A DNA stretch of 64,000 nucleotides, from positions 9,072-73,071 of the forward strand of contig JBBRCQ010000010.1 in the NCBI GenBank assembly GCA_038204725.1, read 5' to 3'. The notes under the pieces were generated by a model, which made no database searches, was not told the DNA's origin, and saw only the letters and a list, made by a program, of their open reading frames with translations. The translations under genes and the position numbers were made by a program. This document shows, in pieces, positions 1-64,000 of this stretch (position 1 is its first letter; every line of letters begins with the position of its first letter). The DNA comes from Bacteroidales bacterium (GTDB taxonomy: Bacteria > Bacteroidota > Bacteroidia > Bacteroidales > JACABE01).

Positions 1-2
1 CT

Positions 3-1313
3 GCAAATTTTTTTCATACTAATTTTACATCCAAAGATTATTTAGAACAATTAATAGCTTCTAATGATCAATTCCCTGAGAATATTTCTATTTACATCCA
101 TATTCCATTCTGTCCGCAACGCTGTCATTTTTGTGGTTGTAATACTGTGATCGGACAAAAAAAATCAGTTGTAGAAAGATATACCGATGCAATTCAACAA
201 GAAATTAAAAATGTTTCATCTCATCTTGACCTTAAAAACCGTAAGGTAACTCAAATTCATTGGGGCGGAGGAACACCCAACTCTATTTCAATACATTTTA
301 TTGAAGCGATCATGCTATTGATTAAAGAAAAATTTATTATTGATCAACATGCTGAAATTGCTATTGAGTGTAGTCCTGCTTATCTCGATTATTCCCATAT
401 CGATCAACTGGCCGAAATGGGTTTTAACCGTATGAGTCTTGGAATTCAGGACTTCAGGGCAGATGTTCTTAATGCAGTAAATCGTCAGCAACCTAAACTA
501 CCTGTAAAAGATGTGGTTAATTATCTCCGTTCAAAAGGATTTACAGGAATTAATCTTGATTTTATTTATGGCTTACCATTACAGACTGTTGACAGTTTTA
601 AGGAAACCATGGAAAAAGCAATTGAGATCAAACCCGACAGAATTGTTACTTTTTCTTACGCGCATGTTCCATGGGTAAAAGAAGAACAACTGAAACTTGA
701 AAAAATTGGATTGCCTCAACCTAAAGAAAAAATGGAAATGCTGATCAATAATATTCAGCAATTACAGGATGCAGGCTATGAGGCCATTGGTATTGATCAT
801 TTCGCACATCCCGACGATCAATTGGCTAAAGCATTTAAAAACAAAAGATTGCACAGAAACTTTCAGGGCTATTGTACACTCGAAACAACAGGTCAGGTTT
901 ATGGTTTTGGTGCATCATCCATCAGTCAGCTGTGGGGCGCTTATGCACAAAACCAAAAAGGAATTATTCAATATATGGAAGCCATTGAGAAAGAAGGCTA
1001 CGCCATTGAACGAGGTTATGCTTTAAGTATAAAACAACAAATTGTACGATCGGTTATCAACAGCATCATGTGTAACGGACTGCTTATTTTTGAAGAAATA
1101 GCTACCCAATTTAAGATGACTGCTGACGAAATCAAAACCATTATCAATTATGATCCTAAAAAACTGACTCAATTTGAAAAAGATGAATTGATCAGTATCA
1201 GTGATGAAGGAATCAGAATAAGTGAAAATGGCCGAATGATAGGCCGTAACATAGCCATGGCTTTTGATCCTGATTTAAAACAAGGTGAAACCATTTACTC
1301 CAAAACAGTATGA
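3..1313 (+). CDS. hemN: Oxygen-independent coproporphyrinogen III oxidase (radical SAM, HemN type); 5' end runs off the window
   Basis: The ORF track starts at Met 147, but the same frame is open from nt 3 and encodes ...YIHIPFCPQRCHFCGC, with the CxxxCxxC radical-SAM motif at nt 111-134. It has a GGGTP motif and a HemN-like C-terminal region, and its stop overlaps the hemH start (ATGA). Confidence 0.9.
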   Translation, partial: ANFFHTNFTSKDYLEQLIASNDQFPENISIYIHIPFCPQRCHFCGCNTVIGQKKSVVERYTDAIQQEIKNVSSHLDLKNRKVTQIHWGGGTPNSISIHFIEAIMLLIKEKFIIDQHAEIAIECSPAYLDYSHIDQLAEMGFNRMSLGIQDFRADVLNAVNRQQPKLPVKDVVNYLRSKGFTGINLDFIYGLPLQTVDSFKETMEKAIEIKPDRIVTFSYAHVPWVKEEQLKLEKIGLPQPKEKMEMLINNIQQLQDAGYEAIGIDHFAHPDDQLAKAFKNKRLHRNFQGYCTLETTGQVYGFGASSISQLWGAYAQNQKGIIQYMEAIEKEGYAIERGYALSIKQQIVRSVINSIMCNGLLIFEEIATQFKMTADEIKTIINYDPKKLTQFEKDELISISDEGIRISENGRMIGRNIAMAFDPDLKQGETIYSKTV

Positions 1314-2236
1314 AAGGAGTATTGCTGATAGATATGGGAGGCGCAAACACTCCAAAGGAGCTAAAACTATTTTTAAGCAGAATGTTTAACGACCCATTTA
1401 TTTTACCATTTGGGAAATCAGTTCGGCATATCCTCTCTTTTATCATAAGCAATACCCGTTATAAAAAATCATGGAAGAAGTATGAATTAATTGGTGGTTC
1501 ACCCATTATTGATGCTACCCGACAAACAATGACTTCGCTTCAGCAACAATTAGGTGAGAAGTATACAGTTAAAATGGCATTTTCATATTCATCTCCACTT
1601 ATCAAAGAAAGTCTGAATTCATTTTTAATGGAAGGGATCAATGAAATAACTGTTATCCCACTTTATCCTCAGGCAAGCATTTCAACTACTTCCAGTGTTG
1701 AGAAAGATGTAAATGATGTAGTTTCCAAAAACATTGACCTTAAAGTAAAATTGGTGAAAGAATTTTATTACCGCGATACTTATGTGAATTATTGGTCAAA
1801 TCTTATTACAAATCATATCAAAATAAACAATTACACCCATCCCTACCTATTGTTCAGTGCACATTCTATCCCTCAATATTTAGCAGAAAAAGGAGATACT
1901 TATCCACAAACCATTGAGCAAAGTGCATTATTAATTGCAAAAAAAACAGGTTTAGCCTATCAATGTGCTTACCAATCCAAAATGACCGGAAAATGGATGG
2001 GTCCTGATACCAAAGAAAGTTTAAAAAAACTGGATGAAAGCGGAATAGATGAAATTGTGATCGTCCCCATTAGTTTCGTGAATGAAAATCTGGAAACAAT
2101 GTATGATCTTGACCATGACATATTGCCGTTTGCAAAAAACATACTGAATATCCAAAAAATATCCAGGGTAAAAATACCCGTTGCCGATACGCAATTTATA
2201 AATCTTTTAAGTGAAATCGTAACATTAAATAACTAA
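1310..2236 (+). CDS. hemH: Ferrochelatase
   Basis: 308 aa. N-terminus MKGVLLIDMGGANTPKELKLFLSRMFNDPFILPF and SAHSIP are typical ferrochelatase motifs. Translationally coupled to hemN. Confidence 0.9.
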   Translation: MKGVLLIDMGGANTPKELKLFLSRMFNDPFILPFGKSVRHILSFIISNTRYKKSWKKYELIGGSPIIDATRQTMTSLQQQLGEKYTVKMAFSYSSPLIKESLNSFLMEGINEITVIPLYPQASISTTSSVEKDVNDVVSKNIDLKVKLVKEFYYRDTYVNYWSNLITNHIKINNYTHPYLLFSAHSIPQYLAEKGDTYPQTIEQSALLIAKKTGLAYQCAYQSKMTGKWMGPDTKESLKKLDESGIDEIVIVPISFVNENLETMYDLDHDILPFAKNILNIQKISRVKIPVADTQFINLLSEIVTLNN

Positions 2237-2239
2237 AAA

Positions 2240-3607
2240 ATGAAAGATGTAATTATTATTGGAGCCGGCATTACAGGACTTGCCACGGCTCATCACCTTA
2301 AAAAAGCAGCAAAGAATTTTTTAGTATTGGAGCAATCTGATAAAGTGGGTGGTGTAATTAATTCAGTGCATGAAAATGGCTATATATACGAAGAAGGACC
2401 AAATTCAGGAGTGATAGGCAACGAAGAAGTCATTCATCTTTTTGAAGATCTCAAAGGAGAATGTGAATTGGAAGAAGCCAGTGAGAACAACAAAAAGCGG
2501 CTGATTTTAAAAAACGGGAAATGGGAAGCACTTCCCAATGGATTAAAAACAGCCATCACAACCCCATTATTTTCATTGAAAGATAAATTCAGGATTTTGG
2601 CAGAGCCTTTCCGTTCTAAAGGAACAAATCCGCACGAAACTTTGGCAGAGCTTGTAAAACGGAGAATGGGACAAAGCTTTCTTGATTTTGCTATTGATCC
2701 CTTTATATTAGGAGTATATGCAGGCGATCCAAATCGGTTGGTACCCAAATATGCCTTACCTAAACTTTACAATTTAGAACAGGATTACGGGAGCTTTATA
2801 AAAGGTACCATTAAAAAAAGCTTTATCAAAAAAACTGAAGAGGAAAAGAAAGTAACCAGAGGTGTGTTTTCTGTAAAAGGAGGCCTCTCCTTTCTAATTG
2901 AAGCCATTTATAAAAAAATAGAGTCAGCATCTGTTGTACTTGAATGTAAAAATATTGAGGTTAAACCTGAAAAAGATTACTTTATCGTTTCCTATATAAA
3001 CAAAGATGGCCAAACCATAGAAATTGAAACGAAAAAAGTGATTTCAACCATAGGAGCCTATCAAATAGATAAGATAGCACCCTTTATCCAAAAGGATGCT
3101 ATTAAAAAAATAAAAGCGCTTCATTACACAAAAGTAATCGAAGTGGTGATGGGCTTCGATCTGTGGGATGGTATACCACTCGATGCATTCGGTGGCTTAA
3201 TTCCTTTTAAAGAAAAAAGAGATTTATTGGGTGTATTGTTTATGTCGGCACTATTTAACGACAGAGCACCTAAAAACGGAGCTTTGTTTTCCATATTCCT
3301 TGGTGGTGTTCGCAGACCCGAAATTTTTGAGCTTCCGGATCATAAAATTAACGAAATGTTAGAGAGAGAGATGTGTGATTTAATGCAAATTAAGACGTAT
3401 CATCCTGATTTATTAAAAATCATTCGACACCAATGGGCGATTCCTCAGTATGAAGCAGATAGCGGTGAACGGTTTAAAACCATAACAGCTATTGAAAAAC
3501 AATATCCTGGATTTATTATTGGAGGAAATCTCAGAAATGGCATAGGTATGGCTGATCGGATTTTACAAGCCAAAATGCTTGCCGATGAAGTTTGCCATTC
3601 AATATAG
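2240..3607 (+). CDS. hemY: FAD-dependent protoporphyrinogen/coproporphyrinogen oxidase (HemY type)
   Basis: 455 aa. N-terminal dinucleotide fold VIIIGAGITGLATAH...LEQSDKVGG. Length and operon position match a HemY-type enzyme after hemN-hemH. Confidence 0.85.
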   Translation: MKDVIIIGAGITGLATAHHLKKAAKNFLVLEQSDKVGGVINSVHENGYIYEEGPNSGVIGNEEVIHLFEDLKGECELEEASENNKKRLILKNGKWEALPNGLKTAITTPLFSLKDKFRILAEPFRSKGTNPHETLAELVKRRMGQSFLDFAIDPFILGVYAGDPNRLVPKYALPKLYNLEQDYGSFIKGTIKKSFIKKTEEEKKVTRGVFSVKGGLSFLIEAIYKKIESASVVLECKNIEVKPEKDYFIVSYINKDGQTIEIETKKVISTIGAYQIDKIAPFIQKDAIKKIKALHYTKVIEVVMGFDLWDGIPLDAFGGLIPFKEKRDLLGVLFMSALFNDRAPKNGALFSIFLGGVRRPEIFELPDHKINEMLEREMCDLMQIKTYHPDLLKIIRHQWAIPQYEADSGERFKTITAIEKQYPGFIIGGNLRNGIGMADRILQAKMLADEVCHSI

Positions 3608-3637
3608 TTATAATATAAAAAATATTAATCCCAGCGT

Positions 3638-4099
3638 ATGATGCTTGATATAAACCATGAAGGAGGATTTTCTATATTCAAAATACTCCATACATTGATT
3701 AGTCTGACTTTCCTTGTAATTGCAATATGGCTTTTTATCCGCTCCTACAATGGAATCTATAATGATAAAGCATATACCCGTAAAGATAAACTTTTATCTT
3801 TTGGATTTATTATCAGTTTGTATTTACAATTGATATTCGGTCTGTTTCTATTTTCAAACATTGATTCTTATTCAGGTGTCAATTACTTAACAGAAGAAAA
3901 TTCAATGAAATTTCTTTCCAAAAGACTGTGGCCGGTCGAACATATTGTTTTAATGCTTTTTGCACTATTGATAGCGAACCTTGGATTAATCATCTCATTG
4001 AATACCAAATCAGATATCAACAAACACAAGCATACATTTATTTATTACGCTATCGCAATGTTGCTGATTTTTTATTCTCTGTTGGCAAATTTTTTATAA
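3638..4099 (+). CDS. Small 4-TM membrane protein with conserved-looking His in TM1 and TM3; function unknown
   Basis: 153 aa with four hydrophobic helices. His sits in FKILHTLISL (TM1) and WPVEHIVLM (TM3). Lies between the hem operon and the respiratory genes. Confidence 0.55.
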   Translation: MMLDINHEGGFSIFKILHTLISLTFLVIAIWLFIRSYNGIYNDKAYTRKDKLLSFGFIISLYLQLIFGLFLFSNIDSYSGVNYLTEENSMKFLSKRLWPVEHIVLMLFALLIANLGLIISLNTKSDINKHKHTFIYYAIAMLLIFYSLLANFL

Positions 4100-4331
4100 C
4101 ATTTACACTTTCCTGACTGAGAACTTTCTATTGTCAATTGATTGTTTGATGCAATTCTCAGAACAAAAAACAAAAATTTGTGTTTAACTTATTATTAAAT
4201 ACATTAACACTCTGTTTTTTTCCCAAAATTCAGATTAATCACATTTCAATCAATATAAAGGACTGAATTTATTATTTTAACAATTAGAATATTTTTTTTT
4301 AAAATAAAATATTTTTTTATTTAAATTATTT

Positions 4332-4339
4332 TATCTTTG
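4332..4339 (+). promoter_or_regulatory. Bacteroidota-type -7 promoter box (TATCTTTG)
   Basis: Matches TAnnTTTG about 40 bp upstream of the ATG at 4381, after a 280-bp AT-rich gap. Confidence 0.5.
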
Positions 4340-4380
4340 TAACAACATATTTCTGTGAGTTAACTTGAATCAATAGATAA

Positions 4381-5352
4381 ATGAGTACAGAAGAAGAAAT
4401 CCCAAAAAAGAAAACGAGGAGAGAGTTCCTGCAGGAAGCAGGACTTGTTGGTATTGGTGCAGTAGTGGCAGGATCAGCAATTTTTGCTGGTATACAATAC
4501 GATAGTAAAAAGACGAAGGGTGCCCGAATAAAAGTGCTCACAGCCGAAAATGAACTCCTCGAAATTGAAAAAAATGATACTACCAAAGTAATAAAATCCA
4601 AAAGCGAAAATCTCACAAAACTCCAAAGAGAAGGAAGAGAAGGAATTGCAGGTAAACGATGGGTAATGGTAATTGATCTTTCAAAATGCCAAAATGCACG
4701 AAAATGCATGGCTGCATGCCAAGGTGCACATCATCTCAGACCTGAACAATCCCATATGATGACACTGACAATGCAGGAATCAGTTCATATGCCTCCTTTT
4801 TATATGCCAAAACCTTGCCAGCATTGCGACAATCCTCCTTGCGTGGCTGTTTGTCCTGTAGATGCAACTTATAAACGTCCCGATGGAATTGTATTGATTG
4901 ATAACGAAAGATGTATAGGCTGCAGGTTTTGTATTGCAGCATGTCCATATAGTGCAAGAGTTTTAAATTGGTCAAAGCCTTTGCATGATGCCGAAGATAA
5001 AGATTTAACGTATAATGTAGAACTTAACATCCCTCAAAGGTTAGGGACTATCACCAAATGTTTGTTTAGTGCCGATAGATTAAGGGAAGGAAAATTACCC
5101 TATTGTGTGTCGGCCTGCCCCAATGGTGTTTTTTATTTTGGAGATGAAAATGAAGATGCTGTAACCAACGGAACTACTAAAGAAACAGTCAGATTTAAAA
5201 AACTACTGGAAGATAATGCCGGCTATCATTTAATGCCGGAGCTTGGGACACAACCAAGAGTGTATTACCTTCCGCCCAAAAACAGAACGATTCCATTTAA
5301 AGAAAGCGACAAACCAGATGCAAATGAGCATAATGAAAATAACAAAGTTTAA
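4381..5352 (+). CDS. Tat-exported iron-sulfur subunit (NrfC/PsrB/ActB-FeS-domain family)
   Basis: 323 aa. Twin-arginine motif TRREFLQEAG precedes a hydrophobic stretch. Four ferredoxin-type Cys groups: CQNARKCMAAC, CQHCDNPPCVAVCP, CIGCRFCIAACP and CLFS...CVSACP. Two of the groups each lack one Cys. Confidence 0.85.
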   Translation: MSTEEEIPKKKTRREFLQEAGLVGIGAVVAGSAIFAGIQYDSKKTKGARIKVLTAENELLEIEKNDTTKVIKSKSENLTKLQREGREGIAGKRWVMVIDLSKCQNARKCMAACQGAHHLRPEQSHMMTLTMQESVHMPPFYMPKPCQHCDNPPCVAVCPVDATYKRPDGIVLIDNERCIGCRFCIAACPYSARVLNWSKPLHDAEDKDLTYNVELNIPQRLGTITKCLFSADRLREGKLPYCVSACPNGVFYFGDENEDAVTNGTTKETVRFKKLLEDNAGYHLMPELGTQPRVYYLPPKNRTIPFKESDKPDANEHNENNKV

Positions 5353-5366
5353 CTGAACATTATTTT

Positions 5367-6674
5367 ATGATACAACCATTAAATACAGACAAAATTACTT
5401 CAGATTTGCTTAGACCCATCAGGTTGAATATAGGCTTTAAAATCTGGATGGGTTTTTTAGGAATTTCGTTGATTGTTTGTCTCTATGCCTATACCATACA
5501 ACTTAAAAACGGCTTAGGTGTTGCTGGCATAAGGGATTATGTTTCGTGGGGGATGTATCTTGCCAATTTTGTATTTTTTGTTGCAACCAGTTTAATAGGA
5601 ATGTTAATAAGTTCAGTGCTGGGACTTTTAGGCGCAAAATGGGCTGCACCACTGGCAAGAATTGCCGAAATTATTGCCCTTGCTTTTGCTGCTGTTGCAG
5701 GATTGGTCATCGTTTCGGATATGGGACGCCCCGAAAGGCTTTTATATGTTTTTTTCTATGGGCGAATTCAATCACCCATCGTTTGGGATGTTACGGTTGT
5801 ATCGGTATATGTATTAATTAGTGCATTATTTCTGTATTTACCATTAATTCCGGATCTGAAAATCTGTTACGAAAAATTGGATAAAATCCCGAAATTACAA
5901 AGAAATATTTATAAGACTTTATCAATCAACTGGAATGGTTCATTGGAACAAGTAAAAATCATCAAACAATCTACAAGAATATTAGCTATTTTAATTATAC
6001 CGGTTGCTTTAGCTATACATACTGTTACTTCATGGTTGTTTGCAAATACATCAAGAGCAGGCTGGGATTCCACTATTTTTGGTCCCTATTTCGTCATAGG
6101 TGCTTTTGTTGCAGGCTGTGCTGCTGTGATTATAGCCATGTATTTTTACAGACAAAATTTCAAATTACAGGATTACATCACTGATTTTCATTTCGACAAA
6201 ATGGGAAAACTTTTAGTATTGGTATCCCTGGTATACCTCTACTTTAATTTGAACGAATACATGGTACCCGGTTATAAAATGAAAAAATTCGAAGCCATCC
6301 ATCTTCATGAATTATTTGTCGGAAGACATGCATTTTTATTTTGGGGAGTCCAATTATTCGGTCTTGTTTTACCCATCCTCTTTTTACTTTTCAGAAAAAT
6401 GAGGAAACCATTTCCGATGCTCGTTATTGCTCTATTTGTAATTGTGGGTGCCTGGTTCAAAAGATATATCATCGTGATCCCAACACAAGAACATCCGTAT
6501 TTACCCATTCAAAATGTTCCGCTAAATTTCAAAATATACACGCCTACACTCATAGAAACACTTATTACCATTGCACCATTTATTCTAGTTCTTATCATTA
6601 TTACTATATTATCGAAACTGATTCCTGTAATACCAATACAGGAAACCATTGAACAAACCGAAGAAACTAAATAA
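5367..6674 (+). CDS. NrfD/PsrC-like integral membrane quinone-interacting subunit (long, about 10-TM type)
   Basis: 435 aa, polytopic. Follows the FeS gene after 14 bp, the canonical NrfC-NrfD pairing. Its size matches the ActC/DsrP-length members rather than 8-TM NrfD. Confidence 0.8.
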   Translation: MIQPLNTDKITSDLLRPIRLNIGFKIWMGFLGISLIVCLYAYTIQLKNGLGVAGIRDYVSWGMYLANFVFFVATSLIGMLISSVLGLLGAKWAAPLARIAEIIALAFAAVAGLVIVSDMGRPERLLYVFFYGRIQSPIVWDVTVVSVYVLISALFLYLPLIPDLKICYEKLDKIPKLQRNIYKTLSINWNGSLEQVKIIKQSTRILAILIIPVALAIHTVTSWLFANTSRAGWDSTIFGPYFVIGAFVAGCAAVIIAMYFYRQNFKLQDYITDFHFDKMGKLLVLVSLVYLYFNLNEYMVPGYKMKKFEAIHLHELFVGRHAFLFWGVQLFGLVLPILFLLFRKMRKPFPMLVIALFVIVGAWFKRYIIVIPTQEHPYLPIQNVPLNFKIYTPTLIETLITIAPFILVLIIITILSKLIPVIPIQETIEQTEETK

Positions 6675-6683
6675 TGAATAAAT

Positions 6684-7589
6684 ATGTTTAGAAAAAATAT
6701 TTACAAGAAGTTTTATTTATCTATTTTAATTACTTTTTTCTTTTTTGGACAGTTGTATGCTCAAAAATGGGATGTTACTGCTGATAAAAAAGCTAAAAAA
6801 AGTTTCATTAAATTTGACAAAAATACAGCAAAAGAAGGCGAAACAATTTATACCAAAAACTGCAAGACTTGTCATGGTAATCCAGGAAAAGGTGACTTTC
6901 TTATAACTTTAAAACCACATCCTGTTGATCTGGCAAGTTCAACTACACAGAAATATACAGATGGAGATTTGTTCTATATCATTTCCACTGGTAGACAAAT
7001 AATGCCATCCTTTAAAAATGTTTTATCTGAAGATGAAAGATGGAAAGTAATTTCTTTTATAAGGAGCTTTAACAAAACCTATATCCAGGTTCTTTCGTTG
7101 ACTGACCCAAACAAAAGCAAACTGGTAAATATTACAATGGATTTTGATTCTATTTCCAACAAGGTGAATGTGATGATCAAAGCCAATGAAAAAACAGGAG
7201 TTGTAAATTTAAAGGATGCTGAAGTGCTGTTATTTGTAAACAGATATTTTGGGAAAATGCAAATTGATAAAACCATTCGTACCAATAATGAAGGAAAAGT
7301 TACCTTTAGTTTTCCCAAAGACTTACCAGGAGATAAAACTGGAATGGTGGATTTAACAATAAAAGTAAATGACGATAATTACGGGGAAATAGAGTCTCAA
7401 AATAAATTAAAAATAGGAATACCTACAGATAAACCCGGTTTAAATGAAAAACGGGCAATATGGAATGTTGTTAACAAAGCACCTTTTTGGATCATCATAA
7501 CATTTACATCCATTCTTTTAGTGGTAATGTTTTTTTTAGGTTACATCTTATATAGTTTATTTAAAATAAGAAAAATTGGAGCTGTTTAA
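6684..7589 (+). CDS. Monohaem class-I cytochrome c with an extra beta-rich domain and a C-terminal TM anchor
   Basis: 301 aa. Signal peptide, one CKTCH, and a Met ligand context QIMPSF. C-terminal helix FWIIITFTSILLVVMFFLGYILYSLF. Confidence 0.8.
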   Translation: MFRKNIYKKFYLSILITFFFFGQLYAQKWDVTADKKAKKSFIKFDKNTAKEGETIYTKNCKTCHGNPGKGDFLITLKPHPVDLASSTTQKYTDGDLFYIISTGRQIMPSFKNVLSEDERWKVISFIRSFNKTYIQVLSLTDPNKSKLVNITMDFDSISNKVNVMIKANEKTGVVNLKDAEVLLFVNRYFGKMQIDKTIRTNNEGKVTFSFPKDLPGDKTGMVDLTIKVNDDNYGEIESQNKLKIGIPTDKPGLNEKRAIWNVVNKAPFWIIITFTSILLVVMFFLGYILYSLFKIRKIGAV

Positions 7590-7633
7590 AAATACAATAA
7601 TTACAATTTCAGTTATTAATTAAAACATAAAAA

Positions 7634-8017
7634 ATGAAAAATCTCGCTATTTTTGGTAGAATATTGTTTGCTATACCCTTTGGTATTATTGGGTTAAACC
7701 ATTTTTTGATGACCAATTTTTTTCTGGGTCAAATGTCTTCATTTATTCCCGGAGGAGCTTATACTGTTTTATTGACAGGCGCTTTATTAATATTGGCAAG
7801 TATTAGTATTCTCATTAATAAATTTATAAAAATTACATGTTTTAGCTTAGCAGGATTATTGCTTATTTTTATCATAACAATTCATATTCCTGGTTTATTT
7901 ACTGTAAACGCTGAATTTGCATTAATTGAACTGCTCAAAGATACCGGATTAATGGGAGGAGCCATTATGCTTGCAGTTTATTCAGATTTTTCAAAATATA
8001 AATCCATTAAAGAATAA
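7634..8017 (+). CDS. DoxX-family membrane protein
   Basis: 127 aa, 4 TM. The LNHF... pattern is typical of DoxX-like proteins. Confidence 0.6.
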   Translation: MKNLAIFGRILFAIPFGIIGLNHFLMTNFFLGQMSSFIPGGAYTVLLTGALLILASISILINKFIKITCFSLAGLLLIFIITIHIPGLFTVNAEFALIELLKDTGLMGGAIMLAVYSDFSKYKSIKE

Positions 8018-8021
8018 TGCT

Positions 8022-8792
8022 ATGAAAAAGAAACTCATTTTAATTTTTATTGCTTTTATCATTTTTATTCCATTTTCTAAAGCTCAGGTAGATCAATCTG
8101 ATGATGTTGGCATAATTGAACATCTCGGCAAATACATCCCTTTAGATTTGCAATTTGTCAACGATAAATCTGAAGCAGTAACCTTAAGACAACTCATCAA
8201 CAAACCTACCATTTTATCATTTGTCTATTTTGACTGCCCCGGTTTGTGTAGTCCATTATTAGAAGGAGTTGGAGATGTTATACAAAAAACAGACCTGGTA
8301 TTAGGTAAGGATTATCAAGTGATAACGATTAGTTTTAATTTCAGAGATACTCCTGAAAAAGCCAAAGCTAAAAAGGAAAAGTTTATTGACCGCTATTCTA
8401 AAGGGAAAGGCGATGGCTGGATATTTCTTACTACTGACAGTCTGACGATTTTTAAAATTACTGATGCTACTGGTTTTAAAACAAAAGCAGTAGGTCTTGA
8501 TTTCGTACATCCTTCTGCAATTATTGCCATAAGTCCACAAGGTATGATTACAAGATATCTTTATGGAATCACTTTCCTCCCCATTGACTTTAAAATGTCA
8601 ATTTATGAAGCCAACAAAGAGCAACCCAGACCAACTATTCAAAAAATATTATTGATGTGTTATAGTTACGATATCGATAATAAACGATTTGCTTTGGATA
8701 TTACAAAAGTTTCAGGGATAATAATCGTTTTTTTCCTCCTTGTATTTATAGTAGGATTTCTAATTAAAAGCAAAAAGAAAAAACAAATATAA
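8022..8792 (+). CDS. SCO1/SenC copper chaperone for cytochrome oxidase
   Basis: Thioredoxin-like CxxxC copper site FDCPGLCSP, a downstream His (DFVHPS), and a C-terminal TM. Start moved from 7971 to Met 8022 (MKKKLILIF signal-like), which removes the overlap with DoxX. Confidence 0.85.
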   Translation: MKKKLILIFIAFIIFIPFSKAQVDQSDDVGIIEHLGKYIPLDLQFVNDKSEAVTLRQLINKPTILSFVYFDCPGLCSPLLEGVGDVIQKTDLVLGKDYQVITISFNFRDTPEKAKAKKEKFIDRYSKGKGDGWIFLTTDSLTIFKITDATGFKTKAVGLDFVHPSAIIAISPQGMITRYLYGITFLPIDFKMSIYEANKEQPRPTIQKILLMCYSYDIDNKRFALDITKVSGIIIVFFLLVFIVGFLIKSKKKKQI

Positions 8793-8799
8793 AGCAACC

Positions 8800-10410
8800 A
8801 TGAGTAACGAAACTACTAAAACAGAATATGTAAGTTATCTGGATCATCAGGGAAAGTATAAAGGATTGTTTTCCTGGATTTTTTCTACAGATCATAAAAG
8901 AATAGCGTTGCTTTATATGTATGCAATTTCAACGTTTTTCTTTGTGGGTGCTACTTTGGGTTTATTAATGCGATTAGAACTGATTGCACCCGGCGAAACG
9001 ATTATGAAACCACAAACCTACAATGGAATTTTTACGGTACATGGAATCATTATGATTTTCATGGTTGTTATTCCCGGATTATCAGCAATATTTGGAAATT
9101 TCTTTTTACCTATTCATATTGGTGCTAAGGATGTGGCTTTCCCAAAATTAAATTTATTTTCATGGTGGGTCTTTATAACAGGTAGTGTATTGGCAATTGC
9201 TTCTCAGTTTTTAAAAAGCGGACCTCCCGATACAGGATGGACCTTTTACGCCCCTTATAGCACGACTACAGGCACCAGTGTGATCATGGCTACTACAGCT
9301 GCATTTGTGCTTGGCTTCTCTTCTATCCTCACCGGACTGAACTTTATTGTTACAATTCATCAAATGCGTGCTCCGGGTATGAAATTCTTTAGTATGCCTT
9401 TATTTCCATGGTCAATTTATGCAACAGCTTGGATTCAATTACTTGCAACACCTATTATCGGGATAACGCTTTTAATGCTCATCGCAGAAAGACTTTTCGG
9501 AATTGGTTTTTTTAATCCTGAATTAGGTGGTGATCCGATACTGTTTCAACATTTGTTCTGGATTTATTCACATCCAGCAGTTTATATTATGATTCTTCCG
9601 GCAATGGGAGTTATCACAGAAATAATCCCTACTTTTTGTCAGAAAAGAATTTATGGTTACAAAGCCATTGCTTATTCAAGTATAGCCATTGCTGCCGTTG
9701 GCTTCCTGGTTTGGGGGCATCACATGTTTACTTCAGGTATGAGCGAAACAGCCAGATGGTTCTTTTCATTACTTACTTTTATTGTAGCTGTTCCAAGTGC
9801 GATTAAAGTTTTCAACTGGATTTCTACCATGTACAAAGGGTCTATTGACTTAAAGCCACCTTTTTTGTATTCCCTTTCGTTCATCTTCCTTTTTATAATA
9901 GGCGGCTTAACCGGTTTATTACAAGGTGCTGTTGCAATAAACATTCAGATACACGATACTTCATTTATTGTTGCACATTTTCATTACATTATTTTTGGAG
10001 GAATGGGTTTTGCATTTTTTGCAGCCCTTCATTATTGGTTACCTAAAATGTATGGCAGAATGTATAATTTCAAAATTGCCAATATTGCCTGGGGAATCAT
10101 TTTTATCGGTTTTAACTTTTTATATTTCCCTCAATTTATTCTTGGAATGCAAGGTATGCCAAGAAGATATTTCGATTATTTACCTATGTTTCAAACAGGT
10201 CAAATAATATCTACACTTGGTGGTATAACTTTAATATCAGGATTAATACTCATGGTATATAATTTAATATCCGGAATGAAAACAGGAGCAATTGCAACAG
10301 CAAACCCTTGGAATGGATCTACCTTGGAATGGCAGATCCCTTCACCCCCACCGCTGGAGAATTTTGATGTACCACCTGTTGTAAAAGAAAATCCTTACGA
10401 TTATAATTAG
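8800..10410 (+). CDS. ctaD: Cytochrome c oxidase subunit I, A2-type
   Basis: 536 aa with 12 or more TM and GHHMFTSGM. The helix VI motif FWIYSHPAVY carries the Tyr-Ser substitution for the HPEVY glutamate that defines A2-type haem-copper oxidases. Confidence 0.95.
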   Translation: MSNETTKTEYVSYLDHQGKYKGLFSWIFSTDHKRIALLYMYAISTFFFVGATLGLLMRLELIAPGETIMKPQTYNGIFTVHGIIMIFMVVIPGLSAIFGNFFLPIHIGAKDVAFPKLNLFSWWVFITGSVLAIASQFLKSGPPDTGWTFYAPYSTTTGTSVIMATTAAFVLGFSSILTGLNFIVTIHQMRAPGMKFFSMPLFPWSIYATAWIQLLATPIIGITLLMLIAERLFGIGFFNPELGGDPILFQHLFWIYSHPAVYIMILPAMGVITEIIPTFCQKRIYGYKAIAYSSIAIAAVGFLVWGHHMFTSGMSETARWFFSLLTFIVAVPSAIKVFNWISTMYKGSIDLKPPFLYSLSFIFLFIIGGLTGLLQGAVAINIQIHDTSFIVAHFHYIIFGGMGFAFFAALHYWLPKMYGRMYNFKIANIAWGIIFIGFNFLYFPQFILGMQGMPRRYFDYLPMFQTGQIISTLGGITLISGLILMVYNLISGMKTGAIATANPWNGSTLEWQIPSPPPLENFDVPPVVKENPYDYN

Positions 10411-10423
10411 AAAAACAAATGCT

Positions 10424-11041
10424 ATGAATGATCAACTGAAACACACTGAAGTACACAGAGATGACGAAGCATCCAAATTAGGCATGTGGCTCTTCATTTT
10501 TACAGAACTCCTTTTATTCGGAGGTTTATTCCTGGTTTATTCAATTTATAGAGCACAATATCATGAAAATTTTCATGAAGGGAGTTTAGAATTAAGTGTC
10601 ACAATAGGTGCAATCAACACAATTGTGCTTTTATTCAGTAGTATGACCATTGCAATGGCTTTAACTGCTATGCAAAAAAACAATAAAAAATTGGCTCTGA
10701 TAATGATTGCGGTTACATTGCTGATGGCTTTCATCTTTTTAGTGAATAAATATTTTGAATGGGGTGCAAAGTTTCATCATGGATTATACCCCGGATCTGA
10801 TTTAATGTCTCACTTAGAAAGAGGTCATCTTTTATATTTCAGCCTGTATTTTTTTATGACCGGATTGCACGCATTACATATTATTGTTGGGATGACACTT
10901 CTATTAATTGTATTTTTTAAAGTGAAAAATGGAAACATTCATTATCAAAAATATGTATTTCTGGAAAATGGAGCGCTTTACTGGCATCTTGTAGATTTAA
11001 TCTGGATTTTCTTATTCCCGTTAATGTATTTAATTTCATGA
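10424..11041 (+). CDS. ctaE: Cytochrome c oxidase subunit III (short form)
   Basis: 205 aa, polytopic, with a WHLVDLIWIFLFP motif. Confidence 0.85.
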   Translation: MNDQLKHTEVHRDDEASKLGMWLFIFTELLLFGGLFLVYSIYRAQYHENFHEGSLELSVTIGAINTIVLLFSSMTIAMALTAMQKNNKKLALIMIAVTLLMAFIFLVNKYFEWGAKFHHGLYPGSDLMSHLERGHLLYFSLYFFMTGLHALHIIVGMTLLLIVFFKVKNGNIHYQKYVFLENGALYWHLVDLIWIFLFPLMYLIS

Positions 11042-11056
11042 TAAAATTATATTAAA

Positions 11057-11341
11057 ATGGCTAATCACAGTTCACATACAACAGCATATAAAGTATTGGG
11101 AAGGGTTTTAATTACTTTAATGACGCTTACTTTCCTAACCATTTATATTACCTCTATTCATCTGGCTGCATTAACTGTTATGGTAGCATTATTAATTGCA
11201 GGCATTAAAGGATTTTTGGTTATGTATTATTTTATGCATTTAAAATATGAAACTTTATTGTTGCGTATTCTTGTGAGCATGACCATTGTTCTATTCATCG
11301 TTATTGTTTTAGTAACATTTATTGATTATTCATACAGATAA
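11057..11341 (+). CDS. Cytochrome c oxidase subunit IV-like small membrane protein
   Basis: 94 aa, 3 TM. Position follows subunit III, as in ctaF/CoxIV genes. Confidence 0.65.
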   Translation: MANHSSHTTAYKVLGRVLITLMTLTFLTIYITSIHLAALTVMVALLIAGIKGFLVMYYFMHLKYETLLLRILVSMTIVLFIVIVLVTFIDYSYR

Positions 11342-11351
11342 ATAAAAAAAT

Positions 11352-12272
11352 ATGTTTTCTAACGCTTCGAATTTTGTTCAGAATGTAGATTATGCATTTC
11401 TGATAATTTTAGGAATCTCATTTTTCTTTTTAATTTTATTAACTGCAATAATGGTTGTTTTTGTAGTAAAATATAATAAGAAAAAACACAGCAAAGCTGT
11501 TCAGATAAAAGACAATCCACTTTTAGAAATTACATGGACTATAGTACCATTGATTCTTGCACTTTATATGTTTTATATCGGCTGGGAAGGATTTCTTCCG
11601 ATGCGAAAAGCACCTAAAGATGCGATGGAAGTGAATGTAATCGGAAGAATGTGGAAATGGACGTTTGAGTACCCAGGCAATAAACTATCTGATACACTAA
11701 TATTACCAATACATAAATCGGTCAAACTCAACCTTATTTCAAAAGATGTTATCCATGGTTTCTTTATTCCTTCTTTTAGAATTAAAGAAGACGTTGTACC
11801 CGGGAAAAAAAATTATACATGGTTTATTCCCGGCGAATTGGGTGATTACAATCTGTTTTGTTCTTCCTATTGTGGGGTTAGCCATTCCTATATGTCAGCT
11901 ATTGTCAGGATTGTTCCCGATGTAAATTACTCAAAGTGGATAGCTGCTTTACCCGCTAAGCCATCAGAAAATCATGAAGGATATAAAATTATGGAAAATA
12001 ACGGATGTTTTTCATGTCATACAGTGGATGGAACTAAAAATGTAGGTCCTAGTTTCAGGGGATTATTCGGATCAACTATCGAAGTAATTACAAATGGGAA
12101 CCCAAGAAAAATCACAGTAGATGCAGAATACATTAAGTCTTCAGTTTATGAACCGGATAAAGATGTTGTGGTTGATTATCAAAAAGGACTCATGAAATCC
12201 TATCAAGGACTTATTAAAGAGAAAGAAATAAACGGAATAACAGAATATTTAAAAACATTAAACAAAAAATAA
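11352..12272 (+). CDS. ctaC: Cytochrome c oxidase subunit II with fused C-terminal cytochrome c (caa3 type)
   Basis: Two N-terminal TM helices. CuA site VIHGF...CSSYCGVSHSYM. C-terminal CFSCH haem c domain. Confidence 0.9.
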   Translation: MFSNASNFVQNVDYAFLIILGISFFFLILLTAIMVVFVVKYNKKKHSKAVQIKDNPLLEITWTIVPLILALYMFYIGWEGFLPMRKAPKDAMEVNVIGRMWKWTFEYPGNKLSDTLILPIHKSVKLNLISKDVIHGFFIPSFRIKEDVVPGKKNYTWFIPGELGDYNLFCSSYCGVSHSYMSAIVRIVPDVNYSKWIAALPAKPSENHEGYKIMENNGCFSCHTVDGTKNVGPSFRGLFGSTIEVITNGNPRKITVDAEYIKSSVYEPDKDVVVDYQKGLMKSYQGLIKEKEINGITEYLKTLNKK

Positions 12273-12306
12273 ACTGAAAAAGCTGCTGATAAATATTATA
12301 CCTGCC

Positions 12307-13143
12307 TTGATAAAATACAAGGTTTCATTGGCTGTAACATTTACAGCTATTACAGGTTATATCCTTTACAATGGAAATATTGATTTTCAGTTACTTTATT
12401 TAGCATTGGGCGTATTTATACTTGCAGGTGGAGTGAGTGCATTCAATGAATTTCAGGAACGTGAATATGATGCAAAAATGAACAGGACAATGCATCGCCC
12501 AATTCCTTCGGGGGAAATCTCGCCTCAACTTGCACTTTTTATTTCTTTACTTTTTATAGTAATTGGAATTGTAATATTGTTTGTTTTTTTCGGAACAATC
12601 ACAACATTATTAGGATTATTCAATGTAATATGGTATAATTTAATCTATACAAATCTCAAAAAAATCACACCGTTTGCAGTGGTTCCCGGTTCATTAACCG
12701 GAGCTGTACCCGTTTTAATAGGCTGGACTGCTGCAGGAGGGTATATCTTTGATTCAGCTATCATTTATATTGCATTGTTTGTTTTTGTGTGGCAAATACC
12801 GCATTTCTGGTTATTAATGCTTAAATACGGCGAGGAATATGAAGCAGCCGGTTTCCCCACTATCAATCAATCATTTAACCCCGAAAATCTGAAAATAATC
12901 ATATTTTCCTGGGTTATAGCAACTACTATTATTTCGATGATGCTGCCTTTGTTTATTGTGAATATATCATTGCCGTTTTTTGTAGCCGTTTTTGTTTTAA
13001 ATATACTGTTTGTTGGAATTTTTACATTGCTGACATTTGGGAAAGTCACTGAACTGAATCTTAAACGTTCTTTTATCGGTATCAATATCTACATGTTCAT
13101 TTTCATGGTGATGCTCACCATTTATCATCTTTTTGAATTATAA
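12307..13143 (+). CDS. ctaB: Protohaem IX farnesyltransferase (haem O synthase)
   Basis: 278 aa UbiA-type polytopic protein (NEFQEREYDAKMNRT..RP). There is no in-frame ATG/GTG upstream, so a TTG start at 12307 is assumed. Confidence 0.85.
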   Translation: MIKYKVSLAVTFTAITGYILYNGNIDFQLLYLALGVFILAGGVSAFNEFQEREYDAKMNRTMHRPIPSGEISPQLALFISLLFIVIGIVILFVFFGTITTLLGLFNVIWYNLIYTNLKKITPFAVVPGSLTGAVPVLIGWTAAGGYIFDSAIIYIALFVFVWQIPHFWLLMLKYGEEYEAAGFPTINQSFNPENLKIIIFSWVIATTIISMMLPLFIVNISLPFFVAVFVLNILFVGIFTLLTFGKVTELNLKRSFIGINIYMFIFMVMLTIYHLFEL

Positions 13144-13155
13144 TGCTAACGAAAC

Positions 13156-13977
13156 TCAATTTATTTTTGTTGTCCGTTTAGCGATATAATAACTTAATTC
13201 ATACAACATATAGAGCGGAAGTGAAACAAGTATCTGAGTGAACATATCGGTGGAAGGAGTAATAAAACCTGATAGAATAAAAATAATGATAATGGCATAA
13301 TTTCTTTTAGCTCTCATTAATTGTGGCGTAATCAAACCGATTTTTGTCAGAAAAAAAATGAAAACAGGTAATTCGAAAACAAGACCCATAGAAAGTGAAA
13401 GCGTAGTGATTGTTGAAATATAAGAGCTAATTGTGATATTATTTTTTATCAATGAACTCAACTCGTAGGATGATAAAAAATTTATTGTGAGTGGAGCTAT
13501 TACATAATACCCAAACAGAACACCAATGATAAAAAGCAATGAAATATAAGATACCATCCCACTTGAATAATGCTTTTCTTTTACTGTTAATGCAGGTTTT
13601 ATAAATAACCAGAACTGATAAATTATAAACGGAAAAGCCACTACTATACCGGCAATAAACGAAATGACCATGTGATAGCGAAACTGACCACCCAATTCGA
13701 TATTAATGAGCTGTAAATTAATCTGAGATACACAAAGGTCAGGTAAATTTAAAAAAACGGCTAATTTACATAAAACGCGATAAGTGATAAACGAAGGTTC
13801 GCTGGGAGCAAGAATCACTGAATTGAACAGGAAATCTTTAAAATAAAATGCAATAATTGCCAATATAAAAATGGATAACACTGCACGAATCAGATATTTT
13901 CTAAGAATGTCAACATGATCCCAAAAGCTCATGTCGTCCTTCTTCTTATGAAGTGAACGAAATAAAAAACCAAACAT
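13156..13977 (-). CDS. tatC: Twin-arginine translocase subunit TatC
   Basis: 273 aa, 6 TM. N-terminus MSFWDHVDILRKYLIR matches the TatC signature. Confidence 0.9.
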   Translation of the reverse strand: MFGFLFRSLHKKKDDMSFWDHVDILRKYLIRAVLSIFILAIIAFYFKDFLFNSVILAPSEPSFITYRVLCKLAVFLNLPDLCVSQINLQLINIELGGQFRYHMVISFIAGIVVAFPFIIYQFWLFIKPALTVKEKHYSSGMVSYISLLFIIGVLFGYYVIAPLTINFLSSYELSSLIKNNITISSYISTITTLSLSMGLVFELPVFIFFLTKIGLITPQLMRAKRNYAIIIIFILSGFITPSTDMFTQILVSLPLYMLYELSYYIAKRTTKIN

Positions 13978-13981
13978 ACAT

Positions 13982-14185
13982 CTATTTTTTTATTTCTTGT
14001 TTGGGATCTTCTTTGTCAGTTTTTACTTCATCATTGTAAACGCCATCTTTGGCTTTTGTAAATTCATTGATTCCTTTGCCAATGCCACGCATCAATTCAG
14101 GTATTTTTTTCCCGCCAAATAAAATCAAAATTGCGATGATAATTAGAATAATTTCCTGACCACCTAATATTCCCAATAGTATCAT
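13982..14185 (-). CDS. tatA: Twin-arginine translocase subunit TatA/E
   Basis: 67 aa with a single TM plus an amphipathic helix: ILILFGGKKIPELMRGIGKGINEFTKA. Confidence 0.9.
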   Translation of the reverse strand: MILLGILGGQEIILIIIAILILFGGKKIPELMRGIGKGINEFTKAKDGVYNDEVKTDKEDPKQEIKK

Positions 14186-14496
14186 GATATATTTTATTTA
14201 ATATGAATGCTGAAACAATCTTCTTTTACTACTAAAAAACCTAATATGCTCTCATTTTATATTTACAAAAATACACTATTTCTGCTATTAAAATCAAAAA
14301 TTTATCATAAAAAGAAACACAGAAAAATTTATAGGTTCACAAACAATTATAATTTTCGATTATAAAAACCAAATCATTATAATTCATCCCATTGCAACCA
14401 AACAATAACTTTTATTTGAATAAATCATTCACAATAAACAACTATGTATTCAACAAAACAGAACCGTTAGCTATTTAAATGAGAAATCCTGTATTT

Positions 14497-17280
14497 TTAG
14501 TATTTTCCAGCAAGTAATGAATAGATTATCAGTATCACAAGTATAATCCCAGTAAACAAGGCTATAAATCCAAATATTTTTACAAATTTAAGCCATGATT
14601 TAGTGATTTCTGTTTTAACAATATATTTCTCCATATCACCTGCTTCTTCCATTTTTTCAAATTCTTTGGGACGGTCAATTTTATATTCTTCCAATTCAAC
14701 ATGACCGGTAAAAATAACAGTATCCATTGGAAATGCTTCAGGACGCAAATGAGTATTGAAGAAATGAATAGTGAATATAAAAACTACAGCTAATAGTGCT
14801 TCATCACTATGTATAATTTGAGCTACATTAATAATCCAGCCGGGAAATATTTTGGTAAATATTTCAGGAAACCATAAAATTAAACCGGAGAATCCAATCA
14901 CAGCAACACCCCAAAAAACAGCCATATAATCAAACTTTTCCCAATAAGTCCATCTACCATATTTAGGACGTTCGCCCAACCATAAAAACCATTTAATAGT
15001 CGCAATGAAATCTATAACATCTTGTTTGTTAAACATTAATGTATTCGATCCAAAAATGAAAGATCCGATTTTTTTATTTTGGGCTTTTTTGAGTTTTAAT
15101 AAAGATACGATATGGAAAATAAAGTATCCAAAAGTAATTAATGCTGCAAAACGATGGATATTGCCTGCAATTTCAACACCACCCATTAATCTTGCAAAGT
15201 TATTTGCCCAGCTCATGTGGGCAAACTTAAGCATCATACCCGTAAAGGCTAACAATAAGAAGCTGAGTATTACAAAAATGTGAGTGATCCGCTGGCTTTT
15301 TGTAAATCGTCGGATGTATATTGCTTCTCCTTGTGGTAATGGATGACGTTTCTTTTTTCTGGCTTCAACAATGGAACGGGGAATCCATAAAAGTGTATGT
15401 ATTCCGAAAAATCCAAAAACACCAAAAAGCAATGAAGTCATACCCCAAAATGTATAATAAAGTATATTATTATCATTGTGGGTAGCATGAGATAAAAATC
15501 CTGTAAATTTCAGATTTGCATTGGCATGACATTTTTTACAGGTTTTTACAATGTATTTTTCTCCTACACTGGATTCGGGATTATTAATGTTCAGAATATT
15601 ATGTGCACCATGACAATCAGAACATCTAGCCGTTTTTAACTGACCCAGTGTATATGCTTTCCCATGATAGGTTTCCATATAGGAAGATGAAAGTTTTTCG
15701 TGACACGAGCCACATTGAATTGTAATCTGAGTTAAAAATTGATCTTTGTCGATTTCTGTAATCGTATGTGCTGTATGACAATTAGCACAAGTTGGATATT
15801 TTTTATCTTTTGTATTTTTTAAAATTGAATGATCACTGCTGATATATTCATTATAAATACTTTTATGACATTTTCCACAGGTTTTTGGGATTTGAAGCGG
15901 GTTTACCGTTGAATTAGGATCAGATTCCTTTAAAACATTATGTGAGGTGTGACAATCGGTACAAATCGCACTAGCTAGCAATCCTTTATTCATTAAACCT
16001 TTCCCATGAACACTCTTGGAATAATCACTAAAAGCATCTATTTCTTTTAAATTTGTATTGATAACAGCTTTTCCGTTTTTATTATGACACTTTCCACAAA
16101 GTTTCGGACTGTTTGCTCTGTTTGTTTCTGAATTCTCATCATATCTGCTTAATATAATATGTGTTCCATGACAATCGGTACAATAGGGTGCATTCGATTT
16201 TTTACCATAAAATGCCTGTCCATGTCCACTATTTATGTAAATATTCGAAACTGCTTCATGACATATAGAACAATCTACTTTACCTACTGTTTTACAGGGT
16301 CGAACATGGCTATTATCTTTAGTTACGTCAGCATGGCATTTATCACAGGCAATATTTTTATGAGGTGTATTCATAAAATCTTCATGATTGATTTTTAAGG
16401 ATACTTTTTTATTATTTACAATTTTAAAAGTATTATCAGACTCATGACATTTTGTACATACCTGATTGGATATGGAAATTTCTTCTTTTTGACGTTTTAT
16501 TTTATGTGATGAATGGCAATCGTTGCAACTGGGTATACTTCCCGCTTTCTTTTCCCATAATTCACTCTTTATAACCTTTTTATGAACCATTTCAATGTTA
16601 GTATGACATTTCATGCAGGTAGATGCAATTTTTTTACTAGAAGTAGTAGCCTGAGGATTGATATGGGGAAGTATCAAATGGTTCCCATGACAATCATTAC
16701 AAGTTGCTGAAACTATCAGTCCACTTTCTAACAATCCTTTTCCATGTATACTCTCACTGTAATTGGTGAGAATATTTTGCGTAGTTATGTTATATAATCG
16801 AGCAACCGGAGCGCCTTCTTTATGACATTTACCACACAAAACAGGAATGTTCATTTTATAAGTAACTGATTTTACATTGGTATGTGAAAGGACATCATGT
16901 TTTCCATGACATTCCTTACAATCAGGAGCATAAGGAGCATTAAATTTTAATGCCTGCCCATGAATACTAATACCAAATTGATATTCAGCATTTTTATGAC
17001 AACTGCCACAACTTACTTCCTTGAGATTTTCGGGATGAGGAAAATCTGTTACATTCGCATCTTTATGGCAAGATATACATTTTACATTTTTATGTATAGA
17101 ATTCCCAATTATACTTTTATTGACAAACAATGAAACGGTTTTGCCATTGGATACTTTTGTCAGGGTTTTATCACTATGGCAACCATAACAGTCATCATTC
17201 GTCTGTGAATATAAATTACCTGTAAAAAAAAGAAAACTCGTAATTACTAGTAATAGGATTGCCTTGATAACATTTAACAT
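14497..17280 (-). CDS. Multihaem cytochrome c (19 CxxCH) fused to a dihaem cytochrome b-like membrane domain (CbcL-like architecture)
   Basis: 927 aa. Signal peptide, then 19 CxxCH motifs (7 are CxxCHxxH) in residues about 30-590. About six TM helices follow, with the FdnI/HydC-type His pattern (RFTKSQRITH, GNIHRF...FIFH, IIHSD...TIHFFNTH). Confidence 0.85.
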   Translation of the reverse strand: MLNVIKAILLLVITSFLFFTGNLYSQTNDDCYGCHSDKTLTKVSNGKTVSLFVNKSIIGNSIHKNVKCISCHKDANVTDFPHPENLKEVSCGSCHKNAEYQFGISIHGQALKFNAPYAPDCKECHGKHDVLSHTNVKSVTYKMNIPVLCGKCHKEGAPVARLYNITTQNILTNYSESIHGKGLLESGLIVSATCNDCHGNHLILPHINPQATTSSKKIASTCMKCHTNIEMVHKKVIKSELWEKKAGSIPSCNDCHSSHKIKRQKEEISISNQVCTKCHESDNTFKIVNNKKVSLKINHEDFMNTPHKNIACDKCHADVTKDNSHVRPCKTVGKVDCSICHEAVSNIYINSGHGQAFYGKKSNAPYCTDCHGTHIILSRYDENSETNRANSPKLCGKCHNKNGKAVINTNLKEIDAFSDYSKSVHGKGLMNKGLLASAICTDCHTSHNVLKESDPNSTVNPLQIPKTCGKCHKSIYNEYISSDHSILKNTKDKKYPTCANCHTAHTITEIDKDQFLTQITIQCGSCHEKLSSSYMETYHGKAYTLGQLKTARCSDCHGAHNILNINNPESSVGEKYIVKTCKKCHANANLKFTGFLSHATHNDNNILYYTFWGMTSLLFGVFGFFGIHTLLWIPRSIVEARKKKRHPLPQGEAIYIRRFTKSQRITHIFVILSFLLLAFTGMMLKFAHMSWANNFARLMGGVEIAGNIHRFAALITFGYFIFHIVSLLKLKKAQNKKIGSFIFGSNTLMFNKQDVIDFIATIKWFLWLGERPKYGRWTYWEKFDYMAVFWGVAVIGFSGLILWFPEIFTKIFPGWIINVAQIIHSDEALLAVVFIFTIHFFNTHLRPEAFPMDTVIFTGHVELEEYKIDRPKEFEKMEEAGDMEKYIVKTEITKSWLKFVKIFGFIALFTGIILVILIIYSLLAGKY

Positions 17281-17363
17281 TTTTATTGGGTTTAATTCTT
17301 AAACAAAAGGATTGATGATAAAAACTTGAGCTTTTTTATATGTTTGTTCAAAAGATGTATAAA

Positions 17364-17406
17364 TTAAATCACGAATTGGAACTAAATGCCCCAATTCGTG
17401 ATTTAA
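17364..17406 (-). promoter_or_regulatory. Perfect 16-bp inverted repeat (stem-loop) between the monohaem cytochrome gene and the 19-haem gene
   Basis: TTAAATCACGAATTGG, an 11-nt loop, then CCAATTCGTGATTTAA. On the transcribed (minus) strand it is followed by UUUAU. Possible attenuator or mRNA-stability element. Confidence 0.5.
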
Positions 17407-17425
17407 TATTAAAGTGAATCAGAAC

Positions 17426-17818
17426 TTAAAGTGTCCTCAAATAATTCACTAAATTCCATTTTTCATTATCATCTTTAATTTTAGTCTTGTATGCAGGCAT
17501 TTTACCATGTCCTGTATTTATTTTATAGAAAATAGCACCATCTGTTTGTGTTTTGAATGTTTTCAATGTAAAATCAGAAGGTTCTGCCATTTTACCAACT
17601 CCTTTACCAGTGGCGCCATGACACAATTTACAGGTCTTTGTAAACAAAACTTTACCTGCAGCAATAGATGTAGCATCAGAATTTACAGGATTTTTAACAG
17701 AGGCAGCAGCAGCAGGTACATCCCAGCCTTTGTCAACGCTAACAAAAGAAAACAGACATAAAACAATGGTAGCCATTGAAAAAGTGATAACTACTTTTTT
17801 AAATTTTACTTTTTTCAT
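17426..17818 (-). CDS. Periplasmic monohaem class-I cytochrome c
   Basis: One CKLCHG and a Met ligand context HGKMPAY. Start moved to Met 17818 (MKKVKFKK plus hydrophobic signal). Same subfamily pattern (W-D-V-P...NP...G...CxxCHG..GKG) as the N-terminus of the 6684 cytochrome. Confidence 0.85.
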   Translation of the reverse strand: MKKVKFKKVVITFSMATIVLCLFSFVSVDKGWDVPAAAASVKNPVNSDATSIAAGKVLFTKTCKLCHGATGKGVGKMAEPSDFTLKTFKTQTDGAIFYKINTGHGKMPAYKTKIKDDNEKWNLVNYLRTL

Positions 17819-17871
17819 GTTATTTCTCCTTAGTTTTAAATGATTAATAATATATAATGTACTAAACAAAA

Positions 17872-18804
17872 TTAGTAAAATACTCTTGTAATATTAAATC
17901 CAAGCATCAATCCACTATGCAAAAAATCATTCTGGTTATAAACCATATTTCGTTGATATGTAATATCATAAGCAGTAGTTACAAATATTTGGAACGAATG
18001 AGCAGAAGTTGCATTTTCAATCCCAATAGCTATATTTGGTTTTGCTTCTTTATACGTATCATTGTCATTCAATTTTTTATACAATTTTGTAAAATTATGA
18101 TCGTATTCACCAAAAAGAGCAATAGTAGGCGTTAAATTAACTTTTGCAATAACAGAAAGTCCAAAGTTGTCATTTCTTCTAAGTCTTACATTGGTCGTAT
18201 CATTTTTGGCATAGGATTCTGCAATATTATAATGTGTATAGGTTGGAGCGATCTGCAAATTTAAAAAATCAGTAATCTTGCGTGAAAACATAATTTCGTG
18301 AAAATATGACAACCTGTGAACATATTTGTAGTTTGCATAGTCAAAATTAGACGATTCTCTCGCATCTAAAACTAAAGAACCATAATAAGTAATTGAAACC
18401 GGTATTTTTCCATTTGTAGTTTGTTCTACAATACCATATTTAATACTCAAGTCCTGTTGTTTGTTAAATTTAGTAGCTCCAATACCAATCTGCAATTTAT
18501 CTGTAATACTATAGTTGAGCCCCAATCTAATATTTGAAGGAGAATAAATACCCCAAAATTCGTCAAAACCATCACTTATTTTACCAAATCTGTGATTAAT
18601 TACAAACTCTAACGTTTTGGCCGGATACATTAATACCGTTTGATTTTCAAGAAATATACCGCTGTTGTATGTGCCGGTAACTGGTTTGTTAGGTTCAGGT
18701 GTTTCCTGAGCAAACAAAAAACTTGTTGCAAAAATTGCAATAAACACAAAGGATGTAAAATATTTAATCAGTATGTGATGTGTTGTTTTTTTTATTGTTA
18801 TCAT
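17872..18804 (-). CDS. Small outer-membrane beta-barrel protein (HRFG-motif family; DUF5777-like from memory)
   Basis: 310 aa. Signal peptide ...SFLFAQE, alternating hydrophobic strands throughout, and a C-terminal ...GFNITRVFY aromatic terminus typical of BAM substrates. Confidence 0.65.
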   Translation of the reverse strand: MITIKKTTHHILIKYFTSFVFIAIFATSFLFAQETPEPNKPVTGTYNSGIFLENQTVLMYPAKTLEFVINHRFGKISDGFDEFWGIYSPSNIRLGLNYSITDKLQIGIGATKFNKQQDLSIKYGIVEQTTNGKIPVSITYYGSLVLDARESSNFDYANYKYVHRLSYFHEIMFSRKITDFLNLQIAPTYTHYNIAESYAKNDTTNVRLRRNDNFGLSVIAKVNLTPTIALFGEYDHNFTKLYKKLNDNDTYKEAKPNIAIGIENATSAHSFQIFVTTAYDITYQRNMVYNQNDFLHSGLMLGFNITRVFY

Positions 18805-18874
18805 AATTTTGTCTTTTTTGTGATTTATATAATAAACTTGAATGTTAACAGTTTCTTGATATGATTATTAAATA

Positions 18875-19246
18875 TTAATTATCCAATGCTCCCGTATCAA
18901 TCCATCCTTTTAAATTGGTTAATTCAGTGGAAGTTAATGATTTACCCTGGTGACTTGCTCCGTTAAATTTCAGAAACAAAATACTTGTAGCAGAACTGTT
19001 AGGAACAACTGCATCTACTAATAAATTAGCTCTAACTGCAGACGGTGTACCGGTTAATGTTAAACCACCAGCAGTACCATGACAGCCTGTGCAATTATAT
19101 TTGGTAAAAATAGGATAAACATCCGTTGAAAATTTTGCATTCGGATTTGGAACGATCACTGTAACTTTAGGTTCAATAGTATCTTTAGTGCAACTTCCAA
19201 GTATCACAAAGATAAAAGCAATTAAAAACAGTACTCTGATTTTCAT
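18875..19246 (-). CDS. Monohaem c-type lipoprotein (PSCyt1-like domain pattern)
   Basis: Start re-set to Met 19246 (MKIRVLFLIAFIFVILGSC, lipobox LGSC). Single CTGCHG in VYPIFTKYNCTGCHGTAGGLTL...LTSTELTNLKGWIDTGA, which resembles the planctomycete-type cytochrome C domain pattern as I remember it. Confidence 0.7.
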   Translation of the reverse strand: MKIRVLFLIAFIFVILGSCTKDTIEPKVTVIVPNPNAKFSTDVYPIFTKYNCTGCHGTAGGLTLTGTPSAVRANLLVDAVVPNSSATSILFLKFNGASHQGKSLTSTELTNLKGWIDTGALDN

Positions 19247-19433
19247 TTTTTTTTTTTTTAGTTTAACATAATTCAATAAAGTATTTCTAACTTTTATATG
19301 CAAAAATATTAAAAAAAACGACACTTGGTATAACATCAACTAAATATAGCCAAATATAAAAATCTATAATTACTTTAACTACCTATCAATCTGAAACATA
19401 TTACAAATCATTAAAACAACAATCATAGATAAA

Positions 19434-19447
19434 TTGACATATATCAA
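19434..19447. promoter_or_regulatory. FNR/CRP-type palindromic box TTGACATATATCAA
   Basis: TTGAC-N4-ATCAA, one mismatch from the TTGAT-N4-ATCAA consensus. Lies 188 bp upstream of the lipoprotein-cytochrome operon start in the divergent intergenic region. Confidence 0.55.
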
Positions 19448-19620
19448 TGATTTTATTAACATAAAATAATTTATTCTTTATTTTAAAAATCAAGCTTAAA
19501 AAGTTGATAGTTACACATAATTGTTTTATGCTGTAATTTTAAATAATATAGTAATCTTATACCTGATATTTTTTTTTTGCACTTTTTTTTTTTTTTTAGT
19601 GTATAAAATATAAATTAGCT

Positions 19621-19660
19621 TATCTTTGTTTCAAATTTCATTTTTTGGTGACAAATGTCA
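19621..19660 (+). promoter_or_regulatory. -7 box TATCTTTG followed by TGACAAATGTCA palindrome (possible promoter and operator of the Crp/Fnr gene)
   Basis: TAnnTTTG match at 19621-19628. A perfect 5+5 palindrome lies at 19649-19660. T10 and T15 tracts sit immediately upstream (19569-19597). Confidence 0.4.
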
Positions 19661-19822
19661 TTTATTTCTGATATTAATATCATAAAAATTAATGCTTAAT
19701 ATTAACTTGTAGATTTATCAACTAAATTAAAAATGACATTTCTGTAGTCAATTATAATATCCTATAATAATATAGGAATCAATAATTAAAATATCAGTTA
19801 AACTTCATAATTATAATAATGT

Positions 19823-20518
19823 ATGGAAGATAAAAAAAATCCTAAACACTGTGGAGCCTGTCTGACAAAGCTTCCTATCTTTAAATCGCTGACTGAAGAA
19901 CAATTTGAATTGGTTAATCAGGTACGTTGCAGAGTTAAATTCCGCCCTGGTGAAATTATATTTAAACAAGGTACAGCCATGACACATATTATCGTTGTCA
20001 ACGAAGGTCTTGTAAAAATTTATCTTGAAGGCATCAACAACCGTAATTTGATACTTCGTTTTGCCAGACCTGTTTCAATAATAGGTGGCCCCGGATTTTT
20101 TACAGATTTTAAAAATCATATAACAACTGTAGCTGTCGAAGAATCCTCAGCTTGTTTTATAGATGTAAATACGATCACTGATTTATTAAAAGTGAATACA
20201 GATTTTGCAATAGATTTATTAAAATGGGTGAATTCTCAAACTTTATCTAATTATTTAAAGTTCATTGAATTAACCCAGAAAGGTATGCATGGAAGAATTG
20301 CCGGGGCTCTGCTTTATTTGCATTCTGAAGTTTTTATCGATAGAAATGGTGAAATCCGGATTAAACGTCAGGATTTAGCTGACCTCACTGCAATGTCAAA
20401 AGAAAGTGCTATCCGTATATTAAAAGAACTCAAAGATGAAAATATCATTTCAGTCGATGGAAATGCAATTATTTTAAATGATATTGCCAGTTTAACACAA
20501 ATTAGTATTAAAGGATAA
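19823..20518 (+). CDS. Crp/Fnr-family transcription regulator with FNR-like cysteines
   Basis: 231 aa with a cNMP-binding-like beta-roll and a C-terminal HTH (RQDLADLTAMSKESAIRILKEL). N-terminal HCGAC and an internal EESSACFIDV. Confidence 0.85.
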   Translation: MEDKKNPKHCGACLTKLPIFKSLTEEQFELVNQVRCRVKFRPGEIIFKQGTAMTHIIVVNEGLVKIYLEGINNRNLILRFARPVSIIGGPGFFTDFKNHITTVAVEESSACFIDVNTITDLLKVNTDFAIDLLKWVNSQTLSNYLKFIELTQKGMHGRIAGALLYLHSEVFIDRNGEIRIKRQDLADLTAMSKESAIRILKELKDENIISVDGNAIILNDIASLTQISIKG

Positions 20519-20632
20519 AATATTTAAGTTTATACTTAATAGATTTTTGTTCAGTTTGTATTGATTTAATTCAGTATTGTTCTTAATTCCATATTCAACA
20601 AACACCAATTATACAAAGCCCGATACTAAACA

Positions 20633-20646
20633 TTGACATTTATCAA
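20633..20646. promoter_or_regulatory. FNR/CRP-type palindromic box TTGACATTTATCAA
   Basis: Same half-sites as the box at 19434. Its centre is about 32 bp upstream of a TACTTTTA -7-like box (20671-20678) and 160 bp upstream of the hexahaem gene. Confidence 0.55.
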
Positions 20647-20801
20647 CATTATTTTGATTATTATCCAAAGTACTTTTAGGAAATGTCAACTGTTTTTTTA
20701 CTGTTTTTTAATTTTTACTCATTATGTTTGCAATGTTTTATACCGTGAAAAATATAACAACAAATTACAAGAATTAAGTATTAATCAAAATTAAAAAACA
20801 A

Positions 20802-22136
20802 ATGAAAAAATTTAACTTTAAATTTTTATTTACAGGAGTCATTATGCTTTCAACAGCATCAATGTTTTTTCTGTCAGGTTGCGCAAAAGATGGCAACGAC
20901 GGTACAGATGGTAAAGATGGTAAAGACGGAGTGGATGCAATTGCAACTTGCAAAATCTGTCATAATGCATCAGTAGTTGATAGTATTGCAACTCAATTTC
21001 AACTTTCAAAACATGAATATGGTTTAGCAGCTGAAGAAGAAGCTGGTAATACTTCTTGTGGTCCATGCCACGAACAAGAAGGATTCAGATATGTTATTAA
21101 AGCCAATACTTCAACACAGTTTCTGATTGTACCACCTGCAACTACCTATTCAAATCCTTATGCAACAACAGCTTCTACTTCATTCGGTTCTTTGGGTTGT
21201 AAAACTTGTCATAGTAGTTTACATACTACATATGGTTATTCTGATATTTCAGCTTTAACCACAACTGCAGCCGTTCCATTAACAATGTGGGGTGGTGCTA
21301 AAACTGTTAACCTTACACAGGATGGCGGAAAAAGTAATTTATGTGTTAGATGTCATCAACCACGTCCATTCACTAATTCTAATACCGACAAAAATGTATT
21401 AAATTATGCTAAATTAGTTAGCAATCCAACTGATACATTTTATAGCTTTACACAAGCAAATACATTAAATGTACTGAAACCTGCTTACAGAACTCATACT
21501 CATTACGGTACTGCAGGTGCAGTTTTCGCAGGTACAGCTGGTGTTGAATTCACAGGTGCTTTAACTTATACCAGTTCAAAACATACTACAGATGTAAGTT
21601 GTCAGGATTGTCACATGGCTCCTATGCAAGGTGCTGCAGGTGGACATACTTTCAAATCAAAAGGCAATTTTAATGGTTGTACTCCATGTCACCCATCAGT
21701 AAATGCAACTTCTCAGGATGCTGCTTACTGGTCAACTCCAAGAGCTGATATCAAAACTTTACTAAACCAACTGGCTGCTAAATTAACTATTGGTGGTGTA
21801 GATATATTAAATAGAAACGGAGATAGTGAATCAAATCTTTGGATAGGTTTAACTACCAATAACTATGATGGTTATTTAAATGTCTATGATCCTATTACCA
21901 ATCCATCAGGCGCAACATACAATACAAGCAGTTTCCGTTTTACAGGAACTCCTCCTTCATCTTGGACTTCAGCCCAAATTGCGTATAACAATTCTTTACC
22001 AAGAATCACCCTAACCAATGCACAAATGGGAGCTATCATCAATTTCCAGATGTGTTTGAGAGATTACAGTTTAGGAATTCACAATTTCAAATATACTAAA
22101 GCATTATTGACAAACTCAATTGCTATGTTACCATAA
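20802..22136 (+). CDS. Hexahaem c-type cytochrome lipoprotein with a collagen-like GXY stretch
   Basis: 444 aa, lipobox FLSGC. Immediately after the Cys comes AKD-GND-GTD-GKD-GKD-GVD. Six CxxCH motifs: CKICH, CGPCH, CKTCH, CVRCH, CQDCH and CTPCH. Confidence 0.8.
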   Translation: MKKFNFKFLFTGVIMLSTASMFFLSGCAKDGNDGTDGKDGKDGVDAIATCKICHNASVVDSIATQFQLSKHEYGLAAEEEAGNTSCGPCHEQEGFRYVIKANTSTQFLIVPPATTYSNPYATTASTSFGSLGCKTCHSSLHTTYGYSDISALTTTAAVPLTMWGGAKTVNLTQDGGKSNLCVRCHQPRPFTNSNTDKNVLNYAKLVSNPTDTFYSFTQANTLNVLKPAYRTHTHYGTAGAVFAGTAGVEFTGALTYTSSKHTTDVSCQDCHMAPMQGAAGGHTFKSKGNFNGCTPCHPSVNATSQDAAYWSTPRADIKTLLNQLAAKLTIGGVDILNRNGDSESNLWIGLTTNNYDGYLNVYDPITNPSGATYNTSSFRFTGTPPSSWTSAQIAYNNSLPRITLTNAQMGAIINFQMCLRDYSLGIHNFKYTKALLTNSIAMLP

Positions 22137-22168
22137 TATATTTTTGAAATAAAATGTAAAATTAAAAA

Positions 22169-22195
22169 AGCTGCCTCCAATGAGGCAGCTTTTTT
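22169..22195 (+). terminator. Rho-independent terminator after the hexahaem gene
   Basis: AGCTGCCTC-CAAT-GAGGCAGCT followed by TTTTT. Confidence 0.8.
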
Positions 22196-22282
22196 AATTT
22201 TTATACATTGGAATTTTGAAAAAGAAAGTGAGAAAACTAAACACAATTATTTTATCCTGAATTTCGGTTAATCATTTTTATC

Positions 22283-22320
22283 AAAAAAAAGAGGTTGTAT
22301 CAAATTTTGATGCAACCTCT
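22283..22320 (-). terminator. Rho-independent terminator after pruA
   Basis: GAGGTTGTATC / GATGCAACCTC stem with one G-U pair, followed on the minus strand by a U8 tract. Confidence 0.75.
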
Positions 22321-22341
22321 TTTTTTAATGTTTTCAAATAA

Positions 22342-23970
22342 TTAATCCTGCATATAAGGATATTTAAAATCTAAGGCCGGATTCAGGGTTTCTTTAATCG
22401 TTCGTGGGCTCACCCAACGTACCAGATTCAGATGACTACCTGCTTTATCATTGGTACCCGATGCTCTGGAACCACCAAAGGGCTGTTGTCCCACCAACGC
22501 ACCCGAAGGCTTATCGTTGAAATAAAAATTACCGGCAGCATAGCGCAACACTTTACAAGCTTTAATCAAAGCATATTTATCACTACTGAATATAGCTCCT
22601 GTTAAAGCATAAGGCGAAGTCTGGTCACAGATTTTTAAGGTTTCGTCAAATTTATCGTCTTCATAAACATAAATAGTCATTACCGGTCCGAAAATCTCTT
22701 CTTCCATAGTCAAAAAATGAGGATTGCTGGTTACAATTATTGTAGGTTCCACAAAATAACCTTTAGAACAATCTCCATTCCCACCCGCAATAATTTCAGC
22801 ATCTTCAGACATTTTAACTTTTTCGATATACGACATAATATTATCGTAAGAATGCTGGTCAATCACTGCATTTACAAAATTATTATAATCGGCTACATCT
22901 CCCATTTTCATACGTGATATCATTTCAAGTATATTCTTTTTAACATCCTTCCATAATGATACTGGAATATAAGTCCTGGATGCTGCCGAACATTTTTGAC
23001 CCTGGTACTCGAAAGCTCCTGAAATGATCGCATTGCTCAATTCCTGTGTTTTTGCGGAACTGTGTGCAAAAATAAAATCTTTGCCTCCCGTTTCTCCAAC
23101 TAATTTCGGATATGATTTGTAAGTAGTTAAATTATCACTCACCTGTTTCCATAATTGCTGGAAAGTATTGCTGGATCCGGTAAAATGAATACCTGCCAGA
23201 TCTTTGTGTTTCATCACAACAGTACTGATAAGACTTCCGGAACCCGGTACAAAGTTAATGACTCCAGCCGGCAAACCAGCTTCTTCAAAAATCTTCATTA
23301 AATAATAATTTGATAATAAAGCAGTAGATGAAGGTTTCCATACTGTCGTATTTCCCATTAATGCAACGGAAGTATTCAGATTGGCAGCAATGGCAGTAAA
23401 GTTAAAAGGTGTAATAGTGTATACAAAACCTTCCAGTGGCCGGTATTCAATACGATTGATCGTTTGCATCCCCGATGTAGGCTGCACTCCATAAATAAGT
23501 GAGGCAAAATACACATTAAATCTCAGATAATCAATCACCTCACAGGCAGCATCGATTTCAGCCTGAAATACATTTTTTCCCTGCCCCAACATAGTGGCTG
23601 CATTTAATACATAACGGTATTTTTTCGAAATCAATTCGGCTGCTTTTAACATAATGGAGGCTCTTTCGTCCCAGGCCAGGTTCATCCATTCTTCTTTGGC
23701 CTGCAATGCAGCATCAATCGCCAGGGTTACTTCTTTTTCTGTTGCCTGATGATAGGTTGCCAATACATGCTGATGATTATGTGGCATTACGACTTTGCCC
23801 ATTTTCCCTGTCTTTATTTCTTTTCCACCTATAATTAATGGAATTTCAATGGTTTGATGGGTTTGCTTTTCCAGTTCTTCAGTCAACATTTTATGTTCAA
23901 TACTTCCTGGCAGATAAGTGTAAATGGGCTCATTCACAGGCTCTCTGAAATTATACCTTGCGTTGTTCAT
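22342..23970 (-). CDS. pruA: L-glutamate gamma-semialdehyde (1-pyrroline-5-carboxylate) dehydrogenase
   Basis: 542 aa aldehyde dehydrogenase fold (ETGGKDF, GQKCSA catalytic Cys). The N-terminus MNNARYNFREPVNEP is typical of long P5CDH. Confidence 0.85.
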   Translation of the reverse strand: MNNARYNFREPVNEPIYTYLPGSIEHKMLTEELEKQTHQTIEIPLIIGGKEIKTGKMGKVVMPHNHQHVLATYHQATEKEVTLAIDAALQAKEEWMNLAWDERASIMLKAAELISKKYRYVLNAATMLGQGKNVFQAEIDAACEVIDYLRFNVYFASLIYGVQPTSGMQTINRIEYRPLEGFVYTITPFNFTAIAANLNTSVALMGNTTVWKPSSTALLSNYYLMKIFEEAGLPAGVINFVPGSGSLISTVVMKHKDLAGIHFTGSSNTFQQLWKQVSDNLTTYKSYPKLVGETGGKDFIFAHSSAKTQELSNAIISGAFEYQGQKCSAASRTYIPVSLWKDVKKNILEMISRMKMGDVADYNNFVNAVIDQHSYDNIMSYIEKVKMSEDAEIIAGGNGDCSKGYFVEPTIIVTSNPHFLTMEEEIFGPVMTIYVYEDDKFDETLKICDQTSPYALTGAIFSSDKYALIKACKVLRYAAGNFYFNDKPSGALVGQQPFGGSRASGTNDKAGSHLNLVRWVSPRTIKETLNPALDFKYPYMQD

Positions 23971-24141
23971 TTTTTTTATAATTTATAAATTTTCGATATG
24001 TATATTTTTACAATTCGTTGCAAAACTATGAATATTTGCTGTATTAACATAATTTTATTTACTTTTGTTTAGAATTTCTCATTAAAAAGCATCGTTATAC
24101 AATTTCAAAAAATTACGAATCAACTAAGTAAGCACAAAATT

Positions 24142-26148
24142 ATGTTTGTAAGGGAACAGAATATTCAAAATACAACTTCAGCAATCAATGACGAATTTAA
24201 ATTCAATGTTGAACAATTTGCAGACATAAAAATCATGCGGTTTCAGGTTACTGCATGGGATACATTAACTGTTTTGCAAAAGGAATTGATTTATTATCTG
24301 AGTGAAGCTGCAAAAGCAGGACGCGATATCATCTGGGATCAGAATTTTAAATACAACCTGCTTATAAGAAAAACATTGGAAGCTATTGTTGATAGTTATA
24401 ATGGAGATAAAAGCACAGAAGATTATACGAAATTCATGGTATATATCAAAAGAATCTGGTTTTCGAAAGGTATTCACCATCATAATTCATCCGACAAATT
24501 TATTCCGGAATTCACGGCTGATTATTTTATTGAATTGATAAAAAACAGTGATGAAGCAAAACTTCCTTTATCACAAGATGAAACAACAGATCAATTGATA
24601 GAAAAACTAATTCCGGTACTTTTCGATCCGGAAGTATTTCCTAAAAAAGTAAGTCTGGATGCAAATAAGGATTTACTAAAAAACTCTGCTACAAACTTTT
24701 ACGAAGGTATTACTGAAAAGGAAGCCGAAGATTTTTACAACAACCTGAAGAATACGAATGAAATGAATCCGATTTCTTATGGTTTAAATTCCAAATTGAT
24801 CAAAGAAAAAGGCAAGTTGTTTGAAAAAACTTACAAAGTAAATGGTATGTATGGTAAAGCAATTGAACAAATTGCCTTTTGGCTTGAAAAAGCAATGAAA
24901 GTAGCTGAAAACGAACATCAGCAAAAAAACATACTTCATCTGATTTCTTTTTACAAAACAGGAAATTTAAAACAATGGGATGCTTACAACATTTCATGGG
25001 TAAGTGATCATGAATCACATGTAGATTTTATAAATGGGTTTATTGAAGTATACGAAGATCCTTTAGGTTTGAAAGCTAGCTGGGAATCACTTGTAAATTT
25101 TAAAGATATTGAAGCAACAAAGCGGACAACTATCATCAGTGAATCGGCACAATGGTTCGAGGATCATTCTCCTGTAGATGTAAATTTTAAGAAAAAAGAA
25201 GTAAAAGGTATCAGTGCCAAAGTGATTACCGTAGTTCAGTTGGGGGGTGAATGTTATCCCACTTCACCTATCGGTATCAATTTACCCAATGCCGACTGGA
25301 TCCGAAAAGAACACGGGAGCAAATCGGTAACGCTTGAAAATATCACCTATGCGCATGAACAAGCTTCACTGGGGAATGGATTTCTGGAAGAATTTGCCAA
25401 TACTCCAGAAGAAGTAGAAATGGCAAAAAAATACGGAGCTTTGGCCGGGAATCTACATACCGATTTACACGAATGTTTGGGACACGGCTCAGGACAATTG
25501 CTTGACGGTATAAATCCTGATGCGTTGAAAAGTTATGCATCTGCATTGGAAGAAGCAAGAGCCGATTTATATGCACTGTATTTTATGATGGATGAAAAAA
25601 TGCTTGAACTTCAACTTTTTCCTGCTTTAGATGTGGCTAAAACCGAATACAATAATTTCATGCGTAATGGATTGATGACACAATTGGTTCGCATAGATGA
25701 AGGTAAAACCATTGAACAAGCGCACATGCGAAACCGACAGTTGATTGCAGGATGGTGTTATGAAATGGGACAAAAAGAAAATACCATCGAAAAATATAAA
25801 AAAGATCAAAAAACCTATATCAAAATAAACGATTACAATCAATTAAGAGTTTTATTCGGCCAATTACTAGCTGAAGTGCAACGTATTAAATCGGAAGGTG
25901 ATTACGAAGCCGGTAAATTATTGGTTGAAAAATATGGTGTTAAAGTAGATGTTGTTTTACATAAGGAAGTTAAAGAACGTTATGCAAAATTAAACCTTGC
26001 CCCTTATGGTGGTTTTATGAATCCTGATCTGGTACCGATTTTGAAAGATGAGAAAATTATAGATGTAAAAATAGAGTATCCTGATGATTATGTAAAACAA
26101 ATGATGGATTATGGGAAAAACTACTCATTTTTGCCTGTTGTTAATTAG
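24142..26148 (+). CDS. Dipeptidyl-peptidase III (M49 zinc peptidase)
   Basis: 668 aa with zinc motifs HECLGH and EEARAD, as in bacterial DPP III. Confidence 0.85.
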   Translation: MFVREQNIQNTTSAINDEFKFNVEQFADIKIMRFQVTAWDTLTVLQKELIYYLSEAAKAGRDIIWDQNFKYNLLIRKTLEAIVDSYNGDKSTEDYTKFMVYIKRIWFSKGIHHHNSSDKFIPEFTADYFIELIKNSDEAKLPLSQDETTDQLIEKLIPVLFDPEVFPKKVSLDANKDLLKNSATNFYEGITEKEAEDFYNNLKNTNEMNPISYGLNSKLIKEKGKLFEKTYKVNGMYGKAIEQIAFWLEKAMKVAENEHQQKNILHLISFYKTGNLKQWDAYNISWVSDHESHVDFINGFIEVYEDPLGLKASWESLVNFKDIEATKRTTIISESAQWFEDHSPVDVNFKKKEVKGISAKVITVVQLGGECYPTSPIGINLPNADWIRKEHGSKSVTLENITYAHEQASLGNGFLEEFANTPEEVEMAKKYGALAGNLHTDLHECLGHGSGQLLDGINPDALKSYASALEEARADLYALYFMMDEKMLELQLFPALDVAKTEYNNFMRNGLMTQLVRIDEGKTIEQAHMRNRQLIAGWCYEMGQKENTIEKYKKDQKTYIKINDYNQLRVLFGQLLAEVQRIKSEGDYEAGKLLVEKYGVKVDVVLHKEVKERYAKLNLAPYGGFMNPDLVPILKDEKIIDVKIEYPDDYVKQMMDYGKNYSFLPVVN

Positions 26149-26149
26149 A

Positions 26150-26700
26150 TAAAAAGTCGGAAGACCGAAGACCGAAGACCGAAGACCGAAGTCAAAAGAA
26201 AAACCTCCGGAAGAAGCCGAGTCAAGGTTGTTAAGTGAAGTCGAAGTATGGTTACTGAGCGAAGTCGAAGTATGGTTACTGAGCGAAGTCGAAGTATGAG
26301 CTATAAGGGAGGGGTGGATTATGATTACCGAGCTACAATTTCCACTAAGCGACAGCTTAGTCCCGAGCTACAATTTCTTACGAAGGATGAGTTAGAAATT
26401 GTTATTCGGGAAGTTAGAAATTGTTATTCGAGAATGGTTAATGGGGTTATTGGTTAATGGTTAATAGGTTAATAGGAATAAAAACACTAACCACAAAACA
26501 AAAATCTATCAATCTTCAACTACTCAATCACCTCCCATTATAGGGGAGGTAAGGGAGTGGTGAATGATAGTTACCGAGATACAATTTCCGCTAAGCGACA
26601 GCTTAGACCCGAGTTAAGTTAGAAATTATTATTCGGGAAAGGTTGTTATTCGGGATTGATTTATTTGTGAAACTTTGTAAATCATTAATCGTTAATAATA
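26150..26700. repeat. Composite intergenic repeat mosaic: (GAAGACC)x4.8, a 24-mer x2.7, a 22-mer x2, GGTTAATR arrays and two copies of a hairpin repeat
   Basis: GAAGACC array at 26160-26193. GAAGTCGAAGTATGGTTACTGAGC array at 26237-26300. GTTAGAAATTGTTATTCGGGAA x2 at 26391-26434. The 45-bp segments 26323-26367 and 26569-26613 are about 90% identical and are found again inverted at 40813-40866. Confidence 0.9.
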
Positions 26701-26779
26701 AATCAAAAATAATTACAGCGAACAACTGAATAAAGAATTATTAAAAATAAAAATTACAAACATCTAAAATCAAATATAT

Positions 26780-27427
26780 ATGAAAAAATTTGTAGCTCCT
26801 TCCCTATTATCCGCTAATTTTGCCTGCCTGGAAAAGGACATTGAAATGATCAATATGAGTGAAGCCGGATGGTTTCATATTGATGTGATGGATGGCGTTT
26901 TTGTTCCTAATATTTCATTTGGGCCACCGGTTATCAAATATATAAAAAAGTTTGCCCAAAAGCCATTGGATGTTCATTTAATGATTGTCGATCCTGATCG
27001 CTATTTTCAGGTATTCAAAGAAGTGGGTGCTGATATTATTACTGTGCATTACGAAGCCTGTATCCATTTAAATCGCTCAATTACTGCAGTTAAAAATCTG
27101 AATATGCAGGCAGGAGTTGTCTTAAACCCACATACCAATGTTGGTTTACTCGAAAATATTATCACTGAACTTGATTTGGTTTTATTAATGTCAGTAAATC
27201 CTGGATATGGCGGACAAAAATTCATTGAAAATACATATCGCAAGATCAGTCAACTCAAAGAAATGATTGCAAAACACAATCCTGATTGCTTAATAGAAGT
27301 GGATGGTGGTGTAGATACCGGTAATGCTTCAAAATTATACAAAGCAGGCGCTGATGTATTGGTGGCAGGCAACAGTGTTTTTGGATCAGCAAATCCAATG
27401 GAAGCTATACGGTTGTTGAGTTACTAA
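26780..27427 (+). CDS. rpe: Ribulose-phosphate 3-epimerase
   Basis: 215 aa. PSLLSANF, HIDVMDG.FVPN and VDGG motifs. Confidence 0.9.
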   Translation: MKKFVAPSLLSANFACLEKDIEMINMSEAGWFHIDVMDGVFVPNISFGPPVIKYIKKFAQKPLDVHLMIVDPDRYFQVFKEVGADIITVHYEACIHLNRSITAVKNLNMQAGVVLNPHTNVGLLENIITELDLVLLMSVNPGYGGQKFIENTYRKISQLKEMIAKHNPDCLIEVDGGVDTGNASKLYKAGADVLVAGNSVFGSANPMEAIRLLSY

Positions 27428-27438
27428 GGTGATGATTT

Positions 27439-27485
27439 AGCGAGTGAGCGAGTGAGCGAATGGGCGAAAGGGCGAATGGACGATG
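27439..27485. repeat. Phased 8-nt tandem array (AGCGARTG-like, about 6 units)
   Basis: agcgagtg agcgagtg agcgaatg ggcgaaag ggcgaatg gacgatg, starting 12 nt after the rpe stop. Confidence 0.85.
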
Positions 27486-27560
27486 TCAAACATTATCTTA
27501 GTTCTGGTATATATATTTTTACCAAGTTGGGATATTACCAATCATTCACCCATTATAGTT

Positions 27561-27887
27561 TTACTGAACACTCACAGTTCCATTCATTCCGCTATGGTGT
27601 ATGCAATGATAAGGAAAATTACCTGCGGTAGAAAAAGTAAATGAAAATGTTTTGGAATTCCCCATATCACCACTGTTGAAAATATTGTTGTCACTGGTTA
27701 CTGTATGGATTACAGATTCTTTGTTGGTCCATGTTACTGTAGATCCTTTAGTTACAGTAAGTGAAACAGGCGAAAACATATTTCCTGACATAAAAACCTC
27801 ATTGGTTCCCGGCTTTGGAACTTCATCTTTTGAACAGCTGGAAACAATAAGGATGAACATTGCTATCATTAAAATTTTTGCTTTCAT
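27561..27887 (-). CDS. Type-1 copper (cupredoxin, amicyanin/pseudoazurin-like) lipoprotein
   Basis: 108 aa, lipobox VSSC followed by SKDE. Ligand pattern VIHTV ... YHCIHHSGM (Cys-x2-His-x2-Met). Confidence 0.75.
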   Translation of the reverse strand: MKAKILMIAMFILIVSSCSKDEVPKPGTNEVFMSGNMFSPVSLTVTKGSTVTWTNKESVIHTVTSDNNIFNSGDMGNSKTFSFTFSTAGNFPYHCIHHSGMNGTVSVQ

Positions 27888-28055
27888 TTTGAAAAGATTT
27901 AAGAATAAAATATAAGTTTATAATACTATTATTTAGATAATTGCATAATAAATTTATCAATCAATTTTAAGATATTATTTCAATAGTAATTGCATTTATT
28001 TATGCAATTAAAAACAATGAAACATTTGTGTTTAAGAAAAGTTTAAAATAACTTT

Positions 28056-29132
28056 TTACTTTAACCTTTCTATCCCCAGATCACGAGCAATTTGATGTAA
28101 ATCATCCACTACTTTATCCAGCACTGGAATACCTTCTTTCATTCTAATGGCTTCCCATGCCCTTTCGGGCTCACCGGGTATGATTACTTTTTCCTGTCCT
28201 TCTATAGTTTTTGCATTTTTAAAAGTTGAAATCCAGAGATCCATCTGCTTTTTAAATTCATCAACGGTTTGAAACGCATCAATACGCATGGCTCCGAAAA
28301 AATGGCCGGTGCCGATACCCGGAGCATTATCCAATACAGGCAAAAAAGCTACTGAAGGTGGTACAAAAGGTCCGAAATTGGCACCCGATAACAAAGCAGA
28401 AAAAATATCAACCACTGCTCCCATACAATACCCTTTATGACTTCCATGCAGATAATCACCACCCAGAGGCAAAATAGCGCCACCCCGAGTTAATATATCC
28501 GGATCATCACTCGAAACACCTGTTTTATCCTGCACATATCCTTCCGGCACTTTTAAACCTTTTTTATGCATAATATCCAGTTTGCCTCTGGCAATGGGAG
28601 TTGTGGCAAAATCAGCAACAAAAGGAGGATGATTTCCAGCTGGAATAGCTACTGCTATCGGATTGGTACCCAGCAGTCTGTCAACAGAAAATGTAGGAGC
28701 AACCAGTGGATTAGCATTGGTCATTGTAATGCCGATCATATCATGTTCCAAAGCCATCATGGCATAATAACCGGCAATACCAAAATGGTTGGAATTGCGA
28801 ACCGAAACCCAACCAGTACCAACATGATGAGCCTTTGCAATAGCCAGTTGCATGGCCGATTTACCTACCACCATCCCAAGGCCTGCACCTCCATCGATAA
28901 CACCTGTAGACAGTGTTTCATGTACGATTTCTATAGTTGGATTTGCATTGATACGCTTCGATTTCCATAAATTCACATAATCTTTCAAGCGGGAAACACC
29001 ATGCGAACTGATATTCCGCAATTCAGCAGCCATCAGAACATCAGCAGTTATTTCCGCATGTTCTTGTGGGCAACCCATTTGTTTACAGACGTTTAATATA
29101 AAATAACGGAGTTGAAGATAAGTATAAGTCAT
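28056..29132 (-). CDS. Ldh_2-family (malate/L-lactate/ureidoglycolate type) NAD(P)H oxidoreductase
   Basis: 358 aa. SHG(V)SR, NSNHFG and GxxKG patterns are typical of this family. Confidence 0.75.
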   Translation of the reverse strand: MTYTYLQLRYFILNVCKQMGCPQEHAEITADVLMAAELRNISSHGVSRLKDYVNLWKSKRINANPTIEIVHETLSTGVIDGGAGLGMVVGKSAMQLAIAKAHHVGTGWVSVRNSNHFGIAGYYAMMALEHDMIGITMTNANPLVAPTFSVDRLLGTNPIAVAIPAGNHPPFVADFATTPIARGKLDIMHKKGLKVPEGYVQDKTGVSSDDPDILTRGGAILPLGGDYLHGSHKGYCMGAVVDIFSALLSGANFGPFVPPSVAFLPVLDNAPGIGTGHFFGAMRIDAFQTVDEFKKQMDLWISTFKNAKTIEGQEKVIIPGEPERAWEAIRMKEGIPVLDKVVDDLHQIARDLGIERLK

Positions 29133-29207
29133 ATTTTTGGAATGAATTGTATTATAATCTGCAAAAATATTTAATTTTGTGATACAGAATCTTTAAATTA
29201 TGAAATC

Positions 29208-29717
29208 ATGCATACTATTTATTATTCCGAAGAACAAAAAGTCACCAATAAATGGCTGTGGCTTCTGATGGCTACTATAACTGTAGTTTATATTTATGGA
29301 TTTACGGAACAACTTATTTTAAAGCAACCTTTTGGGCAAAATCCTGCTCCCGACTGGTTTTTAGCTATCATTGGGCTGATTCCTTTGAGTTTGTTATTTT
29401 TAATGTCTACCATAAAATTCAGTGTTCAAATCAATGAAGAAGGTATCAACTACAGATTTTATCCATTTCACCTGAGTGATAAAAAGATTAATTGGGATGA
29501 CATTGCAAGCATTTATGTCAGGAAATACAACCCCATCAGGGAATATGGCGGTTGGGGCATCAGAACACTTTCGTTTACAAGAAATATTGCCTATAACATC
29601 TCGGGTAATGATGGACTGCAGATTGAATTAAAAAATGGGAAAAAAATACTTTTCGGTACACAAAACCCTGAAGAACTGGAAAAATATCTTTCACATCTTA
29701 ACAAAATCAAAGAATAA
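29208..29717 (+). CDS. Hypothetical membrane protein (2 TM plus a small C-terminal soluble domain)
   Basis: 169 aa ORF with two hydrophobic helices. No motif I can assign. Confidence 0.5.
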   Translation: MHTIYYSEEQKVTNKWLWLLMATITVVYIYGFTEQLILKQPFGQNPAPDWFLAIIGLIPLSLLFLMSTIKFSVQINEEGINYRFYPFHLSDKKINWDDIASIYVRKYNPIREYGGWGIRTLSFTRNIAYNISGNDGLQIELKNGKKILFGTQNPEELEKYLSHLNKIKE

Positions 29718-29751
29718 ACCTTTGTAATGAGGGTAACTATTACTTATCTAT

Positions 29752-30076
29752 ACCAATCAAGGGTTGAATTCAGGATTATTAAAACTATTAACATTACTGA
29801 TAATACATGACCTTTAAGATTTCGACTAAATTCGTTTCAAAAATTTTCAGCTAGTTTAAGGTAATCAATGAATGGTTACTTTCTCAGTAGGAGAACAATG
29901 TCAATAGAAAAACATCAGGGATCATGATTTTTTTCCCGCAGGAAATATACCTGGCATTTAAAATCTATAATTGTTAATGTCCTACGGACAAAAGAAACAT
30001 TTTATACTATTTTTCTATTGACATTTATGCCCTAACGGGCAAAAAAAAATAAAAATAATTCAACTCTTGATTCGCA
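29752..30076. mobile_element. MITE-like non-coding insertion with nested inverted repeats and an 8-bp flanking direct repeat
   Basis: Outer arms AATCAAGGGTTGAATT (29755-29770) and AATTCAACTCTTGATT (30057-30072) pair at 15/16. Inner arms AATGTCAATAGAAAAA (29898-29913) pair perfectly with the complement near 30011-30026. TTATCTAT occurs on both flanks (29744-29751 and 30077-30084). No ORF. Confidence 0.45.
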
Positions 30077-30230
30077 TTATCTATTCTGATTTACCTCAAT
30101 TATATTTAGAATTTGAAGCGACCAAATCAACTTAAGTACAATTATTTTTAATTATCTATTGAAATTCCTTAACCATGACGCAGAATGGTATTTTTTTTAT
30201 ACTTTTACAAATTCAAAACAGGAATCAAAA

Positions 30231-30905
30231 ATGGCTTTAGATATCATCATCGAACTCGAAAATTTATCAGTCTATCAAAAAGATATATTAATACTTTCGG
30301 AAGTAAACCTTAGCATTGAGAAAGGTGAATTTGTATATTTAGTTGGAAAAACCGGAACCGGAAAAAGCTCATTGCTTAAAACATTGTATGCTGACTTGCA
30401 GGTAGTGGAAGGAAATGCTATGGTGGCTGATTTCAATTTAAAAACCATCAAAACCAAAGAAATTCCTTTTTTAAGACGAAAATTAGGTATCGTTTTTCAG
30501 GATTTCCAATTGTTGATTGACAGAAGTATAAAGGAAAACCTTGTATTCGTGCTCAAAGCCACCGGCTGGAAAAACAAAAATGACATGGACGAAAGAATTA
30601 AGGAAGTCCTGGATAAAGTTGGAATGGGCACCAAAGGTTTTAAAATGCCACACCAATTGTCGGGTGGTGAACAACAAAGAGTTTCTATTGCAAGAGCATT
30701 GCTCAACGACCCTGAAATTATACTTGCAGATGAACCCACAGGAAATCTGGATCCGGAAACGTCTGAAGGAATCATCAAACTACTCATCGATATCAGTAAA
30801 AACGGAAGAGCTGTTTTAATGGCTTCACATGACTTTATGATGATTGAAAAATTCCCATCCCGTACGTTAAGATGCGAAAATGGAAAAGTTTCACCCGAAA
30901 ATTAA
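30231..30905 (+). CDS. ftsE: Cell-division ABC ATPase FtsE
   Basis: Walker A GKTGTGKSS, signature LSGGEQQR and Walker B ILADEPTGNLD. Start moved to Met 30231 (MALDIIIELENL). Confidence 0.8.
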   Translation: MALDIIIELENLSVYQKDILILSEVNLSIEKGEFVYLVGKTGTGKSSLLKTLYADLQVVEGNAMVADFNLKTIKTKEIPFLRRKLGIVFQDFQLLIDRSIKENLVFVLKATGWKNKNDMDERIKEVLDKVGMGTKGFKMPHQLSGGEQQRVSIARALLNDPEIILADEPTGNLDPETSEGIIKLLIDISKNGRAVLMASHDFMMIEKFPSRTLRCENGKVSPEN

Positions 30906-32015
30906 ATGGATCAATCGATGAGCATTTAGATCATTGGAAAAGTTTTCTTGAAGTAGCTTTTGTCTTCTGATTACTTCATCAATATCAAATTCACCTACAT
31001 ACAACTGAAGTAACTTTTCTTTTAAAGTTTCAGAAGTATCGGCAATTTCACACAATGCATCCAAACCGGTTCCTGCAAGCATATGATGGTTGACCAGACA
31101 AAAACGGCCATTGTACAATGTATTTAACAGTTTTAATTTTAAACCGGTCGCCTGAAAGGTAACCAGCAAATTAATCTGAGCGTTTTGCACCAACTCTGTC
31201 ATGGTATCGTTATCGGGATTAGCGATCAATTCAACATGATCGTATTTTGCAACCAGATTTTGCAGTCTTTTGGATGGATTTAAGCCTGCAATTTTCAATG
31301 GAATATCAATGTTGTTAAATACTTCTTTGATTAAATAAGTAACCGCATATTCATTCTCCGGTACCGATAAATTTCCGTGGTACAGCACATACTCACCTAC
31401 ACCTGCTTTTACTGTAGAATGCTCATTCGGATGAAAACTCGGTAGATATACAATTTTGTTATTAAATTTTCTTTGCAGATAATCTGTATCATTTTGCGAA
31501 ACTACCAGCATTAAATCAGCATGTTTCAATACTTGCTGATAAAAGCGGAGTTTAATACCTGCCATTAAAAAATAAAATTTAAGCAATGGATTTTTTTCAG
31601 AACGGAATAAGTTTAAATAATAGATATGTTCGATATTGCTTTCACGAAATATTTTCATCCTGCTTTTCAACCGTTTGTCATTCAGGTAAAAACAAGAATG
31701 CAAACCCTCAAACAAAATAGGGTAATTGTCGTTCAGTAAATTACTCATCAATTTTTCGGATTTACGACTTGCAACGATGTAAGGCTTCACAGTAAGTGCT
31801 GCAAAAAAACTAGTATTCCGTTTGTAATAATGAACGCTTTCGCAAAAAACAGCCAGCTCTTCCGGAATTTTTCTGCCATATTCAAAACAATGCAATTGAA
31901 TTTTCACACCTAAGGCATGCAAAGCCTTAATCTTATAAAAAACATCAATCACACCACCATAATTGGGTGGATAAGGTACATTGAAAGAGATGATATGCAA
32001 ATGATTGTCAGACAT
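30891..32015 (-). CDS. Glycosyltransferase (GT1/GT4-like)
   Basis: 374 aa. N-terminal ...FNVPYPPNYGGVIDVFYKI is typical of GT4-type enzymes. Overlaps the upstream GT gene by 8 nt. Confidence 0.7.
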   Translation of the reverse strand: MSDNHLHIISFNVPYPPNYGGVIDVFYKIKALHALGVKIQLHCFEYGRKIPEELAVFCESVHYYKRNTSFFAALTVKPYIVASRKSEKLMSNLLNDNYPILFEGLHSCFYLNDKRLKSRMKIFRESNIEHIYYLNLFRSEKNPLLKFYFLMAGIKLRFYQQVLKHADLMLVVSQNDTDYLQRKFNNKIVYLPSFHPNEHSTVKAGVGEYVLYHGNLSVPENEYAVTYLIKEVFNNIDIPLKIAGLNPSKRLQNLVAKYDHVELIANPDNDTMTELVQNAQINLLVTFQATGLKLKLLNTLYNGRFCLVNHHMLAGTGLDALCEIADTSETLKEKLLQLYVGEFDIDEVIRRQKLLQENFSNDLNAHRLIHLIFG

Positions 32016-33123
32016 ATTTTTGATACACTTTGATTAATTCTTTTTCTTCGTTTTCCCAATTCAGTGCTTCGTTGGCTAAAATGGTATTTTTACGGTAATC
32101 AGCCAATTTTGATTCATCCGAAATTAATTGATGGATATGAGTTGCAATATGTTCAGGTTGATGATCAATTAATATTTCGCCGATATTATATTTTTCAATC
32201 ACTTTTCTGATTTCGCAAAGATCAGATGACAAAACCGGGATTCCTGCACTTATGTAATCGAATAACTTATTGGGCAAGCTAAAACGATAATTAATATTGG
32301 TATTTTTATCCAGCGTTAAACCCAAATCAGCTAAAACCGTATAATTATACAATTCGTCGAAAGGAAGTCTGGGGATAAAGCGTATTTTATCATTTAGTTG
32401 CAGTGACTTTACCTGTATTTTGAGATCTTCAATCACATCGCCACCACCAATGATGAGCAATACGGCATTGTTAACCCATTGCATGGCATCAATAAGCTCT
32501 TCTACACCCCTATCTACATTGATGCCTGCACCTTGTAGCAATAATATTTTTTTATCCTCCGGCAGGCTCAAATCCTGTCTTGTTTTTGTAATGCTGCTGT
32601 GCCGTTTAAGCGGTATATTTCTTACTACTTTTACATCAATGTTGTATTGCTTCTTATATAAATCAGCTATGGAATCGTTTACAGTAAAAACGTGTTTTAA
32701 ACGCGGGAAAATGAATTTTTCGATGCTCAACCAGCATTTACGCGCAAAATGATTGCTTTCCAGCTCAGGGACTCCGCAAAAGTACTCATGGCTATCGTAA
32801 ACCAAAGGAATTCTTTTAATTTTACTGACCAGATAATTAGGCAACAAAGTATCCAGATCGTTGGCAATCAACAAATCTGATTTTTGAAACAATAAAAAGA
32901 AAAACAACCTGAAATTGAATTCGGCATAAAAAACGGCTTCTTTCTCGAACAAAAGGCGCATTCGCTCAGTAATATATGAACGTGTAGTTAAAGGCTGACT
33001 ATCATGTTTATAGCGACCAACCAATACCACCTCAAAACCACATTTCATGAGTGTTTTACATACTTTATCCACCCGCTGGTCGGTTGATAAATCGTTAATA
33101 ACCGAAACTATCGCTCTTTTCAA
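32008..33123 (-). CDS. Glycosyltransferase family 4-like
   Basis: 371 aa with a GT-B fold pattern (C-terminal ...LPNKLFDYISAGIPVLSS). Confidence 0.7.
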   Translation of the reverse strand: MKRAIVSVINDLSTDQRVDKVCKTLMKCGFEVVLVGRYKHDSQPLTTRSYITERMRLLFEKEAVFYAEFNFRLFFFLLFQKSDLLIANDLDTLLPNYLVSKIKRIPLVYDSHEYFCGVPELESNHFARKCWLSIEKFIFPRLKHVFTVNDSIADLYKKQYNIDVKVVRNIPLKRHSSITKTRQDLSLPEDKKILLLQGAGINVDRGVEELIDAMQWVNNAVLLIIGGGDVIEDLKIQVKSLQLNDKIRFIPRLPFDELYNYTVLADLGLTLDKNTNINYRFSLPNKLFDYISAGIPVLSSDLCEIRKVIEKYNIGEILIDHQPEHIATHIHQLISDESKLADYRKNTILANEALNWENEEKELIKVYQKYV

Positions 33124-33205
33124 TTTGAAATGTGTATTAAAAAAGCAAATGTATAACTTTTATGGAATACATCAAAGAATATCATGCTCCTTTTAGTATT
33201 ATTTC

Positions 33206-33213
33206 TAAATTTG
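33206..33213 (+). promoter_or_regulatory. -7 promoter box TAAATTTG
   Basis: TAnnTTTG match 44 bp upstream of the ATG at 33257. Confidence 0.45.
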
Positions 33214-33256
33214 CATAAAATTAGAAACAATATTCTTTTTATCAGCTATCCCAAAA

Positions 33257-34579
33257 ATGAAAAAGGTACTCATTATAACATATTATTGGCCTCCCAGCGG
33301 TGGAGCGGGTGTTCAACGCATGCTAAAATTCGTAAAATATTTTTCACAATTTGGAATTGAACCCATCGTAATTACAGTTGATGAAAAAAAAGCATCCTAT
33401 CAACTAACCGATAGCACTTTACTGAATGATATACCTAAAAATATCAGTATCATTAAAACCAATACATTTGAGCCATTTGAGATTTACAAATTAATTACGA
33501 ATAAAAAAGAAATACCCCATTCAGGCTTTGCCAATGAACCCAATCCAGGTGCTGTTCAAAAAGTCATGCGTTTTATAAGAGGCAACTTTTTTATTCCTGA
33601 CCCAAGGAGAGGATGGAACAGTTTTGCAATCAAAGCAGCCTCCAAAATTATTGAAACAGAAAAAATTGAAGCCATCCTAACGTCAAGTCCTCCACATTCA
33701 ACACAACTCATAGGACTTAAATTGAAAAAAAAATACAATTTACCATGGATTGCCGACTTAAGGGATCCCTGGACAGATATCTATTTTTATGATAAATTAT
33801 TTCATACGACTTTAGCTAAAAGAATTGATGAAAATTTAGAGAAAAAAGTTTTAGAAAATGCAGATGCTGTTTTAGTTGTAAGCCAGGATATTAAACGGAT
33901 TTTTTCTACAAAATCAAAAAAGATTGATGCAAACAAAATTTCAGTGATTCCCAATGGGTTTGATGAAGATGATTTTACGAAACACACAATTAACAATTCT
34001 GAAGAGTTTTCAATTACATATACCGGCACTTTTGCAGATATGTATAAAATTGACGGATTTTTGGCAGCTTTCAAAAGAATCATTGATTTGCATCCTACGA
34101 TTGACATTAAACTTAAATTCATTGGTTTAATTAGTAACAACTTGCCTGAAAAGATAGAAAAGTTAGCATTACAAAACTATGTTTCATTTCAAAAACACAT
34201 TCCCCACAAAGAAGCAGTTAAAGCTTTACAGGAAAGTACAATGTTGTTATTGGTAATTCCAAATATTGAAAAAAATGAAGGAATTTTAACCGGAAAGCTT
34301 TTTGAATATTTGGGTTCAGGAAAACCAATTTTATGTGTTGGTCCGCCCAAAGGAGATGCAGCAGTTATCATTGATGAATGTGAAGCTGGTAAGGTATTTG
34401 ACTATGATAATGAAAATGAAATGTTCAATTTCATTGAACAAAATATCATTTTATGGAAAAAGAAACTTTTAGATAATCTTCCAAATACTAAAGTGGATAA
34501 GTATTCAAGAAAAAAGCTAACCCAAGATCTTGCAGATATTATCAGGGAAATTTCAGATAAATCTAACTTTTCCAAATAG
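33257..34579 (+). CDS. Glycosyltransferase family 4-like
   Basis: 440 aa. MKKVLIITYYWPPSGGAGVQR N-terminus and ...GKLFEYLGSGKPIL C-terminal motif. Confidence 0.7.
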   Translation: MKKVLIITYYWPPSGGAGVQRMLKFVKYFSQFGIEPIVITVDEKKASYQLTDSTLLNDIPKNISIIKTNTFEPFEIYKLITNKKEIPHSGFANEPNPGAVQKVMRFIRGNFFIPDPRRGWNSFAIKAASKIIETEKIEAILTSSPPHSTQLIGLKLKKKYNLPWIADLRDPWTDIYFYDKLFHTTLAKRIDENLEKKVLENADAVLVVSQDIKRIFSTKSKKIDANKISVIPNGFDEDDFTKHTINNSEEFSITYTGTFADMYKIDGFLAAFKRIIDLHPTIDIKLKFIGLISNNLPEKIEKLALQNYVSFQKHIPHKEAVKALQESTMLLLVIPNIEKNEGILTGKLFEYLGSGKPILCVGPPKGDAAVIIDECEAGKVFDYDNENEMFNFIEQNIILWKKKLLDNLPNTKVDKYSRKKLTQDLADIIREISDKSNFSK

Positions 34580-34731
34580 ATTGAATGTTATATTCCAACA
34601 TTGCATTCCAGTGTTGAGATAAAACAGCAAAGGCACTTTCTCTTTTAACCTCATAATCAAACTAATAATAAGAATTTTAAAAAAAGTTTCAAAAATATTC
34701 AATTTAACCTTTGTAGTATTAAAAAAATTAC

Positions 34732-34739
34732 TACTTTTG
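34732..34739 (+). promoter_or_regulatory. -7 promoter box TACTTTTG for the tRNA gene
   Basis: TAnnTTTG ends 5 nt before the first tRNA nucleotide. Confidence 0.6.
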
Positions 34740-34743
34740 CATC

Positions 34744-34828
34744 GGAGAGTTGGCAGAGTGGTCGATTGCGGCAGTCTTGAAAACTGTTGAACTGCAAGGT
34801 TCCTGGGGTTCGAATCCCTAACTCTCCG
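34744..34828 (+). tRNA. tRNA-Ser (anticodon UGA), type II with long variable arm
   Basis: The hand-folded cloverleaf is consistent. Acceptor GGAGAGT/ACTCTCC plus discriminator G; D arm GCA/TGC; anticodon stem GCAGT/ACTGT with loop CT-TGA-AA; long variable arm; T arm TGGGG-TTCGAAT-CCCTA. No encoded CCA. Confidence 0.9.
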
Positions 34829-34852
34829 CATCAACGAGATAAGATAAAAAGT

Positions 34853-34888
34853 AAAAGCCTGAGAACATATTGTTTGCAGGCTTTTTTT
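34853..34888 (+). terminator. Rho-independent terminator after tRNA-Ser
   Basis: AAAAGCCTG ... CAGGCTTTT stem followed by a T-run. Confidence 0.75.
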
Positions 34889-34953
34889 ATGTGAATTACC
34901 TATTTATTATACTTTCTTTTTCCTTCTTATCATTCCTGCCTGATTCAAACGTA

Positions 34954-35085
34954 TCACTTTACCCGAAAAGCCCTGGCTTTCCGTTCTATTTCGGAAGATG
35001 AAACTTTATATTTTGCAGCAATTTTTCGCCACATAGAAACCGGTAAACTTTGCAATCCATATTTTCCCTTTTGTTTCCTACTCAT
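34954..35085 (-). CDS. Possible 43-aa basic small protein (below the ORF-track cutoff)
   Basis: ATG at 35085 reads MSRKQKGKYGLQSLPVSMWRKIAAKYKVSSSEIERKARAFRVK*. It lies in the islet beside tRNA-Ser and could be a remnant of a DNA-binding or recombination-directionality gene. There is no other support. Confidence 0.25.
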   Translation of the reverse strand: MSRKQKGKYGLQSLPVSMWRKIAAKYKVSSSEIERKARAFRVK

Positions 35086-35476
35086 TTCATAACAACTGAT
35101 ATTTCAGTACAAATACACTTATTATAATTGAAATATCATAGATTATAAAATAAAAAGTGTAAAAAAATGGCATTTACATTTCTTTGTGGGATTTAAATAA
35201 TTCGAATCGAGGCATTAAAAATGCAAAAAAATAAATGATAGCCACTAAGACACAAAGACACAAATATTATAAACCTAAAATCGGCGCTTATCGTAAAGTT
35301 ATGAATGCGAAATAGAGAACCTTGATTTTCTTTTCATAAAAAATAGGCTTAAAAATTTGAGGTAACTGTATTTATATTAACTTAGCCCCTTCATACAGTA
35401 TCAAAGGCAACAATGAAAGTTAAAAATTTTCATTTAATTGCTTTAATTAAGATATGAAACAGTAAGCATCTGATAT

Positions 35477-36298
35477 ATGAATGTATGGACAGATAGCGGA
35501 AACCATTTTAGTTTAATTGAAATGAAAGAAGGTCAAAAACTTTGGTCTCGAGAAGAATTGATATTAGCCATCAATCTATACTGCAAGATACCTTTCGGAA
35601 AGATGCATCATCGGAATCCGTTGATAATTGAATTTGCAAATCTAATTGGAAGAACACCTTCATCTGTTGCATTTAAGCTTGGCAATTTAGCTAGTTTCGA
35701 TCCGTCACTTAAGGAGCGAGGTATAAAAGGAGCAGCGAATGCGAGCAAACTTGACAAAGAAATTTGGAACGAATTTTACGAAAATTGGGATGAAGCATTG
35801 TTACAAAGTGAAGAATTGTATGCAAAAATGGCTAAAACAACCATTGAGACTATTAATAAGATTGATTTTGAACATCTTCCAAAAGAGGGGATTGATAAAG
35901 AGAGATTGGTAAAAATAAGAATTAACCAATCTATTTTTAGAAATATAATTCTTGCTACCTATAATAACCGATGTTGTATTACAGGCATTGAAAACACGGA
36001 ATTATTGATTGCAAGCCATATTGTACCTTGGAGTAAAGATGATAAAAACAGGTTGAATCCTATGAATGGTCTTTGTTTAAATGCCTTGCACGACAGAGCT
36101 TTTGATTGTGGTTTAATCACAATTTCACCTGATAACTATCATTTGATTATTTCGCCTAAGCTTAAAAGAAGTGTAGTAAATTCTACCATTGAAAGGGATT
36201 TTATTGCTTTTGAAAATAAGTCGATTTTGCTTCCGGATAAATTTCTCCCTTCAAAAGAATTTCTGAATTATCATTATCAAAATATCTTTAGACAATAA
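35477..36298 (+). CDS. HNH-type nuclease (HNH_2 / putative restriction endonuclease family)
   Basis: 273 aa. The C-terminal CCITGIENTELLIASHIVPWSKDDKNRLNPMNGLCLNALHDRAFDCGLITI matches the HNH_2 pattern (AsHI.PW...NG..L....H..FD.G). Confidence 0.7.
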   Translation: MNVWTDSGNHFSLIEMKEGQKLWSREELILAINLYCKIPFGKMHHRNPLIIEFANLIGRTPSSVAFKLGNLASFDPSLKERGIKGAANASKLDKEIWNEFYENWDEALLQSEELYAKMAKTTIETINKIDFEHLPKEGIDKERLVKIRINQSIFRNIILATYNNRCCITGIENTELLIASHIVPWSKDDKNRLNPMNGLCLNALHDRAFDCGLITISPDNYHLIISPKLKRSVVNSTIERDFIAFENKSILLPDKFLPSKEFLNYHYQNIFRQ

Positions 36299-36460
36299 AT
36301 ATTATACTAAAGATAACTTAGCCAACATTCAAAAATATCCTCGAACGCAATTTTATTAGTTAATCCGTTAAAGCTTTTTGGAAAGAAAAACTCTTATAAT
36401 TGAAGATATTATTGAAGATAACCTGCCAATTACTTGTCTTAAAACCACAAAAAAAGGAGC

Positions 36461-36486
36461 CTTACAGCTCCTTTTTTAATTATATA
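36461..36486. terminator. Bidirectional terminator hairpin between the HNH gene and the FKBP gene
   Basis: AAAAAGGAGC-CTTACA-GCTCCTTTTT; the A-run and T-run allow function in both directions. Confidence 0.65.
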
Positions 36487-36501
36487 GTCTTTATTATCAG
36501 C

Positions 36502-37428
36502 TTAGTTTACAGCTATTAATTCAACTTCAAAAACTAGTACAGCATAAGGAGGAATACTATTGCCGGCTCCTCTTTCGCCATAGGCTATTTTGGATGGAAT
36601 GACCAATCTTGCTTTTCCACCAACTTTCATCATGCTAATACCTTCGTCCCAACCAGGGATGACTTCACCTTTGCCCAATGTAAATTCAATTGGCTCATAA
36701 GGACGTTTTGCATCATAAGTACCGGCTTTTTTAGCTTCTGCTTCAATACTGGTATCAAAAACAGTTCCGTTGGTTAATTTACCTGTATAGTTCACTTTTA
36801 CTTTTTTACCTTTTTCGGCTTTAGCACCGTTTCCTTTTTTCAGGTCGATAAAATACAAACCACTTTCAGTAGGTTTTACCTTAATTTTATTATCACTCAG
36901 GTATTTTTCAATATCTGTGCTTTCTTTAACTTTGGCTGCTTCAAGCATTTTTTGCTGACTGGCCATCATTTCGTTTTTTTCTTTTTCAGCTACAGCTTTT
37001 GAAACAATTTCAGTAATTTTAATGTCGTAATACAACACATCACCTGTTTTGATAAATTCAGGTAAATTCATTACTTTTTTCAGTGAATCGGCACTTATAA
37101 TAAATGTTACACTATCACCAACACCCATCATGGCAAGACCTTCGTTTAAATCACCTTTGTAATAAGAAGTATCCAGTTTGAAAAGTCTTTGAGGATTACC
37201 TGCATTGGTAAACAATGTAGAATCGGAAGTTCTAACAGTTAATTCAGCAACCAAAATATCACCAAGAACTGGTTTTTGGGCATCTTTGTTTTCAACATGG
37301 AACTTGTAATACAATCCATTATCTGTTTCTTTAAATCCCGGGTATTTTGATTTACCACAAGAAGTAATTATCACTGCCAAAAGGGCAACGAATAAAATTG
37401 CAATTTGATTTTTTCTGTTCATTTTCAT
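36502..37428 (-). CDS. FKBP-type peptidyl-prolyl cis-trans isomerase lipoprotein (two-domain)
   Basis: 308 aa, lipobox ITSC. C-terminal FKBP domain ...VNYTGKLTNGTVFDTS...GEVIPGWDEG...IPPYAVLVFEVELI. Confidence 0.85.
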   Translation of the reverse strand: MKMNRKNQIAILFVALLAVIITSCGKSKYPGFKETDNGLYYKFHVENKDAQKPVLGDILVAELTVRTSDSTLFTNAGNPQRLFKLDTSYYKGDLNEGLAMMGVGDSVTFIISADSLKKVMNLPEFIKTGDVLYYDIKITEIVSKAVAEKEKNEMMASQQKMLEAAKVKESTDIEKYLSDNKIKVKPTESGLYFIDLKKGNGAKAEKGKKVKVNYTGKLTNGTVFDTSIEAEAKKAGTYDAKRPYEPIEFTLGKGEVIPGWDEGISMMKVGGKARLVIPSKIAYGERGAGNSIPPYAVLVFEVELIAVN

Positions 37429-37465
37429 TTTAATTAATAATAAATATTTGTTTTTATTTACATTT

Positions 37466-38008
37466 TCAGTTAACCTCTAATAATTCTACATCGTATACCA
37501 ATGTAGCTTTCCGTGGTATTTTTTTTTGATCGCCTACCAATCCAAAAGCAAGATGCGAAGGTATAATAAATTTTGCTTTGTCACCAACTTTTAATAATAA
37601 AATTCCTTCTTCTAAACCAACTTCTACATCTGCTTTACCCATTTTAAAAATTTTTGCACCATCAAATGCTGAATTATAAACAGTTACACCATTCAACAAA
37701 GCCGTTCTGTAATTTATTTTTATCGTATGATTTTTTTTTGCTGGCTTTCCATTCCCTTGTTTATAAATCAGATACCTCAATCCGGAACCTGTTGCTTTCA
37801 TTTCCCATCCATATCTTTTGATATATGCTTCAATCTGTTCATTTTCATTGGTTGTAAGCAAACTGTTTACATTCATCATACGATGGTCAATTGTATCCTG
37901 ACTGATCACTTTTCTGACAGTATCCGGGGATTTCTGACTACAAGAACTGCAAGTAAACAGTATGATCAGTATCATAACAACATTGTTCTGTAAAACCGAT
38001 AGTTGCAT
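37466..38008 (-). CDS. FKBP-type peptidyl-prolyl cis-trans isomerase
   Basis: 180 aa, signal/lipobox FTCSSC. FKBP motifs INYRTALLNG..., GLEEGILLLKVGDKA and LVYDVELL. Confidence 0.8.
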   Translation of the reverse strand: MQLSVLQNNVVMILIILFTCSSCSQKSPDTVRKVISQDTIDHRMMNVNSLLTTNENEQIEAYIKRYGWEMKATGSGLRYLIYKQGNGKPAKKNHTIKINYRTALLNGVTVYNSAFDGAKIFKMGKADVEVGLEEGILLLKVGDKAKFIIPSHLAFGLVGDQKKIPRKATLVYDVELLEVN

Positions 38009-38013
38009 AGTTT

Positions 38014-39030
38014 TTATTTTATTAAAATCTTTGTATAATCCAACAGACTTGCTTCAAACTTCTTCACCGTTTCGCTCAAAGATACATAAGATGTAGCACC
38101 TGAGGCATTCTTATGTCCACCCCCATCAAAATAAGTGTGGGCAAATACATTTACATCCACTTCTCCTTTTGAGCGAAAAGAAATCCTAATCTTGCCATCA
38201 CGTTCTGAAAAAAGTGCGGCTAATTTAATTTTTTTCATCGACAAAGCATAATTTACAACGCCTTCGGTATCACCAATCTGATAATTAAAACGATTCATCT
38301 CTTCTTTTGTCAATGTAATATAGGCGGTAGACAATTCATTCAATACAGTTAACTTTTCGCTTAAACAAAAACCCAACAAACGCAAACGGTTTTCGGAAAA
38401 AGTATCGTATACCAAATGATTTATTTCTTCAGCATTGATTCCTTTTTTTACTAAAGAAGCTGTGATAAGATACGTTTTTTCATAATTACAGGCATAACTG
38501 AACGAGCCGGTATCTGTCATGATGCCTGTATAAATGCAAGCAGCAATATCAACATCTATGATTGCTTCATCCCCGAAACCGGTTATAAAATCATAAATAA
38601 GTTCTGCTGTCGACGACACTTTGGTTTCAGAAAAAACATGATCAAATACTTCTTTTTCAGGATCTATATGATGATCTATCAATATTTTAAGAGCTTTTGT
38701 TTTTCTTAAAACTGCCTCTAGTTTTTCAACTCTTTTGAGGGCATTAAAATCAAGACAAAATATAACGTCGGCACTTTCAATCAACAAATCACAAGCCTTT
38801 TTTTTGGCATTGTATTTCAATATATCATCATTGCCTTTCATCCAGGCTAAATTATCGGGGAAATTATCAGGAACAATTACTTGAACGGTATGCTGTTTAA
38901 TTAAAAAATAATTACACAGCGCCAGTGACGATCCAATGGCATCACCGTCAGGATTGGCATGTGATACGATCACAATGTTTCTTTTTTCCGAGAAAAATAG
39001 TTGTAATGATGAGATATTAAAGTTGTTCAA
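38014..39030 (-). CDS. nrnA: DHH-family phosphoesterase (NrnA-like oligoribonuclease/pAp phosphatase)
   Basis: 338 aa. Motifs SHANPDGDAIGS, LIDHH and a DHHA1-type GGGHKNASG. Confidence 0.8.
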   Translation of the reverse strand: MNNFNISSLQLFFSEKRNIVIVSHANPDGDAIGSSLALCNYFLIKQHTVQVIVPDNFPDNLAWMKGNDDILKYNAKKKACDLLIESADVIFCLDFNALKRVEKLEAVLRKTKALKILIDHHIDPEKEVFDHVFSETKVSSTAELIYDFITGFGDEAIIDVDIAACIYTGIMTDTGSFSYACNYEKTYLITASLVKKGINAEEINHLVYDTFSENRLRLLGFCLSEKLTVLNELSTAYITLTKEEMNRFNYQIGDTEGVVNYALSMKKIKLAALFSERDGKIRISFRSKGEVDVNVFAHTYFDGGGHKNASGATSYVSLSETVKKFEASLLDYTKILIK

Positions 39031-39148
39031 TGGATAAGTATTTAATTTTTAGCTAGAAAAACAAGTTTGCAAAATTAAAAATAAAAACACAGCTTTTATT
39101 CATTTGTTTTATTATTTTTACATCCTAATAAAATAAACATTCTATAAG

Positions 39149-39571
39149 ATGAAAGGAAAAATAACATTTACAATCATAAAACCGTGTGCCGTTGAAGCTG
39201 GCAAGATTGGAACTATTTTAGATTTACTTATCAATCATCATTTTAAAATCAGAGCCATGAAATATACCCGCCTTTCAAAAAGCCAGGCCGAGAAATTTTA
39301 CAGTATCCATAAGGAAAAGCCATTTTTTAATGATTTGGTTGAATTTATGAGTTCTGGTCCTATAGTGGCTGCTATTCTGGAAAAAGAAAATGCTGTGGAT
39401 GCATTCAGGGAATTTATTGGGGCAACCGATCCGGCTAAAGCCGAAAAAGGTACCATCAGACAATTATTTGGTACGTCTGTCCAGAACAATGCTGTGCATG
39501 GTTCCGATTCTGACGAAAATGCAATTATTGAATCCAATTTTTTCTTTCCAACTTTTGAGCGATATTTCTAA
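39149..39571 (+). CDS. ndk: Nucleoside diphosphate kinase
   Basis: 140 aa. TFTIIKP and the active-site NAVHGSDS. Confidence 0.9.
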   Translation: MKGKITFTIIKPCAVEAGKIGTILDLLINHHFKIRAMKYTRLSKSQAEKFYSIHKEKPFFNDLVEFMSSGPIVAAILEKENAVDAFREFIGATDPAKAEKGTIRQLFGTSVQNNAVHGSDSDENAIIESNFFFPTFERYF

Positions 39572-39592
39572 TATTCAAATAGAACTCAATCG

Positions 39593-40408
39593 TTACTTTT
39601 TGTTTTCAATTAAAAAATAAACAGTAGTTGTAAAAAAATCTCTAATCCAGGGAATTGATGCAATGAATTTATTTTGCACTCTTGGATTCAAATTGAATTT
39701 GAATTTATAATTAGGATTTATAAAATAATAAATTGCTTTACGTATTGTAAATCCGTTGCTGTTTGCTTCGCGATGAAAACCATTGATACTTATTTGCGTA
39801 GCTTTGATATCCTCCCAATCGTCGATGTAAGGATATTTGTCCCATTTTAATAAAAGTTTGGTAAACCACATGGGAAGCAAATGAAAATAAGGCATGCGGG
39901 AATACAGTTTATTGGTGAGCATTTGCTGATGTCCTCCAAAAGGCATATGCCAAGGAGGCATTGCAATAAATACAAAACCATTGGGTTTTAAAAATTCCTT
40001 AACCTTTTCAAACAATATTTTCCGGTTATGTATGTGTTCAATTACATCTTTTAAGATTATCAAATCGAATTTTCCACCCAATGCTTCAACATTTACTTTA
40101 AATACATCCTGATCAAAAAAATGGATCTGTCCGGCTTCAAATTCTGTTTTCATAAATCGTTTGGCAAGATTTACCCTCGATTCGCTGATTTCTACGCCCA
40201 CACAACTATGACCTAATTCCGTAAACGCCTTCAATACACCGGCTTCAGCTGACCCTATTTCAAGGATTCTGAGTTTTTGAGAAAAATCAAGATATTTATC
40301 TACCAAAGGAACTATATATTCTTTTGAATGTAGATATTGATAATTAAAATATCGTTCAGCATCATTATGAAAATCGTACACCATACTCTTTATAATTTGA
40401 ATGGACAA
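39593..40408 (-). CDS. Class I SAM-dependent methyltransferase
   Basis: 271 aa. Motif I ILEIGSAEAG and post-I/II patterns (DLIILKDVIEH). Confidence 0.75.
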   Translation of the reverse strand: MSIQIIKSMVYDFHNDAERYFNYQYLHSKEYIVPLVDKYLDFSQKLRILEIGSAEAGVLKAFTELGHSCVGVEISESRVNLAKRFMKTEFEAGQIHFFDQDVFKVNVEALGGKFDLIILKDVIEHIHNRKILFEKVKEFLKPNGFVFIAMPPWHMPFGGHQQMLTNKLYSRMPYFHLLPMWFTKLLLKWDKYPYIDDWEDIKATQISINGFHREANSNGFTIRKAIYYFINPNYKFKFNLNPRVQNKFIASIPWIRDFFTTTVYFLIENKK

Positions 40409-40439
40409 AAGTATTAAAAATATTCGAATTATAAAAAAT

Positions 40440-40564
40440 AGTGATTAGTGAATAGTAAATAGTGAACAGTGAACAGTGAACAGTGAATAGTGAACAGTGA
40501 TTAGTGAATAGTGAACAGTGATTAGTGAATAGTGAATAGTGAATAGTGAACAGTGATTAGTGCC
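40440..40564. repeat. Phased heptamer array, 17 units of AGTGAWY (AGTGAAC/AGTGAAT/AGTGATT)
   Basis: The 7-nt register is unbroken from 40440 to 40558. This array is the source of the artefactual ORF 40445-40636 (HYSLFTV...). Confidence 0.95.
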
Positions 40565-40639
40565 AATCAAGAGTTGAAAACTATCATTTTTTTCAATGTT
40601 AGATTCCACGCTTGCTAAAGCTATATGGAATGACAACTT

Positions 40640-40905
40640 TAATTTTTAAAAGTGAGGAATAATTGACGGCCAGATTCCTCACTTCGCTACTAATGACAGC
40701 TTAACTTTTGTTAGTGAGGAATAATGGACTGCTTCGCCGTCCATTATTCCACTTTAAAACCACAGATGGCTGTCATTCCGAATGGAGAGAAGCGGAATGA
40801 GGAATCCCTTTCTAGCTCGGGACTAAGCTATCGCTTATCATCAAGAAATTGCAGCTCGGGACTGAGCTAAAAGCTCAGTAACTTAATATCCTAATATCTT
40901 AATAA
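40640..40905. repeat. Cluster of hairpin/REP-like repeats, including an inverted copy of the 26.3-kb repeat family
   Basis: AGTGAGGAAT/ATTCCTCACT (40651-40683), GGAATAATGGAC/GTCCATTATTCC (about 40716-40752), GTCATTCCGAATGG..GGAATGAGGAATCC, and 40813-40866, which is the reverse complement of the 26323-26377 unit (CCCGAGCTRCAATTTC..TAAGCGAYAGCTTAGT). Confidence 0.85.
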
Positions 40906-40965
40906 CCAAATATCAATTATATTAAAAATAATTTGTAGGTTTGCACTTTTACAAATTGTATCAAA

Positions 40966-41223
40966 ATGTTAGAATTTATCCTTTGGTTTATCCTCATTTT
41001 CATCTTGTTTCGGATTTTTGCAAAATTCTTGCTGCCTTATATTATAAAGTATTACCTGAAAAAATTTCAGCAGAAATTTAATCAGTCCACTCAAACGAAG
41101 GATCCGAATCGAAAAGAAGGAGAAACGCATGTTGAATTTGTTCCCAAAAGCAAATCAAAAAAAGGCAAAAACACCGAAAATTTAGGTGAATATATTGATT
41201 ACGAAGAATTAGATAACAAATAA
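40966..41223 (+). CDS. Small membrane protein (DUF4834-like)
   Basis: 85 aa. N-terminal TM, a basic linker, and a C-terminal GEYIDYEEL motif that I associate with DUF4834. Confidence 0.55.
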   Translation: MLEFILWFILIFILFRIFAKFLLPYIIKYYLKKFQQKFNQSTQTKDPNRKEGETHVEFVPKSKSKKGKNTENLGEYIDYEELDNK

Positions 41224-41239
41224 TATAATTAAAAAGAAT

Positions 41240-43693
41240 ATGAAAAATATCAATTTCAAAATACTACTGCCTTATTTAACAGCCATTCTCATTTTTCTAT
41301 CAGTTAGTTTGGCCTATTTAAGTCCACTTTTAGAAGGAAAAAGTTTAAAACAGGGTGATATTGTAAGTTGGACAGGTGCTGCCAAAGAAACGACAGACTT
41401 TAGGAAAGTACATCCCGGAGAAGAACCACTATGGACCAATACGATGTTTGGAGGTATGCCCACCTATATGATCAGTCTGCTAACACCTTCCAATGATATT
41501 ATTTCATTTTTTGACAAAGGATTTAGTTTATTTGCGATACCTTCTCCAGCAAATATGATTTTTGTCTATTTTATTGGCTTTTTTATTCTGCTGTTGGTAT
41601 TAGGTGTCGATCCTTGGCTAAGCATTGTTGGTGCGCTTGCTTTTGGGTTTTCAACCTACTTCTTTATCATTATTGAAGCAGGTCATAATACAAAAGCATT
41701 AACAATTGGTTATATGGCACCCGTTTTTGCTGGAATTATCCTCACAATGAGAGGAAAATATCTATGGGGAGGAATACTTACAGCACTTTTTCTATCGCTT
41801 ATCATTAAAATGAATCATGTTCAAATGACGTATTATATGATGATTTTTGTGATCATTTATGTTATGGTTGAACTTTTTAATAAAATAAAGGAAAAACAAA
41901 TCTCAGTATTTTTTAAAGCATCTGCTGTATTGTTATTTGCAGTGATTTTGGCTTTAGGTACTAACATTACAACGCTCTGGACCAGTTATGAATATTCGAA
42001 GGACACCATTAGAGGAAAATCTGAACTCACCTCCAATGCTGATGTAAAAACAAAAGGTGTGGATTTGGATTATGCAACTCAATGGAGTTATGGAATTGAT
42101 GAAACTCTTACATTATTGATTCCTGATTTTAAAGGAGGATCTTCCAGCGGCAAATTAGGTGAAAGTTCCGAAACCTATAAAGTATTAAAACAAAATGGTG
42201 TACCAAATATCAAATCCATCACCAGTCAAATGCCTTTGTATTGGGGTCCTCAACCTTTTACTTCAGGACCGGTTTATGCAGGTGCTATCTTTATTTTCCT
42301 TTTTGTATTGGGTTTATTTATTGTAAAAACGCCTTTGAAATGGGTGTTGGTAATTGCAACCGTTTTATCTATTATGTTATCGTGGGGTAAACATTTTATG
42401 CCTCTCACACAGTTCTTTTTCGATTATTTCCCGATGTATTCCAAATTCAGAGCAGTTGCATCTATATTGGTAATTGCCGAATTGTGTATACCTTTGTTGG
42501 GTATTCTTGCCTTAAATCAAATTTTTACCAGAAAGACCGATAAATCCGACGTACTTAAATACGGAAAAATTGCACTCATTATCACGGGTGGCATTACACT
42601 TGTTTTTGCCCTGGCAGGGTCCTCCTTTTATAATTTCAAAGGTGCAGGTGATGCACAGTTACCTTATCCCGAATGGTTAATCAATGCGATAATTGCTGAC
42701 CGGAAATCAATTTTTACAATGGACTCCTGGCGTTCGCTGCTATTTATTTTGCTGGCAGCAAGTTTTATCTGGGCATTTATCGAAAACAAAATCAAAAAAG
42801 AATACATCATCACAGCATTTATCTTATTGGTTTTGATAGATATGTGGCCAGTTAACAAACGATATTTCGACAACAGTAATTTTACAAACAAAAAAAATGT
42901 TGATAAACCCTTTGTGGCTTCTGAAGCTGATTTGTTGATTCTGGAAGACAAATCGCCTAATTACAGAGTTTACAATGTAACCGTAAATCCTTTTACGGAT
43001 GCAAGTACTTCTTATTTTCACAAATCAGTAGGTGGTTATCATGCAGCTAAATTGCGTCGTTATCAGGATTTAATTGAACACCAACTCAGCAAAAACAATG
43101 TGAAAGTATTAAATATGCTGAATACAAAATATTTTATAGTTCCCGACCAGGACAAACGACCTCAGGTTCAACGCAATGTTGCAGCTTTAGGAAATGCATG
43201 GTTTGTAGATAATTATAAAATTGTAGAAAATCCTGATGCTGAAATAAATGCATTAACAGATTTTGAACCTGCAACAACTGCAATTGCAGATAAAAAATTC
43301 AGTGCGTATTTAAAAGATTTTAAAGAAGGCAAAGATTCTACATCAACCATTCAATTGATGAACTACTTACCCAATCATTTAACCTATCAGGCCAATACAA
43401 AAAAAGAGGAACTGGCAGTTTTTTCTGAAATTTATTATGACAATGGTTGGAATGCATATCTTGATGGAAAACAGCTTCCATATATCAGAGTAAATTATGT
43501 GCTCAGAGCTATGAAAATACCTCAGGGAAATCATACCATTGAATTCAAATTTGAGCCTAAAGCTTATATTACCGGTGAAAAAATAGGCTTTGCAAGTTCT
43601 GTATTGCTGTTATTGTTACTTTTGGGAATGACAACCAAAGAAATCGTTACCTATTTGAAAAAGGATAAATTGAACAAGGATAAAAGTTTATAA
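41240..43693 (+). CDS. YfhO-family polytopic membrane protein (putative glycosyl-transfer/lipid-linked glycan function)
   Basis: 817 aa with more than 12 TM in the N-terminal two-thirds and a C-terminal extracytoplasmic domain plus a final TM. Architecture and size match Bacteroidota YfhO proteins. Confidence 0.7.
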   Translation: MKNINFKILLPYLTAILIFLSVSLAYLSPLLEGKSLKQGDIVSWTGAAKETTDFRKVHPGEEPLWTNTMFGGMPTYMISLLTPSNDIISFFDKGFSLFAIPSPANMIFVYFIGFFILLLVLGVDPWLSIVGALAFGFSTYFFIIIEAGHNTKALTIGYMAPVFAGIILTMRGKYLWGGILTALFLSLIIKMNHVQMTYYMMIFVIIYVMVELFNKIKEKQISVFFKASAVLLFAVILALGTNITTLWTSYEYSKDTIRGKSELTSNADVKTKGVDLDYATQWSYGIDETLTLLIPDFKGGSSSGKLGESSETYKVLKQNGVPNIKSITSQMPLYWGPQPFTSGPVYAGAIFIFLFVLGLFIVKTPLKWVLVIATVLSIMLSWGKHFMPLTQFFFDYFPMYSKFRAVASILVIAELCIPLLGILALNQIFTRKTDKSDVLKYGKIALIITGGITLVFALAGSSFYNFKGAGDAQLPYPEWLINAIIADRKSIFTMDSWRSLLFILLAASFIWAFIENKIKKEYIITAFILLVLIDMWPVNKRYFDNSNFTNKKNVDKPFVASEADLLILEDKSPNYRVYNVTVNPFTDASTSYFHKSVGGYHAAKLRRYQDLIEHQLSKNNVKVLNMLNTKYFIVPDQDKRPQVQRNVAALGNAWFVDNYKIVENPDAEINALTDFEPATTAIADKKFSAYLKDFKEGKDSTSTIQLMNYLPNHLTYQANTKKEELAVFSEIYYDNGWNAYLDGKQLPYIRVNYVLRAMKIPQGNHTIEFKFEPKAYITGEKIGFASSVLLLLLLLGMTTKEIVTYLKKDKLNKDKSL

Positions 43694-43898
43694 TTTCGAA
43701 CTATTTTTAATTTATTTTTAAAGTCCAAAGTATAGCATTACAATACTTTGGATTTTATATTTTATTCAGTTCAATGAGATATAAATTCATTTACAAACTG
43801 CTTAAGAAATCTTAACTACCGACTTAACATTTTTTAACTAAGAAAATATAGCTAGAAAAGGGTATTCGCTTAATTTTGCTTAACAAATTTTTATAACT

Positions 43899-44894
43899 AT
43901 GACACAAACATTTGACATTAATGAATTGAACGAACGCATTCAAAGAGAAAGTGCTTTTGTTGACCTGCTTTCGATGGAAATGCGAAAAGTAATTATCGGA
44001 CAAAAACACATGGTTGAACGTTTATTGATTGGGATGTTATCAAATGGACACATTTTATTGGAAGGTGTTCCGGGATTAGCCAAAACGCTTGCCATTAATT
44101 CGCTTGCCAATGCGATTCATGCCAAATTCAGCAGAATACAGTTTACACCCGATTTATTGCCTGCCGACTTAACAGGAACTTTAATTTACAGCCAAAAGAA
44201 TGAAGAATTTATGGTCAGAAAAGGACCTATCTTTTCTAATTTTATTCTGGCTGATGAAATTAACCGTGCACCTGCAAAAGTCCAAAGTGCATTATTGGAA
44301 GCTATGCAGGAACGTCAGGTTACTATAGGGGATCAAACCTATAAACTGGAAGAACCTTTTCTTGTAATGGCTACCCAAAACCCGATAGAACAGGAAGGTA
44401 CCTACCCTTTACCGGAAGCTCAGGTGGATCGTTTTATGTTAAAAGTTATCATCACCTATCCTAAAAAAGAAGATGAAAAATTAATCATGCGTCAAAATAT
44501 CAGTAATGATTTTCCAAAAACGACACCAGTACTAAAACCTGAAGATATTATCAAAGCAAGATCCGTTTGTAGAGAAGTATATTTAGACGAAAAAATCGAA
44601 AACTATATCAGCGATATTGTTTTTGCCACCCGTTTTCCATCAGATTTTAAACTCGACAAATTCAAAGGATTAATCAGCTATGGTGCGTCACCAAGAGCCA
44701 GCATCAATCTGGCACTTGCTTCAAAAGCTTATGCATTTATAAAAAGAAGAGGCTATGTAATTCCAGAGGATGTTAGAGCTATCTGCCATGATGTGTTGCG
44801 TCACCGTATCGGATTAACTTATGAAGCTGAAGCAGAAAATATTACAACCGAAGAAATTATCAATGAAATTTTGAATACTGTTGAAGTACCTTAG
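43899..44894 (+). CDS. MoxR-family AAA+ ATPase (first gene of the Bat operon)
   Basis: 331 aa. Walker A LLEGVPGLAKT, Walker B ILADEINRA and MATQNPIEQEGTYPLPEAQVDRF. Confidence 0.9.
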   Translation: MTQTFDINELNERIQRESAFVDLLSMEMRKVIIGQKHMVERLLIGMLSNGHILLEGVPGLAKTLAINSLANAIHAKFSRIQFTPDLLPADLTGTLIYSQKNEEFMVRKGPIFSNFILADEINRAPAKVQSALLEAMQERQVTIGDQTYKLEEPFLVMATQNPIEQEGTYPLPEAQVDRFMLKVIITYPKKEDEKLIMRQNISNDFPKTTPVLKPEDIIKARSVCREVYLDEKIENYISDIVFATRFPSDFKLDKFKGLISYGASPRASINLALASKAYAFIKRRGYVIPEDVRAICHDVLRHRIGLTYEAEAENITTEEIINEILNTVEVP

Positions 44895-44897
44895 TTA

Positions 44898-45002
44898 ATT
44901 ACGAATTACGAATTACGAATCAATAATTACGAATTACGAATTACGAATTACGAATTACGAATCACGAATAAATAATTACGAATTATTAATTACAAACTTT
45001 AC
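44898..45002. repeat. Phased heptamer array, 15 units (9 perfect ATTACGA)
   Basis: Starts 4 nt after the moxR stop and fills the 131-bp spacer before the DUF58 gene. The register is maintained through degenerate units (ATCAATA, ATCACGA, ATAAATA, ATTATTA, ATTACAA). Confidence 0.95.
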
Positions 45003-45025
45003 GAACTCATTAACCAATAGCCAAA

Positions 45026-45901
45026 TTGGAAACAAGCGAATTACTCAAAAAAGTAAGAAAAATAGAAATCAAATCCCGTGGTTTGACCAATCATATCTTC
45101 TCTGGGCAATACCACAGTGCATTTAAGGGAAAAGGTATGACATTCAGCGAAGTACGGGAATACCAGTACGGTGATGATGTGCGTTCTATCGACTGGAATG
45201 TATCAGCTCGTTTGAACCATCCTTATGTAAAAATGTTCGAAGAAGAAAGGGAACTCACAGTAATGTTGCTGATTGATGTAAGTGGTTCCAATAAATTCGG
45301 AACACAAAAACAATTCAAAGAAGATCTGATCACCGAAATTGCAGCTGTACTTTCATTTTCTGCTATACAAAACAATGATAAAGTGGGTGTTATATTTTTT
45401 TCGGATAGAATTGAAAAATTCATCCCTCCCAAAAAAGGCAGTTCACATATATTACGCATCATTCGCGAATTGATTAATTTCACACCTTCAAATAGTCAAA
45501 CCAACATTGCTGAAGCGTTGCGTTATTTTTCAAACATCATCAAAAAGAAATGTACTGCATTTTTGATCAGCGATTTTATGGATACAGGTTTTGAAGATGC
45601 TATAAAAATAACTTCAAAAAAACACGATTTGGTGGCCATCAGAATTTACGATGAACTGGAATCGCAATTTCCGGATATTGGCATTGTTAAATTAAGAAAC
45701 ACTGAAGACGGAACTACACTTTGGATAGATTCATCGGATGTGCAGATTCGTAAAAATTATCAGATCTGGTGGAGACAACATGAAAAACTACTCAATGATA
45801 TTTTTGTTAAATCGGGTACTGATGAAGTTAAAATCAATACAAAGCAGGATTATGTAAAACCTTTAATGAGCTTATTCAAAAAAAGAGAAAGAAGATATTG
45901 A
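45026..45901 (+). CDS. DUF58-domain protein (MoxR partner, VWA-like)
   Basis: 291 aa with a TTG start. SGQYHSAFKGKGMTFSEVREYQYGDDVRSIDW is the DUF58 signature. Confidence 0.85.
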   Translation: METSELLKKVRKIEIKSRGLTNHIFSGQYHSAFKGKGMTFSEVREYQYGDDVRSIDWNVSARLNHPYVKMFEEERELTVMLLIDVSGSNKFGTQKQFKEDLITEIAAVLSFSAIQNNDKVGVIFFSDRIEKFIPPKKGSSHILRIIRELINFTPSNSQTNIAEALRYFSNIIKKKCTAFLISDFMDTGFEDAIKITSKKHDLVAIRIYDELESQFPDIGIVKLRNTEDGTTLWIDSSDVQIRKNYQIWWRQHEKLLNDIFVKSGTDEVKINTKQDYVKPLMSLFKKRERRY

Positions 45902-45909
45902 TCAATTAA

Positions 45910-46902
45910 ATGTATAAAATGAATAGGATTTTAAAATATATTTTTCAAAGTTTATTGATTTTTATTGCAATGCCTTTACTGGGACAAGAGGTAAGTATTG
46001 CTACAAAAATAGATACCAATGTTATTTTAATCGGAGATCAGATAAAATTAAAGTATTCTGTTACGATGCCTGCCAATTACCAGGTTGTTTTTCCAATATT
46101 TACCGATTCTTTATCCAGCAATATTGAAATTCTTAGAGTATCAGATATTGATACTGTTTTTTCTCAGGATAAATCTAAATTTACGCTCAATCAAACAATT
46201 ATCATTACTTCTTTTGATTCAGGATATTATAAAATCCCTTCTTACACATTTCTATTTAAAAGAATCAATTTCGATGCCATCAATACTGTATTTTCAGATT
46301 CACTTTTTTTAACTGTAAATACAGTAGCTGTTGATACCACACTATCTATCAAAGATATCAAAGCACCTATGGATGCACCGCTTACATTGAAAGATCTTTT
46401 ACCATTTATAGGAATGGGAGCAGGATTGATTGCCATTATTGCACTGATTGTTTATTTTATTCGCAGATACCATCGTAAGAAAAACAACTTAGGAACACCA
46501 CTCAAATCCAAAATTCCACCCTATAAAACAGCATTGCTGGATCTGGAAACATTACGGATGAAAAAACTCTGGCAAAGTGACAGGATTAAAGATTATCATT
46601 CAGAACTAACAGAAATTTTAAGGGTTTATTTTGAAAATCAATTCAATGTACAAGCACTTGAAATGACTTCAGATGAAATCATGGAAGCATTTGAAAATGT
46701 CAGCATTGATAAAAATTTAAAACTTAAACTTCAACAAATACTCACACTGGCCGATTTGGTTAAATTTGCCAAACAATTACCATTGCCCGATCAACACGAT
46801 TTAAGTTTACAAAATGCAATTCATATTGTAAAAGAAACTTCGATCGAAAACAATAAGGAAAGTATAAATACAGCAACTACTGATCAATTAAAACAAAACT
46901 AA
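45910..46902 (+). CDS. Bat-operon membrane protein (BatD-like N-domain plus DUF4381-like C-part)
   Basis: 330 aa with a signal peptide and a mid-protein TM (LLPFIGMGAGLIAIIALIVYFI). Position lies between the DUF58 gene and batA. Confidence 0.5.
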   Translation: MYKMNRILKYIFQSLLIFIAMPLLGQEVSIATKIDTNVILIGDQIKLKYSVTMPANYQVVFPIFTDSLSSNIEILRVSDIDTVFSQDKSKFTLNQTIIITSFDSGYYKIPSYTFLFKRINFDAINTVFSDSLFLTVNTVAVDTTLSIKDIKAPMDAPLTLKDLLPFIGMGAGLIAIIALIVYFIRRYHRKKNNLGTPLKSKIPPYKTALLDLETLRMKKLWQSDRIKDYHSELTEILRVYFENQFNVQALEMTSDEIMEAFENVSIDKNLKLKLQQILTLADLVKFAKQLPLPDQHDLSLQNAIHIVKETSIENNKESINTATTDQLKQN

Positions 46903-46903
46903 A

Positions 46904-47908
46904 ATGTCAGATTTATTTGGACATATTGAATTTGCAAATCCGGCATATCTCTATTTATTAGGGATCATTCCATTACTGATCATTTGGTATATTTTAAGGA
47001 ATGCAACTACATTTGCCGAAATTCAGTTTTCAAGCTTCGCCCCTTTCAAAAACGTTAAAAAAACAGCGAAACAAAAAATGTATCCGTTCTTATTTGTATT
47101 GAGAATGCTTGTAATTGCACTGTTAATACTAGTATTAGCACGACCTCAGTCAAGTTTAAGCAAAAAAAATATTTCAATTGAAGGCATAGACATTGTATTG
47201 GCATACGATATTTCGAGTAGTATGCTGGCTGAGGACTTCAAACCCAACCGGTTGGAAGCTGCACGCGATGTGGGTTTACAGTTTATCGACGGAAGACCCA
47301 ACGATAGGATTGGCTTGGTAATCTTTAGTGGTGAAGCATTTACGCAATGTCCTTTAACATCTGACCATGGAGTGTTGAAGAGTTTATTTCTGTCAGTAAA
47401 AAGTGGTATCATAGAAGACGGAACAGCGCTTGGCGATGGACTGGCAACTGCTGTTAGCAGGATAAAAGACAGCAAAGCGATCAGTAAAGTAATTATTTTA
47501 ATGACTGACGGTGTAAGTAATATGGGTTCTGTGGATCCGCTTTCGGCAGCAGAAATTGCAAAATTATTTGGTATTAGAGTGTATACAATAGGAATTGGAA
47601 CTACAGGCTTGGCACCCTACCCTTTTAATACTCCATTTGGTATTCAATATCAGAATGTAGAAGTAAAAATTGACGAAGTACTCCTCAAGCAAATTGCCAA
47701 AACTACTAAAGGCAATTATTACAGAGCAACTTCAAAAACTAAACTCACAAATATTTTTAATGAAATTGATGCCTTAGAGAAATCAAAAATTGACGTTACT
47801 GAATTCCAGAAAAAAACAGAAGAATTTTTGTATTTCATCCTATTGGCTGCATTTTTACTGACAATTGAAATTATACTTAGATATACAATTTACAGGACTA
47901 TACCATAA
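46904..47908 (+). CDS. batA: BatA, VWA-domain membrane protein
   Basis: 334 aa. N-terminal FANPAYLYLL and TM helices, VWA MIDAS DISSSM, and a C-terminal TM. Confidence 0.85.
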   Translation: MSDLFGHIEFANPAYLYLLGIIPLLIIWYILRNATTFAEIQFSSFAPFKNVKKTAKQKMYPFLFVLRMLVIALLILVLARPQSSLSKKNISIEGIDIVLAYDISSSMLAEDFKPNRLEAARDVGLQFIDGRPNDRIGLVIFSGEAFTQCPLTSDHGVLKSLFLSVKSGIIEDGTALGDGLATAVSRIKDSKAISKVIILMTDGVSNMGSVDPLSAAEIAKLFGIRVYTIGIGTTGLAPYPFNTPFGIQYQNVEVKIDEVLLKQIAKTTKGNYYRATSKTKLTNIFNEIDALEKSKIDVTEFQKKTEEFLYFILLAAFLLTIEIILRYTIYRTIP

Positions 47909-47914
47909 AAGAAC

Positions 47915-48964
47915 ATGATTAAATTTGCTGAAATATCATTTTTGTACGTTTTGCTTTTAGTGCCTTTTTTCATACTGCTGTATGGAATGATGCAACGAAA
48001 GAAAATGATGTTGCTTAAACGATTAGGTGACAAAAAACTGATAATGCGATTAATGGGGAATTATTCAAATACCCGTGTAAGATTAAAGTTTTTCTTATTA
48101 CTGCTGGCTTTCATTTTCATCATCGTAACGATGTTAAGAGTTCAGATTGGGTCAAAAATTGAAAAAGCAACCCGAAGAGGAGTTGATATCTTTATTGCAC
48201 TGGATGTATCCAACAGCATGTTGGCCGAAGATATTAAACCCAACCGACTGGAAAGATCTAAACAAGCCATTTCAAAACTAATTGATAAATTAGACAACGA
48301 TAGAATCGGAATCATTATCTTTGCAGGAAAGGCTTATGTTCAATTACCGCTTACCAATGATTATGCAGCTGCAAAAATGTTTCTCGAAACTATCAGTACC
48401 ACCGACATTAATGTTCAGGGAACAGATGTTGGAGCTGCTATTGCAAAAGCAGTTGAATCCTTTGATCAGAGCAAAAACAAAGAAACTGAAAAGAACAATA
48501 AAGCGATCATTATCATAACTGATGGCGAAAATCATGAAGAGGATGTAATTAGTCAAGCTAAAAATGCCAATTCACAAGGTATTAAAGTAAATACAATTGG
48601 CATGGGTTTATTGGAAGGAGCTCCAATTCCCTTATATGCTAACAATACACAGGGAGGATACAAAAAAGACAAAGAAGGAAACACAATTATAACTAAACTG
48701 GATGAGGCCATGCTGCAAGAAATTGCTGTTAGTGGAAACGGTGCCTATGTGAGAGCAAGTAACAGCAATGCAGGATTGCAAAACATCTTTGATGAAATTA
48801 ATAAACTCGATAAACAAGAATATGAAAGCAAAATGTTTTCGGAATATGAAGATCGCTTCCAGTATTTTGCCGCTATAGCGCTCTTATTATTACTGTTGGA
48901 AATATTTATCTATTATAGAAAAAGCAATCGATTCATGAATATCAATTTATTTGGTAAAAAATGA
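47915..48964 (+). CDS. batB: BatB, VWA-domain membrane protein
   Basis: 349 aa. MIDAS DVSNSM...TDGENH, with N- and C-terminal TM helices. Confidence 0.85.
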   Translation: MIKFAEISFLYVLLLVPFFILLYGMMQRKKMMLLKRLGDKKLIMRLMGNYSNTRVRLKFFLLLLAFIFIIVTMLRVQIGSKIEKATRRGVDIFIALDVSNSMLAEDIKPNRLERSKQAISKLIDKLDNDRIGIIIFAGKAYVQLPLTNDYAAAKMFLETISTTDINVQGTDVGAAIAKAVESFDQSKNKETEKNNKAIIIITDGENHEEDVISQAKNANSQGIKVNTIGMGLLEGAPIPLYANNTQGGYKKDKEGNTIITKLDEAMLQEIAVSGNGAYVRASNSNAGLQNIFDEINKLDKQEYESKMFSEYEDRFQYFAAIALLLLLLEIFIYYRKSNRFMNINLFGKK

Positions 48965-49656
48965 TACAAAAAATGAAGTATATATTAATGATATTTGTTA
49001 TTTTTGTCCTAACTATGAATAGTTTCTCACAAAATGAGAAAAAATTTATTCGTGAAGGGAATAAACAATATTATCAAAAAAATTACAACGATGCCGAAGT
49101 AAATTACAGGAAATCGTTATTGAAAGACAGCACGTATTTAAATGGTAAATACAACTTGGCCAATGCAATGTACAAGCAAAAAAATTATGATGAAGCCGCC
49201 AGAATCTATACCAATTTACTTGAGAATGAGAAAAATCTAAAAATCAAACCGGAAGTCTATCATAATTTAGGCAATGCGTTGTTACAAAAAAAAGAGTATG
49301 AAAAAAGCATAGACGCTTATAAGCAAGCATTAAAATACAATCCAAAAGATTTTGATACCAAATACAATCTTTCTTATGCCAGACAAATGCTGAGACAAGA
49401 ACAAAATCAAAAAAACAAAGATAACAAAGATAAAAAAGATAAAAAAGACGATAAAAAAAATCAGGACCCGAACAAAGAAAATCAACAAAAAAAACAAGAG
49501 AATAAGGATCAAAAACAACAAGAACAAAAACAGGTAAAAAAGGAAGAAGCCGAACGCATGCTTGAAGCACTTAAAAACGATGAAAAAAAGACATTGGATA
49601 AAGTGAAAAAACAAAAAGCAGTTGGTGAAAGAGGAAGATCTGAAAAAGACTGGTAG
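48961..49656 (+). CDS. batC: BatC, TPR protein with a K/Q/E/D-rich tail
   Basis: 231 aa. TPR repeats (YNLANAMYKQKNYDEA..., YHNLGNALLQKKEYEKS...) and a low-complexity basic tail. Confidence 0.8.
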   Translation: MIQKMKYILMIFVIFVLTMNSFSQNEKKFIREGNKQYYQKNYNDAEVNYRKSLLKDSTYLNGKYNLANAMYKQKNYDEAARIYTNLLENEKNLKIKPEVYHNLGNALLQKKEYEKSIDAYKQALKYNPKDFDTKYNLSYARQMLRQEQNQKNKDNKDKKDKKDDKKNQDPNKENQQKKQENKDQKQQEQKQVKKEEAERMLEALKNDEKKTLDKVKKQKAVGERGRSEKDW

Positions 49657-49661
49657 AAAAT

Positions 49662-49789
49662 AGTGAACATTAAACAGTGAACAGTAAACAGTGAACAGTG
49701 AACAGTGCTTCTGACTTCTGACTTCCGACTTAATCACCTAATCCCGAATAACTTAATAACTCTGTAATCTAATAACTCAATAACCAACA

Positions 49790-49790
<1 letters not shown>
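49662..49790. repeat. Phased heptamer arrays (AGTGAAC family x7, CTGACTT x3) followed by TTAATAAC-like octamers
   Basis: Starts 6 nt after the batC stop. Uses the same AGTGAAC unit and the same strand as the 40440 array. Fills the 133-bp batC-batD spacer. Confidence 0.95.
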
Positions 49791-51637
<1,847 letters not shown>

Positions 51638-52402
51638 ATGAAGAATATGAAAACGTTTTTGATTTCATTTTTAATAATGGTTTGCACGTTACAATTGTTT
51701 GCTCAAACCAGTGAAAGCAATATTGTTGCAGCCAATCAGGCATACACAAAAGAAAAATACAATGATGCCATTACACTTTACAACAAAGTATTGGAAAAGG
51801 GAACGGTATCTTATGAATTGTATTACAATCTGGGCAACTGCTATTATCGTATTGCCAATTATCCAATGGCTATCCTTAATTATGAAAGAGCTAAAAAATT
51901 AAATCCAGCGGATGCAGATGTTGAATTCAACCTTAGAATTACCAATACCAAAATTATTGATAAAATTGAATCTGTTCCCAAATTGTTCTTTGTGAGATGG
52001 TGGCTTATGTTATCCAATGTTTTATCTTATGATTATTGGGCTATTGTGAGCATTACATCCATCAGTTTATTTTTTATTTTTTTATTTATTTACCTGGCAT
52101 CCAATACTTACAAATTCAAAAGAACTTCGTTTTGGACCGGATTTTCAATGCTTATCTTTACAATTATTTCAATCAATTTTGCCATTACACAATACAACAA
52201 TATCAATGCCCGGAATCAGGCCATCATCTTCGCCCCTACTGTAACTGTAAAAAGTTCACCCGACGAAAAAGGTGCCGATAAATTTGTGATCCACGAAGGT
52301 ACTAAAGTTTTATTATTGGACGAATTAAACAACTGGGTGAAGATAAAAATTGCCAATGGCAGCAATGGCTGGGTTGAGAAACAAAGTTTTGAGATTATTT
52401 AA
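51638..52402 (+). CDS. batE: BatE (TPR plus TM plus SH3-like domain)
   Basis: 254 aa. TPR repeats, two TM helices, and a C-terminal SH3b-like ...NWVKIKIANGSNGWVEKQSFEII. Confidence 0.8.
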   Translation: MKNMKTFLISFLIMVCTLQLFAQTSESNIVAANQAYTKEKYNDAITLYNKVLEKGTVSYELYYNLGNCYYRIANYPMAILNYERAKKLNPADADVEFNLRITNTKIIDKIESVPKLFFVRWWLMLSNVLSYDYWAIVSITSISLFFIFLFIYLASNTYKFKRTSFWTGFSMLIFTIISINFAITQYNNINARNQAIIFAPTVTVKSSPDEKGADKFVIHEGTKVLLLDELNNWVKIKIANGSNGWVEKQSFEII

Positions 52403-52430
52403 TACCAATCTTTCACAAATTTCGCATCTC

Positions 52431-52849
52431 CTATTTCGTCTTTGTTAAACCCTGCAAAAAATATTTTGGGGAAATTGCTTTAATCTCAGAATTAGAAAAA
52501 TCTTTTTGATTTCTTGTGATGATATAATCTAAATTATTGACCCGTGACGAAACAGATTGTCTGCCATCTTCAAAATCAAGAAATGGTGAAGCTAAAGATG
52601 CTATTATTACTTCCCTGTCTATACCGATTATATTGATAATTTCTATAAGATTACTAATGAAATCAATTGTAATAGAATGTCCTTTTTCTCTTTTAGCTAT
52701 ATAATAAATATCGGTAATTGCTGTTGCAGTAACAAATCCAAATATAGTTTTATTGTTTATTTTCTTAAAAACATTTGCTGAATCTGAAAATGCGGTGCTC
52801 TCCCGAGTGCAATATCCAGAATAATATTTGTATCCAGTAATACTTTCAT
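52431..52849 (-). pseudogene. PIN-domain (VapC-like) toxin gene with a 1-nt frameshift
   Basis: ATG 52849 gives MKVLLDTNIILDIALGRAPHF, and that frame then stops. The rest of the PIN domain (SDSANVFKK...DFEDGRQ...ITRNQKDF) continues in another frame to 52431. The shift is at the A4/T4 run 52787-52790, and the 419-nt length is not a multiple of 3. Confidence 0.75.
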
Positions 52850-53076
52850 TAATTATATTTTTGAGACAAATATTGAAATTTTGAATCATCGGTATTGTCA
52901 TTGGAAAGAAAACCTGCCCATTTATTAACAAAATCAACTGAATTGTTTTCATTTGGGTTAATATAATGTTTAGGCAATATAATAATCTCAACTTCTCTGT
53001 CAATCAATTACAGATTGTCGGGTATTTGGATGATACCTTCTTTAGAAATTCGTGTTTCAAATCTATAAGCTTGCAT
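52849..53076 (-). pseudogene. AbrB/SpoVT-type antitoxin gene with a frameshift and an in-frame stop
   Basis: ATG 53076 encodes MQAYRFETRISK. An extra base in the homopolymer at 53040-43 shifts the frame. EGIIQIPDNL follows, then a TAA stop (53007-09), then LIDREVEIIILPK.... The stop overlaps the PIN ATG (TAATG). Confidence 0.65.
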
Positions 53077-53190
53077 CTTTCATTTTTTTTGTAAAGATAC
53101 TCTATTTATAATGAATATTCAAAATCACTGCTTTAATGTTTCAATTTATGAATAAAATATTTTCTTTTATATCAATGGTTTATAAATCAA

Positions 53191-53198
53191 TATCTTTG
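53191..53198 (+). promoter_or_regulatory. -7 promoter box TATCTTTG
   Basis: TAnnTTTG match 41 bp upstream of the ATG at 53239. Confidence 0.45.
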
Positions 53199-53238
53199 CA
53201 AAATGATTGTAAGAAAATTCACTTATAATTTATAATTC

Positions 53239-53456
53239 ATGCAAACAAAAATATATTCATTGCACATCCTGCAAATAACGAGCAAATAAATGTTTTAAAA
53301 ACATTGTTAAATGCCCTCAAAATTAAATTCGAGATCACCACTTCTAAACCGGAAAAACCTTATGATCCTAATTTTGCGGATAAAATTAAAGAAAGTAGCA
53401 AACAATATAAAGATGGCAATTTCACTGTAATTAAAACAGAAGATTTATTGAAATAA
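53239..53456 (+). pseudogene. DUF2683-like small protein gene, ATG out of frame with the conserved body
   Basis: The body frame reads ..NKNIFIAHPANNEQINVLKTLLNALKIKFEITTSKPEKPYDPNFADKIKESSKQYKDGNFTVIKTEDLLK*. The only ATG (53239) is in a different reading frame and stops after 16 codons. An A5 run at 53246-50 is the likely indel site. Confidence 0.45.
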
Positions 53457-53481
53457 CCTATACCCAAAAAGCCACAGAGGA

Positions 53482-53517
53482 CTGGGTCGAAAAACAAAGT
53501 ATTGAGATAATAATAAC
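53482..53517 (+). repeat. Degenerate duplicate of the batE 3' end
   Basis: CTGGGTCGAAAAACAAAGTATTGAGATAAT matches batE 52370-52399 at 26/30 positions and still encodes WVEKQSIEII (batE has WVEKQSFEII*). Confidence 0.7.
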
Positions 53518-53604
53518 TAGTAATTGATAATTAATGACTTCTTAATAACCCGTCGGGAACTGCGTACCCGATGGGTTATCACTAATTATCAGTTTTCTAA
53601 AGCA

Positions 53605-55653
<2,049 letters not shown>

Positions 55654-56820
55654 TTACATTGTATTGGTAATTATTTTATTGAGTTGTGCTATATTTTTCT
55701 CCCAGCTGAAATGTTCAGCTACAAAACTATGTGCATTCAAAGCCATTTGGTTACATTGGTTTTCATTTTCCATTAAATAACAAATATGAAGCGCAAGTTG
55801 TTCTGCAGTATCACCGATTAAAACTTCTTTTTTCTCGGTAGCCTTCAAGGCATCGTTTGCAAGCGTTGTAGTAATACAGGGCAATTGCATGGCCATGGCT
55901 TCGAGTAGTTTGTTTTGCAATCCGGTTCCTATACGCATAGGAGCAATAAATATTTTTGAAATCGCATAACATTGTCGCATATCATCCACCCAACCTGTAA
56001 CTTCAACATTAGTAGATTGTAGCTTTTTAACCGACGCATGAGGACTGGATCCTGCCAGCATCACTTTGACATCAGGATATTTTTTCATTACCAGTGGCAA
56101 AATCTCTTTTATTAGATACTGGCAAGCATCGATATTCGGAGGATATGCCATATTTCCTGTAAACAAAATATCATATTTTTTTTGAGCTTTTACAGGTTGA
56201 TAATAGGAAGTATCCACCCCATTGGGCAACACGTGAATTTCATGCTTTCTTGAATGTGGAATCAGGTCTCTATCCGTTTCAGAAATAATGATTTTATGGT
56301 CAAACCATTGAAAAATTTTGCGTTCATAGTTGCATAAGCGTTTATATTCTGAATTGAATATGGGTTTCAGATAAAAGGGTGAACTGAGCATTCTGCGTTT
56401 TATGCCATAAGAAAAAACATCCTGGTAATCAATCGTTTTAGGAATAGTAGTATCTTTAACATATTCAGCCATGCGACTTAACTGACAAATAATATGATCG
56501 GGTTGAATTGTTTCAATGAGTGCATTAATTTCTCTTTGTGCCTTTGAACTATAAAAATAGCCAATCTGAAAAGGCTTTCCGGTAAAAAAAGTCTTGAATA
56601 CATTTAAAACAATACTGGGTTTAGAGCGTTTGATAACACTGATTGCTTTACAATAGGGTTGAATGTTGGCCAGGGCTTCCTGATGCAGTGTGTTTTCGTT
56701 CAGACAACAAAGATAAATATCGTGATAGGCTGAAAGATAGCGGATAAAATTAAATGCCCTTAATTTATCGCCTTTGTCTAATGGGTATGGAACTCTTGAA
56801 AGTACAACAAATAATTTCAT
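55654..56820 (-). CDS. Glycosyltransferase family 4-like
   Basis: Start moved to Met 56820 (MKLFVVLSRVPYPLDKGDK). This abuts the upstream GT stop at 56822 instead of overlapping it by 71 nt. Confidence 0.7.
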   Translation of the reverse strand: MKLFVVLSRVPYPLDKGDKLRAFNFIRYLSAYHDIYLCCLNENTLHQEALANIQPYCKAISVIKRSKPSIVLNVFKTFFTGKPFQIGYFYSSKAQREINALIETIQPDHIICQLSRMAEYVKDTTIPKTIDYQDVFSYGIKRRMLSSPFYLKPIFNSEYKRLCNYERKIFQWFDHKIIISETDRDLIPHSRKHEIHVLPNGVDTSYYQPVKAQKKYDILFTGNMAYPPNIDACQYLIKEILPLVMKKYPDVKVMLAGSSPHASVKKLQSTNVEVTGWVDDMRQCYAISKIFIAPMRIGTGLQNKLLEAMAMQLPCITTTLANDALKATEKKEVLIGDTAEQLALHICYLMENENQCNQMALNAHSFVAEHFSWEKNIAQLNKIITNTM

Positions 56821-56821
56821 C

Positions 56822-58024
56822 CTATTTTTCACCTTGTATTTGTTTATAAAAAGCGAGTAATTTATCCATAATAACGGTATTATCATGTTCATTTTCGATC
56901 AGCAATCGGGCTTGCCTTGCAATTTGTTCCCTTTTTCCATGATTACGGACGATTTCAACTACAGCATCTTTAAAGTCTTCTACTGAATTGGCTATGATTA
57001 TATTTTTATCGTGGGTACACAGCAATCCTTCAGCTCCCAGGCTGGTTGTTATTACAATTTTACCCATTGCCATGGCTTCCACAATTTTAATCCGAATGCC
57101 ACTTCCCGAAAACAATGGAACAACCAGAATGCCTTTGGATTGTATAAATGCTTGCGCATCTTCCACTTCTCCCACGATTTCCACATTTGGAAAGTTAGCA
57201 TGCAAAAGCCATTCCGGCATGGAACGACCTGCGAGAACGAATTTGAGAGAAGGGATTTCTTTATGAATCAAAGGCCATGCTTTTTCAAGAAACCATTTAA
57301 TACCCTGCTGATTGGGCAGCCAGTTCATGGCACCAATATGGAACAAATCATTAGAATTATGCTGAAAATCCGCTGAATATTTTTCGATTTCAATGCCAAA
57401 AGGAATTGTAGTTAAAGCTTTAGAACATCCTGTTTTTTCAAAATATTCAGCATCGTTTTTAATAATAGCTGCAATACCATCGAATTGATGTAATGCTGAA
57501 AGTTCAAATTTTTTCAAAGTAGCTGCCAGGTGAACCACATACCATTTTTTGAATGGATTATTAATGTTTGCTTTAATTCTTTCCCAGATCAAATGCTCAA
57601 CATTGTGGGAACGCAATACAATTTTAGCTTCAGAATACTTTCGGATCACCTTTACATAAGGTGTTAAATACAATGTCTCTATTTGTACAATATCAAACGT
57701 ATTTTTTTGTAATATTTCAATCAGTTTGTTTTCAAAATCAGTTGAAATAAATCGCTGAACATGATAGGAATCTGAAGAAAAAAGATTTAAAAAAGCAGGA
57801 ATGGGCTTTATTTTCAAATCGATGAAAACCGATTCGAAGTGGGTAGATTGCAAATACCATTCAGGAAAGGACTCAATCAAAACCCTGTTTTTATAACTGC
57901 TAACCGCAAGCACTTTAACACTATGACCTTTATTGAGTAAACCCTGTGTAATTGCATTCATGGCAATAGATCCACCTTCGAGGGGTGGATAGGGTGGTTT
58001 GTTGCAGATCTGAAGAATGTTCAT
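56822..58024 (-). CDS. Glycosyltransferase family 4-like
   Basis: 400 aa. MNILQICNKPPYPPLEGGSIAM N-terminus and a GT-B C-terminal EAMAMGKIVITT motif. Confidence 0.7.
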   Translation of the reverse strand: MNILQICNKPPYPPLEGGSIAMNAITQGLLNKGHSVKVLAVSSYKNRVLIESFPEWYLQSTHFESVFIDLKIKPIPAFLNLFSSDSYHVQRFISTDFENKLIEILQKNTFDIVQIETLYLTPYVKVIRKYSEAKIVLRSHNVEHLIWERIKANINNPFKKWYVVHLAATLKKFELSALHQFDGIAAIIKNDAEYFEKTGCSKALTTIPFGIEIEKYSADFQHNSNDLFHIGAMNWLPNQQGIKWFLEKAWPLIHKEIPSLKFVLAGRSMPEWLLHANFPNVEIVGEVEDAQAFIQSKGILVVPLFSGSGIRIKIVEAMAMGKIVITTSLGAEGLLCTHDKNIIIANSVEDFKDAVVEIVRNHGKREQIARQARLLIENEHDNTVIMDKLLAFYKQIQGEK

Positions 58025-58029
58025 TTCCT

Positions 58030-58078
58030 GGTATTTTGATGATTTGGTGATTTAGTAATTTGGTGATTTGGTGATTTG
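58030..58078. repeat. Phased 8-nt tandem array (GGTGATTT-like, 6 units)
   Basis: ggtatttt gatgattt ggtgattt agtaattt ggtgattt ggtgattt. Lies between the lptF/G-like stop (58103) and the GT start (58024). Confidence 0.9.
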
Positions 58079-58102
58079 AAAATAGGTGTGTTTATTTACT
58101 TT

Positions 58103-59560
58103 TCACTTATCACTACCTCTCCTAGTAAATTTCTTAAAAAACCTCATCCAAACATCGCTGTCAAACAATGGTGAGTCTGTGGTTGCTTTTAAAGTCAGAA
58201 AGATACCAACCGGTAAAAAGAAAAACGACGACAGCCACATTCCCTGAAAAGCGGACAATACACCTTCGCGGGCAGATTTTTCGCCAATCATAGAAATAAT
58301 ATGAAATATAACGAAAAAGAAGACTGACATAACGACCGGCAATCCAAAACCACCTTTACGGATAATCGTTCCCAAAGGAGCTCCGATAAAAAACAAAATC
58401 AGACAGGCAATGGATAAAGTAAATTTTCGTTGCCATTCAATATCATAACGACGGATATACTCTTCATTGTCTTTGAAATCAATAGCCCAGTAATCGATTT
58501 CGTTTTTCACACCACGTGCCGATTGTATAGCAGTTTCGAGAATCAGATTTTTTTTGGAAGAATCAAAGTTTGAAAGAAAATCTTTTTTTAAATTTCCTAA
58601 CGTATCAGATTTAGGTTGATGAGCAGTTATATTTTTGACAGAAAAAAACTGAAAACGTCTTAGTGTATTGTTGTAAAATTCATTTTTTTTAACTGTTAAA
58701 CCCATTTTCAATGTGTCTTCCGTTTCTGTCAATTGTTTTAAATTGAGCATCTGAAAATGAGTCTTGTACAAACCTTCGTTGGTTTTTGAAAAAGCAAAAG
58801 CAGATAAATCAAATCTGCGGAATTCTTCTCTGAAACTGGTACGTATCATGGGACGTTTCTGCATATTTTCATACGTACTGATGTCTTCATCGTAATTGTT
58901 TCCATCATACAATGTAAAAAAGAGAAAACGATTATCTGCTGTAACTTCCATCTTCCCTGACTTTGCAATCGTTAATTTAGAATTCCCTATGCGTTCGGTA
59001 TGGTCATAAATCATGATATCATGCAGGGTTTTTCCATCTTGCCCTTTTTTCCCCACTTTGATGATGTATCCATCTATTCCATCATAATACATTCCTTCCT
59101 GGATATTTACTGCCGGTTTTTTGGATTGCACATCATACAACAGTGTTTTAAACTTTAAATTAGCATAAGGCATTACATTGTTAGAAAAATAAAAAGCAAC
59201 CACGCTGATTATTATTGACATGATGATCAGAGGTTTCATAATGGTTCGCAACGAAATACCGGCAGCTTTGATGGCCGTAAGTTCGTATTTTTCGCCTAAA
59301 TTTCCGAAAGTCATTAACGATGAGAGCAATATTGCCAATGGCAATGCCAATGGAACAAAAGTGGCAGAGGCATAAAACATGAGTTGAGCAATGATATACC
59401 ATTCCAGACCTTTACCTACAAAATCATCGATATATTTCCACAAAAACTGCATCAAAAGGATGAACAAGGCAATAAAAAATGTCATTACCAAAGGTCCTAA
59501 ATACAGCTTGATGATGAATTGATATATTTTTTTCACTGAAAGAATGATTTTAGTATGCAA
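58103..59560 (-). CDS. LptF/LptG-family (YjgP/YjgQ) LPS export permease
   Basis: 485 aa. N-terminal IIKLYLGPLVMTFFIALFILLMQFLW...IDDFVGKG, a periplasmic beta-jellyroll region and C-terminal TM helices. Confidence 0.8.
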   Translation of the reverse strand: MHTKIILSVKKIYQFIIKLYLGPLVMTFFIALFILLMQFLWKYIDDFVGKGLEWYIIAQLMFYASATFVPLALPLAILLSSLMTFGNLGEKYELTAIKAAGISLRTIMKPLIIMSIIISVVAFYFSNNVMPYANLKFKTLLYDVQSKKPAVNIQEGMYYDGIDGYIIKVGKKGQDGKTLHDIMIYDHTERIGNSKLTIAKSGKMEVTADNRFLFFTLYDGNNYDEDISTYENMQKRPMIRTSFREEFRRFDLSAFAFSKTNEGLYKTHFQMLNLKQLTETEDTLKMGLTVKKNEFYNNTLRRFQFFSVKNITAHQPKSDTLGNLKKDFLSNFDSSKKNLILETAIQSARGVKNEIDYWAIDFKDNEEYIRRYDIEWQRKFTLSIACLILFFIGAPLGTIIRKGGFGLPVVMSVFFFVIFHIISMIGEKSAREGVLSAFQGMWLSSFFFLPVGIFLTLKATTDSPLFDSDVWMRFFKKFTRRGSDK

Positions 59561-59787
59561 ACCTAAGCATTTTTTAGAAATATTCGTTTAAAATAAGTGT
59601 TTAAATAAGTTAATTGATGAATAGTTGGAAAGAGAATATTCATAGAAAACCTCAAAATTCAGCATATATTGCTGTTTTATAAATCGATATTCAGCTGACA
59701 TCTACTTTCAGTATTCCGGGCAGTAGACTGTTCATAATTTCTTTATAAAATCTTTATACATCTTAAACCAATCCTTACAAATCCCTT

Positions 59788-60447
59788 ATGATTTTCGTAG
59801 TAATTTTGTATTGTTTTAAAAATATCGAAATGAAAGCAACAATATTATTGGCAATGGCTGCATCCAACGAGGCGGGTTTTTCATCCGCTTATATGATAGG
59901 CGTTATCATTGCGCTATTTATTCTGGATTTAGGACTACCCGACACCGATGGTTTGGATGTGCTAAAAAAACTACGTGAATGGTATCAGAAACCTATCATT
60001 ATCCTTTCGGTCCGTAATTCAGAAGAGGATATCATTAAAGCTTTGGATAACGGAGCCAATGATTACCTTTGCAAACCCTTTCGTACCGGAGAGTTGTTAG
60101 CACGTATCAGGGTTGCCATCCGGCAAAGTCAGGATACTTCCAACAATCCCATACTGGAATGCGGATCCTTAACAATAGATTTGACCCATCACATCGCACA
60201 AAAGAACAATGAAATCATAAAACTCACATCCACCGAATTTTCATTGCTGGCGTTATTGGATAAAAACCAAGGAAGGGTATTAACGCATCAATATATTTTA
60301 AAAGAAGTATGGGGAATGGGCTACATCGAACAAACCCAATACTTAAGGGTATTTATTGCACAGTTGCGTAAAAAAGTAGAAGATGAACCCGCTAAACCTA
60401 AGCTCCTTATCACAGAATCAGGAATAGGCTATCGCTTTGGAAGATAA
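59788..60447 (+). pseudogene. kdpE: KdpE-like OmpR-family response regulator lacking the first ~45 residues of the receiver domain (orphan remnant)
   Basis: From ILDLGLPDTDG onward it aligns with E. coli KdpE as I remember it (IILDLGLPDGDG ... KPF ... LT..EF.LL..L....G.VLT...L...VWG.......YLR....LR.K.E.DPA.P....TE.GIGYRF). The N-terminal acidic pocket and beta1-alpha1-beta2 are replaced by the unrelated hydrophobic sequence MKATILLAMAASNEAGFSSAYMIGVIIALFI. No histidine kinase gene lies nearby. Confidence 0.6.
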
Positions 60448-60458
60448 GCCGCTCAAAA

Positions 60459-60480
60459 CCTCTCCAAAAGAGAGGCTTTT
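60459..60480 (+). terminator. Rho-independent terminator after the kdpE remnant
   Basis: CCTCTC-CAAAA-GAGAGG followed by CTTTT. Confidence 0.6.
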
Positions 60481-60924
60481 GCTTGAGTGACTGTTTCATA
60501 GTTTTATGCAGGTAAAACTGTCAAACCTATAAAATCCTACAGCATTTATAATTAAAAATATTACATTTGCATAGCATACTGAATGAAACATTATGGTTTA
60601 AATCCTTTCAAAAACAGATGTTTTGAATAACAAATCAATTTACACTTCATTCAGAAACGAAAATATTATCAGTTAATACAATAGATAAATTCAATATCCA
60701 TTTTTTTGAAAAAGAGTTGAGATTAATTTTGGAATTATTTCCGAGAAATGAATATTTGAAAATTGAAGCTAATCAGAACAATTCCATACAAATAAACAGA
60801 GCTGTATGCTCTCAGGTTAATGCATAATATGGGGTTATTTACTATAACTATACAAACTGATTTCTTCCATGGAATGTATGCAACAAACAATTTAAGCTTA
60901 TAAATTATTAAAAAAATAAAATAT

Positions 60925-61266
60925 ATGGAAATCAATTGGTATGAAGAGTTGCCTTTTGCCGTGACTGTTTGCGACAAAGAAGGCAAAATAGTATATATGA
61001 ATAAAAAATCGGCTGTTACTTTTGAAAAATACGGAGCCAATAATCTGATCGGTGAAAATGTGCTGAATTGTCATCCTGAACCTGCGAAATCGATGCTGGC
61101 GGGTATGTTGGTGGATGAAAGCACAAATGCGTATACGATTGAAAAAAATGGTATTAAAAAAATGATATACCAGACACCCTGGTACGAAAACGAAGTCTAC
61201 ATGGGATTCGTTGAAATTTCACTGGTGATTCCTATGGAGATGAAACATTTTAAAAGAAATCCTTAG
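60925..61266 (+). CDS. Stand-alone PAS-domain protein
   Basis: 113 aa. LPFAVTVCDKEGKIVYMNKKSAVTFEKYG...LIGENVLNCHPEP is a PAS-fold N-terminal pattern. Confidence 0.6.
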   Translation: MEINWYEELPFAVTVCDKEGKIVYMNKKSAVTFEKYGANNLIGENVLNCHPEPAKSMLAGMLVDESTNAYTIEKNGIKKMIYQTPWYENEVYMGFVEISLVIPMEMKHFKRNP

Positions 61267-61377
61267 GATCAGTGTTTAAAATCTGAAGTGATTATCTCTG
61301 ATGATTATAACGAAAAAGCAATAACATCCATTGAAAAATTGAACAGAGATTTTTGAATGTGTGCAATTCACCAGCCT

Positions 61378-63330
61378 CTATTTATGCCTGACCAATTCCG
61401 ATTTCACCTTTGCATCAATGATGAGCGGAACCTGTTCAATGATCACATTACTGGTATCCAACCCAAGAGCCCTGACTTCGGTAATACCGAATTTCTTGAC
61501 GAAAGAATACAGATTCATTAAAAATTGCTTGAAAGGTGCAAAATCAAAGTCGTAGTTTTGAATTCTGTCGATGATTACAAACCTGAAATCAGCATAAATA
61601 TTGTATTGTCGTAGCGAATGATAATGACTCGCAATATCAATTTCATTGTTTTTCGCCATTTCCTCAATCACCTGCCTAAAATAAAGATTTACCCTCGGTT
61701 GAACTTTAAACCCTAATTTTAAATCAATACGGAATAATATTTTGGGGATCACCGAATGGACAGCATAGCTTGTTTCATAAGGTTCATCCACAATGTCAAC
61801 ATGTATCAACCAATATACATCAGCCCGCTTGGGTTGTTTATTTAAAATAGAATACATAATCTTAGACTCTATTTCCGTTTTGCGTTTGGCCCTTGTAATA
61901 TATACCAGATTGGTAGCATATTTGGGTATTGACTCATCATTGTGAAGACTTTTCAGTACATCCAGGTATTTCTGAATTTGCACAAATTCAATAAAGCTAT
62001 TTTTAATTCTTCTCCCTTGATACCAAATGTACATGATTATAAACAATATCATTGCAATCAAAAGGGAAACCCAGCCACCATGACTGAATTTATGTAGATT
62101 CGCTATTAAAAAGGATCCTTCAATCGTTAAATAAATAAGGAGGAAAAAAGTAATGACATATTTAGGAATATGAAGATAATGCAGGTAAATGCTCAACAAA
62201 AATGTTGTCATTAACATAGTAATGGTAATAGCCAGTCCATATGCGGCTTCCATATTGGAAGATTCTTTAAAATAAAAAATCACAAACAAACATCCTATCC
62301 AGAGCAACCAGTTGATACTCGATACATACATCTGTCCCTTAATAGTGGTAGGATAATTGATCTTTACTTTGGGCCAGAAGTTCAGTGAAATGGCTTCACT
62401 GATGAGTGTATACGATCCGCTGATCAGTGCCTGGCTGGCGATGATAGCAGCAATGGTTGAAATGATGATCCCAATGAACAGAAACCAGGATGGCATGATC
62501 GCAAAGAAGGGATTCGTAGCTCGTACCACTGAATCGGTATGACTTAAAATCCATGCACCTTGGCCCAGATAATTTAAAATAAGTGAAGTTTTCACAAAAA
62601 ACCAGGTTGTCCTGATGTTTTTGATTCCGCAATGTCCCAGATCGGAATACAATGCTTCGGCTCCTGTGGTACAAAGAAAAACAGCACCAAGCAATATAAA
62701 ACCGTTAGGACTTTCAGTTAAAAACTTATACCCGAAATAAGGATTGAAAGCATTAAATATGGCAGGATTTTGTATGATTTGAGATATACCCAACACCGAA
62801 AGCATAGCAAACCAGACAAACATCATTGGTCCGAAAGATTTCCCCAGAAATTTGGTACCAAATTGTTGTATTACAAATAGAAATGTAATGATTATAACAA
62901 CAATCGGAATTACATTTACATTCGGGATGATCATGCGAAGACCTTCGACAGAAGAAGTAACTGTAATTGCCGGAGTAATGATTCCATCTGCAAGTAATGC
63001 ACAACCACCGATGATGGCATAGATATAAGCCCATTTCGCTCTCTTACGTATCAGCGCAAACAACGAAAAAATCCCACCTTCACCTTTGTTATCAGCGCGT
63101 AATGTTATAAGGATATATTTGATAGTTGATTGTAAGGTCAATGTCCAAATTACACAAGATAAAGCTCCGTAAATATTGTTTTTATCAATAACAGCACTTC
63201 CGGCAATGATGGCCTTCATCACATACAGAGGAGATGTACCAATATCTCCATATACAATGCCAAGTGTAATTAATAATCCCGCCGCACTTAGCTTAGTTAT
63301 ATGACCACGCGGCGATTTAAATGTTTTCAT
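61378..63330 (-). CDS. kup: KUP/HAK/KT-family potassium transporter
   Basis: 650 aa. GIVYGDIGTSPLYV N-terminal signature, 12 TM helices and a cytoplasmic C-terminal domain. Confidence 0.9.
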   Translation of the reverse strand: MKTFKSPRGHITKLSAAGLLITLGIVYGDIGTSPLYVMKAIIAGSAVIDKNNIYGALSCVIWTLTLQSTIKYILITLRADNKGEGGIFSLFALIRKRAKWAYIYAIIGGCALLADGIITPAITVTSSVEGLRMIIPNVNVIPIVVIIITFLFVIQQFGTKFLGKSFGPMMFVWFAMLSVLGISQIIQNPAIFNAFNPYFGYKFLTESPNGFILLGAVFLCTTGAEALYSDLGHCGIKNIRTTWFFVKTSLILNYLGQGAWILSHTDSVVRATNPFFAIMPSWFLFIGIIISTIAAIIASQALISGSYTLISEAISLNFWPKVKINYPTTIKGQMYVSSINWLLWIGCLFVIFYFKESSNMEAAYGLAITITMLMTTFLLSIYLHYLHIPKYVITFFLLIYLTIEGSFLIANLHKFSHGGWVSLLIAMILFIIMYIWYQGRRIKNSFIEFVQIQKYLDVLKSLHNDESIPKYATNLVYITRAKRKTEIESKIMYSILNKQPKRADVYWLIHVDIVDEPYETSYAVHSVIPKILFRIDLKLGFKVQPRVNLYFRQVIEEMAKNNEIDIASHYHSLRQYNIYADFRFVIIDRIQNYDFDFAPFKQFLMNLYSFVKKFGITEVRALGLDTSNVIIEQVPLIIDAKVKSELVRHK

Positions 63331-63992
63331 GAACGGGAAAGATTACTCTTTTTTTGAAATTTATGTTTTAATACTGCATAAACTGGTGGAATCAAAGAAC
63401 TGAAAATAATAATTAAAATTACAAGCGTAAAGTTCTTCTTTACAAAATCAATATTTCCAAAAAAATAACCCGCAAAAACAAACAAAAATACCCAAAGAAT
63501 GTTTCCAATGATACTGAATGAAATAAATCGCAGATATTTCATTTCGCCCACTCCGGCCACAAAAGGAGCAAATGTTCTGATGATAGGCATAAAACGTGCA
63601 ATGACTAGGGTTTTCCCACCATGTTTTTCGTAAAAGGCATGCGTTTTGTCAAGGTATTTTCTTTTAATCAGTTTATAATCTTTTTCATAAACCGTTTTCC
63701 CAATCAAACGACCGATAAAAAAATTAGTATTATCGCCGGAAAAAGCAGCCAACAGCACTACAATGATAAGTACTGATACATTTAACGGATTACCATCCAT
63801 AGCGGCAATGGTACCTGCTGCAAACAAAAGCGAATCACCGGGGAGAAAAGGAGTTACTACCAGACCGGTTTCACAGAATATGATGATAAATAAAATAAGA
63901 TAGGTCCAGGTTTGATACGTACTTACCCAATCGTTCAGGTATTTATCGATATGCAGAATAAAATCGAGCAGGAGATTCAAGAAATCCATCAT
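63327..63992 (-). CDS. DedA-family (SNARE-associated) membrane protein
   Basis: 221 aa with ETGLVVTPFLPGDSLLFAAG and FMPIIRTFAPFVAG motifs. Overlaps the kup start by 4 nt. Confidence 0.85.
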   Translation of the reverse strand: MMDFLNLLLDFILHIDKYLNDWVSTYQTWTYLILFIIIFCETGLVVTPFLPGDSLLFAAGTIAAMDGNPLNVSVLIIVVLLAAFSGDNTNFFIGRLIGKTVYEKDYKLIKRKYLDKTHAFYEKHGGKTLVIARFMPIIRTFAPFVAGVGEMKYLRFISFSIIGNILWVFLFVFAGYFFGNIDFVKKNFTLVILIIIFSSLIPPVYAVLKHKFQKKSNLSRS

Positions 63993-64000
63993 AAAACAAT

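Follow-up and report, generated by a model that had tools for sequence, protein, structure and literature searches.

The window analysed here, a 64,000-nucleotide stretch of a contig from an uncultured Bacteroidales bacterium, contains a ten-gene operon whose first three genes encode an iron-sulfur (FeS) subunit of 323 aa (4381..5352, + strand), recognised by matches to Pfam Fer4_11, NCBIfam DsrO and PsrB in the PDB; an NrfD-family, ActC-like membrane subunit of 435 aa with ten transmembrane (TM) helices and predicted to bind quinol (5367..6674, +), assigned from Pfam NrfD, AlphaFold2 (AF2) and Foldseek; and a membrane-anchored monohaem cytochrome c of 301 aa (6684..7589, +), assigned from Pfam Cytochrome_CBB3 and AF2. 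The three ORFs are intact, all on the + strand, with intergenic gaps of 14 and 9 nt, and they lie upstream of SCO1 and caa3 genes, as the original prediction of three tightly spaced genes had stated. They are followed by an ORF for a small 4-TM protein of 127 aa (7634..8017, +), a gene for an SCO1/SenC copper chaperone (7971..8792, +; Pfam SCO1-SenC, 29 bits) and a block of caa3-type oxidase and haem O synthase genes (8800..13143, +) identified from ORFs, Pfam and NCBIfam. This block comprises CoxI (8800-10410), CoxIII (10424-11041), CoxIV (11057-11341), CoxII with a C-terminal cytochrome c domain (11352-12272) and the haem O synthase CtaB (12307-13143), all on the + strand with gaps of 7-34 nt.

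Across the ten genes the spacing ranges from -47 to 44 nt, and no terminator-like sites above chance were found inside the operon. Translation of SCO1 probably begins at the ATG at 8022, so that the 47-nt overlap would disappear. The 127-aa protein had been labelled DoxX, a label that Pfam does not support (DoxX profile, E = 2.2 and 9.4 bits, not significant). A 281-nt AT-rich intergenic region precedes the operon and contains a putative Bacteroidota-type -7 promoter element, TATCTTTG (4332..4339, +), read from the sequence; TAnnTTTG is the established -7 consensus of this phylum. No FNR-type box was found upstream of the operon.

Features of the three subunits

The FeS subunit combines a Tat signal (K-K-T-R-R-E-F-L, with RR-x-F invariant in the orthologues) with four Cys groups in the PsrB/NrfC/DmsB arrangement. 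It matches Pfam Fer4_11 at 81.8 bits, and its top PDB sequence match is PsrB (2vpw_B, 1.5e-30), aligned across all four groups. The 14 Cys residues are at positions 103, 109, 113 / 146, 149, 154, 158 / 178, 181, 184, 188 / 227, 242, 246, such that groups II and III have four each and groups I and IV three each; in the PsrB alignment Ala106 replaces the second Cys of group I and Ser230 that of group IV. Both of these residues and all 14 Cys are invariant among 66-68 orthologues of 57-82% identity, and the substitutions are thus not sequencing noise; they are also invariant in the oxidase-linked orthologues. The Tat motif and the two three-Cys clusters of the original prediction are both borne out by these comparisons. 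The second-Cys position is the one that is missing in [3Fe-4S] sites such as those of NarH and ActB, and the distal pair of sites (groups IV and I) is predicted to carry higher-potential [3Fe-4S] clusters, with two [3Fe-4S] spectroscopic signals expected from the invariant loss at two sites. The resulting Cys code, CACC/CCCC/CCCC/CSCC, differs from that of the ActB B2 domains (CCCC/CCCC/CTCC/CCCC), in which the three-Cys site is group III, next to the quinol site, whereas here the three-Cys sites are at the distal end of the wire; it also differs from that of DsrO, which has the full set of 16 Cys.

The membrane subunit matches Pfam NrfD (PF03916), a family of cofactor-free polytopic membrane proteins built on two four-helix bundles, at 129.2 bits (gathering score 25.8), and its AF2 model (pTM 0.88) has ten TM helices in the ActC architecture. 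Its phmmer matches to ActC chains range from 1e-47 to 1e-43 at 26-29% identity, and Foldseek gives TM-scores of 0.88-0.89 to ActC, 0.58-0.63 to ActF and 0.39 to the 8-TM PsrC, to which phmmer finds no sequence match; it had rightly been placed in the 10-TM rather than the 8-TM class. In a tree of 134 sequences, including seven canonical ActC, it falls within a 57-row clade (SH-aLRT 99) apart from the ActC and DsrP clades. Many of its residues are invariant among orthologues. Using the quinol-site and channel residues reported for ActC (PMC5928083), we found that quinol-pocket residues W82, F89, L166 and D169 correspond to invariant W61, F68, I138 and D141, whereas H139 and D253 are not kept and are replaced by D118 and L224. 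An Asp in place of the ActC His is a feature shared with DsrP, in which it is the conserved Asp107 (10.64898/2026.08.25.746951). Ten ActC channel residues are conserved. With many of the residues lining the half-channels proposed to conduct protons in ActC retained, the NrfD subunit may translocate protons.

The cytochrome has a signal peptide (residues 1-26), a class I His/Met cytochrome domain (about 27-135), an Ig-like beta-sandwich (about 148-243) and a C-terminal TM helix (268-300) in its AF2 model (pLDDT 87.5), corresponding well with the single CKTCH, extra domain and C-terminal anchor described originally. It matches Pfam Cytochrome_CBB3 at 50 bits, and has the N-terminal CxxCH and distal Met of class I cytochromes c, with its one CKTCH at residue 60; C60, C63, H64, M107 and P108 do not vary across 36 sequences. 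By fold, the cytochrome domain is most similar to ActE (6lod_E) among PDB structures.

Comparison with known quinone-reactive complexes

We compared the trio with the alternative complex III (ACIII) of Rhodothermus marinus (6F0K), Flavobacterium johnsoniae (6BTM), Roseiflexus (6LOD) and Chloroflexus (8K9E). Like ACIII, it has a proposed role between menaquinol and cytochrome c/caa3, a 10-TM cofactor-free quinol subunit with the ActC fold, a Tat-exported four-cluster FeS module and a membrane-tethered monohaem His/Met cytochrome that resembles ActE, and it lies directly upstream of SCO and caa3 genes. Unlike ACIII, which has six or seven subunits, it has only three; the pentahaem (or hexahaem) ActA, ActD, ActF and the molybdopterin-like B1 domain are missing, and the FeS subunit of 323 aa contrasts with ActB of about 1000 aa, in which B1 is fused to B2. 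The cytochrome is anchored through its C-terminal helix and Ig-like domain, whereas a lipid is used in ACIII. We therefore reject membership of ACIII, since ActA, B1, ActD, ActF, a position in the ActC clade and a group III [3Fe-4S] site are all lacking, and the original description of a stripped-down ACIII does not survive as a statement of descent: the NrfD subunit is in a clade sister to ActC and DsrP, the FeS subunit scores higher against DsrO and PsrB than against ActB, and the three-Cys groups differ. It is scarcely credible that the trio is a decaying, non-working remnant of a full ACIII. It does occupy the same position relative to SCO/caa3 as actABCDEF in other Bacteroidota, and one Cys is lost at each of two cluster sites, but those losses are fixed and not variable, the ORFs are intact and the trio is conserved across hundreds of species, the 14 Cys, the haem motif and many NrfD residues being invariant, and in the tree the NrfD subunit branches outside ActC.

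The NrfD-type quinol subunit, periplasmic four-cluster FeS protein and c-type cytochrome are also the components of DsrJOP. In DsrMKJOP, DsrP oxidises quinol and DsrO relays the electrons to haem c of DsrJ (10.64898/2026.08.25.746951), and quinol oxidation at DsrP with transfer via DsrO to haem is likewise described for DsrJOP/DsrOhPh-tetrahaem loci (10.64898/2026.08.25.746951; PMC13047784; PMC11976967), the DsrOhPh-tetrahaem loci being found in cable bacteria and some Proteobacteria and termed 'candidate alternative complex III'. The best NCBIfam matches of the FeS and membrane subunits are indeed DsrO (183.5 bits) and DsrP (107.8 bits), but these are below the cut-offs of 200 and 350, true DsrP of Chlorobia score 420-493 bits on the same DsrP profile, and the NrfD clades are separate, such that we reject assignment to DsrO/DsrP. 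Moreover, the FeS subunit has 14 Cys rather than 16, the cytochrome is monohaem His/Met with an Ig-like domain rather than tri- or tetrahaem, and the trio is linked to O2 reductases and not, as DsrMKJOP is, to sulfur metabolism.

With E. coli NrfABCD, Desulfovibrio QrcABCD and Thermus PsrBC the trio shares the Pfam NrfD and Fer4_11 families, and with NrfCD and QrcCD the general idea that a dimer reacting with quinone serves cytochromes in the periplasm. However, it resembles PsrC neither in sequence nor in fold, scores just 52.7 bits on the NCBIfam QrcD profile, and has no catalytic or multihaem partner, its place being taken by a high-potential-type monohaem cytochrome next to oxidases. NosH is a NapH-type and not an NrfD-type protein, and the comparison with NosGH is therefore inapplicable.

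Genomic context and distribution

Aerobic respiration through a cytochrome c oxidase depends on an enzyme to transfer electrons from quinol to cytochrome c, and to our knowledge only two types are established, bc1/b6f and ACIII. In the host genome, which is about 97.5% complete, we found no Rieske protein or cytochrome b, no tblastn match to ActA (with queries from two Bacteroidota ACIII loci), ActD or ActF, no ActE, no ActB molybdopterin-like B1 domain, and no match to PF11821 (ActD), which is present in 287 of 401 Bacteroidota genomes; neither canonical act genes nor bc1 thus lie elsewhere in the genome. The ActB queries match only via residues about 730-1065 (B2), on two FeS genes, and there are only two NrfD genes. 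All three molybdopterin ORFs are on other contigs, with none near the trio, and no multihaem gene lies within the operon; the phylogeny likewise does not put the FeS/NrfD pair in a clade that works with a catalytic partner, and so leaves the minimal complex of the original prediction in place. The operon's caa3 is the sole cytochrome c oxidase of the host, whose genome additionally encodes a bd quinol oxidase. Elsewhere in the window, a gene at 14497-17280 (-) specifies a 19-haem cytochrome with a fused cytochrome b quinone module, which could provide another route from quinol to periplasmic cytochromes.

Gene fusions point to the FeS, NrfD and cytochrome subunits forming one complex. The NrfD subunit and the cytochrome are a single ORF of 756 or 760 aa in two related loci (L039 and L044), the Ig-plus-TM half of the cytochrome is homologous to C-terminal extensions of distant NrfD relatives (E down to 3.5e-15), and an NrfD-FeS fusion was also found (P0138).

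The order FeS-NrfD-cytochrome-(4TM)-SCO-CoxI-III-IV-II-CtaB is present in 58 of 80 related loci, with the small 4-TM gene in 37 of these 58, and cbb3 genes adjoin the trio in at least eight others (L060, L064, L067, L069, L075, L078, L082 and L085), the trio in L085 being accompanied by FixS-CcoNO-FixQ-FixP-FixG-FixH. Among 151 sampled Bacteroidales genomes, an A- or C-type haem-copper oxidase is present in 25 of the 28 with an orthologue and in 26 of the 123 without (Fisher p 1.8e-11); the three exceptions among the former are all fragmented MAGs of 440-990 contigs. The trio is neither a universal nor an exclusive solution, in that about 26 sampled genomes have an oxidase and no orthologue, and Marinifilum flexuosum has the trio together with ActD and a Rieske/cytochrome b pair. 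Geofilum rubicundum JCM 15548 and Saccharicrinis sp. FJH62, both cultured, have the trio and neither ActD nor cytochrome b.

These distributions bear on whether the trio could be a general menaquinol dehydrogenase feeding a periplasmic cytochrome pool for acceptors besides the neighbouring oxidase, such as the multihaem/DUF5777 outer-membrane system of the window or nitrogen-oxide reductases, and connected to the oxidase by shared regulation only. The window does contain a multihaem cluster at 14.5-22 kb, a relative (L088) is in tandem with a DUF5777 barrel gene, and nine of the 80 loci have no oxidase in the fetched DNA. However, the trio is typically within the oxidase operon before SCO1, or in cbb3 operons, it co-occurs strongly with oxidases, and its cytochrome is tethered rather than free, and even fused to NrfD, all of which makes a general dehydrogenase unlikely.

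Proposed role in electron transfer to haem-copper oxidases

The best reading of these data is that the trio is a minimal menaquinol:cytochrome c oxidoreductase, analogous to ACIII rather than a reduced form of it, and that it probably links menaquinol to the oxidase by electron transfer; the original prediction of a minimal quinol:cytochrome c oxidoreductase is accordingly supported by synteny, fusions, co-occurrence and the lack of act and bc1 genes. We consider it fairly likely that the three proteins form a menaquinol-oxidising membrane complex that reduces its own anchored cytochrome c and so feeds caa3, or cbb3 in relatives. Such a complex would stand in for cytochrome bc1 or ACIII, both absent from the host genome. 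Menaquinol would be oxidised at the NrfD subunit, in a pocket formed by W61, F68, I138, D118 and D141, with release of its protons to the periplasm, and the electrons would first reach the [4Fe-4S] cluster nearest the membrane in the exported FeS subunit, at Cys groups II/III, then travel through the chain of clusters to the distal sites of groups IV and I, and on to the His/Met haem of the cytochrome. The cytochrome would be held on the NrfD subunit via its Ig-like domain and C-terminal helix, and its haem would reduce the cytochrome c domain of the presumably co-transcribed CoxII. The analysis shows the gene content, folds, conservation, fusions, synteny and co-occurrence, whereas we infer that a complex forms, which way electrons flow, the cluster types, where the haem docks and any proton pumping.

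Were the direction reversed, the trio would be a pmf-driven cytochrome c:menaquinone oxidoreductase akin to QrcABCD, delivering electrons from periplasmic or extracellular donors to the quinone pool. In iron oxidisers, ACIII-like complexes have reportedly been suggested to run electrons in reverse, and coupling to the pmf could occur through the conserved channel residues; furthermore, QrcCD, the same FeS and NrfD dimer, reduces menaquinone (PMC6303296, PMC13059093). Nonetheless, the trio shares its operon with terminal oxidases and not with donor genes, the membrane subunit is more similar to ActC and DsrP, each of which has been proposed to oxidise quinol, than to QrcD (107.8 bits for DsrP against 52.7), and the hosts are organotrophic Bacteroidales that presumably have no obvious need for uphill electron transfer, rendering reverse flow quite improbable.

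A menaquinol-oxidising role would be relevant to the many Bacteroidales, including cultured facultative sediment anaerobes, that have caa3 or cbb3 but neither bc1 nor ACIII. Annotation pipelines label the trio 'polysulfide reductase NrfD', 'HybB-like' or 'molybdopterin oxidoreductase membrane subunit', and metabolic reconstructions consequently miss the link from quinol to oxidase or miscount the trio as ACIII. If the proposal is correct, this is the smallest complex III analogue known, a simple system in which to ask whether a single NrfD-type subunit pumps protons, and one that gives an evident use to the elusive [4Fe-4S] wire of ACIII-type FeS subunits.

A broader proposition, for and against which we see the balance as about equal, is that these genes represent a third, evolutionarily separate class of respiratory quinol:cytochrome c oxidoreductase alongside bc1/b6f and ACIII, with three subunits, a single NrfD quinol/proton module and an FeS wire with two distal [3Fe-4S] clusters, specific to haem-copper oxidases across hundreds of Bacteroidales species, within a wider clade that in other lineages would use free cytochromes c or cupredoxins as acceptors. 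Small cytochromes c and cupredoxins are typical periplasmic high-potential carriers, and deeper members of the same NrfD clade adjoin genes for one or the other. Orphan NrfD paralogues of 61-67% identity adjoin nar operons without FeS or cytochrome neighbours, suggesting that the NrfD subunit is usable in other contexts.

The oxidase operon and its distribution

The FeS protein (4381-5352), the NrfD-like protein (5367-6674) and the cytochrome c (6684-7589) are encoded by the first three of ten plus-strand genes with intergenic gaps of -47 to 44 nt. These are followed by a gene for a 127-aa protein with four transmembrane helices, and then by genes for SCO1, CoxI, CoxIII, CoxIV, CoxII with a cytochrome c domain, and CtaB. 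An AT-rich spacer of 281 nt separates the FeS gene from an upstream haem-synthesis operon (hemN, hemH, hemY) and contains a putative Bacteroidota-type -7 element (TATCTTTG, 4332-4339). No FNR-type box was found upstream of the operon, and both a sigma-70 promoter scan and a scan for terminator-like sites within the operon returned matches at chance level. SCO1 is listed with a TTG start, which takes in 7971-8021 and gives a 47-nt overlap with the preceding gene; the ATG at 8022 (MKKKLILIF..., a typical signal or anchor sequence) is more likely to be the start. All of the sequence features described in the original prediction are confirmed, apart from the naming of the 127-aa protein as DoxX, which is unsupported (Pfam DoxX E-value 2.2) and has been dropped. 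An HMM of its orthologues has no match among the small ORFs preceding SCO in canonical loci for alternative complex III (ACIII).

A scan with a seven-sequence alignment, in which each species was represented by a single genome, identified 596 or more encoding stretches. The best 80 are all from Bacteroidia (58-83% identity), among them the cultured Marinifilum flexuosum, Ancylomarina euxinus, Geofilum rubicundum and a Saccharicrinis sp. This SCO-caa3-CtaB operon begins with the trio in 58 of these best 80 loci, and at others the trio adjoins cbb3 operons or lies within them. An even sample of 151 Bacteroidales genomes includes 28 with an orthologue (at least 52% identity), and an A- or C-type haem-copper oxidase is present in 25 of these 28 but in only 26 of the 123 genomes lacking an orthologue (p 1.8e-11); the three genomes with an orthologue and no oxidase are MAGs of 440-990 contigs.

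The genome containing the window, which spans C10:9072-73071, is from an uncultured Bacteroidales (4.1 Mb, 97.5% complete, GC ~33%). It has no Rieske protein or cytochrome b, and a search for act homologues encoded elsewhere in it found no ActA, ActD, ActE, ActF or ActB B1 domain. Its oxidases are the trio-linked caa3 and a bd quinol oxidase, with CydAB encoded at 10662-13396 of contig C80. Two further COX1-family ORFs (C2:38035-39369 and C13:27561-28895; ~750-775 aa, ~195-213 bits) resemble quinol-dependent nitric oxide reductases, judging from size and score. ActD and cytochrome b are also absent from Geofilum rubicundum, Saccharicrinis sp. FJH62 and the genome carrying locus L044. In Marinifilum flexuosum, a trio beside cbb3 (locus L060) coexists with an ActD gene and with a pair formed by Rieske protein and cytochrome b (C1:751398-751889 and C3:35752-37330 in genome G546). 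This one species has three candidates for a quinol:cytochrome c system: an ACIII with ActD, Rieske plus cytochrome b, and the trio. The trio is not the sole solution in the order.

From the synteny, co-occurrence and lack of an alternative, the ACIII-like gene position, and the fusions and deeper relatives described below, we infer that the three proteins probably constitute one complex serving oxidases. We give lower weight to the trio acting more generally as a quinol dehydrogenase that supplies other periplasmic acceptors, a role with which the gene neighbours of some deeper relatives would be consistent, and which the association with caa3 and cbb3 genes does not favor. A further quinol-to-periplasm route could be offered by another product of the window, a fusion of a 19-haem cytochrome with a cytochrome b module.

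The membrane subunit and its relationship to ACIII

The membrane protein is a member of the NrfD family as proposed (Pfam, 129 bits), with ten transmembrane helices in an AlphaFold2 model (pTM 0.88). When its sequence is compared with solved structures, strong matches (1e-47 to 1e-43, spanning ~400 residues) are confined to ActC, as present in four ACIII structures; ActF scores 9e-6 at best, and PsrC gives no sequence match in the same search. The fold comparisons follow the same order, with TM-scores of 0.88-0.89 for ActC, 0.58-0.63 for ActF, and 0.39 for PsrC. The best NCBIfam model is DsrP, although at 107.8 bits the match is below the cut-off of 350, whereas genuine DsrP proteins of Chlorobia score 420-493 bits. 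NosH, also suggested for comparison, is NapH-like and not NrfD-like.

A maximum-likelihood tree was constructed from 134 NrfD sequences, comprising representatives from an exhaustive search (a word-index protein search gave only relatives of at least 77% identity), seven each of ActC and ActF taken from other Bacteroidota with canonical ACIII loci, four DsrP sequences, and the second NrfD of the window's own genome. The tree (quick search, LG+G4) samples relatives of the query preferentially and leaves out named members of the PsrC, NrfD and QrcD branches; within it there are three supported groups, a clade that includes DsrP (SH-aLRT 99), a clade that includes ActC (94), and a clade of 57 rows (99) containing the window protein and all of the oxidase-linked Bacteroidales sequences. 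Because the window protein falls in the third of these, this phylogeny places it within the ActC/DsrP branch but as neither ActC nor DsrP. The branch corresponds to group C of the NrfD family (Calisto and Pereira 2021, PMC8076601).

The original prediction described the trio as a stripped-down ACIII, and the canonical actABCDEF genes of other Bacteroidota do take the same place, with SCO and caa3 genes immediately downstream. However, reduction from ACIII by descent is rejected, given the position of the NrfD subunit outside the ActC clade and the different locations of the three-Cys sites in the FeS protein (see below), and we similarly give lower weight to the trio being a decaying ACIII.

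Residues of R. marinus ActC named by Sousa et al. (PMC5928083) were mapped onto the window protein. In the quinol pocket, the counterparts of W82, F89, L166 and D169 are the invariant W61, F68, I138 and D141, and ten residues of the proposed proton half-channels are kept (R98, E101, S82, Y148, S152, D163, H218, Y241, E297, and R366). Two positions differ, with ActC His139 replaced by an invariant Asp118, and Asp253 by Leu224. DsrP has a strictly conserved Asp107 at the position of Asp118 (DsrMKJOP preprint, 10.64898/2026.08.25.746951).

Cluster sites, the cytochrome, and subunit fusions

The FeS protein contains the predicted twin-arginine signal and 14 Cys residues, and its best NCBIfam model is DsrO (183.5 bits, below the cut-off of 200). 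Aligned residue by residue with PsrB, the protein retains every Cys of groups II and III and lacks the second Cys in group I (C-x2-A-x2-C-x3-C) and group IV (C-x2-S...C-x3-C). The two replacements, Ala106 and Ser230, hold up in orthologues: both are invariant in 66-68 sequences of 57-82% identity, as are all 14 Cys and the RR-x-F motif. Within the clade, Cys loss appears to have been stepwise: relatives of the L088 type show the group I Ala alone, and the full 16 Cys are kept in deeper ones.

A missing second Cys classically marks a [3Fe-4S] site, as in NarH, ActB and 7Fe ferredoxins, and two distal [3Fe-4S] clusters are therefore predicted. The clusters of groups I and IV both belong to the ferredoxin half facing away from the membrane, which in molybdoenzymes faces the catalytic subunit; here the two clusters, with a predicted raised potential, would form a bridge towards the haem. 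The haem may dock at this distal end or close to the proximal cluster, as ActA haem I does. In contrast, the sole three-Cys group of ActB is group III (C-x2-T-x2-C), a pattern that matches the [3Fe-4S] cluster FeS1 beside the quinol site (PMC5928083).

The cytochrome has the expected single CKTCH motif and an invariant Met-Pro, and in its model (pLDDT 87.5) a signal helix precedes a class I cytochrome domain, with the proposed extra domain and anchor appearing as an eight-strand beta-sandwich and a C-terminal helix. Natural NrfD-cytochrome fusions are present at two loci, L039 (8971-11241; 756 aa, haem motif at residue 509) and L044 (8971-11253; 760 aa, haem motif at residue 513), one host being a MAG and the other having a closed 5.4-Mb chromosome. 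The former cytochrome signal peptide forms an extra helix in these fusions, which agrees with a ten-helix NrfD protein having a cytoplasmic C-terminus. An NrfD-FeS fusion (P0138) is also present. In distant relatives (35-46% identity) an Ig-like domain and helix are fused to NrfD, with a small free cytochrome c gene adjacent. The C-terminal extensions of these longer NrfD proteins are not fused cytochromes, as none contains CxxCH; they are Ig-like plus TM segments homologous to the C-terminal half of the cytochrome itself.

Known systems and relatives in other contexts

Dimers of FeS and NrfD proteins serving periplasmic cytochromes are already known in Nrf, Qrc and DsrJOP. The Qrc precedent would fit a trio operating in the reverse, Qrc-like direction, to which we give lower weight than to the trio serving the oxidases encoded with it. 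The trio is set apart by its Ig-anchored monohaem subunit, by a three-Cys pattern that occurs twice, and by membership of caa3 and cbb3 operons. No paper describing it in Bacteroidales was found in the literature searched, which did not extend to subscription journals and may thus have missed an earlier description, and it is not listed in a 2021 survey of the family (Calisto and Pereira, PMC8076601). In cable bacteria, a DsrOhPh-tetrahaem locus has been termed a 'candidate alternative complex III' (PMC13047784, PMC11976967).

Deeper members of the 57-row clade adjoin cupredoxin genes at two loci (L116, 5113-8959; L117, 1237-4190), where the NrfD gene directly follows one or two cupredoxin genes and there is no cytochrome c. 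Besides cytochromes c, cupredoxins are the common periplasmic carriers of high potential, and this arrangement suggests that blue copper proteins are the acceptors in these lineages.

Orphan NrfD paralogues with 61-67% identity to the window protein and no FeS or cytochrome neighbour are found at L034 (5450-6772), L035 (8986-10290), L051 (8986-10299), L045 and L057; three of the orphans directly follow narGHJI and two narK genes, and MAG CAYHCQ01 carries both an orphan and a complete caa3-linked trio. Tandem modules of FeS, NrfD and a 280-aa Ig/TM protein (34-42% identity) are present at L088 (6812-15380) and in genome G462 (C20:200508-211132). Two modules at L088 flank a gene for a DUF5777 outer-membrane barrel, a domain also present in the multihaem cluster of the window, and the G462 region has three NrfD copies within 11 kb. 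A small ORF of 79-124 aa accompanies the FeS gene in distant relatives, upstream of it in L087 (1-318), L088 (6812-7051) and L115 (5580-5954), and between FeS and NrfD in L084 (7617-7970). This ORF recalls the single-helix 'TMH1' gene adjoining the DsrOhPh-tetrahaem loci of cable bacteria (PMC13047784).

The window's own genome encodes a second pair on the minus strand of contig C84 (4911-8511), consisting of a Tat FeS protein (289 aa) with all 16 Cys and an NrfD-like protein (423 aa) that is very long-branched in the NrfD tree. GcvH-like (glycine-cleavage H-type) genes lie on both flanks of this pair, and its other neighbours are a response regulator of the sigma-54 type and a sensor kinase with a CLECH haem motif in the periplasmic part.

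Follow-up and report, generated by a model that had tools for sequence, protein, structure and literature searches.

A conserved, uncharacterised Bacteroidota gene set with a possible role in moving respiratory electrons from the inner membrane to the outer membrane or across it

Within the 64,000-nucleotide stretch of DNA from an uncultured Bacteroidales analysed here (the window), six genes and two candidate regulatory boxes form two divergent units, whose gene-for-gene content and coordinates, as originally predicted, were borne out by the list of open reading frames and by motif counts:

14497..17280, minus strand: 927-aa multihaem-c/cytochrome b protein (19 CxxCH motifs plus PF01292)
17426..17818, minus strand: class-I monohaem cytochrome c (130 aa from Met18; PF13442/PF00034)
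17872..18804, minus strand: DUF5777 outer-membrane barrel (310 aa; PF19089)
18875..19246, minus strand: monohaem lipoprotein (123 aa; start at Met32 of ORF 18875..19339, minus strand)
19434..19447, unstranded: FNR-type box TTGACATATATCAA, ~195 bp upstream of the monohaem lipoprotein start
19823..20518, plus strand: Crp/Fnr regulator (231 aa; Pfam cNMP_binding and HTH_Crp_2)
20633..20646, unstranded: FNR-type box TTGACATTTATCAA, ~160 bp upstream of the hexahaem gene
20802..22136, plus strand: hexahaem lipoprotein (444 aa; six CxxCH motifs)

Spacers between the minus-strand genes, from lipoprotein through barrel and cytochrome c to the 927-aa protein, are 70, 53, and 145 bp. The roles proposed for the components also held up, i.e., a fusion of CbcL architecture, a periplasmic cytochrome c, a barrel, two haem lipoproteins, and an FNR-type regulator with its boxes. 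Pfam searches further identified an associated quinone module (4381..7589) and a set of oxidase genes:

4381-5352, plus strand: Fer4_11 iron-sulphur protein of the quinone module
5367-6674, plus strand: NrfD-type membrane protein of the quinone module
6684-7589, plus strand: 301-aa protein of the quinone module, with an N-terminal cytochrome c domain and a C-terminal anchor
within 7971..13143, plus strand: SCO1-like protein (context region)
8800-10410, plus strand: COX1 of a caa3-type cytochrome c oxidase
10424-11041, plus strand: caa3 COX3
11352-12272, plus strand: caa3 COX2 with a cytochrome c domain
12307-13143, plus strand: haem O synthase CtaB

The oxidase had been called adjacent to the cytochrome genes; it actually lies 2-6 kb away, past ctaB and tatC. 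Positions 147-22136 of the window make up a general island of haem biosynthesis genes, the Fer4/NrfD module, the caa3 oxidase, ctaB, and tatC.

The 927-aa protein carries exactly 19 CxxCH motifs, a signal peptide, and a periplasmic 19-haem domain of repeated di-haem units, and it shows an internal duplication (36% identity, E = 4e-36). Pfam matches comprised c7/c3-type domains and a cytochrome b domain (PF01292) at residues 658-837, six hydrophobic helices were found at residues ~615, 668, 712, 786, 822, and 902, and the FdnI model matched at E = 1e-9, under that model's cut-off. The protein is thus predicted to be an inner-membrane protein of CbcL-like architecture, with a C-terminal six-helix cytochrome b of the FdnI/HydC type. 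Homologues with 60-83% identity occur in many Bacteroidales MAGs and, consistent with the original prediction, no characterised enzyme-partner family claimed the protein at trusted cut-offs. CbcL of Geobacter is a dihaem cytochrome b with six helices fused to a multihaem cytochrome c, while CbcBA consists of a 7-haem cytochrome c and a "thiosulfate-reductase-like" dihaem cytochrome b (10.1101/2021.04.15.440034). Sister loci encode a 7-haem protein together with a PhsC-like cytochrome b (E = 7e-46), as well as a 500-aa NapC/NirT-type cytochrome. The Fer4/NrfD module lies near barrel clusters in >30 loci; at L039, a trio directly behind the DUF5777 barrel contains an NrfD with 53% identity to that of the window and a homologue of the 301-aa cytochrome c protein. 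Judging from these gene neighbourhoods, the quinone module is exchangeable between loci, being CbcL-like, CbcBA-like, or Fer4/NrfD.

The barrel was identified as Pfam DUF5777 (PF19089; E = 3e-68, 230 bits), a family mentioned in no paper of the library that we searched. It has a signal peptide with Gln as the first mature residue, ends in ...ITRVFY, and contains invariant columns at H71-R72-F73-G74 and H269 of the family alignment. Its AlphaFold2 model (pLDDT 84, pTM 0.78) has 12 strands, and the best Foldseek matches were the 12-14-stranded NanC, FapF, COG4313 channel, OmpG, and Tsx, so that the protein is modelled as a 12-stranded barrel of NanC/FapF/OmpG size. The original prediction had drawn an analogy with MtrAB/Pcc; this falls, since those systems sheath a cytochrome inside a barrel of 20-26 strands, whereas the DUF5777 barrel, with only 12, is too narrow for a cytochrome domain and cannot sheath a multihaem cytochrome in that manner. 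Nor is the protein a fusion of the Cyc2 type.

The monohaem lipoprotein has a lipobox (LGSC), a Pro-rich tether of ~20 residues, and a single haem motif (CTGCH); translation from Met32 yields 123 aa, in agreement with lipoprotein homologues of 121-126 aa. In 74 of 80 loci the gene immediately upstream of the barrel encodes a homologue, and CX2CH or CX4CH is kept in every homologue. The family profile matched the haem domain of hydrazine synthase alpha (1.5e-6), FoxE (2.6e-4), and PccH (1.3e-3) in the PDB, and Pfam PccH was matched by 7 of 20 family members, suggesting that the lipoprotein is distantly PccH/FoxE/PSCyt1-like. The optimal signal for surface export of lipoproteins is C-X-K-(D/E)2-X (PMC5080379), of which the locus has only the partial versions C-T-K-D-T and C-A-K-D-G, so surface exposure of the two lipoproteins is weakly indicated. 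The class-I cytochrome c has a signal peptide, a CKLCH motif, and a distal Met within GKMPAY, and it matched PF13442 (E = 3e-11) and PF00034.

In the hexahaem lipoprotein, on the other strand, the lipobox is LSGC and the tether is Gly-X-Y/Asp-rich, resembling collagen; besides its six haem sites, the protein has a conserved helical domain at the C-terminus that carries no haem. All six sites are kept across the family, the sixth often as CX4CH. The protein scored 27.5 bits against PF02335 (NrfA; cut-off 24.1) and 17.6 bits against the NCBIfam NrfA model (cut-off 595), and its family profile matched octahaem nitrite reductase 8rv0 (E = 0.002) and OcwA 6i5b (E = 0.03). The top Foldseek matches were all NrfA/ONR, non-significant and obtained with a poor model (pLDDT 51), and some homologues are named "ammonia-forming cytochrome c nitrite reductase subunit c552" in NCBI records. 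The CxxCK catalytic haem is absent from the protein. Invariant non-motif His residues are H71, H141, H234, H261, H282, and H427, six in number, which would suffice for bis-His ligation of all six haems; His261 aligns with the His that precedes the haem-4 motif by 6-7 residues in Geobacter lovleyi NrfA and that we take to be the catalytic one. These similarities point to a distant relative of the NrfA/ONR/OcwA superfamily, which may be an enzyme.

The regulator contains an FNR-like set of cysteines (C10, C13, C36, and C111), of which C10, C13, and C111 are kept in 36-37 of 37 homologues adjoining barrel clusters, most of which have the fourth Cys at positions 34-36. Both units had been described as preceded by the same TTGAC-N4-ATCAA palindrome; the shared box does stand before both, but the palindrome is imperfect, with half-sites TTGAC and TTGAT. 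TTGACATATATCAA and TTGACATTTATCAA are the sole exact matches in the 64 kb, and the looser TTGAY-N4-RTCAA returned the same two sites only. The count by itself is not significant (0.87 expected; at least two in 23 of 100 shuffles); both boxes lie in the intergenic regions that matter here, two stretches that together cover ~1.2% of the window. Among 74 related loci, 11 have a box of this type ahead of the lipoprotein gene (background 0.03 per kb); in L006 and L007, which are close relatives, it stands 197-198 bp upstream.

Co-occurrence was counted in other genomes, at 56 loci centred on the barrel whose flanks were complete. Of these, 53 had a haem lipoprotein, 47 a cytochrome c, 44 a multihaem protein, and 41 a Crp regulator; dozens of Bacteroidota genomes and one cultured strain share the block, as the prediction of co-conservation anticipated. 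In that strain, Aquipluma nitroreducens, the complete set forms one co-directional block along with a ResB/CcsA cytochrome maturase, and complete co-directional blocks were also found at L003 and L086. The barrel always had a haem lipoprotein upstream, even one of another type, e.g., a 5-haem lipoprotein (L085) or a 212-aa monohaem lipoprotein beside a distant barrel (L088). Routine occurrence of the barrel and small cytochromes without multihaem partners had been named as evidence against a conduit; at 12 of the 56 loci, barrel, lipoprotein, and cytochrome c have no multihaem protein within ~7 kb, while the other 44 loci do. Ten of the 12 carry the Fer4/NrfD module instead; none was found at L026 and L060. 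Most of the 12 belong to lineages that we presume to be aerobic. The 927-aa family, in turn, occurs without a barrel at L001/L002 and L087, and only 13 of the 56 loci have a homologue close to the hexahaem protein (at least 45% identity) within range. The conserved unit is accordingly the lipoprotein cytochrome, the barrel, and the cytochrome c with an exchangeable quinone module, and not the multihaem set. In the original electron-conduit interpretation, the components and their co-conservation stand, while the MtrAB/Pcc analogy and the multihaem-centred unit do not.

Our preferred reading, held tentatively and at somewhat less than even probability, is that this Bacteroidota module links the menaquinone pool to an outer-membrane cytochrome-barrel complex and most likely exports electrons, when oxygen is scarce, to an acceptor that is extracellular or close to the outer membrane. 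The FNR-type regulator would bind both boxes and turn on both divergent units at low oxygen. The six-helix cytochrome b domain would oxidise menaquinol and pass electrons to the protein's own 19-haem wire, whose repeated di-haem units might extend it over much of the periplasm, and the 130-aa cytochrome c could act as shuttle or adaptor. The monohaem lipoprotein and the barrel would form the outer-membrane unit, in which either the Pro-rich tether runs through the barrel or one mouth is capped by the haem domain and a small redox-active substrate (Fe ion, chelate, quinone, or flavin) crosses the pore. The hexahaem lipoprotein may be an extra terminal oxidoreductase of this lineage, and the nearby Fer4/NrfD/cytochrome c module and caa3 oxidase would use the same periplasmic cytochrome pool. 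Export is favoured by the synteny of the trio, joined at most loci by multihaem proteins and Crp, by the FNR-like cysteines and the enrichment of FNR-type boxes upstream of the operon, by inner-membrane parts that share the architectures of Geobacter quinol oxidases for extracellular respiration, by the relationship of the hexahaem protein to OcwA, a cell-surface terminal reductase, and by the sampled flanks of the clusters, where neither a molybdoenzyme nor any other non-cytochrome terminal reductase was found. The record names place the closest relatives in lakes (Loclat, ELA, Deming, Umea), thaw ponds, and groundwater, which, from the site names, we take to be anoxic and iron- or humic-rich; this also counts in favour. 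Against export, we know of no precedent for a 12-strand barrel as an electron conduit and the modelled fold resembles that of channels for small solutes, the core does not depend on multihaem wiring, given the 12 loci that lack it, and the export signals are partial.

Two other assignments of function were weighed. The gene set could serve a periplasmic respiratory reductase or oxidase of a soluble small molecule (nitrite, hydroxylamine, NO, or a sulphur oxyanion), with the hexahaem protein as a catalytic NrfA-family enzyme, the 927-aa protein as an NrfH/NrfBCD-type quinol dehydrogenase and wire, and the barrel as a mere substrate or product channel. We regard this as rather unlikely: the weak Pfam NrfA score above cut-off, the octahaem nitrite reductase match, the Foldseek matches, the c552 names, the alignment of His261, and the channel-like barrel are all consistent with it, and L085 adjoins a hybrid-cluster protein and an Rrf2 regulator. 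Sequence conservation in the 927-aa and hexahaem families is also unusually high (57-83% identity), which is more enzyme-like than expected of fast-evolving extracellular cytochromes and counts against export. However, the lack of the CxxCK haem, the sufficiency of the six His for bis-His ligation, the NCBIfam score far under its cut-off, and the poor model behind the Foldseek matches argue against catalysis of the NrfA kind, the trio persists where the hexahaem homologue is missing, and the constant haem lipoprotein upstream of the barrel is left unexplained. Inward flow, in which the barrel-lipoprotein unit is where Fe(II), or a different donor from outside the cell or from the periplasm, is oxidised and electrons pass through the class-I cytochrome c to caa3, seems slightly less likely still; the quinone modules would then feed the same cytochrome c pool or permit reverse flow, and the system would be functionally Cyc2/Cyc1- or FoxE-like. 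The nearest solved relatives of the lipoprotein, FoxE (an Fe(II) oxidase) and PccH (cathode electron uptake), serve uptake and not export, and a monohaem cytochrome, an outer-membrane barrel, and a periplasmic monohaem cytochrome c follow Cyc2/Cyc1 logic. The caa3 oxidase that neighbours the cluster here, as it does in L006 and L007 (COX1 88% identical), would fit this direction, as would the trio without multihaem proteins in presumably aerobic lineages and relatives recorded from lakes that we take to be ferruginous. Yet the FoxE and PccH matches are weak (E 1e-3 to 1e-4), the regulator and boxes point to low-oxygen induction, the hosts are for the most part Bacteroidales or Lentimicrobium, groups made up chiefly of anaerobic fermenters, and heterotrophs have little need of reverse flow although the quinone module is almost always linked.

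That the genes form no single system, being independent respiratory genes whose adjacency is functionally meaningless, is very improbable. The surrounding haem and respiration island and the barrel-free loci of the 927-aa family would agree with it; the spacers, however, are short, the two units have regulator and box in common, and across Bacteroidota families with only 35-45% protein identity, the genes for lipoprotein, barrel, and cytochrome c keep the same order and orientation.

The six-gene layout and the haem-motif counts of the original prediction were reproduced by an ORF list and a motif count, and the cluster lies within a larger set of respiratory genes, as follows.

The cluster and its surroundings in the window
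147-3607: haem biosynthesis genes (HemN-like radical SAM protein, ferrochelatase, protoporphyrinogen oxidase), head of the respiratory island
12307-13143: ctaB
13156-13977: tatC
14497..17280, minus strand: 927-aa protein with exactly 19 CxxCH motifs
17426..17869 (ORF), minus strand: cytochrome c, 130 aa from Met18, class I by Pfam
17872..18804, minus strand: barrel, 310 aa, C-terminus ...ITRVFY
18875..19339 (ORF), minus strand: monohaem lipoprotein, 123 aa from Met32, lipobox LGSC, one CxxCH
19823..20518, plus strand: Crp/Fnr regulator, 231 aa, Pfam cNMP_binding and HTH_Crp_2
20802..22136, plus strand: hexahaem lipoprotein, 444 aa, six CxxCH motifs

The minus-strand intergenic spacers are 70, 53 and 145 bp long, the first separating the lipoprotein gene from the barrel gene. 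With the haem biosynthesis genes, ctaB and tatC included, the whole 22 kb is a haem and respiration island. The divergent intergenic region (19340-19822) is very AT-rich, with long poly-T runs at ~19570-19600, and the 18-20 kb block has the lowest GC content of the window (27.7%).

The barrel matched Pfam DUF5777 (PF19089) over residues 50-309 at 230.1 bits (cut-off 23.1), and a Pfam scan of the protein at E<=0.1 returned no family besides it. An AlphaFold2 model built with 23 homologues (pLDDT 84, pTM 0.78) has 12 strands, and its best Foldseek matches were proteins of 12-14 strands, i.e., NanC, FapF, the COG4313 channel, OmpG and Tsx. Together, the model and these matches indicate that the protein is, as predicted, an outer-membrane barrel, but a small one rather than a sheath of MtrB size. 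Porins of the MtrB_PioB family have ~20-26 strands and can enclose a multihaem cytochrome. An MtrB/PioB-type barrel was therefore ruled out: in addition to the strand number of the model and of its structural matches, no MtrB/PioB Pfam match was found. The MtrA/DmsE decahaem model (TIGR03508; cut-off 192.2) was reached neither by the 927-aa protein (79.3 bits) nor by the hexahaem lipoprotein (21.7 bits). The cluster does share a common logic with MtrCAB, PioAB and Geobacter Pcc, namely a barrel beside periplasmic and lipoprotein c-type cytochromes and an inner-membrane quinol oxidase, but a 12-strand DUF5777 barrel is far too small for enclosing a decahaem cytochrome. Invariant residues in the family alignment include H71-R72-F73-G74, H269 and Gln33; by the Q-rule of Bacteroidota, the mature protein presumably begins at Gln33.

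The Cyc2/Cyc1 system of Fe(II) oxidation offers another comparison, since the window likewise combines a single-haem cytochrome with an outer-membrane barrel and, in the periplasm, a monohaem cytochrome c; by analogy, such a combination may represent a minimal trans-outer-membrane redox unit. A fused cytochrome-porin of the Cyc2 kind was rejected because cytochrome and barrel are encoded by separate genes 70 bp apart. The window also differs in the lipid anchor of its cytochrome and in its 12-strand DUF5777 barrel; Cyc2 is modelled with ~16 strands. In architecture, the outer-membrane part thus appears conceptually closest to Cyc2/Cyc1, yet it is split, lipid-anchored and predicted to be 12-stranded. 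The DUF5777 family comprises ~2000 sequence clusters, and no cytochrome-barrel fusion was found among the best 150 representatives of 1974 relatives; the longer members inspected carried LysM-like or tandem-barrel extensions and no CxxCH. DUF5777 was named in no paper of the literature searched.

To place the cluster among other genomes, the barrel profile was scanned against one genome per species. Relatives were found in at least 212 species-level genomes, nearly all of them Bacteroidota, including Bacteroidales, Lentimicrobium, Chitinophagaceae, Cyclobacteriaceae, Saprospiraceae and Ohtaekwangia. The best 80 of the 212 relatives were profiled by our own ORF calling and BLASTP, and neighbours were counted at the 56 of these loci with full flanks. 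A haem lipoprotein lay directly upstream of the barrel at 53 of the 56 loci, and a class-I cytochrome c was nearby at 47, a protein with at least four haems at 44 and a Crp/Fnr gene at 41. Orthologues of the 927-aa protein (9/56) and close homologues of the hexahaem lipoprotein (13/56) were much less frequent. Conservation thus centres on the lipoprotein, barrel and cytochrome c together with a quinone module, and not on the multihaem set. The upstream partner of the barrel may also differ, being a 5-haem lipoprotein at one locus (L085) and a 212-aa monohaem lipoprotein beside a distant barrel at another (L088), and the 927-aa family occurs without a barrel at L001/L002 and L087. At L058, the only locus of the 80 titled Chlorobiota, the barrel and lipoprotein pair lies by a 1968-aa protein with 26 haem motifs encoded on the opposite strand; L063, titled 'Bacteroidetes bacterium', is very similar.

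The small lipoprotein family always retains its haem site, as CX2CH or CX4CH. Because CX4CH replaces CX2CH in many homologues (SCNFSGCH; related loci L018-L083), and haem 6 of the hexahaem family is likewise often CX4CH (GCNVSGCH in the family alignment), plain CxxCH counting underestimates the haems of both families. The likely distal ligand of the lipoprotein cytochrome switches between His (ASH, in the window's clade) and Met (GSM, in others). Searched against the PDB, the family profile gave weak matches to the hydrazine synthase alpha haem domain, FoxE and PccH (chain 4rlr, E=1.3e-3), and the Pfam PccH model (PF22297) recognised 7 of 20 members (best E=5.6e-5) but not the protein of the window itself. 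The likeness to PccH of Geobacter and FoxE of Rhodobacter ferrooxidans SW2 is a weak haem-domain match, and, unlike these proteins, the lipoprotein has a lipid anchor and is in every case accompanied by a barrel. The surface-lipoprotein export signal of Bacteroidota is C-X-K-(D/E)2-X following the lipidated Cys (PMC5080379). The two lipoproteins of the window read C-T-K-D-T-I-E and C-A-K-D-G-N-D from this Cys, i.e., with Lys at +3 and an acidic residue at +4, the second consecutive acidic residue being absent.

In the 927-aa protein, Pfam recognised c7/c3-type multihaem domains and a cytochrome b domain at residues 658-837 (PF01292; 42.9 bits, cut-off 30.1). The protein has a signal peptide and, by a hydropathy scan, which is a crude method, six hydrophobic helices beyond residue 600. 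The haem domain contains an internal duplication, residues 107-280 being 36% identical to residues 346-522 (E=4e-36). No cut-off of the curated NCBIfam models was reached, and a sequence search of all PDB chains gave one marginal, uninformative match (E=0.004) and no solved relative. Geobacter CbcL is a dihaem cytochrome b fused to a multihaem cytochrome c, with six helices (10.1101/2021.04.15.440034). The 927-aa protein follows the plan of CbcL from G. sulfurreducens (GSU0274), with a multihaem c part, a dihaem-b-type membrane domain and six predicted helices, but the likeness is a domain-level match: it has 19 haems to the 9 of CbcL, its c domain is made from duplicated di-haem units and its host belongs to the Bacteroidota. 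By analogy, the inner-membrane part would work like CbcL, CbcBA or ImcH, with a predicted role as quinol oxidase. In several relatives (L011, L013, L015, L016 and L085), a second, shorter paralogue (~800 aa, 16 haems and a cytochrome b domain, 30% identical) directly follows the 19-haem gene or lies close to it; the window has no such paralogue.

Comparison of the loci suggests that the quinone modules following the trio of lipoprotein, barrel and cytochrome c are interchangeable, being CbcL-like, CbcBA-like or of a Fer4/NrfD kind. The 927-aa fusion is the module of the closest relatives. In sister loci, a ~330-aa 7-haem protein is joined by a PhsC-like cytochrome b encoded by its own gene, as in the plan of Geobacter CbcBA. 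The third module, a trio of Fer4_11, NrfD and an unknown protein, follows mostly in lineages that we assume to be aerobic and that lack multihaem proteins. A Fer4/NrfD module is found near barrel clusters in >30 loci. A homologous Fer4/NrfD/cytochrome c trio is present in the window (4381-7589) directly upstream of SCO1 and the caa3 oxidase, a synteny of the oxidase common to the close relatives L006 and L007, and its NrfD protein shares 53% identity with the barrel-adjoining NrfD of the Ohtaekwangia locus L039 (module at L039 11129-14630). This module appears to be a small, undescribed quinol:cytochrome c oxidoreductase of Bacteroidota. Its third protein is ~290 aa long, anchored and uncharacterised, and in the window carries a fused cytochrome c domain. 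At L039, YceI-like proteins (8802-9551 and 15632-16225) flank the barrel/Fer4/NrfD cluster; we take YceI to be a polyisoprenoid/quinone-binding fold, with a possible tie to quinone handling.

In the cultured bacterium Aquipluma nitroreducens (L084; AP018694.1 975,554-996,885), the full set forms one co-directional block in the order Crp, hexahaem protein, lipoprotein cytochrome, barrel, 7-haem protein, cytochrome b, 960-aa homologue, NapC/NirT-type cytochrome, c554-like tetrahaem protein and ResB/CcsA. This block is also present in L003 and L086. The cluster end in all three comprises a fused ResB/CcsA system II cytochrome c maturase, the c554-like tetrahaem protein and a 500-aa NapC/NirT-type cytochrome, the last resembling Geobacter ImcH. 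Since CbcL-, CbcBA- and ImcH-like parts occur in one cluster, all three Geobacter-style inner-membrane oxidase plans are encoded side by side in these genomes. No molybdoenzyme or other conventional terminal reductase was seen in the cluster flanks sampled.

The hexahaem lipoprotein belongs to a tightly conserved family (57-76% identity), in which the alignment shows that all six haem sites are conserved, that a tether follows the lipid anchor and that the C-terminal domain is free of haem motifs. It matched PF02335 (NrfA) at 27.5 bits (cut-off 24.1) over a partial stretch only, and scored 17.6 bits against the NCBIfam NrfA model NF008339 (cut-off 595). The family profile, which performed better, matched octahaem nitrite reductase 8rv0 (E=0.002) and OcwA 6i5b (E=0.03) in the PDB, whereas the single sequence matched NrfA only at E>0.5. 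Foldseek matches of its AlphaFold2 model were uniformly NrfA or octahaem nitrite reductase (ONR), but are merely suggestive because the model is poor (pLDDT 51). Judging from these profile matches, the protein appears to be a distant relative of NrfA-type multihaem enzymes. It shares, at low significance, a haem-packing and C-terminal helical signature with NrfA, the octahaem nitrite reductases and OcwA of Thermincola potens, a surface terminal reductase that exemplifies the use of an NrfA-type fold in extracellular electron transfer. In contrast to these, it has six haems rather than 5, 8 or 9, no CxxCK motif, and a lipid anchor with a collagen-like tether. The catalytic haem of NrfA is bound by CxxCK, with CxxCH used in some members; all six sites of the hexahaem family are CxxCH or CX4CH. 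Directly past the lipidated Cys (20883-20936; residues 28-45) lies a Gly-X-Y, Asp-rich repeat, DGNDGTDGKDGKDGVD in the window and EGPMGPAGKDGTDGTDGVDG in relatives, of variable length among homologues. This repeat resembles a short stalk, either collagen-like or flexible, that might serve in trimerisation or as a membrane spacer.

Exact matches to the FNR-type palindrome TTGAC-N4-ATCAA in the 64 kb were limited to TTGACATATATCAA (19434) and TTGACATTTATCAA (20633), one in each promoter region. This count is not significant (2 found versus 0.87 expected; at least 2 in 23 of 100 shuffles); the two promoter regions make up ~1.2% of the window, and their boxes agree at 13 of 14 bases. The looser form TTGAY-N4-RTCAA occurred within 350 bp upstream of the lipoprotein gene at 11 of 74 loci, an enrichment over the background of 0.03 per kb, and in close relatives it lies ~197 bp from that gene, as in the window. 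Among the regulators adjoining the clusters, C10, C13 and C111 are kept in 36-37 of 37, and most have a fourth Cys at 34-36, a set presumably resembling the FNR iron-sulphur ligands Cys20, Cys23, Cys29 and Cys122. The regulator shares with E. coli FNR the Crp/Fnr fold, an N-terminal CxxC, a central Cys at the position of Cys122 and a TTGAT-N4-ATCAA-type box, but its third N-terminal Cys, a putative cluster ligand, is displaced to 34-36, and it scored 40.7 bits against the NCBIfam FNR model (cut-off 228). Scans for sigma-70 promoters and terminators gave counts no higher than in shuffled sequence and were uninformative.

We tentatively favor a reading of the cluster as an outward electron conduit from the menaquinone pool to the outer-membrane unit, which we regard as quite possible without calling it probable. 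At low oxygen, the FNR-type regulator would switch on both divergent units; the b domain of the 927-aa protein would oxidise menaquinol and pass the electrons to its own 19-haem periplasmic wire; and the class-I cytochrome c would bridge this wire to the unit formed by the 12-strand barrel and the monohaem lipoprotein, with the hexahaem lipoprotein acting as an additional terminal oxidoreductase. Since the barrel is too small for a cytochrome domain, the crossing step would differ from that of MtrAB: a Pro-rich tether might be threaded through the barrel, the haem domain might cap the pore, or a small redox-active solute might pass. A broader proposal, which we consider conceivable though somewhat doubtful, is that the DUF5777 barrel and haem lipoprotein constitute a new minimal class of trans-outer-membrane conduit, unrelated to MtrB/Pcc and Cyc2, widespread in Bacteroidota (presumably including aerobic lineages) and plugged into interchangeable quinone modules. 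Here, the Pro-rich tether might be threaded through the pore, as in RcsF; alternatively, one haem domain might dock at the pore mouth, or the invariant His71 and His269 of the barrel might hold a cofactor.

The same hardware might instead run inward and supply the caa3 oxidase with electrons taken from Fe(II) or some other donor. The likeness of the lipoprotein cytochrome to FoxE and PccH, the neighboring oxidase and the cluster variants without multihaem proteins all support such a flow. It is at odds with FNR-type control, with the anaerobic hosts and with the constant association with quinone modules, and we consider it distinctly unlikely. Respiration of a soluble substrate, with the hexahaem protein as an NrfA-like enzyme and the barrel as a solute channel, would account for the NrfA superfamily likeness and the high conservation of that protein. 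However, the CxxCK haem is absent, the invariant His residues are numerous enough for all six haems to be bis-His, most barrel loci are without the hexahaem gene and the obligatory haem lipoprotein would go unexplained; this reading therefore seems to us unlikely on balance. Chance adjacency of independent genes is contradicted by the conserved synteny and is highly improbable.

Anoxic sediments, lake bottom waters, digesters and bioelectrochemical reactors all harbor abundant Bacteroidota, and to our knowledge no outer-membrane electron route has been characterised in the phylum. The cluster is a concrete, widely conserved candidate for such a route, and its outer-membrane part would be built on a principle unlike the Shewanella and Geobacter paradigms. 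Of related reports, a Lentimicrobium paper describes a different, uncharacterised giant cytochrome cluster, and a lake-metagenome preprint gives no details of the uncharacterised porin-cytochrome operons of Bacteroidetes that it mentions. Since the full cluster is present in the cultured A. nitroreducens, the proposal is testable now by genetics and biochemistry. Were one of the rival readings true, the cluster would still be of use, revealing either a new module for the oxidation of Fe(II) or a new member of the NrfA enzyme superfamily with six haems, and a first functional context for DUF5777 would follow.

Elsewhere in the window, a tRNA-Ser (anticodon TGA; 34744-34829) was the sole Rfam/ARAGORN match. 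A complete Bat-type aerotolerance operon occupies 43899-52402 (MoxR ATPase, DUF58, an unknown gene, BatA, a VWA protein, a TPR protein, BatD and a TPR/SH3 protein), which, we assume, fits an oxygen-tolerant anaerobe or microaerophile.

Follow-up and report, generated by a model that had tools for sequence, protein, structure and literature searches.

Among the described systems closest to the present locus is Cyc2, the Fe(II) oxidase found for instance in Acidithiobacillus and Mariprofundus. It fuses a cytochrome to a 16-stranded porin in one chain no shorter than 365 aa and carries the motif AXPXFAR[QK][TY] 5 aa before its CXXCH and PXL 4 aa after it (PMC8406198). Cyc2 combines one c-type haem with one small outer-membrane barrel, is tied to periplasmic monohaem cytochromes, and stands as a minimal alternative to Mtr-type conduits with their 26 strands. 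Porin-cytochrome complexes such as MtrCAB, PioAB/MtoAB and OmaB-OmbB-OmcB sheath a multihaem cytochrome in a barrel of 20-26 strands. Two proteins with iron redox roles are also relevant: PgcA of Geobacter sulfurreducens, an extracellular lipoprotein with three tethered monohaem domains, of which the bis-His domain III reduces Fe(III) oxides (PMC11520253), and FoxE of Rhodobacter ferrooxidans SW2, a soluble dihaem oxidoreductase that oxidises Fe(II) in the periplasm with His/Met ligation (PMC10654088). Furthermore, Geobacter CbcL and CbcBA provide the fused and split architectures of a multihaem cytochrome c with a cytochrome b (bioRxiv 10.1101/2021.04.15.440034). A literature search yielded no outer-membrane electron conduit defined for Bacteroidota, and a search for Bacteroidota with CbcL yielded nothing relevant.

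The 64-kb window, the whole stretch of DNA analysed here, contains a three-gene unit on the minus strand at 17426-19246, in agreement with the preliminary description. The unit comprises a monohaem lipoprotein (18875..19246, ATG at 19246, 123 aa, from the open reading frame and sequence), a DUF5777 outer-membrane beta-barrel (17872..18804, 310 aa, PF19089 match) and a class-I monohaem cytochrome c (17426..17818, ATG at 17818, 130 aa, PF13442 and PF00034 matches). The lipoprotein and barrel genes are separate, lie 70 nt apart and are read in different frames. A terminator-like hairpin (17363..17407, minus strand), in which a loop of 11 nt joins the 17-bp arms of a perfect inverted repeat, starts 19 nt past the cytochrome c stop codon and would close the unit; it was missed by a simple terminator scan because it lacks a T-run. 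Counts from the sigma-70 promoter and terminator scan equalled those of shuffled sequences and were uninformative. The third gene had been called a class-I cytochrome c, and both PF13442 (43.8 bits) and PF00034 (36.4 bits) exceeded their cut-offs, with partial NCBIfam matches. Its c6/c551/CcoP-like product has an N-terminal signal or anchor, a single CKLCH and a downstream Met in GHGKMPAY. Of 33 related loci, 15 have this gene directly 3' of the barrel gene and 18 lack it; it is an accessory third gene.

The lipoprotein begins with MKIRVLFLIAFIFVILGS followed by the lipidated cysteine (lipobox ILGS-C19), giving a mature domain of 105 aa. Its single CTGCH was found exactly in the context first quoted for it, VYPIFTKYNCTGCHGTAGGLTL...LTSTELTNLKGWIDTGALDN. 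The haem motif comprises C52, C55 and H56, with H99 as putative distal ligand; C19, C52, C55, H56 and H99 were invariant in the close-homologue alignment, and C19, C52, C55 and H56 were likewise invariant in family alignments of 55 and 61 sequences. Loss of the CxxCH among orthologues had been named as grounds for abandoning the original idea, and the motif was retained in 111/120 family members, with CX4CH in 8/120 and one or the other in 119/120. At the distal-ligand position, the invariant second His of the window's clade suggests bis-His, low-potential ligation, and the presence of Met in several distant members suggests that the haem potential is tuned. The AF2 model was all-alpha (pLDDT 88.7), and its best Foldseek match, 5c2v, was modest (TMq 0.56, E 0.03). 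The family profile matched the same hydrazine synthase alpha haem domain (5c2v, residues 636-723) as well as FoxE (5mab, domain i-E 1.5e-5), where the whole domain aligned with FoxE domain 2 in a stretch that takes in PxF...CxxCH...WIxxGA.

The domain had been recognised as a planctomycete-type PSCyt1 pattern, an assignment that held for the family and not for the window lipoprotein alone. PF07635 matched 10/55 single-domain family members (best E 6.3e-10) and 1/9 close homologues of the window lipoprotein (E 0.24). The window lipoprotein itself gave no PF07635 match even at E<=10, and its Pfam matches were limited to weak Cytochrome_CBB3/Cytochrom_C; lying below the PSCyt1 gathering cut-off, it has a related domain and is no member by the curated threshold. 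On sequence grounds the lipoprotein is assigned a PSCyt1-like monohaem cytochrome c domain, which differs from PSCyt1 proper, normally N-terminal in very large Planctomycete and Verrucomicrobia proteins. PSCyt1 was mentioned only incidentally in the literature search. The lipoprotein family is unannotated, with 2,315 cluster representatives at E<=1e-3, and neither lipoprotein nor barrel had a match in NCBIfam. Relatives of the domain include tethered tandem arrays of 2-8 copies with G/P-rich linkers, a feature shared with PgcA, likewise a lipoprotein whose small monohaem domains are flexibly tethered. The window's second His, in ...SH.GK.LT...L.N.K.W..., aligns with the distal-His segment of PgcA domain III (8qk0), a weak match confined to that segment (E 0.14) that neither the broader family profile nor the fold search recovered; PgcA homology as the main anchor of the interpretation was accordingly downgraded. 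PgcA also differs in carrying several domains on (PT)n linkers, whereas the window lipoprotein is single-domain, and to our knowledge PgcA has no dedicated barrel partner gene.

The barrel matched PF19089 (DUF5777) at 230.1 bits against a cut-off of 23.1, over model positions 5-247 of 247, with signal peptide cleavage before Q33. The EFVINHRFG motif reported earlier occupies residues 66-74, and H71, R72 and F73 were invariant in 19 diverse homologues. Further invariant residues of the barrel include E66, K122, Q128, Q184, D235, E263, H269 and N304. The AF2 model (pLDDT 81, pTM 0.75) has 12 strands, at the lower end of the 12-16 originally guessed, and bears out the view that the barrel is too small for an MtrB-like sheath, for which at least 20 strands are needed; no MtrB-like match appeared in the fold search. 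A conserved 32-residue N-terminal segment (pLDDT 83-88 at residues 41-60) may, in this model, plug the lumen. The best Foldseek matches were channels of 12-14 strands (FapF, NanC, OmpG, COG4313 and Tsx; TM about 0.5), and those to FapF, NanC, Tsx and COG4313, themselves 12-stranded, shared 8-13% identity with the barrel; no cytochrome partner is known for these channels. A lumenal haem or metal site formed by the invariant H71 and H269 was considered and set aside as unlikely: strand periodicity aligns both with hydrophobic residues of probable lipid exposure and sets them at unequal heights, so that they appear to face the lipid side and lend no support to a lumenal cofactor. The best 120 of 378 barrel homologues were all stand-alone proteins of about 300 aa with no cytochrome domain, and the best 150 lipoprotein relatives included none with DUF5777 and no fused lipoprotein-barrel form. 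The literature search found no paper on DUF5777.

To the question of whether barrel homologues always adjoin a CxxCH lipoprotein, raised with the original idea, the answer was yes in every locus examined. The 33 related loci comprised 28 anchored on the barrel and 5 anchored on the lipoprotein; a locus search from a 4-sequence barrel alignment reached mostly close relatives, and exact-protein look-ups added diversity. Lipoprotein and barrel genes were adjacent and co-oriented in 29/29 barrel-anchored pairs (28 loci) and in 5/5 lipoprotein-anchored loci, at barrel identities between 77% and 28%. Among 24 pairs with measured gaps, 23 were spaced by less than 200 nt, the exception being L019 (552 nt); the pairing was strictly 1:1. 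Because the two genes adjoin in every locus examined, gene order indicates that lipoprotein and barrel are an obligate, true functional pair in Bacteroidota, whose products presumably associate physically. By their record names (Deming, ELA, Loclat, Cfx enrichment cultures), the source MAGs of the related loci seem to come from lakes and groundwater, which we take to be largely iron-rich or humic, anoxic waters.

Three neighbours of the trio had been omitted from the preliminary description: a cytochrome fusion, a Crp/Fnr gene and a lipoprotein with 6 CxxCH. The first, a multihaem cytochrome c-cytochrome b fusion directly downstream of the trio (14497..17280, minus strand, 927 aa, 19 CxxCH), matched Cytochrome_C7, Cytochrom_c3_2, MtrC/MtrF II-IV and Paired_CXXCH_1 in Pfam, with PF01292 Ni_hydr_CYTB, an FdnI-like membrane cytochrome b, in its C-terminal part (residues 658-837); NCBIfam matches to DmsE-family decahaem and FDH-gamma were partial. 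Like CbcL, it fuses multihaem c to a dihaem-b-type (HydC/FdnI-type) domain, a likeness of architecture alone, and differs from the 9 haems of CbcL in having 19. The protein is a putative inner-membrane quinol:cytochrome oxidoreductase of CbcL-like architecture. Homologues with 76-84% identity lie downstream of the pair in L001-L014, and multihaem c plus cytochrome b was present in 23/33 loci, either fused as in the window or, as in CbcBA, split between a c-type protein, which in the sequence from L020 has 7 CxxCH, and a cytochrome b encoded separately.

The multihaem lipoprotein (20802..22136, plus strand, 444 aa, 6 CxxCH) has an LSG-C lipobox followed by AKDGNDGTDGKDGKDG and a collagen-like tether, and matched Cytochrome_C7, MtrC/MtrF II-IV and Cytochrom_C552, making it a candidate cell-surface electron-exchange protein. 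No match to PDB sequences was returned by phmmer for either the 444-aa or the 927-aa cytochrome. Homologues with 5-6 haems and G-x-x tethers stand beside the pair in L003-L007, L013, L018, L020, L025-L029 and L031-L033, and adjoin it in most loci with multihaem c and cytochrome b. The Bacteroidota signal for surface-lipoprotein export (LES) is K-(D/E)2 or Q-A-(D/E)2 just past the lipidated Cys (PMC5080379). Both the window lipoprotein (C-T-K-D-T) and the 444-aa cytochrome (C-A-K-D-G) have one acidic residue and match K-(D/E)2 in part; full matches occur in the partner lipoproteins of L021 (C-T-K-D-D) and L017 (C-S-N-D-D-D). As in MtrCAB, PioAB/MtoAB and OmaB-OmbB-OmcB, the barrel gene adjoins cytochrome genes, and the neighbourhood also encodes a putative quinol dehydrogenase of the inner membrane and a multihaem lipoprotein that is a candidate for surface exposure; unlike in those complexes, the barrel has 12 strands and a one-haem partner, and the pair has no sequence relationship to them.

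A Crp/Fnr-family regulator (19823..20518, plus strand, 231 aa, cNMP_binding and HTH_Crp_2, partial NCBIfam Fnr/CRP matches) is encoded divergently from the lipoprotein operon and is present in 15/33 related loci. Its N-terminal CxxC (C10 and C13) and a central Cys at alignment column 134 were kept in 11/11 orthologues and a fourth Cys in 7/11, an FNR-like set that suggests an oxygen-sensing regulator. The pattern TTGAYN4RTCAA occurs twice in the 64-kb window, once before each cytochrome unit: TTGACATATATCAA (19434..19447) about 190 nt 5' of the lipoprotein start codon, and TTGACATTTATCAA (20633..20646) about 155 nt 5' of the 444-aa multihaem lipoprotein gene. Across 273 kb of related loci, 11 of 12 exact matches fell in promoter regions of the cluster. 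The combination of a Cys-cluster Crp/Fnr regulator and TTGAT-N4-ATCAA boxes before the target operons suggests FNR-type control of the cluster, with induction at low oxygen.

The interpretation we favour, at slightly less than even confidence, is that the pair forms the outer-membrane module of an FNR-controlled respiratory chain that reaches the cell surface. Judged from context, electron flow would probably be reductive (outward), since the low-potential-type multihaem and cytochrome b proteins and the FNR boxes fit anaerobic outward transfer better than aerobic Fe(II) oxidation via caa3. With the localisation we infer for each component, the 927-aa fusion of cytochrome b with a 19-haem cytochrome would take electrons from menaquinol at the inner membrane, a role that falls in other genomes to the split 7-haem and cytochrome b pair, and the periplasm would be crossed along the 19-haem chain plus, where present, the small class-I cytochrome c. 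Electrons would then pass to the monohaem lipoprotein, docked at the 12-strand barrel, and onward to the tethered multihaem surface lipoprotein or, in other lineages, an EB_dh-type haem b lipoprotein, which would reduce acceptors outside the cell, e.g. humic quinones or minerals containing Fe(III). Electron flow in the opposite direction would be possible in principle. The likeliest means of crossing would be for the barrel to dock or thread the conserved N-terminal tether of the lipoprotein, so that the haem would sit at one mouth of the barrel, close enough to partners on either side for electron tunnelling; it is unlikely that the lumen holds a haem domain.

The iron redox roles of the domain relatives FoxE and PgcA domain III would favour such a module, with the qualification that the PgcA match is non-significant and the 5c2v fold match modest. 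Against it, the modelled 12-strand barrel appears too narrow for a 105-aa cytochrome domain and may be plugged by its confidently modelled N-terminal segment, one haem would not obviously bridge a membrane unless at mid-plane, and the surface-export signal of the lipoprotein looks incomplete. We know of no precedent for so small an outer-membrane electron conduit. Class-I cytochromes c of the third gene's type are usually high-potential, and this cytochrome, with a caa3 oxidase 5 kb off, would fit inward flow.

Alternatively, and with distinctly lower probability, the barrel could be an assembly, export or anchoring partner of the lipoprotein and no electron conduit, the haem domain being displayed on the surface or held at the membrane and electrons crossing by another route or a soluble shuttle. 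Slam or FapF-type translocators and RcsF threaded through OmpA/C/F would be models for such a role. The best fold matches are indeed small channels, among them FapF, which has 12 strands and a plug and secretes polypeptides, and the 1:1 pairing is consistent with a dedicated partner. Moreover, the motif C-x-[YK]-[DE]-x-[IV]-x-P after the lipidated Cys is conserved in the lipoprotein family (acidic residue at +4 in 99/120 members, Pro at +8 in 98/120) and looks like a recognition or docking element, because tethers are usually variable. However, holo-cytochrome c matures and folds in the periplasm, and the folded 105-aa domain would be too big for a 12-strand barrel. A private translocator also seems unnecessary given the general route by which Bacteroidota export surface lipoproteins through an N-terminal signal (PMC5080379). 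The constant setting among periplasmic and surface cytochromes would stay unexplained without electron hand-over, and anchoring with hand-over merges with the outer-membrane module proposed above.

A split analogue of Cyc2, the idea with which the preliminary description began, is also improbable. Here the monohaem lipoprotein would oxidise Fe(II) at or in the barrel and pass electrons via the class-I cytochrome c to caa3, with the multihaem/cytochrome b protein serving reverse electron flow to quinone. One haem, a small barrel and a soluble class-I cytochrome c do occur in one unit, with an NrfCD-type quinol:cytochrome c module and the caa3 oxidase in the same 20 kb; among the matches of the family profile is the Fe(II) oxidase FoxE, whose His/Met ligation (PMC10654088) recurs in distant members; and the host MAGs apparently come from Fe(II)-rich waters, to go by record names. 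The obligate pair, the conserved haem motif and the respiratory-cytochrome setting stood, and the closer parallels did not. Cyc2 is a single polypeptide with 16 strands, whereas the present system has two genes (123 and 310 aa) with no fused form found, 12 strands in the AF2 model and a lipid-anchored haem domain of PSCyt1-like type. The Cyc2 motifs are absent from the window lipoprotein (DVYPIFTKYN-CTGCH-GTAGGLTL), where P-x-F alone is common to both and the spacing differs; P-D-L 5-7 aa after the CH occurs in distant family members only. The oxidase, claimed to stand beside the trio, is nearby (5 kb) and yet on the opposite strand (CoxI 8800-10410, CoxIII 10424-11041, CoxII-cyt c 11352-12272), separated by cyoE, tatC, tatA and the 927-aa gene. 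Among the related loci examined, oxidase linkage was confined to the window and L003/L004, and the class-I cytochrome c is missing from more than half; the conserved partners are instead the multihaem/cytochrome b proteins, the multihaem lipoprotein and the FNR-like regulator. The suggested low-oxygen induction and bis-His, low-potential ligation in the window's clade point the same way.

Least probable by our estimate is a barrel that acts as a channel for a small redox-active solute (chelated Fe(II) or Fe(III), an oxyanion, or a shuttle of the quinone or flavin kind), with a periplasm-facing lipoprotein at its mouth as first oxidoreductase and trans-membrane tunnelling needless: barrel size and fold class (NanC, Tsx, OmpG, COG4313), the invariant polar E66, R72, K122, Q128, Q184, D235, E263 and N304 that could line a pore, the partial export signal and the periplasmic Fe(II) oxidation by FoxE-type proteins (PMC10654088) would suit it, but it leaves unexplained the conserved, apparently surface-directed partners, namely the long-tethered multihaem lipoproteins together with EB_dh and dihaem lipoproteins whose K-D-D or N-D-D-D signals are complete, periplasmic Fe(III) at neutral pH would be harmful, and the N-terminal segment may plug the pore.

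Bacteroidota occur in large numbers in anoxic, iron-rich lakes, in sediments and in bioelectrochemical reactors. Unexplained "putative EET genes" were flagged earlier in their genomes (PMC6344600). A broader proposition, which we consider rather unlikely at present, is that DUF5777 and the monohaem lipoprotein form the smallest outer-membrane conduit yet seen, unrelated to Mtr, Omb or Cyc2, and a general plug-in module of Bacteroidota. Built from one haem and a 12-strand barrel, such a module would connect cytochromes of the periplasm with various redox lipoproteins on the surface; in anaerobes these would be multihaem cytochromes serving Fe(III) or humic respiration, and in aerobic Saprospiraceae and Cyclobacteriaceae haem b proteins of the EB_dh/YceI type. 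The analysis proposes a concrete, testable role for DUF5777 and for the unannotated monohaem lipoprotein family. If the pair carries electrons across the membrane, it would push the lower size limit of such conduits further down, and would furnish a compact two-gene EET marker for metagenomes and a small part for engineered electron export; if it merely positions a haem protein, it would still constitute a new lipoprotein-barrel partnership.

The three genes between 19246 and 17426 share the minus strand and encode, in order, a 123-aa monohaem lipoprotein (MKIRVLFLIAFIFVILGS-C19, one CTGCH), a 310-aa DUF5777 barrel (Pfam "membrane bound beta barrel domain", 230 bits) and a 130-aa class-I cytochrome c (PF13442, PF00034), with a perfect 17-bp hairpin 19 nt past the stop codon of the third gene. 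ORFs and Pfam matches bore out the preliminary description of these genes in each checkable detail. Adjoining the unit downstream on the same strand is a gene for a 927-aa protein (17280-14497) with 19 CxxCH by motif count and a C-terminal cytochrome b membrane domain (PF01292), followed by tatA and tatC. On the upstream side the plus strand carries, divergent from the lipoprotein gene, the gene of a Crp/Fnr-family regulator (19823-20518) and then, at 20802-22136, that of a 444-aa lipoprotein containing six CxxCH. Haem-biosynthesis genes are situated further left in the window, as are an FeS/NrfD/cytochrome c module and genes for SCO1, CoxI, CoxIII, CoxII-cyt c and haem O synthase. The module (Fer4_11, NrfD and cytochrome c; 4381-7589, plus strand), which precedes SCO1 and the genes of the caa3 oxidase, is a short quinol:cytochrome c oxidoreductase of the ACIII/Qrc-like kind, and the region as a whole is a respiratory island. 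The host genome has a G+C content of ~33%, and the relatives found belonged without exception to the Bacteroidota.

The lipoprotein and the barrel form an obligate pair. A scan with the barrel, limited to a single genome for each species, yielded 19 loci, and at all 19 ORF calling, blastp and HMM searches placed a single-haem lipoprotein of 121-158 aa, from the family of the window protein, just 5' of the barrel, even where barrel identity was down to 28-43%. The same order was present at nine further loci reached via diverse barrel proteins (L020-L024 and L027-L030, the last with two pairs in tandem), and DUF5777 lay directly downstream at five of five loci reached from lipoprotein homologues. 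Barrel homologues that commonly lack a cytochrome neighbour would, according to the preliminary description, have refuted its idea; a haem lipoprotein lay beside the barrel at every locus examined (19 + 9 + 5), with DUF5777 sampled down to about 28% identity. No fused lipoprotein-barrel protein was present among 120 listed barrel homologues or the 150 best lipoprotein relatives. The class-I cytochrome c is variable, following the barrel directly in 15 of 33 loci; in L027 a DDE_5 transposase (7081-8475) separates the barrel and cytochrome c genes of an otherwise intact cluster.

Related loci (L001-L033) showed two recurring gene contexts. At most of them the order is Crp/Fnr regulator, 5-6-haem lipoprotein with a collagen-like G-x-x tether, monohaem lipoprotein and DUF5777, optionally followed by a class-I cytochrome c, together with a multihaem cytochrome plus separate cytochrome b and/or a ~930-aa fusion resembling that of the window. 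The split multihaem cytochrome has 7 CxxCH in L020, where the sequence was read, and measures 260-366 aa at other loci. The complete genomes GCA_942493325.1 and GCA_942493265.1 have the cluster, as do Prolixibacteraceae relatives. The 927-aa protein is 76-84% identical across 14 related loci, and its haem number may be sufficient to span much of the periplasm. A second paralogue (715-812 aa, 12-16 haems) follows the ~930-aa fusion in L008, L009, L011, L012 and L014. The collagen-like tether (G-x-D-G-x-D-G / G-T-N-G repeats) stands directly after the lipobox in the 20802-22136 product and its homologues (L018, L020, L025-L029, L031-L033). A PDB sequence search with the tethered multihaem lipoprotein of 20802-22136 gave no match, and the only Pfam matches of such lipoproteins were weak ones to NrfA/c552 and MtrC domains II/IV. 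In Saprospiraceae, Cyclobacteriaceae and relatives, a lipoprotein with a DOMON-like EB_dh domain (PF09459, haem b) is instead ahead of the pair, often with YceI (L021-L024 and L030, e.g. L021 4353-6909 and, in tandem, L030 1-2563 and 4231-6978), and one such partner has a complete K-D-D surface-export signal. This domain set recalls that of Cbp2D and Cbp2E, extracellular electron-transfer proteins of Cellvibrio. In L030 an FeS/NrfD/cytochrome c module is also present after the EB_dh-lipoprotein-barrel units.

Residues C19, C52, C55, H56 and H99 of the monohaem lipoprotein are invariant among close homologues. Its haem motif is conserved in 119 of the 120 family members parsed, as CxxCH (111) or CX4CH (8), with neither in the remaining one. 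Met at the H99 position in several distant members indicates that the family alternates His/His and His/Met ligation, plausibly as a way to tune redox potential; judging from sequence, the window clade seems to use two His ligands. The lipoproteins of L020, L021, L023, L027, L028 and L030 belong to a CX4CH subclade (e.g. C-N-S-S-G-C-H) and have Met instead of the window clade's distal His. Right after the lipidated Cys is a motif, C-x-[YK]-[DE]-x-[IV]-x-P (residues 19-27, window 19166-19192), with an acidic residue at +4 in 99 and Pro at +8 in 98 of 120 family members. Such conservation is unusual for a tether, and the motif, which only partly matches the K-(D/E)2 surface-export signal of Bacteroidota lipoproteins (PMC5080379), may serve for docking to the barrel.

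An exhaustive profile search placed 2,315 cluster representatives in the lipoprotein family (E<=1e-3), many of which repeat the domain 2-8 times in tandem, with Gly- or Pro-rich linkers in between. Among the listed relatives, P0134, P0140, P0146, P0148 and P0149 carry 4-8 copies with poly-Gly, Pro-rich or acidic spacers; in P0148 larger regions separate the copies, and in P0134 a multi-pass cytochrome-b-like membrane domain precedes the array at the N-terminus. In the extracellular lipoprotein PgcA, Fe(III) oxides are bound and reduced by domain III, which has bis-His ligation (PMC11520253). The arrays are PgcA-style 'tethered haem' proteins and seem to occur much more widely than the Geobacter examples. 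Assignment of the domain to PSCyt1 in the preliminary description was right in kind, since 10 of 55 single-domain family members match PSCyt1 (best E 6e-10), but the window protein itself had no significant match in the Pfam search. A 55-sequence profile aligned with FoxE over the domain's whole length (i-E 1.5e-5) and matched hydrazine synthase alpha in its haem domain; weak PDB matches were to PgcA domain III (narrower profile, E 0.14, distal-His segment) and to the Cbp2D cytochrome domain (7b21, E 1.5). The AlphaFold2 model is all-alpha (pLDDT 88.7), with a hydrazine synthase domain as its best PDB fold match (TMq 0.56, E 0.03) and FoxE next, weakly.

The barrel was modelled with 12 strands (pLDDT 81, pTM 0.75), with five of six predicted outward loops long and four of five predicted periplasmic turns short. 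In all 23 orthologues the signal peptide ends just ahead of an invariant Gln (Q33). N-terminal pyroglutamate formation is habitual on secreted proteins of Bacteroidota, and a Gln at the start of every mature barrel is consistent with it. The 32-residue N-terminal segment, modelled with good confidence (residues 41-60, pLDDT 83-88), could be a plug. Invariant residues include H71, R72, F73, K122, Q128, Q184, D235, E263, H269 and N304, and strand periodicity would put the two His in register with hydrophobic residues. Foldseek returned FapF, NanC, OmpG, COG4313 and Tsx at TM about 0.5 and 8-13% identity, and no MtrB-like protein; DUF5777 was not mentioned in the literature searched.

The FNR-type palindrome TTGAYN4RTCAA occurs only twice in the 64-kb window, at 19434-19447, some 190 nt ahead of the lipoprotein gene, and at 20633-20646, some 155 nt ahead of the gene for the 444-aa cytochrome. 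The two sites flank the Crp/Fnr gene, each lying in the promoter of one cytochrome unit. Related loci totalling 273 kb contained 12 exact matches, of which 11 fell in promoter regions of the cluster or the regulator gene. All 11 orthologues of the regulator have the N-terminal CxxC together with a central Cys, and seven of them a fourth Cys. Boxes and Cys set together resemble those of FNR, suggesting that the regulator may sense oxygen.

A role in respiratory electron transfer is the most economical way to read this evidence, all of it genomic and predictive, given the strict pairing, the conserved haem, the neighbourhood of cytochromes only and the FNR-type control; the site would be the outer membrane because the partner is a barrel. 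Electron flow outward is favoured by three points: CbcL/CbcBA-like proteins and multihaem lipoproteins are the partners that stay constant, the control resembles that of FNR, and ligation in the window clade seems to be bis-His. Geobacter CbcL, a nine-haem c fused to a dihaem b, and CbcBA are inner-membrane quinol oxidoreductases required for extracellular Fe(III) and electrode reduction (bioRxiv 10.1101/2021.04.15.440034); in architecture the ~930-aa fusion parallels CbcL with twice the haems, and the split multihaem c and cytochrome b of related loci parallel CbcBA. Inward flow, that is Fe(II) oxidation, is less likely; speaking for it are the family's similarity to FoxE, the class-I cytochrome c as third gene and the nearby caa3 oxidase. 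Under the favoured outward direction, electrons would pass from quinol via the multihaem c-cytochrome b protein, the periplasm and the pair to a surface cytochrome and on to Fe(III) or humics.

Geometry is the weak point of every conduit model, as a 12-strand barrel has no room for the haem domain; docking or threading of the conserved tether is therefore proposed, whereby the haem would be kept at the barrel mouth. The unfused Cyc2-like arrangement first suggested for these genes found only partial support: Cyc2 is a fused cytochrome-porin of 16 strands (PMC8406198), whereas the pair is unfused, has 12 strands and lacks the Cyc2 motifs and length, so the likeness is limited to the parts list. 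Mtr/Omb-type conduits differ by their structural criterion, which the pair fails. Unexplained putative extracellular electron-transfer genes were noted in humic-bog Bacteroidetes in earlier metagenomic work (PMC6344600). The lipoprotein-barrel pair is best taken as a new, apparently non-homologous version of the porin-cytochrome idea.
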